Shown one piece after another: positions 1 to 64,000 of a stretch of DNA of 64,000 nt; the first letter of the stretch is position 1; every line of letters starts with the position of its first letter. Position numbers and translations under genes: made by a program. Source of the DNA: Podarcis erhardii (taxonomy: Eukaryota); the NCBI GenBank assembly GCA_964252035.1, contig OZ176204.1; one strand, 5' to 3'. Under the pieces are notes generated by a model. The model was given only the letters and a program-made list of their open reading frames with translations, ran no database searches and was not told the origin of the DNA.

Positions 1-1421
1 AAACCGTTCTTCCCTGGGCAGGAATGCAGCTACCACCTTGCTAGCATGTTGGTTGAGAGAATGCATTGTAGTGTTATGACCCCCCCCCCAAGCTTGGAAC
101 CTTGCAGTGCATGGTAGAGGAAGAGGTTGAGGTCCCTTCCTCCAGGGGTAGGGGAGCAGTGAGAAGAAGAACCATCAGTTTTCCTGGTCAGAGGACACAG
201 CCCTGTCACCATCCTTGGACTCAGCTGATGAGTCCCCTGCTGGATCTCCTCCCAAGTTAGCAGAAGTCAAACACTACAAAATCAAACAAGGCCCTTTAAC
301 AACCCAGACTGCTCCTCCAGGGAGGCACAGCCACATTACAGGCCCTGTCAGCCAATATAAATCTTCACTTGGCTTTCTCCCTGCTAGTATTACCTATATT
401 TTCTCATAGCTACCTTATGTAGGAGAGAGCTTTAGCGGAGCAGGGTTGCTTGGAGCTATCCAAGGTCCTGATTTTCTTCGTCCTCTGCCTTCACCTGACC
501 TTGGGCTTGGCTGGCTTGGCCCATTGCTATTTAAAGATATGATTGAAGTTTGCTGGGACTTTTGTTCTCCCTGCTGCTTTCTGAGTCATCTAGTCCTTCC
601 TCCCTCCCTCCCTTCCTCTTGTGCTAAATTGTAGGAACCCTGCTAGATTGTCTCACATCCTCTATGTAGGAGTTGACTGGGGATCCGGGAAGGTAGTCCA
701 GAAGGAGACTGCAACCTCACTCTGAAGTGTGGATCCCTCCCCCAACCTATTTGGTTTCATCAACATGAATAATGTTGTTTTAAAACAACACAGTACAGCA
801 CAGCATAAGACAAGACAACACGATACGATAATAACTGCATCAGGCTGGTGTTGACATATTATTTGTTCTATAAACTGTTGTCTAGAAGTGTGGTGTGTGA
901 GGGGGAAGACATTTTAGATGTAATTCATTTTTTACTAGAGCCCCAGGTTCTAACAACCAGACTCATGGGCAAAGACACAGAGTTCGAATTAAAGAACAGG
1001 GTGCCTCTGAGCATATTCTGAACCTAGGAAGTTGTTGCCAGTATCAGAAGTGAAATTAGATCACAGCACTTTCACACAAAAATTACCTCCTGGTTAGCTT
1101 TCTACACTTCTGCTGCATAATTTAGGTGGCAAAATTTGTTTTGTTGATGCCATTGTTAAATAACTGGGAGTCAGAGGGTGCAAACACATTTCCACTTGTG
1201 CAACAGGCATTTCCCCTCCTGTCATCCCCTATGCATCCCCCATCATGCCTCCAAAATATGCTCCAGAGGGTTCCCTAAACATCTGGTCCAGAGTCTGAGG
1301 CTGCATGGCAGCTGCAGGTGGGAGAAGAGGAAGGGAAAGTCATGCTGTACTGCCAGAAGACTGTTCTGCTAGTGCCACAGCCATGTTGGATAAAACCCAG
1401 AAATGATTGTGGATCTGAATA

Positions 1422-1935
1422 CCGTATTTTTCGCCCCATAGGGCGCACCGCCCCATAGGACGCACCTAGGGTTTTTTTTGGGGGGGGGGAATAAAGAAAA
1501 AAATATTATTTCCCCCCCAGGCGTGGGGCTGGCGCGGGGGAAACCCGAGCTTCCCCCAATCCCAGCCCCGAGAACAGCCTGCTATCCGCAAGCCTAGGGA
1601 GGCCAGCAGTAAGTCGCGTCGGTCTCCCCAGGCTTCGGAATGCAGGCAGCTCGCCCCAGGACAGCAGGCAGCTCTGTGCAGCCATCGGGAGGCAGGCGCG
1701 ACTTCGCGCCCCGCTCCGGATGGCTGCGCAGAGCTGCGCTCGCCCCGGGACTGCAGGCAGCTCTGCGCAGCCATCGGGAGGCGGGCGTGGCTTTGCGCCC
1801 CGCTCCGGATGGCTGCGCAGAGCTGCGCTCGCCCCGGGACTGCAGGCAGCTCTGCGTTCGCCCCATAGGACGCACACACATTTCCCCTTCATTTTTGGAG
1901 GGGGAAAAGTGCGTACTATAGGGCGAAAAATACGG
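1422..1935. mobile_element. Tc1/mariner (Tc2/Kanga-like) MITE with an internal 89-bp hairpin tandem repeat
   Basis: TA TSD on both sides; TIR CCGTATTTTTCGCCC.ATAG..GCAC; units start at 1652, 1741 and 1830. Confidence 0.85.
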
Positions 1936-3416
1936 TAACTTAAAAATATACTAGTAGATCACGAACTACCATCTGCCTACCTCTGGCCTAGATAACTTGT
2001 ATTATGAGGTGACAGACAAATGCAAATAATAAACAAAAAAACCCCAAAATAAACTCTGATTAACAAATCAAGAGATAGCCTTATCGCAGTGCCTCTTCTT
2101 ACTAAGACAAATTCTTCCTTCCTTCCTTCTTTAACCACAATAAAGCAGTTAATTGACCCCAACATTAACTGCTGTTAAGGTTAACCAGGGTTCTAATTTA
2201 ACTGTGATCTGGAACTGTAGTTAGAAGGGAGAATTTGACCAAAGAAGGAGAGGAGGTATGAGGTGAGGATGTGTATTTCCAAGGCTGACTCTTGATTTGC
2301 CAAGCATGGTTCTCAGAGAGCTAGTACATTGCACTGATCTAGTGGGTGCTATTTGCCACTGCTGCTATAATAATATTTTCAATCTCTGAAAAAATAAACT
2401 GTGCTCAGCTGCAATATATGGTTTGTCATTATGAAGATGGACAAGCAGGAGCCTCTGATTCACATACTCCACCCTCATCCTTACCTCTTCTCCATCAATT
2501 GCATAAGAAAATCGAAAACTTCTGCTTTAGCATTAACCATAGTTCCCTGTTTCATTCACACTCAAGGAACTGTGGTTTGTTTTAACTGGGGTTACTTAAA
2601 ACTAATTAGGCTTAAACTCTTATAAAGAAGGATCATCCTTCTTTTTAGCTAACCACAGTTGTTTGGGATCTTGAGAAAACCACAGCTGGAACAAACTGCA
2701 GTTCCCTACTTTTGATGTAACAGGGGCATCTGATGACTATTGAAGCAGAGGTTTTTGACCTATTCCTCATGTACAAAGTAGAAGGTAAAGTGAATATATG
2801 AGCCCAAGGATCAGAAAGGCTCATTATCGTAACAACGAATTATGGTTTGTCATTTCATTTAACCAATGTCGTGGACTCTCACAAAAACTGCTTATTACAT
2901 CCACCCCACACCGCTAGGCATGAGAGTTATCCATTTGATGAGCGACTTAATAAAAACCTGAAACTTCGAGTTCTTAGATACACCACTGTGGTCTCTAACA
3001 TGTCAAGAAATATATACTTAAGTCAGAGACAGTGGAAGTTGCTGTATCCAGTATCTGCATGGTTCACATCACGGTGATCATGCAAATGAGAACTCCACAA
3101 AATAACACATTAAAACGATTTACAGACATTTTACAGACAGCATCAGGACTGAATTATCATGAGCTAAATTACATAAGCCAAATCACATGAAGAAGGCTCT
3201 ATTTTCCCTTACACAAGTGTAAAGTTTTCTGTACACATATGGAGAGATTGTAATTTTGCACTTTTGGTGTAGCATCCTGCTGTTCCTATGACCTCCAAAA
3301 GTCTCAGTATGATTGTGGCTTTTGGGGGGCAGCCTTTTGGATCCTAGCTATGACAACTGATATAACAACATAGTGCATGCAGAACCTTGACTTTTGATCA
3401 AGGGGCACACAAATAC

Positions 3417-6400
3417 CTTGGATTGCTGTTTCTGGATCCCAGCCTTCAACGTCAATAAGATATCTAAAGGAATATATGCACAGATGCAGATCACCAAGCA
3501 GAACATATCACTCTACTGAAAATAACTGTTTAATATTTTATATGATACTTACCTACAGATAAGATAACCGGTTCTATTAATTCCATTAGTACAGTGTACT
3601 CCTATGAGCTTTGCTATTTAAAAAGCAAAATGAAAATAAAAGAATGTGAATATAAAAATACAGTAAGTGCACAATAAAACAAAGAGGTTTTGCAAAGACT
3701 CTTGCTGTTTACAGAACTGGTCCAGTAGTGCATCTTTAATCCCTTAATGCTGAATGTATTGGCTCCCACTTAGGGAACCACAAATTTAGCAAATGGCTAT
3801 TTGCACTCTGCTTCACTTGCAAAACCTCTTCTAAGATGTGATGAAGACTCTGAAAGCTGACAGTCTTGAGCCAACTTCTCCCTCCTTTTCTGCTTAACTA
3901 GTAATTAGTACTGTTAGGACTGAGATGGCATCTTAGGTAGTCTGCATGCAATATACATGGAGCAGAATTCACCTAAGGACTTCTCCTTCTGCAATGGGCC
4001 TTTCTGCCCACCCCATCACATGAAATTGGCATGGTGGGGGGATCAGGTAAAAAAAGGTAAAGGACCCCTGGATGGTTAAGTCCAGTCAAAGGCGACTATG
4101 GGGTGTGCCGCTCATCTCACTTTTTCAGGCCAAGGGAGCTGGCGTCTGTCCGCAGACAGCTTTCCAGGTCATGTGGCCAGCATGACTAAACCACTACTGG
4201 CACAATGGGACACCGTGACGAGTGCCAGAGCACATGGAAACGTTCGGGGGGGGGGGGATCAGGAGAACTCACAGAACAGCATGCAGGGGAGGAGAGGGAT
4301 GATCATTCCATCCAGCAAGGCAAGCTGCAATGCTTGTGCAGATGGAACATTTGGAGGAGCGTGACATTGAAATCCACCCGAAGAATTGCTTTTGCAGGTC
4401 CAAAACTGAATGCAAGGCTTTCCCTCCAGCTTAATCCACACTATGCAGAAATCTGTTAATGCATGTGGATTGACTTTTCTGGACTGAGACAATGATGTGG
4501 ATGCACATTTTTAATGGGAATTGTTTCTACACAATAGCCGAGATCCAAATAAACACACAACAGCTTTGCATGCACAAAAGGGCTTTGTATTTCTTGAATA
4601 GCAGTCTCATGCTGCGTAGCAAACTTCATTTGAAACTGGGCCAAACTACACAATATGTAGAATGCATGTATTTAGTGTCTCTGACTTTTCTTATTGAAAA
4701 ATACACTGTTAGTAAGGGAGGAAATGGAAATATTGTAACATTCCAGATTTGTTACACTGGAAAACTGTGAATCCGTATTCACAGATTCCAACAGCAATTA
4801 GTAAATTATACATATACGGACAAATAATGTCAGTGTTTTACAAAATGAAAAATGCTGTTAATTACCATTTTCTGCATTTTCCCATAGGAACTTTCTGACC
4901 AATTTTTTGAACCTTAGAATAGTAGGATCATCTGGAACTTCAAATCCAATAGTATAAAGTTTCTGATAGACCACATTTTTAGGCAAATCCTATCAACAAG
5001 AAGGTGAACAAATTGTAGCAAAAAATTGTAATTTAATCATTGCATATCTCTAAGATTGATCCAACTTTTAAAAATTGGCTCTGAATAAAGTTCATTTTGT
5101 AGGAGCTGAAAGTACACAGTTATGTCTGGTGAATCATATTTCAAAACGCTCTTGCATCAGTCATAATTACTGTTGGTACAAATCCCCAAACTCAGAAAGG
5201 GAATGTGATTGCAACAACTCCAAGCACTTTTGTGTCATCTGTCTTCTTTGCACTGCAATTTATTTATTTATTGCACAAGATCTGACAGGAAACCTGCCCC
5301 ATGAGATCATATTTGGAGAAAGCCCTATAGAGTTTTAAACGTATGACATAGTAACGTGGCTAAGTATCCAGTTTCAAAGCTTTGAGCGTCATGGCATCAT
5401 TATAATCATCCGCCAAAACATAGACAGATGTCAGCTGAAAATATAATTAGAGTGCTTCTCTCTGTTTCCAAAATTTTTGGAATTTCATTGTGATAGGCAT
5501 TTCATAATTTGATTAAAATCAATGAACAGAAAGATCCTGGTTTCAAATTGGCAAATCTTACTCTCATAATCCTGTCACTATGTCTCACTACCAGTCTGCG
5601 TCTGATGTAACTCAGTCACACTATAATCCACTAAAGCAAATCAGCCCATTGATTCTAATATACTATTGTAATGAAGCCTAAATGCATTCTTGCTCTTTCT
5701 CCCTACCTCTACTTCTCTTCCCTTGCTCTGCGGTTTTGAATGCCCTCAGGGGCATGGATCTAATCCTGTTACACTAAGCAAAGCACTGTGCACATAGATG
5801 GCAACTATAAATAAATGATTGGCATTCAGAGCTCATCAAGTTCCTCCACTGTTGAATGCTGCATAACACATAGAGAACTGATATGTTTTAAGATCAGCAT
5901 TAGAAAGTACGCAGCAAAACTCGGAAGTACAAATTTACTATTCTTACCTTCACATGATAGTATCTTGTTGTATATGTTAAATCTATAATTAAGCCAAGCT
6001 CTATATTTAGAGCTTTTATTGCAGCTATCAGATCTTTTGGTGTGAACTTTTGAGTTGGTGTCAGTCGCTGGTTGATTTCCTAGGGTGAAGAAAAAAGTAA
6101 TTATATATGAGAAAATGTACCTAGGGAAATGGAAAAATCTGACTCATAAAACGGAGAATTAGGAAATGAAACAGAAGCATTCAAAAGTAACAGGTAGTTT
6201 TGAAGCACAGAAAATTCTTTACCTAAAATTAAACAGGAGGCAGAGGTAATATGAAAATTCAGACAGAAGGTTGTTGAAGGGATTTCTGTCTTGGCTGCTG
6301 TAAGGATAATGCTAATTTAGAGCCCAAATGGAATTGCCCTGAATTGAACATGTGGTATTTTGCAACAACCTGAAAAAGTGAAGTTACTGGAACTTCTGCC

Positions 6401-9400
6401 TGCTTCTTTGGAGAGAAACTGATAAGTAACGTCTAGGTGGAGCAGATCACTGTGGAGTAAACATCTTTTATCTATACAGTTTCACCTTTTGAAGCATCCT
6501 TCACGAAACATCTCTTTGCATCATCTTGAGTAACAATGCTGTTTATCAGATAGTAAATATCAGATAGTTTATCAGATAGTAAACCAAACCTCCCATTCTT
6601 GAGCTTGTAAGCAACTCCACCCAGTACAGACAGGCTAAGAAACAGTACTTCTCAATTGGAAGAAAATTCTCTCCCCTATTCACCTTTCTTTTCTTAAGTT
6701 CAATTTACATATCACTCCCTTCCTTTTCCTCAGCCTTAAGGAGTAAGCAAGACAAAATTCAATCTGTGTAAATTGAGATTCCTGGAAAAGTGTCATGTGA
6801 CCCACTGAAAAATATGGAAATGTGTGATGTAGGTGCACATAGGATACAGGTTTGTCCTTTGTATGTTCTGGATTTCTTTCTTGTAATCTCAGTTAATAAA
6901 ACTCACAGGCGCAACTGAGTGGCAAACAGGGTTTTTGAGACAAAGGGCCAATACACAGAACACAATAGAATACCCTGCCCTACAACCATGACAGTCTTGA
7001 GCCACATACAAAACACAGAGCAGGGATAGGAGGATACTAAAAGAGAATAGTCTTGTAGTTTAAAGACTATTCTGTTGCTCTTGTCTGATATTGTGCTGAA
7101 TGGGATTATCCAAAGGGGGATAAGTTAAACACTTAGATAAAATATACCCGAGTTTATGTGTTATGTTTTGTGATTAACATAAATGTATGAAAGCAAAATT
7201 TTATACGTACCCCTTTCATGGGTGCTTTGAAAGGAATGAACCGGGTTCCTGCTATAGGTTGTCCAATTGGCGATACATTCCGCCATCTGTTAAGAAAAGG
7301 GAAATATGGTTGTATTTAATTCTGTATGCATTGGTAAAATACAGGTTATGACAACAGTGTTTTACAGAAAACATAAGGACTTCAATCCAGAGATATGTAC
7401 AAAAAGCAGAAACTTGCTTTCAGAATACCGCACCAATTATATGTTTTGGTGCAGTTGATAATGGTTCTGAATCCAGATACTCTTTAATGCTGGAAGAAAG
7501 GGAAGGAGGTTCTGGATTCCCTCCCCCTACCCAACATATTGTTGTCTCCGACCAAACTCAGGGTTCAACTGGTAAAAAAGGTAAAGGTAAAGGTACCCCT
7601 GCCCGTACGGGCCAGTCGTGTCCGACTCTAGGGTTGTGTGCTCATCTCACTTAAGAGGCCGGGAGCCAGCGCTGTCCGAAGACACTTCCAGGTCACGTGG
7701 CCAGCCAGCACGTGGCGAGCCAGCACCAGCGCAGCACACGGAAACGCCGTTTACCTTCCCGCTATAAAGCGGTACCTATTTATCTACTTGCACTTGGGGG
7801 TGCTTTCGAACTGCTAGGTGGGCAGGAGCTGGGACCGAACGACGGGAGCTCACCCCGCCGTGGGGATTCGAACCGCCGACCATGCGATCGGCAAGTCCTA
7901 GGCACTGAGGTTTTACCCACAGCGCCACCTGCGTCCACAGTACTTGGTGCTGTACGTTTAATTCTCAGGCCAGTGTTACTGTGCCCCAGAAGCTATGTAG
8001 GCAAGCATTTGTGTACACTTCATTTCCAATCCAACATTGTTAAGAAGGTTGTATTCTCCTTTTCTGTAGCATTGGTCATGCCATTCCAAACAGGTAAGCA
8101 TGTAACGCTTACTGAAATCTCAGAGCATGAGCCTGCCCTATTGATTTTAATGGGAGAGAGCTCAAAATTCTCCTATAGAAATGTGCTCATCTTTGATTAG
8201 GTTTCTAGAAGGGCAGCTGAATTTGTCTGTCAAAGCACAAATAACAAAAGAATCTTGAGGCACTTTAAAGACTAAGAAATTTATGAGGGCATAAGCCTTT
8301 GTGAGCAGGAGTCTGCTTTATCAGATGTATGCTCTCTTCAGCTGCAGGTGGGAAGAGGATTATCAGCAGTGAAATCAGAGAGAAATGAAATTTCAAAATT
8401 TACAAAGGACAATTAAATTAGGGTTAGAATGTCTGCAAAAAAACCAGAGTGAACATTCCCCCAAACCATGACAAATGTTAACATAATCAATACTGATGAT
8501 GAGTTAATTAACATATGTAGTGAGACAGGAAACCATTTTCTCTTACTATTACTGTGAGATGATAATCAAGTTTTTTGTTGCCAAATAGCACATTTTGCTA
8601 TACAGTAGTACTTGTTACTACTATTACTACTACTAATTCCATGGGGCACCTATTACTGCTGCTGCTGCTACTACTACTAAATTATTTAGGACATTTAAAA
8701 AGCACCCAAACCAAACAGAGGTACTCTAGAAAACACTGATATGATTAATGGCATTGAATGCCATTGTGAGATTCAGGAAGGTCAACAAGGCTACACTGTC
8801 CCTATGCATCTCCTGCCATAGGTCCAAATCTGGACTGGAAGCAAGACAAAAACCTGTATCATTTCAAATGTTTCTTTTTGAAAGCAAAGCTAAAATATAC
8901 ATTACTTAATGCAGCAACATATAGAACTAGAAATGAGGTTGGCAGGCTCCAAGTTAGAATGCATCTTTAGCTATTTTTAAAAATGGGAGTCACTGTGATG
9001 TGGCTGTTCCTATGCTATTTCTGGAAGGGTTTGCAGGAAGCAATTGTGAGCTGGTTTAACATGTTTATATCCCAAGCCATCATCTCTGATATATGAGAAA
9101 TAACCATTGCTCCAGCAATGTCTGCAATCACTTCCTAAAAACTTTACGAGGCGCATCCATATTGCAGCAGCTTCTATGTTGTTGCCAGTTACATTAGGGG
9201 GCTGTTGTGTATTGAGCACATACAGTAAGCATAAAAACTCATGGGACTCATAGATTTAATTTTGGCTTTTATTTTGTATTTTATATGAGATACCCTATTA
9301 TGGAACTAGAAAATAGAAATTTTACTTGCAAAAGTAATGGGAAGCCTCTGGCAAAGTGAGAGGTAGGTGAAAAGTATCTCTTGCTACTATGGAAGTCTTT

Positions 9401-12400
9401 GGCTTCCCACGTTGTGCAAACCAGGTTGCTGCATAGGTAGCCTCAAACTATGGCTTACTGGGCTGCTGGATGTGCTCATGATCAAGCTCTTTCCCTGCAA
9501 ACTATGAGCTGCAGCTAAGAATAAACCATGGCTAAGAGCAAACCTTGGCTACAGTCTGTGGTTAGCAAGGAGAGAGCTTAACCACAAGGCCAGATTTGGA
9601 CACGCTAAGCCAAATCTTGGCTCAGCATGCCATATGCATCAAAAGGACAGGGGAAGCACACATACTTCTTTGTGCAAAGTAGGCATCTTTTTACTGTGGA
9701 TATTGTGAGGAATGTTTTTCACATTTGCGGGTGCTAATGCAGGATATGGGGTGGGGATTTGAAAACAGAAGCATGGATAGTGAAGCTATCCTGCAGAAAG
9801 CATTATTGCCTGGACACTTAGCCATGTCACATTCATTGTCTCTTGCACTATTATTGGGGATTCAGCATGCAACTGAACATAAAACTCAGCCAAGAGGCCT
9901 TCTAGTTTGCTTTTAAAAAATCGGGATTCACAACTATGCTCTTCCATCCTTCATAACCTGTCCCTATATGTATATTCTGCTTATTAAACATACATATGAT
10001 GTGTATTGAGCATGGATCAATGTGAAGGTAATTTTGAAAATGTGTATGCAATACATGAATCTTAGAAGAGCAGCATTTCCAGGGACCAGGTTCAGGACTT
10101 CAGTACCCTAAATAATTCATTGACTATCCTCTCATGAGTAATAGTAGAAAAATTACTCAAAATAAAAAAGGACATTTGCATATTTTGCAATATCACAAGA
10201 TTCAGCTGTCCATCTTTTCATAAGCCCAAGGGCATGTGCAGGCATACAAGACCAGTATTTAATCTCCAACTCATTCTTGTTGAACGTGTAAGGCATATTA
10301 GCCTCCAACACCAATTTAAAACTACAAGTGTTTTAGGAATGCGGAGCAAGCAAGAGCAGGCTTAATATAAATTCATGGATGGGGAACCTTAGCCCAAGGG
10401 GCTAAATGCAGCCCTTAAGACCTATTTACCTGGCCCACAGAACTCTCCCCTGGCCACACCTCTTACTGGTCCTGCTTCAAACCTTCCTTAAGTATTTTTG
10501 CCTGGCTGAAATGTTTTTAAACTCTTGATAGTTCTTGGTTGCCTGGATGGACAGAGGTGTGGAAGTGCATAGAAAGGAGTTTACTATACACAATTAAGTT
10601 TCACAATTCCAAGTCCACTTCTGAATCTGACTAAGCTCATTGTTTGCCTCTGGCCCCATCTGTTACAAGCATGCTCCTCAAAGGGAATGGGGACTAGGCT
10701 GAAAAAGGTTCCTCATTACTGCATAAAGCAATGCAACTATAATCTGTGCTACAACACTTAAGGCTTTGACATAAAGATCTTCTCATCCCTTATATACCAA
10801 TGACCATCTTATCATAACTGCTCTGCATTCAGATTGGGGCTTCAATGTGGTGGCGCCTACCCTTTAGAACTCCCTCCTATTACATATCAAACAGGTGCCA
10901 TCTGTACTCTCTTTTCAACAGCTCTTGAAGACTTTCCTTTATAACATTTTTTCTGAGTGGATATTCCTATCCCTAATGTTTTCTGTATGCATTTGAAATT
11001 GTTTTCAGATATCCAATTGTTTTATGCAAGTTTTCAATGTATTCCGAAATCACTTCAAGATGCTTCGAAAGAAGCAATTATAATGGGGGGGGGGATAAAA
11101 TATAGGCCCCCCCATATTCAACACTCAATAGTATTGCTCAATAGTAGCAATGGATAGCACAGCCTGTATTTCTTGCTTTATATACATGCTCCCAAAGTAT
11201 GAACACTTATCGCTATGTCTAACTGTCAATAGTGCATATTTCCTAAGTTGTACTTAGTGGCACTTGCTTCAAAAATAAATTTATTTTGCTTTAAGCATGA
11301 TATGGGTTAGTGTGTTGGACTAGGACCTGGGAGACTAGGGTTCAAATCCCCACCTCAAGCATGCAGCTCACCAAGTGGATCTGATTGGGTCAGTCACTGT
11401 GTCCCAGTCTAACTCATAGGGTCACTTTGAGGATAACATGGGGAGAGAACCATCTAGCCACCTTGAGCTCCTTGAAGGAAAGGTAGGATAAAAATGCAAT
11501 AATGAAATTATTAATAGGCTGAATAGAAGACAGCTTTGTATGTTGTTAGCCAGCTTTCACTACAGCTGACAAAGAAAGCGCCACATTACCTTCCAACAGT
11601 TTGGCAGATTGTTTCCATAGCTTAAAGGTTCTCATCGGTTGCTAGTGGTATGCCAATCCAAACCACAGCTATATTGAAAATGATGCTGTTGATAGCAGAA
11701 GCAGCAATCCATTCAATGTGTATGTATGTGGCTAGAGAGGTTAGGAATATTGGAAGCTGTCTTATTCAAGGTTGGACCATTGGCTCACATAACTCACTAC
11801 TGTCTGCACCGATGGACAGTGGCCCTCCAAGGCTACACTATAACACTTTTGTAGTAGGTACTCATTTGGACTCTTTCAGACACAGGGCTTGGTATCCATA
11901 ACAAAAAAGCAACTCAGTAAAATTTTGTTGTTTTTTTTAAAAAAATTATATACTGCTTAAGCTTTTTTTTTTTTTTAAGGAAAATGGTAAACATTTCCTT
12001 TATTTCAGTAAATGTTTTCTACTGTGTGAGCTTCAGCTTCCATTCTCAAAATGAATTGCCTCAGAGTAGTTTATAAAAAAGTATAGCTGGCAGGTGAAAT
12101 AAACAGACACAGAGGTGGTAGAATTGTTATATTTTATTGTCAGAAATATTGGCTTGTCTGAAATACAAATAAAGTAAGATTGTGGGGCTTTTTTCAGATT
12201 AATTCAAAGATTGTATGGAGTAATTTCAAGGTTTACGTATGTAACCACTTAATGAAGATAAAATAAGCAAGCGTTATCTGCTGCCACATAGCGATGCAAC
12301 ACACTTGTTCATTGACCAAAGTATACTTACCATCTTTGAACACTAAAACTCTTATCGTAGGGACAGGCTTTCATTCTCTGTTTGTATACCTATCCATCTA

Positions 12401-15400
12401 CCCAAACTGGACTGGGATCCAGCAAGCACAACTGAATTCAAACAGCGTGCCAAACCACTGATTACAATTCAAATTTGCAGCTTGAGTTTCCAACAAGGAA
12501 ATGAGTTAATATTTAAATTCTGCTTTAACCAAGCAGTATGATATTTGATAAAAGCAAGACTCAAAGACTTATTGGTTTGTCTTAAGATTCTTTTATCAGT
12601 GAACCTTGCCTCAGAAGTATGCATGCAAGTATCCTATGAAGTCTTTTTTATTACTAAACATGTTTAAAATTTATGAATGTTATTTTTTGTATTCATTTTA
12701 TGGTAGCTGCATTCCAAGAAGGCTTTTTGATATTAACCTGCAGTAAATATATCTGAACCACCTCAAATGGTTGAAGAGGCTGCCAAACATATTTTTAAGA
12801 TACTGGGAGAAGGAGGCAATACTCATGAACCCAAGCTGAAAATGAAACCAATTTTTAAAAACATTTGACTCAATACGTCCTGGGCAAAAACGAGTACGTA
12901 TCTGCCACCTTTTGGCATACTATAGCGGCCACAAATAACATTACTGCTTGAAATTGCTTCCTTGGTAGCAACAGCCTCATGCAGTGAGCCATTTCATATG
13001 TACTGCCTCACCTTGATGGTCAACTCCCACCACATTTTGTCTCCACACCAATGCCAAACATTCCAGCTTCTGTGAACATGGAGATAAATGAAATAGTTGA
13101 GCCTGATCCTCATAGTGAAGTGATGCATACAAAACATCTCACCACATGGAGGCAGTTTCAGATAAACCAAAACCAAAGCCCTCTCCCCCGTTGAAAATCC
13201 TTCATCTGTCATGGACTCTTTACATTCTCCAGGAAAGTGAGGAAGGTCCTTGTCATCCATTATCTTAAAACTGACATGCAGAGCTGAAGTTTTTTGTTTT
13301 AGTTGTTGCTACCTTGCTATACAAGGAAGCATCTGGCAAGAGGAAAAGAGATATCTTCTCAAGTATCATTTCCTGATTAAATACTAGATTGGGCAAACTG
13401 CCAAGATTTACTCTGAATTGAGGATGACCCCTTAAGGCAGGCATGTCCAAAGTTAGGCTAAGGGGCCTAATCCAGCCTGCCATTCTATTTAATTTCCTGG
13501 GGTAAAATCCTAAAAAAAACCAAACACCTCAACAACTTTGGGGTAAACTTCAATTCTAAAAAAAAAGCTCAACAATTTTGATCGGCCCTCACGCATGTTC
13601 ACTTCATCAAATCTGGCCCTCTTTGAAAGAAGTTTGGACACCCCTGCCTTAAGGGGGGAACATAATTGATAGTTTTAAACATGATTTGTCTTGTCTTCTT
13701 GAAGATTTCTGCCTTTCATGCCACTGAGAGCCACACATCAAACTGTTAGAATTATGCTGAACATTAAATAGGTGAAAACCTACTTAATATTCTATTACTC
13801 TAGGATCAATTAGAACAGGAGTGACTAATCTTTTTCACCCTGAGGGCCACACTAGGGGCTGCCACCCCTCCAAGTTCTGCATGCCAGTAGTGGGTGTGCC
13901 CAAAGAACATGTGTACGCTCTCCTACTCAGCTATGCTGGCATACAGTTCACCATAGAGGCAAGCACACATGCAGTAGAGTGGGGTGGAGAGGGACAGCCC
14001 AGCAGAGGAGGAGTGAAGTTTCCAGCATTCTTTCTTTGCACTTTTTCTTTGCACTCTAGTGCTAGGGTAGGAGGCCTTCCTCCTACCTCAATGCTATAAT
14101 GGAGATGAAAAGCCAACAGTTTCAAATGTATTTTTACATTCCAAAGCAGCCTTTTCTCTCTTTTGTGCAATGCCACTGCAAGACAACACAGGAAACAGAA
14201 AGAAACCTTTCTTCCCGTTTCCTGAGCTATAAGGCCTTCTTGCAATTGTATCGCACCAAAGAAGAAGAGGTGCATTTGAAAGCTAAGCTGAGGCAAAGGA
14301 GCCCAATTTTTGGAGAGCTGGTGAGGCACCCTACAGCAATAACACTATGCCACCACAGTGGGAGACTTGCCTCATTGCACTCATGCAGTGAAAACTTTGG
14401 AATGAAATCCATCTCATGCAGACTTAAGTTGCACTCATCACTTCCTCTAACAAAGAGATCAGGTAGTAAGTGATGGCAGAAATGGAACTAATGAGAAAAA
14501 AAGAGAGGGGTACCAGCATGTTCAGTGAAACCCCATAGTTTGCAAAAGTATAAAAAATGTTTTTAAACAAGAATCCCAAGTGGCAAAGCCCTCAATGAGG
14601 CCTGAGAATACTCAGTACATATGGAAAGTTGACTGTCAGATGGAGAAAATCAACAGGGGTGAAGGTGGAATTGAGATTTGTGGAGGATAACAGAGCAGAT
14701 GTAATGGTTGTACACAATTCCTCATCTGAGTTAAAAGCTATTTTTTCATAATAGGAAAAAAACTCAGGACTACTTGCAGTGACCCCAATTAACATCTGAT
14801 TTAATACTTCAAACTGTGTTACAGAAATACACAAAGCGAATAATATTTCAGCTGTCCCTCAAATCATAAGGAATGAAAGGAGAACCACTTAAGCAAATAG
14901 CTCAGAGTAAAGAGCTATCTTATAATGCCCTCCTCAAGACTCTACAATTAAAAAAATTAATAGAAGGAAGGGAAATCTGTCTTTATTCTATTTAGGCAAA
15001 CTGAAATCGATAATATGTCATCACCTGTTAAAATAATGATCATGCAAGCACCTGAAATTATGTAAATAAGTGCTTCATTAATAAAAAAATGATTTTTAAA
15101 TGTTTGCTAGCCTACCTGTCTTATGAATAATTGCAAAGTAACATAACATTTTTCATACAGAAGTATAGTTCCTTCTTACAATAGGAAACAAAGACATTTA
15201 ACTGCACTCACTTTCTATTCCTTATTATTTAGCTGCCTAAAATAACTTAGCTGTTTAAGTTGAATGTATTTTTCCTAATATGAAAGCAGAAAATATTTAC
15301 CAACCTGAATTGCTTAATTATTTTTTATTAGATTGTTAATATACCTGAAGTATATAATGACAACACTTTCCAAGTAATGTGTATCAGCACTTTGGATAAT

Positions 15401-18014
15401 GTATATTTACCTATATTGTTAGCAAATTCATTATAGGTATAAAAATTAACACAAAATAAAATAGAATAACAATGTGCAATTTGAAATAGTCCAGCTATAG
15501 TGTACAATTAAAGGAGGATGTAAAAACTGGAACCTTCAACTTACTGTGAAAGTTATCAGCATTTTTTTCTATAGTAAAATATGCCTTATATGCTGTAGGA
15601 CCGAATCATATTGGTCTATTTCTGCATTATTTCCCTTTAATTAAAATATTTATACACCTTTTTTCATCAATAATTTCAAATCAGTGTACAAAAAATAAAA
15701 ACAAGTAATACAACATACACAGAAAGCAGCAGCAGATAAAAGCACAATTAAGTGATATAATACAGCAATCCTATATAGTACTCTCTTACTGAAGGGCAAG
15801 TTCCACTGAACTTCATTCTCAATAGACATACATATTTAGAATAGAAAAATTCTTTTAAATGCCTGAGTAAATACAAAATGTTTTTGTCCAGTGCCTAAAA
15901 GATAGCAATGGTGGCATCAGGTATACTACCCTGGGGACGCATTCTATAGCCAAGACAAAAGATGTCCTTGCCCTTATTGTAACAAATACAATCTCTGATA
16001 TTTGGTATTTGAAAGAGAGCATCAGTGAAAGACCCTCTGACTTGGGAGGAAACCGATTGATATGCATTTTATGTTTTTGATCTGCTTTATGCATTTACAT
16101 TTGGCTTTGGACCAGAGATAGGACCTTTTCATTGGTGTGCCCCAGATGTGTAACTTCACAATGTTTTTGGCACTGGGAACAGCCATACTTCTCCCTATTT
16201 TAAAATGTTGCTTCTATTCTTACTGATCCTCTTTATTGGTGTTGTTTTTGCTTTTATGTTAATGTTCAATTTTAAATCATTGGAAACTTCCACTGAGAGG
16301 CGAGATGGAAACCTTTTAAAAACTGAAAACCAGAACTGTCTTCTTAGCAAAGGCAGCCCAATGTCCATTCTTTATATAATCCTTTCAACCAATTTATCAC
16401 AGATTTTTTCATATACCCCCTCACCAAGGATCTACTAGCCAAGAGGTATCTGGGCTGCTATAGTCTGTGTGTACTACAACTCTAGTGCTGGTATTTGTAT
16501 GGGTGTACTGTGAAGGCATAGAGAACAGCAACAACATAGAAGAACAAATGAGAGATGGCAGGTTGTGTAATAGCTCCTTAAATGAACAGCTGCTGCCAGT
16601 AAACTCAGCCAGTAATGAATTCCATTCTAGCAGCATATACAAAGATGGCTAATATAACTGTCGACAACACAGACAGCTCAGTGCACAGAGGCTGTAATGT
16701 GCAGCTGCAATTGTATAGTAACTTCAGTACTGAAAACTTATCTGTGCCTAGTTCAGTGCACAATTGTGATAGTCATGCATCACTTCTCATAGTATGTTAC
16801 CAAGCTGGAAGAGGTGAAGTCCTGTTGGTTAGCAGCTACACATTGAAGAAGTTGTGACGATTGGCCTCTAGACAAAAAAATCAAGCTCTACTATGCTACC
16901 AGTTCTAGCCTAAAAGATAATGTACCAATCTTGTAACTACAGTTCACTTTTATTTGCACTATTTTAATTGGTACCTAACTTCCCAATAATTCCTTACAAT
17001 GTTAAGCTTTTGTTCTCAATGCAGAATTCCAGCCAAGTTATCCTTCTATTGAGGGTTGGACTACCAAGTTGATCTGTTTTTTAAAATCAATGCATGTTTC
17101 AACTGTCTGTTAAACGCATACTCAATTTATGTTGGTAATTTAATGCCAGGTTACAAGAGTGTACAAGAGCAGGAGGCAACAGAGGAAGACGCAGAACAAT
17201 TCAAACTAAAAAATATGTCATAACCACAAACTTTGCTTTCGAATTGCTGCAACAGTACTCCTTTAGAAATAATACTGCTTAGCAATATTGTTTCTATGTT
17301 TAATTTTCTAATGTCACTTCCTGAATTACTTCAATTTTATCTTGATATTTGGATAGCTTTATCAAACTAATCTCTACATTTTAAAAGCACTTTTCCATAG
17401 AAAAGTTGTATTATGTTTTAAGAGAGTTCTGGGTTATTTTGGCATGTCACAAAAGTGGAGAAAAATTGGGACCTTAGGGGCTAAATGTGATGAAGGAAAG
17501 TAATTATTGTTTAATAACTGTTAGACAATTATGCAAGTCAATGCTGACAATCCTACTGTTAAAAATAACCACACTTGAATAATACTTTGGTAAAGTTGGG
17601 CTTATGTAAATAGCCCGTGCTTAGTCAAGTAGCATATGTTTCTGCATGTCATGTAATTAATAAAAACAACATGGTGATGTGGTATTATTCTGCCATGTCA
17701 CAGAACTGAAATGTTAAGAACGTAGTTTCCATTAATTCCTCTTTGCACACATTTGAGGATCAAGAGAGAAGAAACAGGAGCCATCTATGGCTGATGGAGG
17801 AGCATTCACAAACACGGTGGGATAAAATACTTACCTGGGGGACGGTAAGCTGTGACTTCATGTTGCTGCAAATACTTACCTTAGCTTATGGTAGATGGCA
17901 AAGACAGTGCTGCAGCAAGAGAGAACAGGTGGGGCTGTCAGAGCCCCCTTCCTCTCTCTCCATGTAATATTTATAGGATACTTACCCAGCGGGAATACTA
18001 TTCTTCTTAACCAT
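3417..18014 (-). CDS. DUSP11/PIR1-like RNA 5'-triphosphatase paralogue (RNA/RNP complex-1-interacting phosphatase-like); 3' end not resolved
   Basis: Six phase-consistent GT-AG exons: 17986-18014, 7211-7286, 5948-6079, 4866-4989, 3553-3613, 3417-3463. Spliced: [156 protein letters not shown]. Matches recalled DUSP11 blocks ([55 protein letters not shown]). Confidence 0.93.
3553..3613 (-). CDS. Catalytic P-loop exon of the DUSP11-like gene
   Basis: ttttaaatag|CAAAGCTC...TGTAG|gtaagt; encodes [19 protein letters not shown], with the HCX5R motif. Confidence 0.93.
4048..4245 (-). mobile_element. 5'-truncated Sauria-type SINE
   Basis: ACCTTT-type tail (AAAGGT on plus), ctcatctc and ggtcatgtggccagcatgac blocks; 12-bp TSD GGGGGGATCAGG at 4036-4047 and 4252-4263. 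Confidence 0.8.
7571..7936 (-). mobile_element. Sauria SINE, full length
   Basis: ACCTTT tail; tRNA-like head with B box GGTTCGAATCC on the minus strand; closely similar to the copy at 56445. Confidence 0.9.
11297..11505 (+). mobile_element. Old tRNA-derived CORE/MIR-like SINE
   Basis: B box GGTTCAAATCCC, MIR-like core (gggtcagtcac...gtgaggataa-like), A-rich tail. Confidence 0.6.
13438..13646. mobile_element. hAT (Buster/Charlie-type) MITE
   Basis: TIR caggcatgtccaa / ttggacacccctg; 8-bp TSD CCTTAAGG. Confidence 0.8.
15855..16190. mobile_element. Two ancient L2-like 3'-end relics in opposite orientation
   Basis: Degenerate RAFSVAAP.LWN.LP...FK..LKT.LF-type coding on minus (15855-16020) and on plus (about 16110-16180). 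Confidence 0.4.
17880..17909 (-). CDS. Candidate 30-nt in-frame cassette micro-exon of the DUSP11-like gene
   Basis: Acceptor ttctctcttgctgcag, donor AAG|gtaagtat, phase 2 to phase 2, stop-free (adds TVFAIYHKLR). No transcript evidence. Confidence 0.35.
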
Positions 18015-18019
18015 GATGA

Positions 18020-19260
18020 AAGCAGGAGTGGACAAGAGCGCGAGGCAGCAGAGAAAATGGGCAGCACTGCAGCAAATGAGAGAGAACCGCGCCGTTAACC
18101 CGGTGCCAGTCTCTTCCTCCAACTCTCACAGAGCTGAGAGCCCTCAAAGGCCTTTGTCGGATGCAATGGTGGTAGCTCACCAGCCATGCATAAAGCAAGG
18201 GAGCAGAAGGTCTAGCTTTTGTTGCCAAAGAGGAGAGCTGAACCCTCACCCCGCACTTATCTCTCCACAGTCCAGCCCCATACCACCACACCAACCTTAC
18301 TTTGAACACAGGAGAGCACAGGAGGGGGGGGGGTCAGACTGCGGGGAGATAAACGGGGGGAGGGTCCCAATAAACCCAGTTTGCTTCCCAAACCAGACCC
18401 TTGCCCCCTCTCTACTGGGGCACTGGGAAAGAAGAGCCTGCTCGACAAACAAACACCCCTCACCGTTTGCTTGGTCTTAAGTGCACGCACCCGAGGAGGT
18501 GGAAATGAGTGCGGGGGGGGGGTTAGAGGAATTAGCAGCTGGTCGGCTAGCGAGGGGGGGGGCAGGTTTCTGCTTCCCCTCCCCCCGAAGCGTGGTGGGG
18601 AGAAAAGGGGGCGCCACAGACTCCATAGGAAGACCCGGCTCCCCGGCGACGGACACCAAGGTTGGGGACCTCGGCGCCGGGCCCAAAACAAGAAGGGCGT
18701 GTAAACTATCTGCGCACCGAAGCCTTGAGGCCCAGAAATCAACCGAGCTGCGGCGTGGCCTTCACCAGGCCTCGCAAGAGGACCGGCGGCGACGGCGGCA
18801 AAAGCGGGTGGGCGGCTGCTCGTACCCTCAGAAACGCGTTTTCCTCTCTCCAGAGAGAAGCGAGCGGACCCAGCGACGGGAAAGGCGTCCTCCTTCACGC
18901 TCCGGCACTGCGCATGCCCAGCGGTCGGTCAGAGCGGCAAGCGCATGCCCAGCGGCGCTCATTAGAGCGCATGCTCTGTTGGCAGCTTCATTTTCTGGCT
19001 GGATGACGAGCGGGGCGGGCGGGAGGGAGGCGGTGCGCGTGCTTGTTTCGCTAACGGTAGAAAGGTTACGGTTATAGCCAGGGCGGGAGAGGACGGTCTC
19101 TCTGCTTCAGAGCGGGTTGCCGTTTCACTTTGCCTCACCCTAAATGGAGCTGGGACTTGGCCGGCTGAGGAGACGGTTCTCTCCCTTCTAGCTCACCTCA
19201 GGAGGAAACGGTCCAGCTAGTCAGGAATGCGGGCGGGGGGGGGGGGGAGAAGGAGTTTCA
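18020..19260. promoter_or_regulatory. CpG island / bidirectional promoter shared by the DUSP11-like gene and CC2D2B
   Basis: Abrupt GC- and CpG-rich stretch in an AT-rich background, between divergent genes. Three GCGCATGC (NRF1-type) motifs at about 18910, 18941 and 18967; GGGCGG GC-boxes near 19016 and 19231. Confidence 0.8.
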
Positions 19261-19360
19261 GTTTTTGAAGAGGTGGGTGCGTGCCTATCAGTGCATTTCT
19301 GTGCTGGGGTCAAAAAAGGGGAAGAATAAGATTTTGTCTTACTGCATTTTTATTTTCTAG

Positions 19361-19508
19361 GATAACTCAGTCAGTAGAGCATGAGACTCTCCATCTTTTT
19401 TGGGGGGGGGTGGGTGTTTGAGCCTCCTGTTGAGTGAGAGATTCCTGCATTGCAGGACTAAGATGGTCCTCGCTGGTCCCTTCCAACTCTACAGTTCTGC
19501 GATTCTAA
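19361..19508 (+). mobile_element. tRNA-Lys(CTT)-derived SINE with a CR1-type tail
   Basis: Head ctcagtcagtagagcatgagactct; tail ggtcccttccaactctacagttct..gattct. Confidence 0.75.
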
Positions 19509-20077
19509 GAACTTAGGACTTTCTGGTTCTAAACCTCTGGACCATGTTTATTGACAATAGCAAAACTCCTATTCTCAGTCAGAACTTGGTGGTATTAATG
19601 CACTTCTCAAATAGGGCTTCTCAAGTTGGGTGCTTATTTCTTAGACTTGCTTGCATTCCATTGTTATCTTGTGGCAGCCACTTGAAACAATATTGCTTTC
19701 ATTGCTTAGTTGCTGTAACAGGCCTGCACAGCTATTTCATAGAACTCACAAGCTGTCAAATGTGGCCTGCCAGGGGATTTGACAGCTGCCACTCAAGTGT
19801 GCTTGGTATATGAGATGTGGTTGACTTGGAATGTTCCAGGTCACACAGAGCTTCTGTAAGCACATCAGCACACGCTTCTTCTGCATTCTATACCTGCACT
19901 CAATGAATGAGCAGTACTGGCACAGAAACATTCTGTACTAGGCAAAAGAATAAGATGAGCTGTGATAGACACAAATATGTGGAATGGAGTAAAGATGGAC
20001 TGGTTTTTACATTTTAATATTCTGCATATTCCTTCCCAGTTTCCTTGATGACCAACTGAATCCAGTTTTTATATAAA

Positions 20078-20125
20078 ATGGATCCTGAAAAAGAATTAGG
20101 AATACTACTGGATAGAAAAACAAAG
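20078..20125 (+). CDS. CC2D2B: Candidate first coding exon of CC2D2B (GC donor)
   Basis: taaaATGG strong Kozak context; [16 protein letters not shown] then AAG|gcaagc; phase 0 fits exon 21259; resembles the MNP... start of the paralogue CC2D2A. Confidence 0.5.
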
Positions 20126-23100
20126 GCAAGCTATGAAGACTATTTTTAAATGTTTACATTATTACCCAGCTACAATGTCCTAATAATTAGATTTGTTGAT
20201 CAGTTTTTTTATTCTAGATAAGATAATGATCATAATAACAGGCATATGTTTATTATTATACCCCAAGAATGTACTGCAATTAACAATTAATATGGTTATT
20301 CTGAATTTCTTATAATACTCCTATAGATAATAGACTTAAGTTTATTTTAAAAACAAATACATATAAATTATGGCTGCATTCACACAACACTTTATTCTGT
20401 TTTCTGGATATTTCCCTAATGGTTAAAATCCCAGGCAAGCAGATGCCTCTTTGGAGGTGAGGATGTGATTGCTTACTTATTAAAACTGAAATTTATTAAT
20501 GCAACAAGCTCACACATACACTATGTAAAAGAGTGTTAGTTTGCCACTTCCCCTTCCCTGCACTCTCTATCCCTGCCTCTCTTCTCCCCCAACTTCATAC
20601 AGTATACTACATTAATGTCTCACATCAAATGTAACAGATTTGTAGAAAAGACTCTACAACCTGCAAATAGAGGCAATGCACGTACTTTTGTAACTCAAGG
20701 AAATCTTTAATAAAAATTATTTATAAAAATCCTGAAATTAATTGTTATTGTTATTTATAACGACAAACAAAATTGTTATAGTGAACATCCCTACGTTGCA
20801 AGAAGCCTAACCTTAACAATACAGTATAATCAAATATTTTTAAAGGCAGCATGTCATGGTACTGAAATTTATTGAAAAGCCTGAGGTTATTTAGTGTAAG
20901 AAGATAACTTGGCTAGTGAGATTTAGTTCCCAAATTATGCATCTACATGTAGTCCCTCTTATTTATTTATTTACCACTTGACTATGATAGTCAGTTTACA
21001 ATAATACAAACAGTTTACAATAATACAATATAAAAAGTAAAAAAAAAAGTTAAATCTATAACATCTGACTTGGATTGAAATGCTTGCTGGAGTAAAAAAA
21101 TATATATATTCGGTAGGTGTCAAAGGTTCAGTTAGGAAGGAGTTCCCTAAAATTGACTTCATCCTTCTATGCAACATCACACTTTTATTTACATTTGTTT
21201 ATGAAGTTGTGTATCATATAGATTATGATTTTAGATAGTTTTCTTTTTTATTATCCAGAAAGAAAAGGTTCAGGAAAGAATTGCAAGGAAAAGTAAATCT
21301 TTACAGAAAAGAAGTGTCAGAAGAAAGGTACGTTTTACCCCATCACATAGCATGCAAAATATTTACTGGAGCAAGAGTTTGGAAAGCATTTGCTTTTTAA
21401 TTTTTTTTAAAAATAATCTCTTCTCTACAGAGCTTTCATGGAAAATGTATTTTCCCCCAAATCAGTTTTATCTTGAAAGTGAAATCTTAACTGCGCAGTG
21501 CCATTTTATTGCACGTATGGGTGAAGATATAATGACATCAGGGTAAGTTGCTCTAGACCAGCTTTCTTCAACCTGATACCTCCAGATGTTTTGGACTACA
21601 ATTTCCATCATTCTTACTAGCCAGTGTGATCAATGGTCAGGGATCATGGGAGCTGTAGTCCAGAGCACCTGGAGGGAAACACCAGGTTGGAAAGCTAGTA
21701 TTAGACATTATGAAGCGAGGCACTTCAACTAAGGTTCCTGTTTTTGTAATCATTTCATATTGTAATATTTGGTTTTGCATTCACTTCAAAGACTCATTGG
21801 TGGAGCACTCAAGGGCTTTGGGGGCCTTTCTCTATTTTCTTTTAGTCCTTCAGAATCTCTCAAAAGGCCACTTTAGAAGTTCTAAATACAATAAGAGCCA
21901 TGGCAGAGGAAGGGGGGGGGTACGGATCTGCCCCAGGTGTCATCACGGGGGGGGGGGGCATGACAAAATGACAAAAATATGAGGTGTTTTTGTTTGTTTG
22001 TTTGTTTGTTTGTTTAAATGGGCTCATGAAACTTTTTAGTTCAGTCAATGAACATAACAAAACAGCTGGCACTGGGCGCCACACGGGGGGGCCAGCACTT
22101 ACCGCGGGGCCTGCAGCATGCCCAAGACACGTGTCTCTCCTGGGAGTGATGTAGTGGCTTGGGGCCTGCAGGCTCCGCACTGCCTAAAATGGCAGTGTGG
22201 GACTTGCGTCTGCCCTCCACCTCTCCCTCAGCCGCCCTACAGCTGAGGGGGAGGTGGCGGAGAGGCTCCACGCAGCGCGCCCCACCCCTATGGGCGGCTC
22301 GCTCCATCCCCAGCTTCAGGACACGCGTGCCGCACTTGGCACCCAAGCGGGTAGCTACGCCGCTGAACAAGAGGAACTAAAATGGAAATGAGCTTTTGAG
22401 AACTCCGTTATACATATAGATACATTTGTTGAACACATGGGACGTCTTGTATCTTGGACAATTAAATGTTTATAGCATGTTGACCAACTCTAAATGTTAT
22501 TTTGTTTCTAATATGAAGATCATTCTTCTTTGTTTATTCCATTTACTATCTGAATGATGGCATAAACCTTGCCTGCATCACAACGTGAAGTTTTTGTAGG
22601 TTGCACACTAGTAAACATTTTGGATGGGGTGATGGTATATGATGTATACAGCTGAAAAAATGAATAAAAATGTGAGGGAATAGTTTTGATCATTTCATTT
22701 CAACTTTTCTCTTTTGGTAAATTGTTTAATGTAGCAAACTGAAGATGACATACATGTTGATAGAAAACAAAAAGAAACCCTGGACCAAAATCCACAGGAA
22801 GGTAGCTCAATGTTTTTACTCCTTACCAAGTTGTAATATATCACAATGAAGTTCAAGGGCATTTCCACAAATGTGGCTCAGATTAAATTTAGATGTTATT
22901 CAAACGTCAAACCTGCATATGACCTTTTCCTGTTTTCATTCTATTCTAAAGTACTGTAATAATATTAGCACTTGATAAAAAATAATACAGAATATTCTGA
23001 TGTGCTAGAATTAGAATATTCTAATTTTAGATTCTTGTCAACTTTTTGTGCAGATGTTGCAACTTGAAATCATGTGTTTTCTGCATTTTTCTTGTGCAGT

Positions 23101-26100
23101 GAACTAAATGCACTTTCATTTATAATTTGCACTTTAAGGAGCGAACTTGAAATGTGAATGTATGACTCAAATAAAGAATACTTAATCTAAATTCTTCACA
23201 AACTTTGAAAAACCTACTGGATTATTGTCATTTCCTTGAGAATCCAAAATTGTCTATATGAAAAGTACTGCAAAATACATTCCGATAATATTCAAGTATT
23301 TTATTGCAAAGTGTGTTTTAAATGTCTGTGCTTTTTATAATAGCTGTGGCTGTAGAAGAAAAACAAAGTAGATTAACTGAAGTATTACGGGATAGAGTGA
23401 GAGGGAAGTTGAGAACTGTTAAGGTAAATAGTTTTAATTGAATGTTGATTTAGCATTCAAATGAAACATGTAACTTATTGTATGTATCATTCTATAAAAG
23501 GCGGTAAATTCAACCAATTTAAAAGACTCATCATTTCTCCTACACCAATTGGAGTGCATCAGAAAAAAGTTAAGTGCTGAATATGGAAAGCCTGCATTTT
23601 ATCTCAGTTCTTGTTTTCTCTGTGTTTTTAAAATTACAAGAAGCACACTAAAATATCCTTTGTTTTAGGCTGAACAAGAAGAAAAATCTTGCGACAAACC
23701 CTATTCTGATACTAAAGAATACCAACACAACTCTGAAGTGAGCACTGAAGTAATAAAATATTTGTAAAATTGCTGCCAACACTGATAAGCTGCACCATTG
23801 CTTTTTATATTCAATTTGGTGCAACAAATTCTAATATGAGCATATTTTTGTAGAATGTGTGATTCTGGTTACTCCTGCCATTACATATAGAAAACACCTG
23901 TGCCATCAAGAAGATGGGTACCATTCAGTCTTTAATCTCTTCTCACTGCTTTTTTAAAAAGCACATTCCCACATCCCCTCAAAAAAAGGATCCTGGGAAC
24001 TGACATTTTTAGGAGTGCTGAGAGGTGTAGCTCTGTGAGGTATAAACTACATTTCCCAGGATTCTTGGGGGTGGGGGCGTGTGTGCTTTAAATATATGGT
24101 GCATATTCAAGAATCTCGGCATCAGAGAGGTGGGGAGGGGGGAAGCAAGAGGGAGATGCTTGCTACTTGTTCCTCTTTTTTAAAAAAATATCTCTGATAG
24201 CTCTGTAATCTAGAGCTTCTTCTTGCTGTGGCACAAATTTGAGAAAAGCCAAAGAAGCACCCCGCTCTCTCTTAAGCAACAAGATCTAGAGGTGTTTTAA
24301 GTTGAAGTTGAAGGTCAGCTGGAGAAGACCGAGATATAGGAATTACCTTTGTTTACAGAAAGATTGGCATATGCTGTCTCCCCTCTACATTCAGAGTACT
24401 AAGATCTGAATGATGAAGAAGGTAAATGATTTTGGCAGCAAAGCTATGGGCAGAGGTGTGTGAACTAAGGCATGATAAGGGAAGGTCTAAGAGGAAAATG
24501 TTTCATTAGACAGGGTGGGAATGAGAAGATGATGAACCAAAATTTAAGTTGAGAAAGATAGAGATGAATTGGTGGGTTTTTATATAAGAACATGTGACTT
24601 GACTTGGTGAGAAGACTGAATATGAGAAGGAGGGAGGGAGTAAAGCAGCCTCAGTGCTAGGTTAGATGGTGATGTTGTCAATGGATATAATAAAGGAAAA
24701 TTAAGGAAAATTAAGTTTCTGGAGAAAGAGAAGGCTACCCAGTATTTAGCACTACTGACTGATAATTATTCACCAAATTTTAAATCTTAGAATGAAGTCT
24801 CCTTTGATGAGGGTTTTATATTTTTTACATCAACGTTTGAAGATTACTCAAAGCTGAAAGAAACTGATCAGGTCATTGACCAGGTACTGCTATTCTTCTC
24901 TTCATACAAAGTGCATTCTTTTCTGTTGCATTATGATGCTGGAGTGTCTTGAAAGTCTTCTGTCAAATAGATGTCTAGTAATTGAAGTTGTTTATAGCTA
25001 CAGTTAATTCACTTTTTCTGTTAACAAAGGAAAATTATGAAATAAGCTATTCAAAAGTTTTCTTCAGTGGCCCTAAACTTATATACAAAATAACTATATA
25101 GCCTTAAACAAAAGAAAAAGTAATTTTATTTCATTCATTTTCTTTTTTTCAAAGTACCTTGTACCATAGATTTCCTAGATATATTTGACCATGATCCAAA
25201 TAAGTATTTGACTTACATTTATAAACAATTGTCGTGGAACTGGAGCTTTCTTTAAAATATTTAACTTTTTCACAGACTTTTCTTATACTTTCTAGTGTTG
25301 CAGAGAACAGTTGGCCACTTTAATACCCTGTTGATTACTTCAAAGGGATGAGCTGGGTTGCAATTAGTTGTATATAGGTGAGAAAGTGCCAAAATGAGCA
25401 ACAATATGGGCTGGACTGGAGATTGCTTGTGAGTGAGCTTGAAGGAAAGAGATGCTTTGAGAGCTAGGTACAAAAAAAAAAGGGCTTGCTGTTTTGTTTT
25501 CAAGTGAATGAGAGTGAGGAAGACAGCATCTTGGATGAAATCACTATGCATTTCTTTCACTTGCTTTGTTACTGGAGGGAAATACACTGATATTTGTTTA
25601 AGCAGAGACACTGGGAGAGATTAGGTATTTGGGCTGCACAAAGCACCAGACCCTGTATATTTGTTTTTCAACAAGATCAGAGAGGTACTGCCTGTTTCCC
25701 CACACCTATGGACTAGACCAGGGGTTGTCAACCTGGTCCCTACTGCCCACTAGTGGGGTTTCAGGATTCTAGGTGGGCGGTAGGGAATTTTATGGCACAA
25801 GCTGAATTCTCCTTCTATCGAGCACCGCTGGGCGGTAATGAAATTTTACTATCAAGAAAGGTTCATTAGTGGGCGGTAGGTATAAAAAGGTTGACTATTC
25901 CTGGACTAGGCCATGCACTGAAATGCCTGCACATTCTGAATGTAAGCAGTATTGGTGATATTTCATTTTTGAAGTATTTGTGGAAAATGCCTATTTTCAT
26001 AGAGATAGAAAATAGTGATCCAGGTACTGTATTCAGGAATCACTTAATTCTTCATACTTAGATACTGTTCATTAAACCTGAAAGTTGAAGTATGAGTTTT

Positions 26101-29100
26101 CTAATTCCAATGAAAACAATAAAATATAACAAAAATTGTAGCTATCAATGTTTATGCATTATAAACAATCAAAGGGTAACAATAAGGTGCGTCCTTTATT
26201 AGGACCTATTGAAAGATTAGAAAGAAGTGAGCAAACTGGTCCTAATAATGGTGTTACAGCACTACATAAAACATACTGGACTCATAAAATTATAAAGCAA
26301 TTTCTCTGGAAATTACCTATATCTATTCCAACATGTTTATGTAGATTGTTTTCTGTTGGTATCTGTCCCATCGGTCTCTATATTTCTATCACACTTATTT
26401 TTTATTATGATTAACAGAAATCTATAAGTGACAGCCTTCAAAATGTCTGTGGCTTAAATGAACAAGCTCCTTTGCTTGATCATGTGAGAGAAATACTACT
26501 ACCAGAACTGCTTGAAGTAAAACCTCCTGTGTGTGAAAGCAGTAATCTCGATAAGCAAAAGCAATGGGACCAACAACTTTTTCTGCCAAGCACTTCCCCG
26601 GGTAATGTATGTTGCAAAATATGACAGTGACTTAGATCTTACAAATGTGCAGGTGAACACACAAATGCCCAGTAGACTACAGATAGTCTGATCCTGTTCA
26701 TTTTCTGGTACAAATGCAGAAATGACTGCCACCCCTCACCAGGTAAGAGGCCATGGAATGCATGGAAACTGCCTGTTTTCAGGTTAGTCCATTAAGAGAC
26801 TAGTTCTTCAAAAGTGGGCAGAGTTTAAGAGAGGTGGGCTAGAGGCAGAAACTCTAAAGGTCCTAGAACACTTTCAGTCCTTGTCAAAGCAAGTTGTTTG
26901 CTAGGAGCTCTGCTTGGTGCTGTGATAATAGACCTGCCTTGCTATATGAGCTTATCTGCAGGACCAGAACAGGACACATTTCAGTATCAACCGTTCTGAG
27001 AGAGAAGGAAGGATTAGAGAGAAGAGCAAAAGTTAGTGAAAGAGAGGGCTCATTTTAAAATTTGCTATATTTGGCGTAGGTGGTTAAGCAGTTTGTTTTG
27101 TGTTACTGTTGTACTTTTCTGGATCAGATTTAAATATCTGACCAACAAAAAGAAGAGGATAAATTAATACAAGAATTTACATTCTACCTATATGTCACCC
27201 TAACTTCATAATAATTGTTCTCAGTTATACAGAGCTGTAAATTGCCAGACAATATGGCACCACGATTCCTAGAAGATGAAGGATTTTATATTCCAAGAAA
27301 GCCTCGTGTATCTAGGAATACATACTACAAAATGGAAAACCGTCTTCTTCAGCAAGATGGGGTAAATGTGCTGCTTAGTTTCTAAAAACTTCTGTTACTT
27401 AAATAATATGTTTAAAAAGAAGATGACTTGTTTAATGTTGTTTGTGCTTCTGAATCATATTTATTAAGGGGAAAAACTGGTTTGACGAAAGCGGGGAAAT
27501 AATGTCATTGCCTTCTCCAATCAAACCATCAAGTTACTACAGAGTGTTTTTTCCTTCTGAGATTGACCCACGATTAAAGACAACATACAGGAAGGTTTGT
27601 TTTTTTCCACTTTAAAAAAACAAAAACGCTTCCTTTTTAAGACTATTATTTTGCTAGGAAATGCTTTATATTCCCGGGCTAGAAATACTATGTAGGGCTG
27701 GGAGTATATTTTAGATGGAATTGTTAATTCACATCTTTACAATTAATGAAAGTTGAGGAAGCTCTCTACTGCACTAGGAGTTGTGCAGTGTACTACTAAA
27801 ATGGAATGAATATATTTGAGCTAATATTAACAGTAATATATAATATCTTATGTTTTAGCTAAAATATTTTAATGTACTTCATTCATTTTATATACATACA
27901 GTACACTTAAAATCTAGTGATCAAATAAAATTCTATAACTCTAGTGATTTCTATAAATTAGTTTGCTAAGGAATCAAACACACATGAAGTTAAATAATGG
28001 TCTGAAGGCACACCAACTTGTTCATAGGTAGGGTCTGATTAGTGCACAAGTGTCTGGAAATCACATGTACTTGGGTGCTATGATGAAAGAAATTCAGGAT
28101 ATTAATGCGATAAAATTAATATTAAAAATGTTTAGTTTATCTGAAGTAAGACTAATAGTCACCAGAGTGACTTAGAATAAACACCTTTGATTTGGGGTGG
28201 AGGTATGTTTATCATGCCTTTTTACATACCGTATGTAATATTTCTGCTCTCATGTGAAATACACCTTATATTTTTGTAGATGTGATAAATTCTTGAACAG
28301 TGGTACCTCGGGCTACATATGCTTCAGGTTACATATGCTTCAGGTTACAGACTCCGCTAACCCAGAAATATTACCTCGGGTTAAGAACTTTGTTTCAGGA
28401 TGAAAACAGAAATTGCACACCACCGGCGCAGCGGCAGCAGGAGCCCCCATTAGCTAAAGTGGTGCTTCAGGTTAAGAACAGACCTCCAGAATGAATTAAG
28501 TTCTTAACCCGAGGTACCACTGTACATATATTTAAGGCTGAATCATATAGCAACTCAAAAGGACTAAATAAGAGTAAGAGTTAGTTTAGTAACCAAGAAT
28601 TAAGACAGAAATAGTTTTTAGGAGAGTCAATTGATACGAGAGAAGCATCACTTTCCACAGTGTAGACTTACACACATTTTTCTCCACTCTTATCTCTGGT
28701 CAAGGAGGTTATTCAGTTTTTTTTTTTTTAAATGTTGTGAAAACCTAGAAAACAAAGCAAAAACTACCTATCAGAGCCAAAAACATGTATGCCAGATGAA
28801 GTAATTCCTCATTTAAACCATATTCAACTCTGAAAAACTTGTTGCTTCACCTCAAATTTACTTTTTTTTTAAACACAGGCAATGCCACCTCAACTGGAAA
28901 ACTGCATCATAACTAAGTCAGAGGAACAGAGCAAAATTTATCAACTGGATCTTAACATATCAAGTATTGTGTTTAGCCATCATTTTTTTTTCAACTGTGA
29001 ACAAGTACTGGCTGCCAGGTTGCTTGACCTTTATGACTGCTTTCAACAACGGCAGCAGCAAAACGTTACTCTCTTGCTATCTGAAAAAGTAAGAAAATGC

Positions 29101-32100
29101 TTTATCTTACAGTTTTAGTTATAAGGTATGATGTAAAAGGCTTTAAGACTTCAGGATGTCACAGCTTGAAGACTTGGTGTCTTCATTCTGACAGAATGGG
29201 CAGTAAAATAGCAAATGTAAATCCATGTAAATGAATGCAAAGTGATGCATATCAGGGCAGGAAAAAACCAACAACCCTAAATATCCAGAAAGGATATTGT
29301 CCTGTAGAGTGTGACACTTTCATTTTAAAATATTAATAATTTTGAGCTAATAAAATATTAATAATTTTAACAAAATATCACATGAAGTTATTTGCTAATA
29401 AAAGATTTAATGCATTTTAAATAAATTATTTTTAATTACAGCTCAAAGCATTAATAAGTTCCACAAAATTACTGGAAAGTAACTTAAAAACAAGTGAGCT
29501 AAGTACGAAAACTTTGAAGGATTACAGATCACAAATAAGGTACCTATTTAAAATGGGGCAGGAGGAGGAATTGACCGTGCTATAGGTATATACTGCTTTG
29601 GTCAGTGCTGATTTCCAAGAGTACAAAATTGAAAATAGTGAGTAATCTGCATTGACTCTGTTATGTACTGAGTCGAATAGGATCCAAACTGCAGCAGTCT
29701 GATTGGTCCTAGAACAATAGGATCCAAATTGCAGCAGTCTGATTGGTCCTAGAACAATGCAGCAGTATGATTGGTTGGCAGGAACCACCCAATCATGCTC
29801 CAGATTGAAGTGAATCCACAACCTGATTGGTTTACAGTACAATTCCGGAATTAGCCAATCATGTGCAGCCCATTGTGTAAATAATGTATATAAGGCAGAT
29901 ACTTTGAGGGGACTTTCATTCATTCCTCCTCACCACTATGAGCTGAATAAAGAGCATGAAATCACTTTGCGACTCCGAGTATATTTCACTGGCGACGAGG
30001 ATGGGATCCCGCTGAGCTGACTGCCACACACAGCACCGCAGCACCGCCACCTGCCGCACCGCTGCCTCGCACCGTGTATCCAGGCTTCAGCTCCGGGACA
30101 CAAGGAACTCAGAATGGCAACTGACAGCAACTTCTCGCCGTTCAACCCAGCATCTGGAGACTGGGAAGCGTACGCCTCCCGTTTCACCTTCCTCCTAGAA
30201 GCCAAAGGGGTCACCGATGATGAAGACGCCAAGAAGAGGGCAATATTCTTCAGCGTCTGCGGAGAGGAGACATTTGAAATCGCCCGGGCTCTCCTTGCGC
30301 CTGAAGACGTTGCTACTGTTCCATACAAAACAATAATGGAACAGCTGAAGGGGCACTTTTCGCCACAGCCCTCAGTGGTGGCTCGTCGAAATGCCTTCTA
30401 CGCAAAGCGGCAAGCCCCTGGGGAAACCATAACTGGGTTTGTGACCTCTCTCCGCCAAGCCGCCCGGTTCTGCAACTTCTCAGAGCTGGAGAACATGCTT
30501 CGTGACCGCCTCGTCGGTGGCCTGAGGGATGAGAAGCTGCAACGACGCCTCTACGCTAAGAAGAACCTAACGTTCCAGGTCGCTCTGGAGGAGGCCCTGG
30601 CAACGGAAGCTGCCGAGAGGTCGACACAAGAGGCACGGCCGAGCCAGCCGTCCCAACCGAGGGTCCACCATGAAGACCTCACCGACGACTCAGGATCTGA
30701 CAGGGAGGAGGTGCACCGAGTACAGCAGCGCACTCAAGCAGCCCACATACCACAGCTGCCTCGACGAGAAGGAGGGAACTGCGCAAGCTGTGGAGAAAGT
30801 CATGAGAGGAGGACCTGCCGTTTCCGCAATGCAGAGTGCAGACAGTGCAGAAAATCGGGACACATCGCCCGGGTGTGTCGGGCTCGGCCCACCCGACACC
30901 AGGCATCAGACGACCAATCCAAGAACCCCAGGTCCCGGGGCCCAACGCACCAAGGCAACTCGACAGAGCTCACGGACTTCCAGGTATACCAGTTGCCCCA
31001 CCCCAACATAGAGAAAATTTATGTAGAGGTACAGATAGAGGGGGCCCCATGCCGCATGGAGCTTGACACGGGTTCAACTCTATCCATAATCTCGGCAAGG
31101 ACCTTAAGGAAACTGTGTCCTACTGGGGGTCCCAAACTCAGGCCGGCCCCATTCACCCTCCGGGACTTCCAGAAACGTAAGGTCCCCACAATGGGGGTGG
31201 GGACCTTCAGGGTGCAATACCGAGGGCGGACGCGGCAACTGGACTTGCTTGTGGTCAAGGGCCCCTACATTAGCTTACTGGGATTGGCATGGTTTGGACC
31301 ACTGGGGCTAGCTGTCACTGGGGTGAACCACACTAGCTTACAAGTGGACGTGGACGCCATATGCAAGGAATTTCCGGGGGTTTTCGATGGGAAATTGGGA
31401 CAGTATACGGGCCCCCCCATTGCTCTACAGCTTGACCCCGCAGTACGACCAGTCAGGCTCAAGGCCCGCCGGGTCCCGTTCGCTCTGAAACCCCGTATAG
31501 ACGAGGAATTGGACCGGCTCGTGGAGCAAGGAGTGCTGGAACCGGTACCTAATGCCCCCTGGGAAACCCCAATCGTCACACCTGTCAAGCCTAATGGCTC
31601 AGTCCGCATCTGCGCAGACTACAAATGTACCATAAACAAGGCCCTCACGGCCCATGCATACCCAGTGCCAGTGGTCAGCCATGTCCTTGCCACCCTGGCT
31701 GGGTCGAAAATTTTTGGCAAGCTGGACTTGGCCCAAGCATATCAACAGCTGCCAGTAGATGAGGCAACAGCAGAGGCACAGACGATTGTGACGCACAGAG
31801 GAGCATTCAGGGTAAAGCGGCTGCAATTCGGTGTCAGCGTGGCACCAGGCATATTCCAGAATCTAATGGACTCTCTCCTTAAAGGGATTCCTGGCGTCAC
31901 CCCCTTCTTCGATGATGTGTTGATTGCCGGGCCCACACCAGAGGAGTTTGAGGACCGCCTCCGCACCGTTCTGCACCGTTTCCAGACAGCGGGTCTCAAG
32001 GTAAAGCGGGAAAAATGTCTACTAGGAGTGCCCCAGGTGGACTTTCTGGGATTCATGGTGGACGCAGAAGGGGTCCACCCGACTGGGGACAAGGTACGGG

Positions 32101-35100
32101 CCATTTGTGATGCCCCAGCGCCCAGGAACAAGACTGAACTTCAGGCCTTCTTGGGACTATTGAACTTTTACCATTCCTTCCTTCCCCACAAGGCGGCGGT
32201 AGCGGAGCCCCTACACAGACTCCTGGACAAGCGGGCCCCTTGGGTGTGGGGCCATCGCCAGGAGGCCGCATTCCAGGCAGTCAAGGACTTGCTTGTCTCA
32301 AACTCGGTCTTGGCACACTTCGACGAGAAGCTGCCGGTGGTGCTAGCATGCGACGCCTCACCCTATGGCATTGGCGCTGTCCTGGGACACCAACTCCCAG
32401 ATGGAAGAGAGGTACCGGTGGCATACTTTTCCCAGACACTCAACGCAACCGAGCGGAACTACTCACAAATCGACAAGGAGGGCCTGGCAATCGTGAAGGG
32501 AGTAAAAAAATTCCATGATTTCTTGTATGGGCGGCCCTTCACCGTGGTGACTGACCACAAACCGTTGCTTGGCTTGTTTGCCCCCGAAAAGCAGACCCCC
32601 CAAGTGCTGTCTCCTCGTGTCCTCAGGTGGTCAATTTTCCTTGCCAGCTACCAGTATGCACTGATTCACCGCCCTGGGAAGGCGATGGGCCATGCGGACG
32701 CCCTCAGCAGGCTACCACTACCAGAAACAGGCCCCGACCCGGCACCTGCACAAGAGGTTATGAGCCTGGAGCTGCTTCCCGACCGCCCCATTCAGGCACA
32801 AGAAGTTGCACACCATTCCAAGAAAGATAGGGTCATCTCCCGGGTCCTGGACTGGGTGTGGAGGGGATGGCCCAGCAGCAGCCCCGGGCCAGAATTCGCC
32901 AGCTACACAACCCGCAAACATGAACTGTCGGCCCACAAGGGGTGCCTGTTATGGGGAAGCAGGGTCGTTGTTCCCCAGCCCCTCCGCAAAAGGGTCCTCA
33001 CAGCCCTACACGAGACACACCCAGGGGTAGTAAGAATGAAGGCCCTTGCCAGGAGTTATGTGTGGTGGCCGGGGATCGACGGAGAGATAGAGGCCTGGGT
33101 CAAACACTGCCAGGCCTGCCAAGAATCCCGCCCAGATCCCCCAAGGGCCCCAGTCCAGTCCTGGGAGTCTGCCCGAGCACCATGGTCACGCCTGCATGTG
33201 GACTTCGCTGGCCCCTTTCAGGCGAAAACATTCTTCATAGTGGTGGACTCCTACACCAAATGGCTGGAAGTCGCACTGGTACCATCCACTTCTACATCCG
33301 CAGCCATCCGGGTACTACGCAGGCTGTTTGCAACGCACGGGCTCCCTGACACTCTCGTCTCAGACAACGGGACTGCATTTACGTCAGGAGAATTCCAAAC
33401 CTTCACAGCGCAGAACGCCATCCGCCACATCCGTTCGGCGCCATTCCACCCTGCCACCAATGGCCAAGCAGAACGCATGGTGCGGACCACCAAGGACACC
33501 CTTCGCCGCATGACGCAAGGGGATTGGGAGTACCGCCTTGCCACATTCCTTCTAGCACAGCACAGCACCCCCAGCTCAACGACTGGCCGGAGCCCCGCTG
33601 AACTACTAATGGGTCGGCGCCTTGCAATCAGATTGGACCGCCTTCACCCCGATAGAGCTCAGGATGAGGTAGGGGTGGGGGAAGGCAGGAACCCCCGGAC
33701 CTTCGAGGCCCAGGACCCAGTGTACGCAAAGAATTTTGGGGCAGGCCCTGCATGGGTACCCGCCACAGTCACCAGGGTCACTGGCCCCGTGTCGTACGAG
33801 GTGCTAACGGATGGGGGGCAATGCTGGCGCCGCCACTGTGACCAGATACGGCGACGATTCCCGGGAGAAAACCAGGAGGAGGAGGACAGGTCAGAGGAGT
33901 CCCAGGGGAACAGTGGGGCAGTGAGGCCCATAGAGCAGCAGGGGCCAGCAGGAGAGGCAGAACCAGTAAATACAGAGAGGTCCCGGGAGGCCGAAAGGAC
34001 ACCGGAACCAGAACCACGACTGAGCGAGCCGGTTGCGCCAGACCAAACAGCCTCATCACAGCCAGCATCCTTGGAACACGAGCCAGAACCAGAACCCCGG
34101 ACCAGGGAACACCCCAGGCCGCAACGCACACGTAGGCCGCCAGCGTACCTTGAGGACTATGAATGCGACCTCCCGGGCAGGACTGGAACTTAGAGGGGAG
34201 GGGTGTTATGTACTGAGTCAAATAGGATCCAAACTGCAGCAGTCTGATTGGTCCTAGAACAATAGGATCCAAATTGCAGCAGTCTGATTGGTCCTAGAAC
34301 AATGCAGCAGTATGATTGGTTGGCAGGAACCACCCAATCATGCTCCAGATTGAAGTGAATCCACAACCTGATTGGTTTACAGTACAATTCCGGAATTAGC
34401 CAATCATGTGCAGCCCATTGTGTAAATAATGTATATAAGGCAGATACTTTGAGGGGACTTTCATTCATTCCTCCTCACCACTATGAGCTGAATAAAGAGC
34501 ATGAAATCACTTTGCGACTCCGAGTATATTTCAGACTCAAAATCAATTCCCTGAGGCAACTGATTAAGCTGCTTTGAGGTTTTAACCACATTGTCCCACC
34601 CCCATCAAATAGAAAATAAATTCTATGAAATAAAATGAAAAACAAACATCACCATCATTTCAATTTGTTACCCACCCTTCAGCATCATATCCCAGGGTAA
34701 TTTATAACAATGTAAAATTCAAAAAAGTTAAAGCAAGTTGCAGTTCCAGGAATAGGGTGGGTTCTGTAAATATATATCTCGGGTGTCAAAGCCCAGGTAA
34801 AGGAGTGCATCTTCAGCATACAGTGGAAACTATGTACTGTGAAAGCACCAGATGCAGATACATGTAAATTGTTATTCTGTTATTTAGTTGTAGGTCTAGG
34901 CCCAGACCTCTTTTTCTTGGAAGTGGGTAGCATTAGTGGGTAGTTTGGTGGGTGTCAATCTGAATGGTACCATGAATCCCTTCCAATTCTTGGGCTCCTG
35001 CATCTGTGCGGATAGAATGTACAGGCTTGCCAAACCAATTCCTTTATTAAGCTAATGACTTTGTCTGGCTTGTTAAGCACCATGATTAGCATAACCAAAG

Positions 35101-37066
35101 AAGTTGCTCTGTGCCATACAAGAAATGGGTGGGATTTCCCCCACCCACCCTCTCTCTTGCGTAGGAGAGCATTGGCATCCTCTTGCCTATGAGCTGGAAG
35201 CAGGAGACACAGATATGAAGTGAGCTTAAGTTGTATATATGTGGAAATAAAACCATCTATCCTAAAGATGCCACAGTCTCTGCTGACCTTCATTCCAAGC
35301 AAACCAAATTCTGGGCAAAGTGCTGGAACCCCTAGAATCTCTCACTGCTTGGAAACTGGGGCAGTGTGTAACTATATTTATAAAATACGTTAATCTCAGG
35401 GGAAATGAATGTACAATTTATGTCATGATTTTAGATTTTAGTTTAACAACTGCAAATCATTAAATGGAATTTTAAGTTTGTGCTCAGGTTTTTTTTTCTG
35501 TTTTGCATCATAAAATACAAGAAATACCAGGATATTACATGATATAGAACACCAAAGAGATAAATGCTTAATACAAAGTATTATGAAAGTATGGAAACAA
35601 ATAAAATCTCTACGGAGACAGCAAGGATTTGTTAGTTCTACTGTCAGGCTGCAATTTCAAAAGTAAGTGGTAATGATTTTCTTTCATATACGATTTTTAA
35701 TTCTTCAGAAAGATTTAATCTAGTCCTTGTGTGTTTGTGTTTCTCAAAAAGAAGAAATGGAATTTATCGCAGTTTGTTTGTTTATATGTACTGATAAACA
35801 GCTTGATATCTTTAAAATCTCTAAAAATTAATCTAAAATCTAAAAAGACAAAAAGCAGGATTTTGTGTGCTCAGTAAACTAACAATATTTGGAGATCAAG
35901 GAGTATGTTTCTCTGAGGGTGTGATGTAGGGCAGTATATTTTGTTGGAAAGCTTAGGCCAGGCTTCCTCAACCTCGGCCCTCCAGATGTTTTTGAGACTA
36001 CAATTCCCAGCATTCCTGACCACTGGTCCTGCTAGCTAGGGATCATGGGAGTTGTAGGCCAAAAAACAGCTGGAGGGCCGAGGTTGAAGAAGCCTGGCTT
36101 AGGCTGTGTGCCTCCATCTATGCTTAACCTGTATATTTGTAAATAAATTCAAATATTACAAAATGCAGTCGACCTCCAAAGATTTCCTTTCAAAGGAACA
36201 AAACTCAGATAATAGCTGCAGAGGCAGAGCACTGGAGGGCTATAATTGGGTGTGAGAAGAGTGATGGGTGAAAGAGGTAGCAAAGAGGTTAAGCACTTCC
36301 TTTCTCCAGTTATATCCTCTTCACATTAAAAAGGGAGAGGAATCGTACAACCAAATGTCAGATAACATTTGAGCCTAAATGTAGAGGTTTCATTGTTTTC
36401 TCCCCATCTTTGAATAAGGCTGACATATATCTCAGAACTTGATGAATTCGAAGGCAACATATCAGAAGAGAATGAAAATGCTCCAAGAGACGAAAGATAT
36501 ACTGATTTATCAAACAAATTTTCAGCAGCTGGAAGAAGACAGAAGGTTCTTAAGTTGAAGGAGTTGCAGAATAGTAAATCATTGTGCCATAGGAAAATTG
36601 CTGTGATTAGCACTGTTCCCTGTTGGTTTGTGCTCAGTTAATTTCTGGCGCTTATTGTAGAAATCTGGTTGACCTTATGAATATTTTATATACAGTGTAA
36701 ATTCAGAATTGAAGAGTACTCTATCTCATACATGCCAGTCTAAGCTTATTACACCAGGTTTTTTAATTGGAATGCAGATATTGTGGTTTGTTTGAAATAA
36801 TATATTGGGTGCGATGAAAATACAAATATTGATTTCTAGGGATGCTTGGATTCAGCTCATACCTTCCAAACTGCAATGGACATCGGAGGGATAAATGAAC
36901 CTCTTTTGGTACCACATCTTACCTTTGTAACAGAAATAACAGCAGACGACATGTGCCCTCTGTGAGTTGCAGGTTTTCTTTTTTTTAGTTTTACAAAGCA
37001 CCTATATAAAAACGTATTTCCCCAGTAGTATAAATACTACTGGGGGGGAATTTATATATGTGTGTG

Positions 37067-37113
<47 letters not shown>

Positions 37114-40100
37114 ACATACACATACATATATGAGACACAAAGAGAAGACTGTGCACCTGTAGATTTCTGCTTATTTATTGAGTTTTATAATGCTTTATGG
37201 TGGGGGAAGGGGGGAAATGCCCCTTAAGTGAGCCGGCCCCCAGCCAGCCCATCCCACACCTCACTTTGCTTCTGAAAGTGGAGATGCCAATGACAATAGC
37301 CTATGCATGTCTGATATCCAGAAAGAACTATGTTCCACTGGTTCTTTCCACCCCACCATTATGCCCATTACTGTATATTAATGCTGTCCTCCAAGACTAT
37401 TTCTGAAGTTCAGCATTTCCCATCTTGAAGCAGTAGGGGGAGCCAAATCCTATGTGAAGACCATCACTGAATGGAAAACCTGGAAATTTCCTGAATGTTT
37501 GGCTGTCAGTTACTCTGAATTTCTGCTAATTGTAGGACACAGTGCACTATGGGTATAATCCAGTTATATCCATGTGCTTATGCAGGCCCTTCTTACCCAT
37601 TAAGGCTAGTGGCGCAGGGCGCCGGGGCGCCAAGTTCTGGAGGGCGCCAGGCAAGAGTCCGGGGAACACCGAACGAGCGTGCTGAGTGAGCGAGGGTTCG
37701 TGTCCTGCTCCCACCGAGCCGCTCCCGCCTGCAGGTGCCAAATTCTGCGGGGTGCCAGAACGTTAAAAGGGAAAAAACCGAGCTGACAGCACAAAGTGCC
37801 TCTTCCCCACTGGAGAGCCGCCCTCCAGCCACTGCCCGCCTCCTCTAGCCCTAAAAAAAGGTCAACTCTGGGAAAGGGGGGGCGCCGGAGGGATCTTACC
37901 CCCCCCCCGCCCCGTCTCCAAATCTGCCCTGGATCCCCCAGCCCTTTGGAGCAGATTTGGGGTGTGTGGGAGCTGCAGGTTAGAGGAGAGGAAGAAGCAG
38001 CTTCGCTGTGTGAGCAATGGGTCCATAATTTTTGGAGCTCTTAATAATTCTTGTGGTAAAAGGAAACACACATATGAGAATTGTGACTTTGAACCCTAGT
38101 GATAGAAAGAAAATGTATCTTTATTATTGATTTCAAGATCTTTAATAACTTTGCACAAGTTAAAGAAAATATGTGATTATGCTGTAATCCCCCACTTTTT
38201 GGTTTGACATGGAATATATAATTAATATTCAATTTAATTATGTACACATTAAACATTTAAAATTTTCGCTGTAGTGAGAACCAATGTAGGAAAAGTGTGA
38301 GCACATATTTTATTGTACTTTGAAAGTTTCCTCTGATTTGTTGGCTGGTTCTGTATATAAATATTAATATATTATTTGATCTGGTCTGTATTCCGGTATG
38401 TTTAGAGATGAACGACAGAGAAGAGAAAAAGTCAAAATGGAAAAATACTTTATTAAAATATATTACAACAATAAATTGGTCTCCTCTACTTCCGAAGCGC
38501 CTCTTCACCAGGATTTTAAAGTAATATTTCAGCAGATTTTTAGAATTCAAGTATTAAACTGGCCTGAATCTCTTCGATTAGAGGTATGCCTAGTTAGATG
38601 ATAAAAATAGTTTAACAGTGTACCATAGCTGAAGCTGTTCTTTACAAACCATGCACTTTGAAGAAAATTGGATTGTATTTTGATGTAATATTTAAGAACT
38701 ATTGTTCATACTCAGCATAGCTTCCTGTATTTTTATTTTAATGGGTAGGCTGCATAAAAATTGTGTGAATCTATGGTGTTCCATAATGTGTGAAAATGTC
38801 ACATGTCTTTTTCACGCTGTCAGGATTTGGCATCTCAAATTTCCGTGGTGCCCTGTGCAACGCCAAAATCCGGCACTCCCTGCCTCTTGCCTTCCATTGG
38901 ATATCATAGTTGTGGCATTTGCTTCAGCACCCCAAACGCTCCATGCCCGGAGTGATTGTACCAGTCACCCTCCCCTAGACCCACCTTTGATGCTGTGTTA
39001 TATTATCTGTACATGCCAGTGGAAACTGGGGCCAATTGTGGCTTCCTTGTAGGACGTGCTTATGGTAAAGAAGAAAAGATGTAGTTACATTTTGGGAGTA
39101 CATCATGAGTCCATGTGATGCAGCTATTGATTTTGTAATGTGTGGATTTTAGAACATATTTATAATCTTAGATCAGTGGTACCTTTTACACAATATTGTG
39201 CTGTACTGATGACTACTTGTTTATTTAAAAAGAATCCACTTTGCACTAGGTACAGTACTGATTTATAAGATATCAGCCTTTTAATATGTGTATAATAGGG
39301 GTTTTTTTGCATATTTTTTTCCTTGCCTTTCTTTGGTTAAGCTGAGACAGCTTAATCTTCTTTTTTAAAAACATTGGGTGATTTGTTTAATTTTAGATAT
39401 TTGAATCAAGTAGAAAACCGACTTTGTTGGCCAAAGTGTACTTACCTCTTCCCAATAATGTTACATTGAAAAGCAAAGATGTTCTGGACGAGGCAGAGTT
39501 TAGTTGTGAACAACAAGTTAAACCTTCCAGTGGGGCAGTGGGAAGCAGTAAGTTCATAATATATGTTTTTAACTCGATAGGTATGGTGGTGGTGACTACT
39601 ATTTTGCGGATCATTCAAAGCAATATGCTACAATATGTCTCTGTGGATGATCAGTACAGGAAACTAGATATGGGAAGGGTGCCTCTATTAATTCTGCTGC
39701 ACCTGTCAGTATGATAATGGCTTTCTTTTTTAAAATGCTTATTCCTCCCGTTATATCCAGTGATATATTTGATAGAATTAAAAGGTTTTTAAATAGAGCC
39801 CCCAAACTCTGAGGATATTTAGCTTTCTACCTTTAGACCTCTGATAAGTCACTGTGAGGGCTAGTTAATATGCAATGATGGCAGATCCATGCCTTTAGAT
39901 GTAGCTCGATGGGCATAGTCAAGGGGGGGCAGCTGCCCCCCTGAAACAAAACAAATAATAAATACAAATCTGAGGTTCTGCCCTCCCTAACTAAAAACTC
40001 GGCTACACCCATGTGTAGAACTGTCCCAGTCACAGAGTAAAAGGAGCACAGGTAAGGGGTGTATAAGCCACCCTTCACTGACAGCTTACCTTCTTAGAGC

Positions 40101-43100
40101 ATATCATCCTGATTCAAACACCAAGCATTTCTGGGGTAACAAACTGTGAAGAGGTAAATTGAGGGTATTAAAGTTTCAATCAACTGTACACTCTTTTATT
40201 ATTCAAAAACAGACCATCATATCCTCATGTGAGTGGTCAGATCCACGTTTAAACACACGAAGCTGCTGTTGTCATGATTAGTTTGGCCTTAACACTGCTG
40301 TCCTAACCATTTCCATTAACATAATGGTGGCCAGGATACTTCACTCTGATCACTTGTTTGTTATCAGACAAAAAAACCCAGCTCAGGAGTTCGGGTATAA
40401 ATTGGATGTATAGCAGTTATCATTAATTCATTCAAATGATGTAAAAGTAGGAATGTTTGGGGGTGTTAATGGTAGTTTATATCTCATATTTGTTTCCTCT
40501 CTCTCTTTCTGTGTAGGCTTATCCGCATTGCGGCATTAATGTTAGTAATAATATGTTAAACATAAGGTCTTGTTATCAAAAGGCTTATTTCAGTTATGTT
40601 TTTGACAGATGTATCTTTTTTCCTTGATGAAAAGGAAAGAGAAGAACTATGTATTCTGACATCAGGAAAATTAATGTATTCTTTATCTTGGACAGTTGAT
40701 GACACAGGAGCTCCTTTAGCACCCACATTTCAGCCCCTTCATGTTGCCTGCATTAGGTAATAAGGTTTATATTTGCTGAATTAAGTTCCATCATAATGAG
40801 ACTTGTTTATCCCTTTAATTCTTTTTTCTTTTTCTTTAGTATGCCAAGGTATATCGATTCAGGAAAAGGAACTGGAATTTGGCAGCATTCTGACATACAG
40901 AAACTAATTGAGTGGGCAAAAGAAGCCAATATTGATCCAAATAACCCTGACTATTTGGATTTGATTGAGATAATCATGGTAAATATTTAGGTCTTAGTAG
41001 CTAGTGTATCAGTTGATACTTAGGTCTTTGTCATATCAGAGACTTTTTGGAAATGTGAGGTGTGCATTTGACACACATTTTGCATCTGACACACCAGATT
41101 TGCAAGATCCATTCACCTGCACTTTCTGATGTGCAAAATTTGTGTTTTCAGTGATTATGCTTTATCATTTCAGCATGCATGTGGAACATAACATTGCAAG
41201 CGGTATTAAGAAAAGTAAATTTTTTAGTTTACATTTAGAAACAACAGCCATATTTATTTGTTGTAGGCAACTAACTTGCTAAATAAATTATTTTATATTT
41301 CCTAGTATACAAAATCCTTGGAGCAAAATGAATCAAAATACTTTCGTCTTGAACAGCTGCAAGAAGAATTTAACTTTGTTACTGCAGAAGAGATTACAAA
41401 TTGTAAACGTTTCCAGCTGTTGCAGCTGAGAAGCTTGGGACAGTTAGATTTCTATGGTTTCCAGCAAATCCCTCTGTATGACAGAGAAATACCAGACACA
41501 GTCTTTCAGGTATTCCACTTTAAAAACAAATGTTGGCCTACAATTTTGGATACTGTTTGCTTGAATACAAACAGTATTGGCTATGTGTTTCATTCTAATA
41601 TCCGCATTCATGTTGGGCAATATTGATTATGTATTCTGAGGAATGGAGCTTTATGATGCCTTTTTACATAGTTTTAGTAAATTCATTTAAAAAATTTATT
41701 TCCATCTTGTCTTTCTTTCAAGAAGCTCAAGACTGCATACATAATCCCAGGCTGTTGAATAACATATGGAGAAAACAGGAAACAAGGAAATATCAAATAT
41801 ATAATGTTTATATAGGAAATCAAAGATATACATTAATTCATACAAAAAAGTACTTAGAAAGTATTATTCTAAAGCTGAGGGACAAAATGCTTGAGAGTTA
41901 TGCGAGTTTCCCAGATACAATGAAAAATGGAACATAATTGTATCAAATTAACTTGTATATGGCTAGCTGCACAATCCAGTGAAAATTAATGCTTTATGAT
42001 TAATGAACTAATTCTTATTTCAGGCATATGGGAACCAGTTAGAAAAGGACATGATGACAGATGCAGATCCTATTTCTGCACGAAGGAATAGTTCAGCCAC
42101 TTTTGTTAGGATGGTATGATTCTTTCCATAAATTTAATATGAACCATAAATGGCTACAGAAGAACTGGAAATACAGCTAGGTATTTCAGTCTGGGTTGGG
42201 TTCAAGAACTGTTTGAGTCATCTTGTGTCAGACTTGGTTTCATGTCAGTATTGTATGCCTATGAAGCATCAAAATTGTCATCACTGCACCTGCAACAATG
42301 ATCATATGTAGCACACCTGTGCTTAACTGTCCCCGCCATTTGCTGTTGGGATCTGGAGGAACCCTTTCAATTCCCACTTAGAACTAAAAGTAATATCTGA
42401 TTTCAAAATAAAAAATAAATAAAAAATAGATTTTATCCATATCATGTTCTAAAAAAGTAGTCTGTAATGCAAAAACATTTGAAGTATATTTGACCTTACA
42501 ATATTGGTGTCTATGTAGCTAAACCCATGATGATTTAGTTTCAGATTGCATTCATAGAGTCTCTTTTTTATATACAGATGAGAAAACAAGCTACAAAACG
42601 AATTGTGACCATTAGGCACAAGTTTAACTTATCAGATATTGTGAATGATTATGAAGAAATTATATCTATGAGGTACAATATTCATTTATTATGTAAAAGC
42701 TTAATGGACTATACCCCATTCACTTTGCTGCTTAGTGTAGGGCTATGTACATATATTTTTGGCTGTTCTATAATCTTCCATAGACCACCTGACTAAAGTT
42801 TCTGAATTTTACGGTTCATTTTATTACAAATAGCCTATAGAAAAACATTGAAGTTTAAAACTCATTTTTCTAGAATTATGTTACAAAATGCATAATTAAG
42901 ATTTAGATTTTTCTCATATGAGCATATGCAAGTCTGATCTAAATTATTTCCTTCTTTTAAATAGTGAATTGAGTAATGCAATTTTCAAGCTAGGTGAACG
43001 CAAAAGGCATTTGAAACCACAAAGGAAAGAGAGGCGAAAGATTCCAGCACAGGCTGTCTCTGATGGAGATGTAAAACTTCTCATCAGAATATTGAGAGCC

Positions 43101-46100
43101 TATAATATTCCTGCAAGAAAGGCACCACCAACTAAGTAGGTACAGAATTCCTAGATTATAAAGGTCTTGACTCTTGAGAATGACCGCTCCCCGCATAAAA
43201 CGGGAGGCAACCTTTGTGTGGACACGCGCAGCCCCTGGATCTGGAGCGGCTCCATCAGCATAGGCTTGGCTTTGCCTTCCCTCAGGTGGGATACCTGGAG
43301 GTCTCCGCCTACCCCAGTCAGTTGTCCAGTCCCACCTGGGGGAAGCGTTGCCAAGGAGATTAGGCCAGGTAGGGGAGGGATTACCTGCCCACACAATAGA
43401 GGGAGGATCTTACCTGGGAATCCTCACTTGGCTCCAGAGCTTCTCCCACCCTACCCACCCTCAGTTAATGCCTTATTTTGCAGGTTAACTCTTCTTCACA
43501 GGTTTTGCAGGTTAACTTTTCTTCACAGGTATGCGGGCGCTGCTACGTTAAGGTCACTGTCAAAGGGCCGGAAAGAAATTTCCCTGCATTGGCAGGTTTC
43601 GCCTTTCCCGTAGCAAAACGTCACAACTCTGGCAGTATCAGGCCTTGGGCGGAATCCTTTTGTCCATCTTCCTCTTTGCAGCGGCGATACCAGGGCTCCC
43701 TGTTAAAGGGGTTTCTGAAGGGAGGCTTTGACCGTACGCCGAAAGGTCGTCATTGCTCTCCCTTGCGGTGGTGGCGTAACGGGGGTGGCTATCTCTGCTT
43801 GAACATATGTTCTCCAGAGCCGACCCATCCCCCACACAAACACTGGATAACCCTGATGCTCCCTAGGTCCTCGGCTGGGGACTGGGGAGGGAGAACGCCC
43901 AATGCCTGAGCCAAGGTCTACCCACATTTGAAATTTAATAAAGTTGTGGCCAATTTAATCCCATAGCACGTTGTCTTGAGTCGTTATTCCACATGATGGG
44001 GGAGGGGCGCTCGGGATCTGGGGACTCCGCCTGTCCACGCAAAGACTGTTTATATCAACACATTGTGTCATAGAGAATTGCATAATGGTTGGGTTCTGTC
44101 TGTCTCGGGAGTTGCATACATATTTCATAATCTGTTCTATATGCCTATCAGTATAAAGTTTCCCCTTGGACATAACATCTAGAATGAAGGAACCATTTCA
44201 ACTGCTAAGAATACTGCTACAAATATTTTGTTAAGTATCTTCAGTATCTTAAAAGTCACTGAATGAAGTGAGACAGATACAATGGTTAAGTTAGAAAAAA
44301 ATATTTATGGGAAAATACAGTGAAATAGAAGTATAACAAGGAGAATTATAGGGAAAGCATATTAAAACATAGTGCATATTTTACTGCAGCTTCTAATCAT
44401 CAACACATTGTTAGCATTTTGTGCTATTTTTATCTGAAGTTCAGCTGTGCAGTGAAATACTATTTTAGTGTACAGATATGTAGAAGGATTTTGTGAAAGT
44501 GTAAATGGTTAGCATAATAGCCACTAAATCTAATCAAATTATGTTGAAAAATCAAGGCTTTAGTGTATTCTGAAACAAACTAATAATAATTTTACAAGTT
44601 ACAGTGTTTGAAAGTATGTTTGTTCTTTTATACATTACTATGCAAGTAATTTGGATTACAAAATAGTATGCCGTAGCTGCAAGCAAACAGAGCTTCCTTT
44701 CAGAGAATCTAAATAATATTTTAACAATAATGATTGACGTAGGGGGCAAATCACAAAATACTTGCACTGGTTTAGTCTCATTGACTTGCATAGAATTACA
44801 AGCATTATGCTGCAATTCTCCCTTAAGAGATGCATTATTCATGATTTTGCTTAAGTAGCAAAGCACAAAGAAAACTATTAACTATTATTGCTTCCAAACT
44901 CAGAATGAAGGCATGGATGGATGGATGTGGTTTAAATAAAGAGCCACAACTTTATTGAGCCACTGAATATTGAGCTACCTGCAACAGGCAGACTAATCTT
45001 AATTTAGCACACACACTCTACAAATGTAGGTGCCTACCAGGTTGTGGAGGTATAGCAATGGATACTGCCTCCTGCTGTCTCTGTCTTGCTTGGCCAACTC
45101 CATCTTGGCTCAGGGCCCCAGTTCAGAAGATTGCTGCTCATTGCTAACCCCTTTTCACCTGGTTAGCAATTAACGGAAAGCAAGCTGGCTGCCTACCTGC
45201 TGAGATTGCGCCTCTGATAACATTCATTTTTTTCCTGTCTCAGTTTGCAAGTGTGTATGCTGCAATGTCAACTTTCAAAAGTGGTCTTTTCCTGCCTCCA
45301 CTCCAGCAGGAGTGCATTTCTACTGCCTTTTATTTCTAGTAACAACCAGCCAATTATGTACCTATACATAAGTAGGGAATCTTGATGCATGTTAATGAGG
45401 TAAACTTGCTGAAATATGCATGTAATTCTTGTTTACTATCTCAAGGGTTGGAGTTGCTAATTCACCATCCTATTTACCAAATCGTATGTCCAGAGGCAGA
45501 CATATTTTGTCAGGAAATTCAGCCTATTCAGCAGACCCTTTGTATGAGGTAATTATTAAAAACAACAACATTTATATGCTCCCCTCTAAATTAATTTCCA
45601 AATCATGTGTATTTTTTGTGTGCAGAAATTAGTCTAAAGACTGCAGTATATTTAGACATAGTTTTATCTTGTGGTTAAAAGTTTGCTTTCATTGAACAAC
45701 AAGGCCTCTTTTTTGCTTCTGAATCTCAGATATTTCAGCTAATTTGAATGCTAGTATTCAGGGGGTGGAATTTGATTATTACATTGAGGGAGAAGGGAGC
45801 AATCTGTGCTTGAATCAACACCCATGCTGTGCTGGCAGGACTTCAACGAGCTTCGTGGCATAGGGATTGAAAGTTATCCTATACCTTGCAGTAAAATACA
45901 TTTATTTTTGGAGAATGAGGTGATTCTAAAATTTTATTTTTAATGTTGAAGACATAATGTTCTCTGCAATAAGACTAGGTAGAGCAGGGTTCAGACTGAA
46001 TGCAGGACTCAGGTTGTGCTCCAGCAACACAGAGCTCCAGGGTTGGATCAGCAAGGAACAAACTAAGACTTGATGTCATACAGTAGTAGCAACAGCTGTA

Positions 46101-49064
46101 TCCTAAGTGCTAGCCTTGCCCATTGCAAAAAAAGGAGTACCTTCCATGAGTGTCCACAGAAATAATGGAGGCGGGGCAATGTCTATGACTTGTAACCACA
46201 GCTTATTGACTTGATTATTCAGTCTTTTTATGACTGAACCACATGCACATAGTGCTGAAGAGAAACAACAGGAAACTGGTGGGCTGTTCCTGCTGGTGAT
46301 ACACTATATTCTATGACAGGGGTCCCCAAACTAAGGCCCGCGGGCTGGATAAGGCCCGAGGGACTCGTTTATCCAGCCTGCGGCAACCCCCGCTGCTCGC
46401 TCTTACTGGCGCTGCGCTGCGCGGCTGCCCACTTCCGGGTCGGAGGAGCACCGGAAATAACTTGGGCGCATGCACACAATGCTTGCACATGTGCACAAGT
46501 TATTTCCGGTGCTCATCTGGGTCAGAGGAGGCCCGTGCACATGTGCACAAGCTATTTCCGGTGCTCCTCCGACCTGGAAGTGCGCCAGAAATAGCGTGTG
46601 CACACACGTATGGGCACGCACTCCCCCGCCCTCTGGCCTGCTGCCCGGTCGGCGCTGGAGACCCTGGCCTGAGGCGCGGTAAGTTTGCTGGCCACTGTTC
46701 TATGAGATCATACATTTCAGAATTAACTTCTAACAAGCTGCTTGATTTGTCTATTCAACAATAATAGCATAAGGCACTAGTAAGACATATAGCTTCAGTT
46801 TGTCTATACTGTAGGACTCTGAACCAGGTTAAAAAAGTCTAAGACTAAATTCCACACCTTTTACACAGCATCTGCCTTGGCTGTGGTTAGGGATGTAGTT
46901 TACAGTTTGGTACCAGTTTGGTTGTCAATTCACCAAACTGGCAACTGGTTTTGTGATAGAATGAGAACTGGAGTGTATTTTTCTCTCGTAATGCCCACTG
47001 GGTATATTATATTGGGAGGGGGGGAGAGAAATGCATTACATGAGTAACTTTGATACTGATTTTTAAAATGTCTGCAGTTTATCTAAATAAGGAAAATATC
47101 TATGATCAATAGGCCTGAAAATGAGACAAAACCAAAATAAATTCCAGTATGTACTGCACATTTTTATTTTAGGTGGGTGTCCACCCTTTTGTAGAAGTTA
47201 CCTTTCAGGACACAATCTATCAAACTAGCACTGCTGATGGCTCTCATCCATGTTGGAATGAAGAACTGCAAGTTGATTTTATGTAAGTTACATGTATCTC
47301 ACTTTTAATAATGTATACAGTACTTCCAGTTTTCTGTAGCCAAATGTTTTTTACATTGCAGCCTGTTCCATTATTTTAAGTCTCTGATTTCAACTGTATA
47401 TATCGGTTACATATGTTAAATCAGTAATCCCTTATTTTGCATGGTTGTGGAAATTATCTGAATATTATCATAGGGGTTGCCTTGCAGAGAGCCTGAAGAA
47501 TATGAAATGTTGAAGGCTTCAGACTTTTTTTTTGTTTAGAAATATAGGTTTGGATCCCAGGTTCCACATTCTTGAGTGGAAGCAGTTCTGATCATGTATT
47601 TGGTGAGTGGAGGGAGTCACAGATTTCCTCCCAGCTGCAGAATCTCCTGGAGGATAAAGATACCAATGGCGACTAGCTGTGATGGCTATGTTCTGCTTTC
47701 GCTTTTGGAGGCAGTATGTCTCTTAAGAACCAGCTTCTTGGAATCACAAGTAGGGAGGGTGCTGTTGCACTCAGGTCTTCCTTGTAGTCTTCCCATGGGC
47801 ATCTGTTTGGCCAGTGTAAAAACAGGATGCTGGACTATATGTGTCTTCAGTCTGACCCATTGGGGCTCTTCTGCTGCCCCACCTCCTCAACTATTCATGG
47901 CAGGACCCATTCAGAATGGCTTGAGAGGTTATGCATAAAGATGCAGTGCACAAGCAGAACTGCTTACAGAACATTAAACCAAAACCTCAGTACAGTATTA
48001 CAGTACAGTCATAACTCGGAAGTCAGTCCATTCCAGAAGTCTGTTCAGCTTCCAAAAGAACGTTTGAAAACCGGAACACTCACTTCTGGTTTTCAATTGT
48101 CTGGGAACTGGAACATTCTACTCCCAAGACGTTCGAGATCCGAGTTACGACTGTACATAGTTTCAGTAACTTTGTTGTCAAAATGTTTGATTTAATGTTT
48201 TTGCTTTTGTTTTTGTTTCAGCTCTCCAGGGCATGATTATACTTTTTCAGGGCTATCTAAAATCAAAGACAATATAAATATTAACATTTTTGATGAATTT
48301 GTGATTGAAAAGCATGAGGTAAATTGTAGACTAAATTTGTTTGGGTAATGTGTACAAGGAATCACAGAAGGTTAGAGTATAATATGGTGGAGTACAGTAT
48401 TGTATTACAGATTTTAAAGAAAAGTCTGGTATTTTGTACACCAAACCCTATTTCAGCATCATATTTGAAACTAGACAGCATTTTTTCTAAGAATATATTT
48501 ATAACCCAGCTAAATCATTTGATACTTTTACAAGTATTAGGTGTTACCTCTTGTTTCTAGTTTAAATATTTACCCTGCATTTCTTTTCAAATTGTTTATT
48601 AACACTAGAAATAAAATTGGTGATATTTAATGAGGAGAGAATATTATTGAAAATCTGTTTCGTGCCCCCAAAGTTTTTGATAAGTTGCTGCAAGGAAAAT
48701 ACTTTTGGTCTGCTTAAACACCTTACACCTTGTTTAGGCAGTAAGTGAATAAAGACATGAGATAGTTCTAAGATTCAGCTGTTGAGAAAACATAGTTGAA
48801 TAATGCATACTAAAATACAAAAGATTAATGCAAATTATTAACTTGGTTAGGACACATGTCCAAAAAACTGCAGTGGTCACTCCTATGTAAGAAAGAATTG
48901 GCTTGGATCAGTTATGTTTCCTTTCTCTACACTCCTGGAGCAATCAAAGGTAATGAAGAAGAATCATGCTTTTAAAGATTTTGTATATTTAGTGTATTTT
49001 TGGTTTCTATGGAAGCCGCCCAGAGTGGCTGGGGACCCCAGCCAGATGGGCGGGGTACAAATAA

Positions 49065-49105
<41 letters not shown>

Positions 49106-52100
49106 GAGTTGCTTTTAAAGTAGCAAGATCGTAATGCAGCCATATCATCAGATTTTTAAACTCTTAGCTTAATACTTGCATTTGTTTCAGTAAGCCAAAT
49201 AATGTATGTTTTCATAGATTTGTGGTACATTTCAAGTAAATATGCCACCGGTTTTGCTTGGATATACTTGGAGTAAGACATATGTGCCTCCCAAAGAAGA
49301 ATGTCATGGTCAGAACTTGAAGGAATATACTTTTTTAACCATTTTTGCCACTATTGAACCTCAAATATCTTCTACTGAAAATAATTTAGAATCAGACAAG
49401 GTTGGCCTTTATTTTTTACTCTGTTTAATAAATAGGATCATTTGCATGAAATTATTGCTTTGAAATTTATAACTGAGATTATAGTTTTGATCTCAGTTTA
49501 AAATAAGTTTTTAAGGACTTTGGAAGAACCGGCTGGATCAGGCCAATTGGCCTTCTAGTCCATCATTCTGCTCTCACAGTGGGCAACCAGATGCCTGTGG
49601 AAAGCCCAAAAGGAGGACCTTATCACAAGAGCATTCCCCACTCTTGTGGTTTGCAACAACTGGTATTCAGAAGCCCACGACCTCCAAGCATGGAAGCAGA
49701 GCATAAACACATGGCTATTAGTTATTCATGGCTGTATCCCCCATGAATTTTTCCAGTCCTCTTTTCAAACCACCCAAGTTGGTGGTCATCATTGCCTCCT
49801 GCAGAAACATATTCCATAGTTTACATGTGTGCTGTGTGAAGAAGCACTTTAGTTTGTTTGTTTTGAATGTTTCAACATTCAGCTTCACTGAATGTCCGTG
49901 AGTTCTAATATTATGAGACAGGGAGAAAAACTTTTTGCTATTAACTTTCTTCATACGTAATTTTATACTGTTTCATCATGTCACCTCTTACTTTCCATAT
50001 ACTGTCCATTCATTCAGTTTGTAGAGGTCTTTTTGGAGCTCTACACCAGGCATAGGCAAACTCGGCCCTCCAGATGTTTTGGGACTACAACTCCCATCAT
50101 CCCTAGCTAACAGGACCAGAGGTCAGGGATGATGGGAATTGTAGTCCCAAAATAGCTGGAGGGCTGAATATGCCTATGCCTGCTCTACACAATCCCTTTT
50201 TGTTTTAACAATCCTGAACAATGAATGACCCTGAACAATTTAATATCATCAGCAAAGTCAGCCACATCACTGTTCACTTCTAACTCTAGATTGTTTTTCA
50301 GTTCATAGATCATGAAGATCAAACACTGTTGCAAAAAGCATACATTTTTAAGCAAACATGCAAAGCATTGTTTCCAAAGAGGAGAATAATAACCTCAGCT
50401 TTTAACAATCAAGGAAGAAATATTTTAGTAACAAAGTACATTACCTCTCTGAATCCACCTCAGCAGTTATTAGATATGTGTGCTGATGAGCCTAACTCAA
50501 CTTCTGTAAGTATGTAATGTTTATCACAGAATCAGCACATACTTGGTGGGCTGGGGTGCTCACAGCAGGGGTCCCACAATTAAAGGCAAACTGTTGGAAA
50601 CTATGAGCTGTAAGGCTGGCATTGCAGCATTTTGTTCCAGCTATGAAACTGAGACATGTGATGCTGAGGACAGTCAATATCACAGCCAAAGCTCACATCC
50701 ATCATCAGGGTGGCATAAGATCATAGCTAACCTCTGTAAGAATGTAAAAAAAAGGTAACACAATGAGTTAATTATTGCTTGATGCCTTTAATTAAATGCC
50801 AAATGTCAGATGGATTATTTTAATATGTCTTTCTGAGACAGGCATACTCCTATTTGTTTTGTAGGATCTTATATCACGATTTGTGTCTTTAATTCCTTGT
50901 ATATCAGACACTGGGGATGAAAATGATGATGTTGATCTTTGGATGACATCAGAGGTATATGCCTTTTTATTTTTGCTGTGCTTTTTTTTACTGGTTTGAT
51001 TTTTTTAAATGTAAATTGCATTTCTTAACCACTTTAAAAAGGATTTTATTGAAGAGCAGGGTATAAATTTCTTAAATAAAAAAAAGTTTTGATGTTAACT
51101 TTTAAGTCATAATAATATACCTGAAAATATGAGCAATGATGTTTGAAATGTTTCTGCAGTTCAAACAGCTTGAAGTTTGAGGGTCTTCTAAGTTAATTAA
51201 GATGAGGGGAGGGGCAGAAGCTAAACTGATAAAAGTAACAAGTCACCAGCCCTGCGTAGCTTTCGTGCAAGTACTGTAGTCAAAAAAGAAATTCCTTAAC
51301 CATGTGTATGCCACAGAATTTGATCAATATATTACACCATTGGAAAGAAAGATTCTAAGAGGAAATTACAGGTGTTACATCTGTTCCAGTTAAAATGGTA
51401 GAAAGTGTTACTAAAGCAAGACTTGCTAAAAAATATGGTAGAATTAGGGCCCCATCAGAATGATGTAGGTAGTTGGCAAAACTTGGATGGGGGCATCTTC
51501 CGCAGGATTACAGAGGCTTCCCGAACTTCATAGTGGCTTTCAAAGGGGTACTTTCATCCCAAGCTAAATAAAGCAGTACAGCAGTATGAGCACCTTGAAC
51601 TTAGTCTGATTATTTTTATTATTTACATAATTATATGTTTAAATATAGCAGTGGAAGAAACATAACTTGTGAGAGCATTGTGATTTTTTTATTTTGCTAC
51701 TTGATCTTTAAATAACATGCAAGCTGCTATTTCTGAACTTCCTCGTGGCAATGCCACTGTAGTATTATTTTTGTGGGAAGATGAAGGATATATGCATTGC
51801 TTTTAAAAATGAATGATCTTCTATTTCTAACAGAATTTCCTTGAACTTGGTATTGGTAGTAAAGAAGAACATGCAGTGCTTCTGTGTAACTACTTTCTGT
51901 ATATTGGGAAAAAAGCATGGGTACTGTTGGGAACATCAGTGTTAGAAGTAAGTCTGGCAAAATATTTCAATCTTTGTTTCTATAATTCAGGGGTTGGTGA
52001 ACTTTTTCGTTCTCAGTTCAGTGCAGATCAGTATGGAGAGAATCAGCGGCAGCAGGAAACCATAGAGGGTGAATGGTTATATGCTAAGTAGATGTTGTTC

Positions 52101-55100
52101 TTGGTATGTCTGTGTTCAGAAGAGGAATGGCATGAAAATAAGAGTAGGCATGAACAACAGGGTCAGTAGTGAGCCCAGCGCTGAAAGAGAGCAACATAAA
52201 CAAGTGCAAAAACCTTGAATGGGCAAGGAAATGAACCAGCTGACTCTGGAAGTGTCATCAGCAAATTCAGCCATTGAGCCAAATGAGATGCAGGCTTCAG
52301 GTTTCCTGCCTGTGGTGTAGTTCTTCTCAGAAATATAAGCCACATAACAAGTGGAACAGTATAAATTCATAGCTTTATTATGCACTTTGAGTCCAATCCA
52401 AAGGCTTAGGCGTAGCAGGAACAGGAGGACAGTGTTAAAAGAAGCTGCCGGATTAAAGAAAATCCATTAAAGTTATCAAATAATAAATTGTTTCGGGATA
52501 AGTTATTTCAAAACCCCGTTTAAATGGAGTGTAGTCTTATCTTTGATATTAAATGATCTATCATGTGTGATCCTTAAGATATTGTATTATTGATTCAACG
52601 GCACCCATGACAATAAATTCTTAATATTATTTGTTTTAGATTTATATATTCTTCATTACTTAATAATAGTTACACACCTCTGTCCCATTCTCTTGAAATA
52701 AAATGGCCCTAGCTTTTATCAAGCCAAGTATTTATGTGAATAAGGATTGTAGGATTTCTAAAAGATACCAAATTGCTATTTTATTTCTCAGTATATTAGA
52801 AAGTATAAGGAGTAAATATAATATATAGTTTCTCCTGTATTTGTAAAGGAGCAAAAACTATACATAGGACCCAATAGTAATCTTTTGGCAATGTAAAAAC
52901 TGGAATAAACAAGCAGTATAGATATGGCAATAATCCAAGAGTAGAAACAGAGAGAATTTCCATTACTAGAATGATGAAATATGATCTTGGATATGGTATA
53001 CATGTTGAAATTGATAGCTATTCTAAAGGTTAACAAGAGAGCAAGAGTCTTATTGAAAAATTGTCATTGTTCATAATGTATTAGTGTAATAACAAAGTGC
53101 AAGATAATGTGTTTTATTTATTTCTTCCTTCCCTCTTGTATAAACACAGACATTATAGGTTAAGTGTTGCTTTATTTATTTTCTTATTTTTTCCATGTTA
53201 TAGAGGCAGGAAAATAGAGTTTTTTACGGGGTTTTTTGGTAATTTTTTTAACAACAAAGCTGGCTGTATCCTTTGCTTATTACAGGGGAAAGTAGCTTAT
53301 GTAGCAACACAAGAAAATGGAGAGTATTTTCTGTGGAATCCACTGAGTGGCCAGTGCTATAAGCAGTTTGATGCATTTTGCCCTCTACAGAGTGTTGATT
53401 GCTTAATCAGCTGGGAAAATGTAAGTATGATTAAATGGAGCAGAAATACAAAATACTGTTACATGCTTCCTGCATCATTGTGGGAAGATTCATTGGCAGT
53501 GGTGGGTTTGTAATACTGTATTTCTTTACAGTAACAGAACATAGTGATGACAAATACACCCTTCTAATTAGATTTAACAGCTTGCAGCAGATTTCCAGAG
53601 AGCAACATTTATGGTCTGACCCTCCTCCTTGCAGCCCTGTTTCCAACTAATTTCAGCTGTAAAGCTCTCAGGCAGCTTACCCGTTCACTCACATTTAAAT
53701 TATCAACCAATTTTAGATGCTTTTCCTCAGCTGAAGAAGGCCCAGGACATACCCAGCTTGAGCCTGATAACTATATTTCCCGATAAAAGTTCCCATTAAC
53801 CATCACTGTTGTGAAAATGTTGTAATCTGGGTAGAGAAATTGGCAATATTATACCACTAATGAGGGATCTTTGTAAGGTTTGGGAGTTAATACAATTAGT
53901 GTTTGTTTCCAGGTTGGTGGCAATGAGTCTCCAGCTAAGATATCATTCTGCAATATAGTCATATGTGCGACTATTAAATCTGTAAATATTTTATAAAATA
54001 CTGTAGAAAATCCATCTGGACCAAGAGATTTTCTCACTTCTAGTTTTTAATTGCCATTCCATAAGTCCACAGCTTCCTTTACAGTTGGTATTTGTGTTGT
54101 GCTTAAAAAATTGTATCTTTTTTTTTTTTTTTGAGGAGTACGAGGAGGAGAAAAATTCTTTATACTTCTCAGATTTGTTATGTAGAAAATACTTTTCTCC
54201 TGGTTTATTTTTAATGGCAGTTATAGTTTCTTTATTGCTTTTATTTCATAATCTTGTGGCTAAGAGTTTAGACCCTCTTCACCCCAGATTCGTATTTTGT
54301 TTTGTTTTAAGTACAGCTGTATCATAGTTTTCTCTATTTCTATGGTCTCCAATTCTTTCCACTTTATTTGCAATTTTTTAAAAAGCATTTTTGATCCTGT
54401 AACTGTGTGTTTGTTCCAGAAGGGAAATTTCCTGTTCCAGTTGTCATTTTTGTGTCCTGCGTGATATGTTTAAAAGTGATTTTTCCTGTATACATGCCCC
54501 TTTCAACACTGCCTTCATTGTTTCCCACAATAGACCAGAGCTTATTCCTTCCGTATTATTTTCCTTATTTTTTTCTAATATTTTAGTCAGTCTTTCTCTT
54601 ATTACAGTCGTACCTCGGGTTAAAGTCACTTCAGGTTGAGCGTTTTCAGGTTGCATTCCTCAGCGACCCAGAAGTAACAGAACGGGTTACTTCCAGGTTT
54701 CGCTGTTCGCGCATGTGCAGATGCTCAAAATGACGTCATGCACATGCGCAGAAGCGGCAAATGCTCAGGATGCGAACGGGGCTCTAGAACAGATCCCGTG
54801 CGCATCCAGAGGTACCACTGTAATTGATTTGTTATGAAATACCCTAGTGAGGTTGTATGTTCAACTGGAGTGAATTCAAATTTGGTGCAGACTGGGGCAT
54901 GCTCTGTTAATTTGATCTCTCCTGTTTGTGTTCTTTCACCGCATTTAACAGTGCGGTGGATGTCAATAGGAAGTCTATTCTGGATCACAAGCTAAACACT
55001 GGGTACACATATGTGAGTCATATCTCTCAGATTCATCTCCCCACAGACATTCCTTAGTCCCCACTCTTCTATAAACCTCACCAGTTTCAGTTGGTCTCTG

Positions 55101-58100
55101 CCTTTGTTAAGTTCTGTAGTGCTGCTACATTTCTGGAACAGCCCACTTTGCAAAACTTCATATAAACACAGGAACTTCTATATTTTGAATCAAATCCAGT
55201 ATAGACTGGTGGTATTATGTATTAATTTCAGTGTATGTGGAAATGGGAGTATCATTCAGTGACAGCAGATGTTTTGTAAGCAGAAGGTCCTAGGTTCAGT
55301 CCATGGCATTTCCAGCTAAAAGGATATGTGGTAGCAGAACTAGTTCAAATATGTGTTTATTTCAATTATTTATTGTTGACATTTTATGTCTTGATAGGTC
55401 TGGTTCAACATACAGCAGAACAGTTCACCAATGTGTGTCAGTTTTGATATTTCAAAGGAAAGCTTATGGAAACAGTTTCTTCCATACCATGTTCAGGATT
55501 TAAAAATGCAGACTGTACAGGTGACAAATATTTCAAAAAGTACTTACCTTGCAAGTGACTTGCCCAGTGGGGCAGTCCCTCACTGGATGAGCCAACATAT
55601 TACATATTGTGGTAAGAAGGAAAGAAGAATTTGAGCTAGAATTCTGCTTTAAAAAATTGCAAGTTGCTCTGATACCTGAGAGCTGTGTGTGCATTTAAAT
55701 CAGGGGTGAGGAACCTCCATGTCACAGGCCTAATTAGACCCACCAAGACTCTCAGTTTGGTCTGTGGAGCTATTTTGGGCAAACCACACCTACCTGTCAG
55801 TCAAAAGACATCAAACACAGAAATAATGTGAGCCTTTGTTGTACAAAGCAGTTTAGCAAGGGCACTCAAAAAGGGTGGTCTTCAACATCATTCAATCAAC
55901 TTTAGGTCAGTGTAGAAGACACAGGTGTTTACTATTTAATAGAGACCATCATAGGATGGAATGCTGGATTGTAGAAATTCTGTTCAATTCTTTACTGTCT
56001 TCATAGCTCAGTCAGTAGAGCCTGAGACTCTTATTCTCAGGGTCATGGGTTTGAGTTGGGCAAAGGATTCCTGCATTAAAAGGGGTTGGACTAGATAATG
56101 CTCGTGATTCCTTCCAACTCTACAATTGTATGGTTCTATGATTCTTTTAGGAGGAAAGAAACATGCAGTCTCATGGAATCTGGAACTGGAACCACAGGCT
56201 AATCCAACATTTCCTCATAGTGGGAAAACAGATGAGAGCTGAAGTTAGAGGGAGGAGTCTATTGTCAATTTTATCTGTGCTCTCACTCCTCTCCCATCAG
56301 TGTTAGCATTTTTCTGCACAGCTTCTCTCATTATTAATCTCCGTACCACAAGCAGTATTTAATTGGTGCCAGTTATACTTCAGGAATCTCACTCCCTGAC
56401 CATCTTATACGTTACAGCTGCATTTTCCTAGTAACGTATGAGGTAAAGGTAAAGGTAAAGGTAAAGGTACCCCTGCCCATACAGGCCAGTCGTGTCCGAC
56501 TCTAGGGTTGTGCGCCCATCTCACTTAAGAGGCTGGGGGCCAGCACTGTCCGGAGACACTTCCGGGTCACGTGGCCAGCGTGACGAAGCTGCTCTGGCGA
56601 GCCGGCACCAGCACAGCACATGGAAACGCCGTTTACCTTCCCGCTATAAAGCGGTCCCTATTTATCTACTTGCACTTAGGGGTGCTTTCGAACTGCTAGG
56701 TGGGCAGGAGCTGGGACCAAAAGACTGGAGTTCACCCCACTGCGGGGATTCGAACCGCCAACCATGCGATCGGCAAGCTCTAGGCGCTGAGGTTTTACCC
56801 AAAGCGCCACCCGCGTCCCATAACGTATGAGGTGCTTTGTATCCAAAAATTGTGATACCTTCAGAAAATCGTTCCAGATCCTGCTTAATGTGTATCTGTA
56901 TATTACAGTATTGTACAATATCTGTTTTAGCAAGAAGAACTATTTTACACCCCAACTGATGTAAGTTTAGTCGTAGAGCTACAAAATAGGTATGTACTTT
57001 AAACAACATTCTTTCAAATAACTTTTAAAGTTTAGGAGCTTTGGATCAAACTACACGCTGTGTTAATCATGGTGGTGTTTTTTTAAAGCATTTAATGTTA
57101 CCACTCTTAATTTCAAAGAAAAGCAGCAGGCTGTAGTTATATCATATCATATTGTGGAAGGAAATACCATAGTTTAAATATGCACTGTGTGAAGAAGTGA
57201 TTCGTCTTGTCTGTTCTAATCCTCCACTGTATGATCTTGGGTGCTAGTATTACGACATAGGCCTGAACTCAGACTGAAAAGAGTCTATGTAATACACCAT
57301 CACCACCCTGTCAAGCATCTTCCATAAAAAAGAAAAGAGCGAAATACTAGCAACTGTGGAACAGTTGTTAGACTGTTCTAGGTCCAAGATTTGTGTCATT
57401 TTTGATGTCCTCTACTTTGGGCTAATGAAGGTGATGAATGGTTGGTGAAAGACCCTGTGTGAGAGGCAGGCAAGGGAAGATCTCCCAGGGTGAGAGGCTA
57501 GGAGAAGAAAGGGAAGCTCCCAGTTGAGAGCTGGAAGAGTCTATCCCCTTCAGTGTGAGACTAGGGTTAAGATCTACCTTAGAAGGGGGTTTTGTATTCC
57601 CCCTTTCCCTTTTCTCTTTTTTTGGTTTTATATACTTATTGTTTTTTATTATAATATGATTAATTGGCATCAATTTAAAAGATGCCAAAAAAAGAAGTTT
57701 TTTCATCCAGCCTGCTGACCAGAAAGAAGCCTTGTAATAAGTTATCTGCCTTCTTCTGTTGCAGTGTCAGTTATGCCACTCAAAAGGCAAGGCCCATTAG
57801 CAAACTTGACATCATGACCACTTTCCATTCAGCCTCACTTCCTTCTTATCATAGCTTCTCTTGCATGTATGGTTTGTATGTAATTTCCCCCTTTGCAAAT
57901 ATTGTTTCTGTTCTACATTCCATGACACCCACTAATTTAGACGTTTTGTCACTACAGTGTTAATACAACACTACGTTTTGTTAATACAATGCTGTAATGG
58001 TTACTGTTCATGCTGCTACTTTTTTAAAAAAACCAGGATTGAAAAGACTTTGAAAAAGAAATTTATGGAATGGCGATCTCAGCAGCCAACTCGGTGGCAT

Positions 58101-58830
58101 CGACAGTGTACCAGTGTCTTACGACAAATTCTCTCAAATCTAGAATTTAGAAATGGACAGACAGCTAGAGAAAAAGAAGAAAATAATTTAGAGGCTTTCC
58201 AGGAACATTACTGGGTTAGTGTTTATGCTGCTAGATTACTGAAATGTCCTGTTCTCAGGGACACTCACTCCCATTATTTCTGCTCTTATAAAGGGTGTGT
58301 GTGTGTGTGTGTTGGATCTTTGCAGTCAGGACTGAGCCACAGGCAGACATCACTTAGGAGCTAGGCACAAGGGTTCAGAGATAAGGGATCATGCCCAAGA
58401 TTTAGAGTTGAGGGGACTAGTGCTCAGAGGTAAAGCCAGAACTCAGAACCAGAACTTAATTATTTCACTAGGTGGCCTTGTTTTTATTTAAACAAACTTC
58501 AAACATGAAACACAGTGTTAAGGTACTGAAAACTTATAGAATTTATACTTTCTAAAGTTTAATATCGTTGCTGAGCAAATATGCAACGTTTGATGTTTGA
58601 CACAGTGATTATTTTATAATTTATTTTCTAAATTTTTGTAGGTTACAGGATTTCCTATTCAAATGCCGTATCTGGATCTACAGTCAATAACTGAAGCTGT
58701 TTATCAGACAGGAATTCATTCTTCAGAGGTTCCCAACACAGAATTTGCTCTTGCTGTGTATATTCATCCTTACCCAAATAACATGTTATCTGTCTGGATA
58801 TATTTAGTATCTTTGGTACGCCATCAGTAA
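20078..58830 (+). CDS. CC2D2B: Coiled-coil and C2 domain-containing protein 2B, about 1476 aa, about 35 coding exons
   Basis: Phase-consistent exons: 20078-20125 (tentative), 21259-21327, 22735-22801, 23344-23423, 23669-23737, 24791-24883, 26418-26601, 27225-27361, 27469-27594, 28879-29088, 29442-29539, 35522-35662, 36419-36545 (tentative), 36840-36961, 38406-38583, 39397-39547, 40609-40756, 40840-40978, 41306-41509, 42024-42113, 42578-42672, 42965-43135, 45446-45548, 47173-47282, 48222-48318, 48851-48949, 49218-49400, 50302-50505, 50865-50954, 51834-51947, 53286-53420, 55398-55520, 56931-56989, 58037-58214, 58642-58830 (sum 4431 nt). Peptides match recalled human CC2D2B: [72 protein letters not shown], ending VRHQ*. 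Confidence 0.95.
21558..21697. mobile_element. Degenerate palindromic hAT MITE, same family as 35959 and 50047
   Basis: ctccagatgttttggactaca...tgtagtccagagcacctggaggg. Confidence 0.6.
21898..22365. mobile_element. GC-rich hAT-type MITE containing a (TTTG)n microsatellite
   Basis: Right end tagctacgccgctg; near-TSD AATAAGAG / AACAAGAG. Confidence 0.55.
24250..24740 (-). mobile_element. Ancient L2-like relic
   Basis: Purine-rich plus strand resembling reversed L2 RT region; heavily diverged. Confidence 0.35.
25719..25903. mobile_element. hAT MITE
   Basis: TIR caggggttgtcaacct / aggttgactattcctg; TSD GACTAGAC / GACTAGGC. Confidence 0.75.
28298..28522. mobile_element. Tc1/mariner (Tigger-like) MITE
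   Basis: TIR cagtggtacctcggg / cccgaggtaccactg; TA on the right side. Confidence 0.85.
29659..29988 (+). repeat. 5' LTR
   Basis: Two 40-bp U3 tandem copies (29676-29755), six CCAAT/ATTGG boxes, TATATAA at about 29887, AATAAA at about 29946. Confidence 0.97.
29990..30007 (+). other. Primer-binding site, tRNA-Ser(GCU)
   Basis: TGGCGACGAGGATGGGAT is complementary to the recalled vertebrate tRNA-Ser(GCT) 3' end ATCCCATCCTCGTCGCCA. Confidence 0.85.
30114..34193 (+). CDS. Gypsy Gag-Pol polyprotein, 1359 aa (Gag-Zn knuckle-PR-RT-RNaseH-IN)
   Basis: Knuckle [14 protein letters not shown]; protease LDTGS; [12 protein letters not shown]...LQFG...FFDD; RNase [13 protein letters not shown]...TDHKPL...DALSRLP; integrase HHCC (HETHPG...HCQAC) and D-D-E (HVDFAGP, SDNG, GQAERMV). 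The PR-RT-RH-IN order is that of Ty3/Gypsy. Confidence 0.97.
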   Translation: MATDSNFSPFNPASGDWEAYASRFTFLLEAKGVTDDEDAKKRAIFFSVCGEETFEIARALLAPEDVATVPYKTIMEQLKGHFSPQPSVVARRNAFYAKRQAPGETITGFVTSLRQAARFCNFSELENMLRDRLVGGLRDEKLQRRLYAKKNLTFQVALEEALATEAAERSTQEARPSQPSQPRVHHEDLTDDSGSDREEVHRVQQRTQAAHIPQLPRREGGNCASCGESHERRTCRFRNAECRQCRKSGHIARVCRARPTRHQASDDQSKNPRSRGPTHQGNSTELTDFQVYQLPHPNIEKIYVEVQIEGAPCRMELDTGSTLSIISARTLRKLCPTGGPKLRPAPFTLRDFQKRKVPTMGVGTFRVQYRGRTRQLDLLVVKGPYISLLGLAWFGPLGLAVTGVNHTSLQVDVDAICKEFPGVFDGKLGQYTGPPIALQLDPAVRPVRLKARRVPFALKPRIDEELDRLVEQGVLEPVPNAPWETPIVTPVKPNGSVRICADYKCTINKALTAHAYPVPVVSHVLATLAGSKIFGKLDLAQAYQQLPVDEATAEAQTIVTHRGAFRVKRLQFGVSVAPGIFQNLMDSLLKGIPGVTPFFDDVLIAGPTPEEFEDRLRTVLHRFQTAGLKVKREKCLLGVPQVDFLGFMVDAEGVHPTGDKVRAICDAPAPRNKTELQAFLGLLNFYHSFLPHKAAVAEPLHRLLDKRAPWVWGHRQEAAFQAVKDLLVSNSVLAHFDEKLPVVLACDASPYGIGAVLGHQLPDGREVPVAYFSQTLNATERNYSQIDKEGLAIVKGVKKFHDFLYGRPFTVVTDHKPLLGLFAPEKQTPQVLSPRVLRWSIFLASYQYALIHRPGKAMGHADALSRLPLPETGPDPAPAQEVMSLELLPDRPIQAQEVAHHSKKDRVISRVLDWVWRGWPSSSPGPEFASYTTRKHELSAHKGCLLWGSRVVVPQPLRKRVLTALHETHPGVVRMKALARSYVWWPGIDGEIEAWVKHCQACQESRPDPPRAPVQSWESARAPWSRLHVDFAGPFQAKTFFIVVDSYTKWLEVALVPSTSTSAAIRVLRRLFATHGLPDTLVSDNGTAFTSGEFQTFTAQNAIRHIRSAPFHPATNGQAERMVRTTKDTLRRMTQGDWEYRLATFLLAQHSTPSSTTGRSPAELLMGRRLAIRLDRLHPDRAQDEVGVGEGRNPRTFEAQDPVYAKNFGAGPAWVPATVTRVTGPVSYEVLTDGGQCWRRHCDQIRRRFPGENQEEEDRSEESQGNSGAVRPIEQQGPAGEAEPVNTERSREAERTPEPEPRLSEPVAPDQTASSQPASLEHEPEPEPRTREHPRPQRTRRPPAYLEDYECDLPGRTGT
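34204..34533 (+). repeat. 3' LTR
   Basis: Identical to the 5' LTR by eye except A at 34220 versus G at 29675. Confidence 0.97.
35959..36096. mobile_element. Palindromic hAT MITE
   Basis: TIR caggcttcctcaacctcggccctccag; TSD GCTTAGGC. Confidence 0.88.
36419..36545 (+). CDS. CC2D2B: Tentative divergent CC2D2B exon 13
   Basis: Best stop-free segment found bridging phase 2 (35662) to phase 0 (36840); [17 protein letters not shown] resembles human EQISEMSE; donor AAG|gttctt is weak. Confidence 0.55.
37068..37110. repeat. (GT)n microsatellite
   Basis: About 19 GT units. Confidence 0.95.
37583..37826. repeat. Degenerate GC-rich MITE-like repeat
   Basis: CpG-rich island in an AT-rich intron with ggcgcc blocks; ends only loosely inverted. 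Confidence 0.35.
39908..40013. mobile_element. Short MITE
   Basis: gatgggcatagtc / ggctacacccatg inverted ends; partial 8-bp TSD TGTAGCTC / TGTAGAAC. Confidence 0.5.
43160..44046. mobile_element. Unclassified GC-rich insert, possibly a non-autonomous DIRS/Ngaro-type or LTR-derived element
   Basis: Sharp composition change; ungapped 37-bp inverted arms at 43212-43248 and 44008-44044 (29/37 match); AATAAAGTTGTGGCC at about 43937; no recognisable ORF. Confidence 0.45.
46317..46697. mobile_element. GC-rich hAT MITE with internal inverted repeats
   Basis: TIR caggggtccccaaact / aagtttgctggccactg; TSD TTCTATGA. Confidence 0.82.
48006..48153. mobile_element. Tc1/mariner MITE
   Basis: TA-cagtcataactcgga...tccgagttacgactg-TA. 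Confidence 0.8.
49013..49104 (+). mobile_element. LINE 3' end (L2-like) with a (TAT)n tail
   Basis: gccgcccagagtggctgggg...gatgggcggggtacaaataaa followed by about 13 TAT units. Confidence 0.6.
49511..49990 (-). mobile_element. CR1 LINE 3' fragment
   Basis: Minus-strand peptide [55 protein letters not shown] resembles the CR1 ORF2 C-terminus. Confidence 0.88.
50047..50182. mobile_element. Palindromic hAT MITE
   Basis: TIR caggcataggcaaactcggccctccag; TSD CTCTACAC. Confidence 0.88.
53560..55100 (-). mobile_element. Decayed L1/Tx1 ORF2 fragment interrupted by a MITE
   Basis: Endonuclease SRIDFLLTS and EHAPV; linker [12 protein letters not shown]; RT start [14 protein letters not shown]...[12 protein letters not shown]; stops and frameshifts present. 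Confidence 0.8.
54605..54820. mobile_element. Tigger-like MITE nested in the L1 relic
   Basis: TA-cagtcgtacctcggg...gaggtaccactg-TA. Confidence 0.85.
56003..56144 (+). mobile_element. tRNA-Lys(CTT)-derived SINE with a CR1-type tail
   Basis: atagctcagtcagtagagcctgagactcttattctcagggtcatgggttt...ccttccaactctacaatt; same family as 19361. Confidence 0.78.
56445..56820 (-). mobile_element. Sauria SINE, full length
   Basis: (ACCTTT)n tail, A/B boxes, 13-bp TSD TAACGTATGAGGT at 56432-56444 and 56821-56833. Confidence 0.93.
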
Positions 58831-59107
58831 GCAGTACCACAAAACTCGTCAGGAATCAAGAATTTTGATGCAGCCTTGAGGAGCTTGCTGGTTGTGATGT
58901 CTGAATTTTCACTCTCATATCAACAAGTAGTAGTTAGTTATGTCTTGAGATTCACATTGCTTTTGCAGAGATTATCTCTTAAATGTTCCTCACATATTGC
59001 TTACTAGATATATGTAAAAATGCTGTTCGTTTGTAATTGTATTAACTTGTGTTTTCATTTACTTTCTGCAGTGGTAAACAGCATGAAAAAGATTTTAATA
59101 ATCAGAA

Positions 59108-59113
59108 AATAAA
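59108..59113 (+). terminator. Probable CC2D2B poly(A) signal
   Basis: AATAAA about 280 nt after the stop codon, followed by T/GT-rich sequence. Confidence 0.55.
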
Positions 59114-59769
59114 AGCTTTCCTTGCACACATCTCTATATTGCAAGATTTAAATTAGCCAGATTCAAAATGTTATATTGCTGGTTCAAGGACTTGTGTTTC
59201 TAATGACTACCCAGTGAAAGCATCCTTGGATCAATATTCACCATGAAGCCAAGGGACCAAACCTCCTTTACCTTTGGATAATGTCTGAAATGGCATATTA
59301 GCCAGCGATTTGGTTCATTCTGTAGACACTCCTGCATACCATCCTATGCGCAATAGTCAGTGTCTTACAAGTTTGCAGTTATGTATGTTTTGTATTTCCT
59401 TTAGTACAGGAGTAGAAATACATTGCTGAATAGCTAGCTGCAGAATTCTATGTCATCCTGTTAGCAATTGCCCTATAACCATGCTGATTTCAATGTGATT
59501 TCAGCATAAATAGCCTATAGTTCCACAGCTAGCTGTTTATAACCTAATACAGAAACATTTCCTGTCTTGCTTCCTCTCCTTCTTAGAAGAGGAGGATGTG
59601 TCAGTGGTGGAGTATAAAGTAGATCTTTTTCGCTATAGATTTTTTTAAAAAGTATTTCCTGCCTATTTTGTTTATAGAGTTAGCATATTTTAAAAATAAC
59701 ACATGCTGGGACATATGGTATGGAACGAGCTCCATTCAATTGCTGCACTCAAATATACATACCACTAGA

Positions 59770-62139
59770 GAGATGATTGCTCAAAACTAGTTTTATTTTT
59801 AAAATGAGTGCATGGCACTCAGCTGGAATTTTTTTATTGTAGACATTTCTTTTGCATGACCACGACACATAATTCCTTCACTTGGAATTTCAAGTAGTGT
59901 GTGGATTCAGTGGAGATTGACCAAACCCATTTTTTTATATATAAAAAAGCAAGACCTGGAAATGGTTCACAGTGCATATTCTATTGTCAATATCCTGCTA
60001 GTATGTCAAACTCAAAAGGCTACGGTAAATAATAAATAAATAAAAAATTCAGAGCAGAAAACCACAAACCCAATAGCACATAGTGGATCCTTTGAAGTCT
60101 AATGACTTAAATACAAACAATACCCTATTACACATAGGCTTTGCTGTTAACTAATTACCCTCCCCCATAATTCCAGTGTTAATTATCAGCTAATGTTTGA
60201 GTGTACAGGCCTACAAAATAGACTTCTTTTGTATTAGTAACTCGTTTGCTGTCTCACACATGGAGGATGAAAATGAACCCAATGTAAAAAAAAAACAAAC
60301 ACAAAACAAGTAACCTGCTGTTATTTCAAGTCATGGATTACCACAAGACTGTACATTCAACGTATTATTGAGGTAGTCAAACAATGAAGAGTCTTACATA
60401 TAGTATTACAAACTAAGTTGAGTATCTTTCCTTTTCAGATGCATTCTGTAGTCCTTCATCCTCACATATTAAAGTGAAACCACCACAAGTGATACCAGCA
60501 GACCCCCACCTCTTCTATTTGTAACCTTCTCTCTGCCCCTTTAAAGGATAGCATGTGAGAGGAAAACAAGACAATACTTCAAGACCTTAGGAAAGAAGTA
60601 GCAAGGACACTTTATCAAATTGGTGGTGTTCTCAGAATGTTCCCTTCTCTCAAAAACTCCCACATTTGTCAAAGAAACCCTGAAAATATATTACGGTATA
60701 AAATAATCGCCTCAGAGGATTGTTTCTCCTCTAAAGAATATTTTCTTGCAGCATATTCAGCTCTAGGAGAGCCTTTTCAATCAAGCAGTGCCATTTCTCT
60801 CAGAGCGCCAAGTGTTTGGTGATGGTCCCTTTTGTGAGGAAAATCTGTTGACAATTTTTATATATACTTTCCCCTATCAACTCATACTATTCTTTTGAAA
60901 AACTTAATCCATCCCTAGACATCAGGAAGCAAGTGCTACCCTCTGCCTTCAACCATCATGGATTCCTTCTCACATCTACATCAGATAGGAAGCTAGAGAA
61001 GATGTAAGGTGTTCACCTATTTGACACTCTGTTTCTGGTATGAACCCAAGTATAGGAAATTAAATAGCTAAAAACTATCACCTTTCTGATAGTTATGCAC
61101 TTAGCAGTCTTTGTAGGACTATCTAGTTCACATCAGAAAAATATCTGAATCACTATTAATACGATTGTAGAAACAAGAAGTTGTAGCTGTTCTGGTAGAG
61201 CCTGAGAACTTCAATCCCGTATTTGCTCTGCAACTATCATGTACAATGCTATGTTTCTTGAAAAGATTTAAATTGTACTTTCTCCCTATTTAAGTAGGAA
61301 TTCAATACAATGGAGAGGGAAAAAAGGATTTGGGTCATAAATAGTTGGTTACATAATCTAGGGGAAACCACAAACAATATTCAGTTGGCTATGGTACAAC
61401 ATTGGTTTTGTTTGAAGATAGCACACCATTCTTCCCAATAGAAAGCACAATTTTGGATTAAGGGAGTAGTCTGGATGAGTATCTGAACTCCCTTTGGTAT
61501 TTGCTATGGCCATTACCCTGAGTGAGGAAACCCAAGAACACTACTTAAATGATATACACCAGTATCAAAGTAGTTTGATTATTCCCTGAGTTAGTATGAC
61601 AGTTTAGCTCTAAACTGGTTTCAGCAAACACTAAAGTACTTTGAAGTATGAGATATACAAAAAAGTTAACCCAAAGGGCATTCTAACACAAAATCTCATC
61701 CAAAGATCTTGAACGAGAGCAGAACTGCCAATTTCAAACAAGAGGTTCTCTCCTCTCTCCCATGTGGCTCTCCAAACTGAAGGAAAGCATGGCACTTGGT
61801 GCAGTTTAAAGTCTTATTCAATACTGTATAGCGAAGGGTAGACGCAGTGGTCCCTTTAGAACCACACAGGATCATTCCTCTTCACGGGAAGACAAACTAA
61901 GCCAGTGCAGCAGTTTCTCAGCATCAGTTTTAAGCGCAGGCTTCAACTGAACAAATGCAACAACTGTGAACGGGGAGTATTCCATCCTTCTCAGGTTATT
62001 AACACCTTATCAGTGTGTATAATCTCATATTAGCAGTTCCTGCAATTGAGTTACCTTTAAAAAAAAGTATTCAACTACTTCTCTGCTGTTAAGAGGGAAA
62101 AGAGAGGACTGTCCTCCTTGCAGCGTTCTGCTGTAGTTA
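59770..62139 (-). promoter_or_regulatory. CCNJ: CCNJ 3' UTR (about 2.3 kb) with miRNA seed sites and poly(A) signals
   Basis: Minus-strand AATAAA at 59792-59797 and 59833-59838; 8mer sites for let-7 (60369-60376), miR-205 (60452-60459), miR-146 (61203-61210) and miR-125 (61583-61590). The 3' end is inferred. Confidence 0.65.
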
Positions 62140-62536
62140 TCACCTCTCAAAGCAGGGAGTAATGCAAGGATAACGTCCAGCGATCTGATAGCTTCGGTTG
62201 TAAGAAACACTTATACATGGCTTCACTTCTATGGGGACAGTTAGTGACATTCCAGCAGCCGTCTGTATATGACCTCTAGCCTGGACACCACCTTGTAAAC
62301 CAGCTGGGCAAGTCTGCAGTGGATAAGACGACGTGTGGCCAGATGGCAGAATCTGCTGGCAGTTTTGCTGCTGCGCTGTTGGATGAAACTGCTGAGGAGT
62401 CTGATGTGCTTGAACATACTGGGGTATGTGCTGTTGTGAAGGCTGTGTGGTTGTTTGAAATAAACTGTGCTGGGCTGCTTGAGAACCGTGCTGTCCTTTT
62501 TGCTTGTTGGCTTCTTTTACATCATTATCATGGGCT
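62140..62536 (-). CDS. CCNJ: Cyclin J, terminal coding exon; upstream exons lie beyond the window
   Basis: attctag|A GCC CAT GAT... translates to AHDNDVKEANKQKGQ...SSYPLQTCPAG...MSLTVPIEVKPCISVSYNRSYQIAGRYPCITPCFER*, matching the recalled human CCNJ C-terminus (AHDNDVKEANKQRGQ...CITPCFER). Absent from the ORF track because it has no early Met. Confidence 0.96.
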
Positions 62537-64000
62537 CTAGAATATAATATTAAAACCTTGTTTTACTATCCATTTTAGAGAGGCTGGAAACCAGAACCCA
62601 TCCACCCATCCCATGTATGTATGTATGCAGGCATATTGGGGTGAGAGTATTTCTTCATATATCAAAGCCTACTTGAAATTTCTGTGGGAAGAAACTGAGG
62701 ATGTCTGTGTGGGGAGAGGAACACACATATACAGGTGTGAACATTATTTACAATGCTTTAGATCCTGGCCCCAGTTTCAACAACAATAGAACACAATAAT
62801 AATCTCAGTATTCTGTTTCACTGACATTACCTCATGTAAAACAAATGTAACAAGCACTTTACATCCTTGTAAAACAATTGGACTGGGGGGCGGGGCGGGA
62901 AGAGACTTGTCAGAAAATAAGCAGCCTTCCAAAACAGATGCAGATCTGAATTTACATTGCAGATGCATTTTAAAAACAGCATCTAAGGTTGCTTGTAAAA
63001 CAGGGTGTTTCTTTTTTTACATATGCAAAATTTGGTATTTTTGAAAAAAAAACAGTAAAGTAAACCAGAGAAGTGGAATCTGTGGCTCTTGAGTTGTTGG
63101 GCTCCAGTTTACATCAGCCCCAGTCAATATCACCAATGGGTAGTAGTTTCACTCCAACAACATCTAAAAGGCCACAGGTTTCCTATCCTTACAATAAAAT
63201 ATGCCTCAGAAGGTTATACTCTGAATGGCTATTAATTTTTTAATAGTTTCAGTATGCTTAATAAGCTCTGCATTCTGGCACCTTAAAGCTGCAATCCAAA
63301 ACACTGTGATTTCTGAACATAGCTTGTTGAAATCGATAGGGCATGCATGCAAGACCATGAGTTTAGCAGCAGGCCGTTAAAAGGATATACTTTAAGCAAA
63401 TGAATTCATGAATGTTTGAAACAGGTGACCATTTAATCAAAAATAATAAGTTTAATGTTTATCACCATCTGGTGGGCATGAATGAAGCACAGAACTCCTA
63501 AGTCTTCTTTACAACTTCCTGTATTTCACTTATTCTGGCTATCTTATGGATAGTGTTAGATTAGTTTTTATGCTGTTAAATGTGTATGCTTCTGCTCTTT
63601 CATTTTATTGTAGGTACATCACCTTGGGTACTTCAGTAGAAAGATAACCAATAAGTGCACTGATAGAAGTCAGACAAGGTACTGTTTATGCAACTATTTC
63701 TAAGGCACCAAAGCCACCACGAGCCAGATTTTCCTTGCAGTAGTAATGCAAATCAAAACTCCACAATAAAAAGCCTAAATAAAAATAGTTGTATGAATAA
63801 AGCCATCATACAATTTCAGACCTTCTAAAGTGGTGGATTGCAGGCTGAAGACAATGGATGCAGAGCAAGGCAGCACAAGGAGGGGGAAAACCGCATTCAA
63901 GTGAAAAGCCGATTTTGTCAAGTGGGTCCCAAGGAAGGCAAGATTAGAATGAAAGTCCCCTTAATAAAGGCACTTTGTACCTTAGCCAAAACACACAAGG

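What the first reader, a model, noticed from the sequence alone, without database searches (positions are those of the whole stretch)
3417..18014. DUSP11-like RNA 5'-phosphatase paralogue with a His-to-Asn change in the P-loop, at a locus where I recall no mammalian counterpart
Seen: an intact spliced DUSP11-type ORF with active-site loop HCTNGINRTG. Established: DUSP11/PIR1, the capping-enzyme (RNGTT) triphosphatase and baculovirus BVP have HCTHG(L/F/I)NRTG; DUSP11 converts 5'-ppp RNA (Pol III and viral RNAs) to 5'-p and dampens RIG-I sensing. Human DUSP11 is on 2p13, while human CC2D2B is flanked by ENTPD1 and CCNJ. Inference: this is a second DUSP11 paralogue, probably retained in sauropsids, that keeps the catalytic Cys and Arg but may have altered specificity (for example stopping at 5'-pp). 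It also lacks the extended N-terminus of human DUSP11. A role on Pol III SINE transcripts is speculation.
Basis: partly seen in the sequence, partly recalled or inferred. Interest (0 to 1): 0.72.

Follow-up and report, generated by a model that had tools for sequence, protein, structure and literature searches.

The report
Lizard copy of unstudied DUSP11 paralogue
The window holds the first six exons of a lizard's copy of an ancient second DUSP11-type RNA-end phosphatase gene (Xenopus dusp11.2), which many vertebrates including dogs and bats also carry; databases list it, but nobody has studied it, and its active site differs consistently from DUSP11.

Summary
Six GT-AG exons on the minus strand (18014 to 3417) splice into 156 codons with the P-loop HCTNGINRTG. 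Spliced transcript contigs from a closely related species confirm all five junctions.

The reading frame is still open at 3417. Exon 7 lies outside the window, and orthologues are about 600-670 aa, so the 156 aa are only the N-terminal quarter.

The gene is not the canonical DUSP11. It belongs to a separate clade (100/100 support) found in sharks, coelacanth, amphibians (Xenopus "dusp11.2"), reptiles, birds and several mammalian orders (carnivores, bats, pangolins, armadillo, colugo). Its best match is Podarcis muralis at 97%.

Synteny is conserved: the gene sits head-to-head with CC2D2B, and in otter ENTPD1 follows it. Anolis sagrei carries both this gene and a STAMBP-linked canonical DUSP11.

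So "second paralogue" is right, while "no mammalian counterpart" and "sauropsid-retained" are wrong.

No clade member has His at the P-loop position (N, T, S or G instead). The clade has also replaced Y38, R192 and N194, and its tetrapod members H119 as well. R192 has been proposed to support beta-phosphate removal.

Cys, Arg and the signature Asn are kept, and dN/dS is 0.07-0.24. The likely reading is an active phosphatase with a remodelled polyphosphate pocket.

The gene is annotated in databases but functionally unstudied.

The parts
17986..18014 (-). Exon 1 (coding part): ATG at 18014, encoding MVKKNSIPA plus 2 nt. The donor GT follows at 17985-17984.
   Evidence: A transcript loose end at 7287 reads into this exon. 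The MVKKN start is conserved from sharks to mammals.
7211..7286 (-). Exon 2 (76 nt), encoding GWRNVSPIGQPIAGTRFIPFKAPMKG.
   Evidence: Junction 6078/7210 appears in 4 runs. Exon length is the same in Anolis, Elgaria and otter.
5948..6079 (-). Exon 3 (132 nt), containing the LGLIIDLTYTTRYY motif.
   Evidence: PDB hit to human DUSP11 at E 4.6e-8. This exon was the query that recovered the family.
4866..4989 (-). Exon 4 (124 nt).
   Evidence: Junctions 4988/5947 and 3613/4866.
3553..3613 (-). Exon 5 (61 nt), the catalytic P-loop exon. HCTNGINRTG is at 3596-3567, the Cys codon at 3593-3591, the Asn replacing canonical His154 at 3587-3585, and the Arg within NRTG.
   Evidence: The P-loop is invariant in 73 fetched paralogue sequences, nearly all amniote.
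3417..3463 (-). Exon 6 (47 nt). It ends in phase 1 and the ORF continues beyond the window. Exons 5 and 6 together are 108 nt, an in-frame cassette.
   Evidence: Annotated isoforms in colugo and a sparrow lack exactly these 36 residues.
3464..3552 (-). Intron 5 (89 nt; 89-107 nt in the relatives examined). It is retained in many transcript contigs. Retention gives a stop five codons after YLICR.
   Evidence: records 3, 9, 16 and 22 span it; sequence; sizes.
18600..19200 (.). CpG island (GC 0.61-0.66, CpG o/e 0.9-1.0) between this gene and the divergently oriented CC2D2B-type gene. It is a probable shared promoter region.
   Evidence: In Anolis sagrei the two annotated genes lie about 200 bp apart head to head. 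CC2D2A-type Pfam hits fall on the + strand at 39424-39711 and 53097-53510.

Best explanation
The window carries the 5' part (exons 1-6, 156 of about 620 codons) of a lacertid lizard's orthologue of the second vertebrate DUSP11-type gene. That gene is called dusp11.2 in Xenopus and 'RNA/RNP complex-1-interacting phosphatase-like' or 'uncharacterized LOC' elsewhere. It arose by duplication of the DUSP11 gene before the jawed-vertebrate radiation. Since then it has stayed head-to-head with CC2D2B and has remained under purifying selection.

The protein has a PIR1-like cysteine-phosphatase core followed by a fast-evolving tail of about 440 aa with no known domain. The catalytic machinery is kept: His-Cys nucleophile, P-loop Arg, Thr, and the family's signature Asn. 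I therefore take it to be an active enzyme that works through a cysteinyl-phosphate intermediate on 5' polyphosphate ends of RNA.

The pocket differs from DUSP11 at residues that never vary in canonical DUSP11: Y38, H119, H154, R192 and N194. R192 is the residue proposed to support beta-phosphate removal, and capping enzymes lack it. My inferred mechanism is a narrowed or shifted activity, most likely removal of the gamma phosphate only (ppp-RNA to pp-RNA) or weak diphosphatase activity, with the tail providing targeting.

Shown here: gene structure, splicing, orthology, synteny, conservation and residue pattern. Inferred: that catalysis is retained (about 0.75) and that product specificity is altered (about 0.4).
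For: Exon model and P-loop. Spliced transcripts.

Family recovery and names: including 'dusp11.2.S' and 'dual specificity phosphatase 11 ..., gene 2'. Best match is Podarcis muralis, 97.4% over 156 aa.

Tree: the paralogue clade has 100/100 support and a 0.78 stem, the window is sister to Podarcis, and amniote branches are much shorter than in canonical DUSP11.

Synteny: otter has CC2D2B, the gene, then ENTPD1. One Anolis sagrei assembly holds both loci. The window itself carries a CC2D2A-type neighbour.

Exon lengths are identical from lizard to otter, and intron positions are shared with canonical DUSP11. dN/dS is 0.07-0.24.

PIR1 core is the closest solved structure by sequence (E 1e-60) and by fold (TM 0.9).

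Fixed differences at Y38, H119, H154, R192 and N194. BVP, which removes both phosphates, keeps both H and ERQNY.

The role of R192 and its absence from capping enzymes come from PMC12058148. That the PIR1 family removes beta and gamma phosphates while capping enzymes remove gamma only comes from the abstract of bioRxiv 10.1101/2020.08.03.235143.
Against: No enzymology exists for any member of this clade, and no paper in the library mentions it.

I could not find the role of His154 in any held paper.

R192, N194 and the tail lie outside the window, so in this genome they are inferred from Podarcis and from 30 nt of a related species' transcript.

Transcript contigs retaining introns 4 and 5 are abundant. 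Isoforms lacking the P-loop cassette are annotated in two species. Part of the gene's output may therefore be non-catalytic.

Capping enzymes stop at pp-RNA yet keep His154, so the H-to-N change alone does not predict that outcome.
Confidence: 0.6

Rival explanations
1. The gene has the same chemistry as DUSP11 (RNA 5' tri- and diphosphatase). The two genes differ only in targeting and expression, through the long tail and the CC2D2B-linked promoter. The pocket substitutions are functionally neutral or merely compensate for one another.
For: Cys, Arg, Thr, the preceding His and the signature Asn are all kept. The core is 54-58% identical to human PIR1 with the same fold. The tail is the most divergent part.
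Against: Several residues that are invariant in 114 canonical sequences are replaced throughout the clade (Y38, H154, R192, N194) or in its tetrapods (H119), and they have stayed replaced for over 400 My. This includes R192, the residue proposed for beta-phosphate removal (PMC12058148).
Confidence: 0.25
2. The protein no longer acts on RNA ends. It is either a phosphatase for another substrate (a protein, or a small polyphosphate) or a binding-only pseudo-enzyme.
For: Residues lining the pocket in DUSP11 are changed. In-frame isoforms without the P-loop are annotated. Caecilian and salamander members also lose the signature Asn (GVSRTG, GLSRTG).
Against: The nucleophile Cys and the Arg are invariant in all 104 full-domain members, and the core is more conserved than that of DUSP11 itself. 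Pseudo-phosphatases usually lose one of these two residues.
Confidence: 0.12
3. In this particular genome the gene is truncated or decaying. Only the first six exons are visible, and lacertids carry unusual substitutions.
For: Exon 7 is not in the window. Lacertids changed four positions of the otherwise invariant GTRFIAFKVPL segment. dN/dS is somewhat higher on comparisons with the window (0.18-0.24).
Against: All six exons are intact with consensus splice sites. A related species splices them correctly and continues in frame into exon 7. Podarcis muralis has a 622-aa model that is 97% identical. Intron 6 is about 4.1 kb in Elgaria, so an exon 7 more than 3.4 kb away is not surprising.
Confidence: 0.04
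4. It is the sole, orthologous DUSP11 of this genome.
For: I could not inspect the rest of this genome. A word search of the scan's notes found no DUSP11 elsewhere.
Against: The clade is separate from canonical DUSP11 with 100/100 support. Anolis sagrei, Eublepharis, Rhineura, Latimeria, Microcaecilia and Ambystoma each have both genes. The canonical gene is STAMBP-linked, whereas this one is CC2D2B-linked.
Confidence: 0.02

Closest known systems
Vertebrate DUSP11 paralogue 2 (Xenopus dusp11.2; NCBI 'RNA/RNP complex-1-interacting phosphatase-like' or 'uncharacterized LOC', e.g. Podarcis muralis LOC114597345; chicken 'DUSP11RC1I')
   Same: The window is 97% identical to the Podarcis protein over the 156 aa it encodes. 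It has the same MVKKN start and the same non-His P-loop. Exon lengths match (29/76/132/124/61/47). The head-to-head CC2D2B neighbour is the same.
   Different: Only the first quarter of the gene is in the window. Lacertids carry their own substitutions in the GTRFIAFKVPL segment (P22A, A28P, V31A, L33M) and L95F.
DUSP11 / PIR1 (canonical RNA 5' tri- and diphosphatase; structures 4JMJ, 4MBB, 4NYH)
   Same: The fold matches (TM 0.9), the core is 54-58% identical, intron positions are shared, and the HC..G.NRTG catalytic residues are kept.
   Different: The locus differs (CC2D2B/ENTPD1 versus STAMBP/KANSL3). There is no N-terminal extension. Y38, H119, H154, R192 and N194 are replaced. The tail is much longer and unrelated in appearance.
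Triphosphatase domain of the metazoan mRNA capping enzyme (RNGTT/Mce1)
   Same: It is a cysteine phosphatase of the same family, and it also lacks an Arg at the R192 position (PMC12058148).
   Different: Sequence identity is only about 35%. There is no guanylyltransferase domain.
Baculovirus phosphatase BVP (1YN9)
   Same: Same fold and P-loop family.
   Different: BVP keeps HCTHG and ERQNY, and this clade has neither.

Membership tests
RNA-specific cysteine phosphatases (PIR1/DUSP11, BVP, capping-enzyme triphosphatase) | Cysteine-phosphatase alpha/beta fold closest to these enzymes | tested here: met
   Tested on the 97%-identical Podarcis orthologue, residues 1-205. phmmer gave E 1e-60 to the PIR1 core and 1e-28 to BVP and capping enzyme. 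The AF2 model has pLDDT 81, and the top Foldseek hits are 4MBB and 4JMJ at TM 0.9.
RNA-specific cysteine phosphatases (PIR1/DUSP11, BVP, capping-enzyme triphosphatase) | P-loop HCxxGxxR(T/S) with the nucleophile Cys and the Arg | tested here: met
   HCTNGINRTG at 3596-3567.
RNA-specific cysteine phosphatases (PIR1/DUSP11, BVP, capping-enzyme triphosphatase) | Signature Asn before the P-loop Arg (HCTHGxNRT). Its role is recalled from the BVP structure paper, which I did not re-read here. | tested here: met
   The loop reads GINRTG in the window and in the 73 sequences with this exact loop. Caecilians and salamanders have Ser there.
RNA-specific cysteine phosphatases (PIR1/DUSP11, BVP, capping-enzyme triphosphatase) | His at the fourth P-loop position (HCTHG) | tested here: not met
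   Asn in the window. None of 104 paralogue sequences has His, against 114 of 114 canonical ones. BVP has HCTHG and the C152S PIR1 crystal chains read HSTHG.
RNA-specific cysteine phosphatases (PIR1/DUSP11, BVP, capping-enzyme triphosphatase) | Hydrolysis of 5' gamma (and beta) phosphates of RNA | not testable with these tools
   This needs enzymology.
Canonical DUSP11 orthologue group | Groups with canonical DUSP11 in a tree | tested here: not met
   It falls in the separate paralogue clade, 100/100 support, stem length 0.78.
Canonical DUSP11 orthologue group | STAMBP-linked locus | tested here: not met
   The window neighbour is of CC2D2A/B type. In Anolis sagrei the canonical gene lies between KANSL3 and STAMBP on another chromosome.
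Canonical DUSP11 orthologue group | Invariant Y38, H154, R192 and N194 (the ERxNY motif) | tested here: not met
   The window has V at the Y38 position and N at the H154 position. R192 and N194 lie outside the window but are G and V/I in orthologues.
Vertebrate DUSP11 paralogue 2 (dusp11.2) | Clusters with the clade; MVKKN start; non-His P-loop | tested here: met
Vertebrate DUSP11 paralogue 2 (dusp11.2) | Head-to-head with CC2D2B; conserved exon lengths | tested here: met
Vertebrate DUSP11 paralogue 2 (dusp11.2) | DGxxY in place of ERxNY, and a tail of about 440 aa | not testable with these tools
   Exon 7 onward is outside the window. These features are present in Podarcis and all other amniote members examined.

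The most novel reading that the evidence does not exclude
DUSP11.2 is a conserved vertebrate RNA-end phosphatase with a rewired polyphosphate pocket (H154N and R192G together with the Y38, H119 and N194 changes). It produces a different 5' end from DUSP11, for example pp-RNA, or acts on a different class of RNA. A conserved in-frame skip of the P-loop cassette (exons 5-6), or detained introns 4 and 5, switches it between catalytic and non-catalytic forms. No primate or rodent copy turned up in the searches, so its role (possibly in handling self or viral triphosphate RNA) has been missed in the usual models.
Probability: 0.2. Interest if true: 0.72.

Novelty: new variant of a known kind. Interest (0 to 1): 0.5.

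Why it matters
DUSP11 sets the 5'-phosphate state of Pol III and viral RNAs, and with it RIG-I sensing and XRN access. All functional work has been done in human, mouse and worm.

This second gene is as old as jawed vertebrates. Its core is more conserved than DUSP11's (about 83% identity between lizard and dog), and it lacks the residue proposed to support beta-phosphate removal. I found no primate or rodent copy, which would explain why there is no literature on it.

If it makes a different RNA 5' end, then birds, reptiles, amphibians, dogs and bats have a layer of 5'-end control that the standard models lack.

The window itself adds nothing beyond one more orthologue, and the gene is already annotated in public databases.

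Tried and rejected
1. I considered a candidate seventh exon at about 2511-2475, which has good splice sites and encodes EVFDFLMQLMEKR. I rejected it because transcripts continue from 3417 into a different sequence (AFGEARGHHI) that is absent from the window.

2. The 156-aa spliced protein has no reference, so I did not type it into any search tool. I used exon 3 by reference for the one large search and compared the spliced protein with the hits in scripts.

3. Paper searches for 'DUSP11-like' and 'dusp11.2' gave 0 hits. 'HCTHG' gave nothing useful.

4. The PIR1 structure paper and the Mce1 structure paper are not held. The structural role of His154 therefore could not be checked.

5. The look-up of encoding contigs had no record for the gecko, guineafowl and Xenopus tropicalis proteins.

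6. Rfam, a tRNA scan and a repeat search of 1-20000 found nothing connected with the gene.

7. Pfam finds no domain in the tail.

Full report
**Observation.** A six-frame scan finds one HCT.G.NR motif in the window, on the minus strand at 3596-3573. Reading the minus strand gives six exons with AG/GT borders: 18014-17986, 7286-7211, 6079-5948, 4989-4866, 3613-3553 and 3463-3417. The Asn codon AAT is at 3587-3585. The ATG at 18014 is the first in-frame ATG after a stop 37 codons upstream.

**The ORF is not complete.** It is open in phase 1 at 3417. No frame of the remaining 3.4 kb encodes the expected next segment.

**Transcript evidence.** No run of the same organism is recorded as RNA. Four runs from three studies of a species 95-99% identical contain spliced contigs.
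- They show the joints 3463/3553, 3613/4866, 4988/5947 and 6078/7210. All have CT..AC ends on the + strand, which is GT..AG on the minus strand.
- A loose end at 7287 is the reverse complement of exon 1 including its ATG.
- A loose end at 3417 reads, on the minus strand, in frame as AFGEARGHHI. That 30-mer is absent from the window, so exon 7 lies beyond the window start.
- The same data show contigs that retain the 89-nt intron 5, which would give a stop five codons after YLICR.
- Contigs also cover intron 4 at depths close to those of the exons, whereas introns 2 and 3 have none. Contig depths are crude, so I record this only as a notable pattern.

**What it is.** The spliced protein has no reference, so I searched with exon 3 by reference against 1.84 billion representatives. 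That gave 75 hits. Compared in a script with the spliced protein, they split cleanly.
- Proteins 62-97% identical never have His at the fourth P-loop position.
- Proteins 45-59% identical all read HCTHG.
- Source names identify the first group as 'RNA/RNP complex-1-interacting phosphatase-like' or 'uncharacterized LOC'. Xenopus calls it 'dusp11.2.S' or 'dual specificity phosphatase 11 ..., gene 2', and chicken 'DUSP11RC1I'.
- The best match is Podarcis muralis LOC114597345 (622 aa), 97.4% identical over all 156 residues. The window therefore comes from a lacertid lizard.

**Taxonomic spread.** Members come from chimaera, shark, rays, coelacanth, caecilians, salamanders, frogs, tuatara, squamates, turtles, crocodilians and birds. 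Among mammals they come from dog, jackal, fox, otter, panda, seal, several bats, pangolins, armadillo and colugo, plus a 108-aa elephant fragment. A search with the otter tail found no primate, rodent or ungulate member. That is absence from a word-based search, not proof of loss. No ray-finned fish appeared in the clade.

**Phylogeny and gene structure.** A careful ML tree of 52 core domains gives the paralogue clade 100/100 support on a stem of 0.78. It sits inside a vertebrate DUSP11 group (99/94) rooted on five outgroup sequences (a nemertean protein and four unnamed ones from public assemblies). The window is sister to Podarcis (99/88). Amniote branches in this clade are 0.01-0.1, against 0.1-0.4 in canonical DUSP11. 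Exon lengths of 29/76/132/124/61/47 are identical in the window, Anolis sagrei, Elgaria and otter. Intron positions coincide with those of canonical DUSP11 in Anolis, so this was a DNA-level duplication and not a retrocopy. Pairwise dN/dS over the 156 codons is 0.07-0.24.

**Synteny.**
- In otter the order is CC2D2B (minus), this gene (plus), ENTPD1 (minus).
- In Anolis sagrei the gene lies about 200 bp head-to-head with the CC2D2B-type gene. The same assembly has canonical DUSP11 between KANSL3 and STAMBP on another chromosome.
- In sawfish the gene is followed by BTAF1.
- In the window the + strand carries CC2D2AN-C2 and CEP76-peptidase-like Pfam hits at 39424-39711 and 53097-53510. A CpG island at 18600-19200 lies between the two genes.
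- From my own knowledge, human 2p13 (DUSP11, TLX2/LBX2) and 10q24 (CC2D2B, TLX1/LBX1) are paralogous regions from the early vertebrate genome duplications. This fits the tree but was not tested here.

**Active site.** The core of the Podarcis orthologue matches the PIR1 core at E 1e-60, and BVP and capping enzymes at 1e-28. An AF2 model (pLDDT 81) superposes on 4MBB and 4JMJ at TM 0.9.

Compared across 104 paralogue and 114 canonical domains, the catalytic His-Cys, Arg and Thr are invariant in both groups. The Asn before the Arg is kept in the window and in nearly all fetched amniote sequences. In human numbering, the canonical residues and their replacements in the N-type (mostly amniote) clade members are:

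| Canonical residue | Replacement in the clade |
|---|---|
| Y38 (114/114) | V, L or I |
| H119 (110/114) | L (F in lacertids; still His in cartilaginous fishes) |
| H154 (114/114) | N (T in frogs and salamanders, S in shark and chimaera, G in rays) |
| N183 | G |
| E191 | D |
| R192 (114/114) | G |
| N194 (114/114) | V or I |

The window encodes the first three of these. The position of N183 is seen as G in the related species' transcript. R192 and N194 lie in the missing exon. BVP, which like PIR1 removes both gamma and beta phosphates, keeps HCTHG and ERQNY. R192 has been proposed to support beta-phosphate removal and is lacking in capping enzymes, according to PMC12058148 citing the PIR1 structure paper. 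I could not obtain any statement on His154.

**Mechanism.** Conservation of the nucleophile, the Arg and the signature Asn for over 400 My, at low dN/dS, argues for an active enzyme. The coordinated loss of basic and polar residues that are invariant in DUSP11 argues that the polyphosphate pocket works differently. The most economical prediction is reduced or absent diphosphatase activity, giving pp-RNA as product. I put catalysis retained at about 0.75 and altered product specificity at about 0.4.

The tail of about 440 aa has no Pfam domain. It is rich in charged and aromatic residues in loosely repeated R-x-F/P-H-D-like units. It is only about 30-35% identical between mammals and sauropsids, so I take it to be a disordered targeting region.

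Exons 5 and 6 together are 108 nt. Annotated isoforms in colugo and a sparrow lack exactly these 36 residues. A P-loop-less in-frame isoform may therefore be a conserved feature.

**Verdict.** The paralogue idea is right.

The gene is annotated in public databases, but neither 'DUSP11-like' nor 'dusp11.2' occurs in any paper of the library, and none of the DUSP11 papers I checked mentions it. The clade-wide active-site pattern, especially R192G, is the part worth a specialist's attention.

Noticed in passing
window 3464-3552 and 3614-4865: In four runs of a related species, contigs retain the 89-nt intron 5 and cover intron 4 at depths near exon level, while introns 2 and 3 have zero depth. 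Both retained introns flank the P-loop exon, and each would give an early stop. They may be detained introns.
   Followed up: partly
window 3417-3613 (exons 5+6); proteins P0262, P0247: Exons 5 and 6 sum to 108 nt. Annotated isoforms in colugo and a seaside sparrow lack exactly these 36 residues, which include the whole P-loop, and stay in frame.
   Followed up: partly
window 7211-7286 and 4866-4989: Lacertids (the window and Podarcis) changed positions that are otherwise invariant in both DUSP11 paralogues: P22A, A28P, V31A and L33M in the GTRFIAFKVPL segment, and L95F. K88Q and Q105R are specific to the window. Q105R is a three-base codon change relative to the related species.
   Followed up: partly
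window 3947-4300 (intron 4): This is a dispersed repeat. Transcript contig depth there is in the thousands to tens of thousands, with hundreds of contigs and many different flanks. There is no second copy in the window.
   Followed up: partly
window 7571-7936 and 56442-56818: An interspersed repeat of about 370 nt. The two copies are 89% identical, one in intron 1 of this gene and one in the CC2D2B-type gene.
   Followed up: partly
window 1649-1826: Two tandem 89-nt GC-rich units (92% identical) that also form a 70-nt inverted repeat. They sit inside a GC-rich repeat block at about 1440-1960 in intron 6.
   Followed up: no
window 29654-34538: A Gypsy-type LTR element with one uninterrupted 1359-aa gag-pol ORF (30114-34193, + strand), inside the span of the CC2D2B-type gene.
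   Followed up: no
protein P0245 (Sceloporus undulatus): In this member the P-loop reads NCTYGINRTG, so the His before the Cys is lost. The start is MGRKNH and there are many other changes. It may be a relaxed or duplicated copy in that lizard.
   Followed up: no
proteins P0007 (elephant, 108 aa) and P0006 (unnamed transcript assembly, 143 aa): These are truncated or frameshifted versions of the paralogue. They suggest decay of the gene in some mammalian lineages.
   Followed up: no
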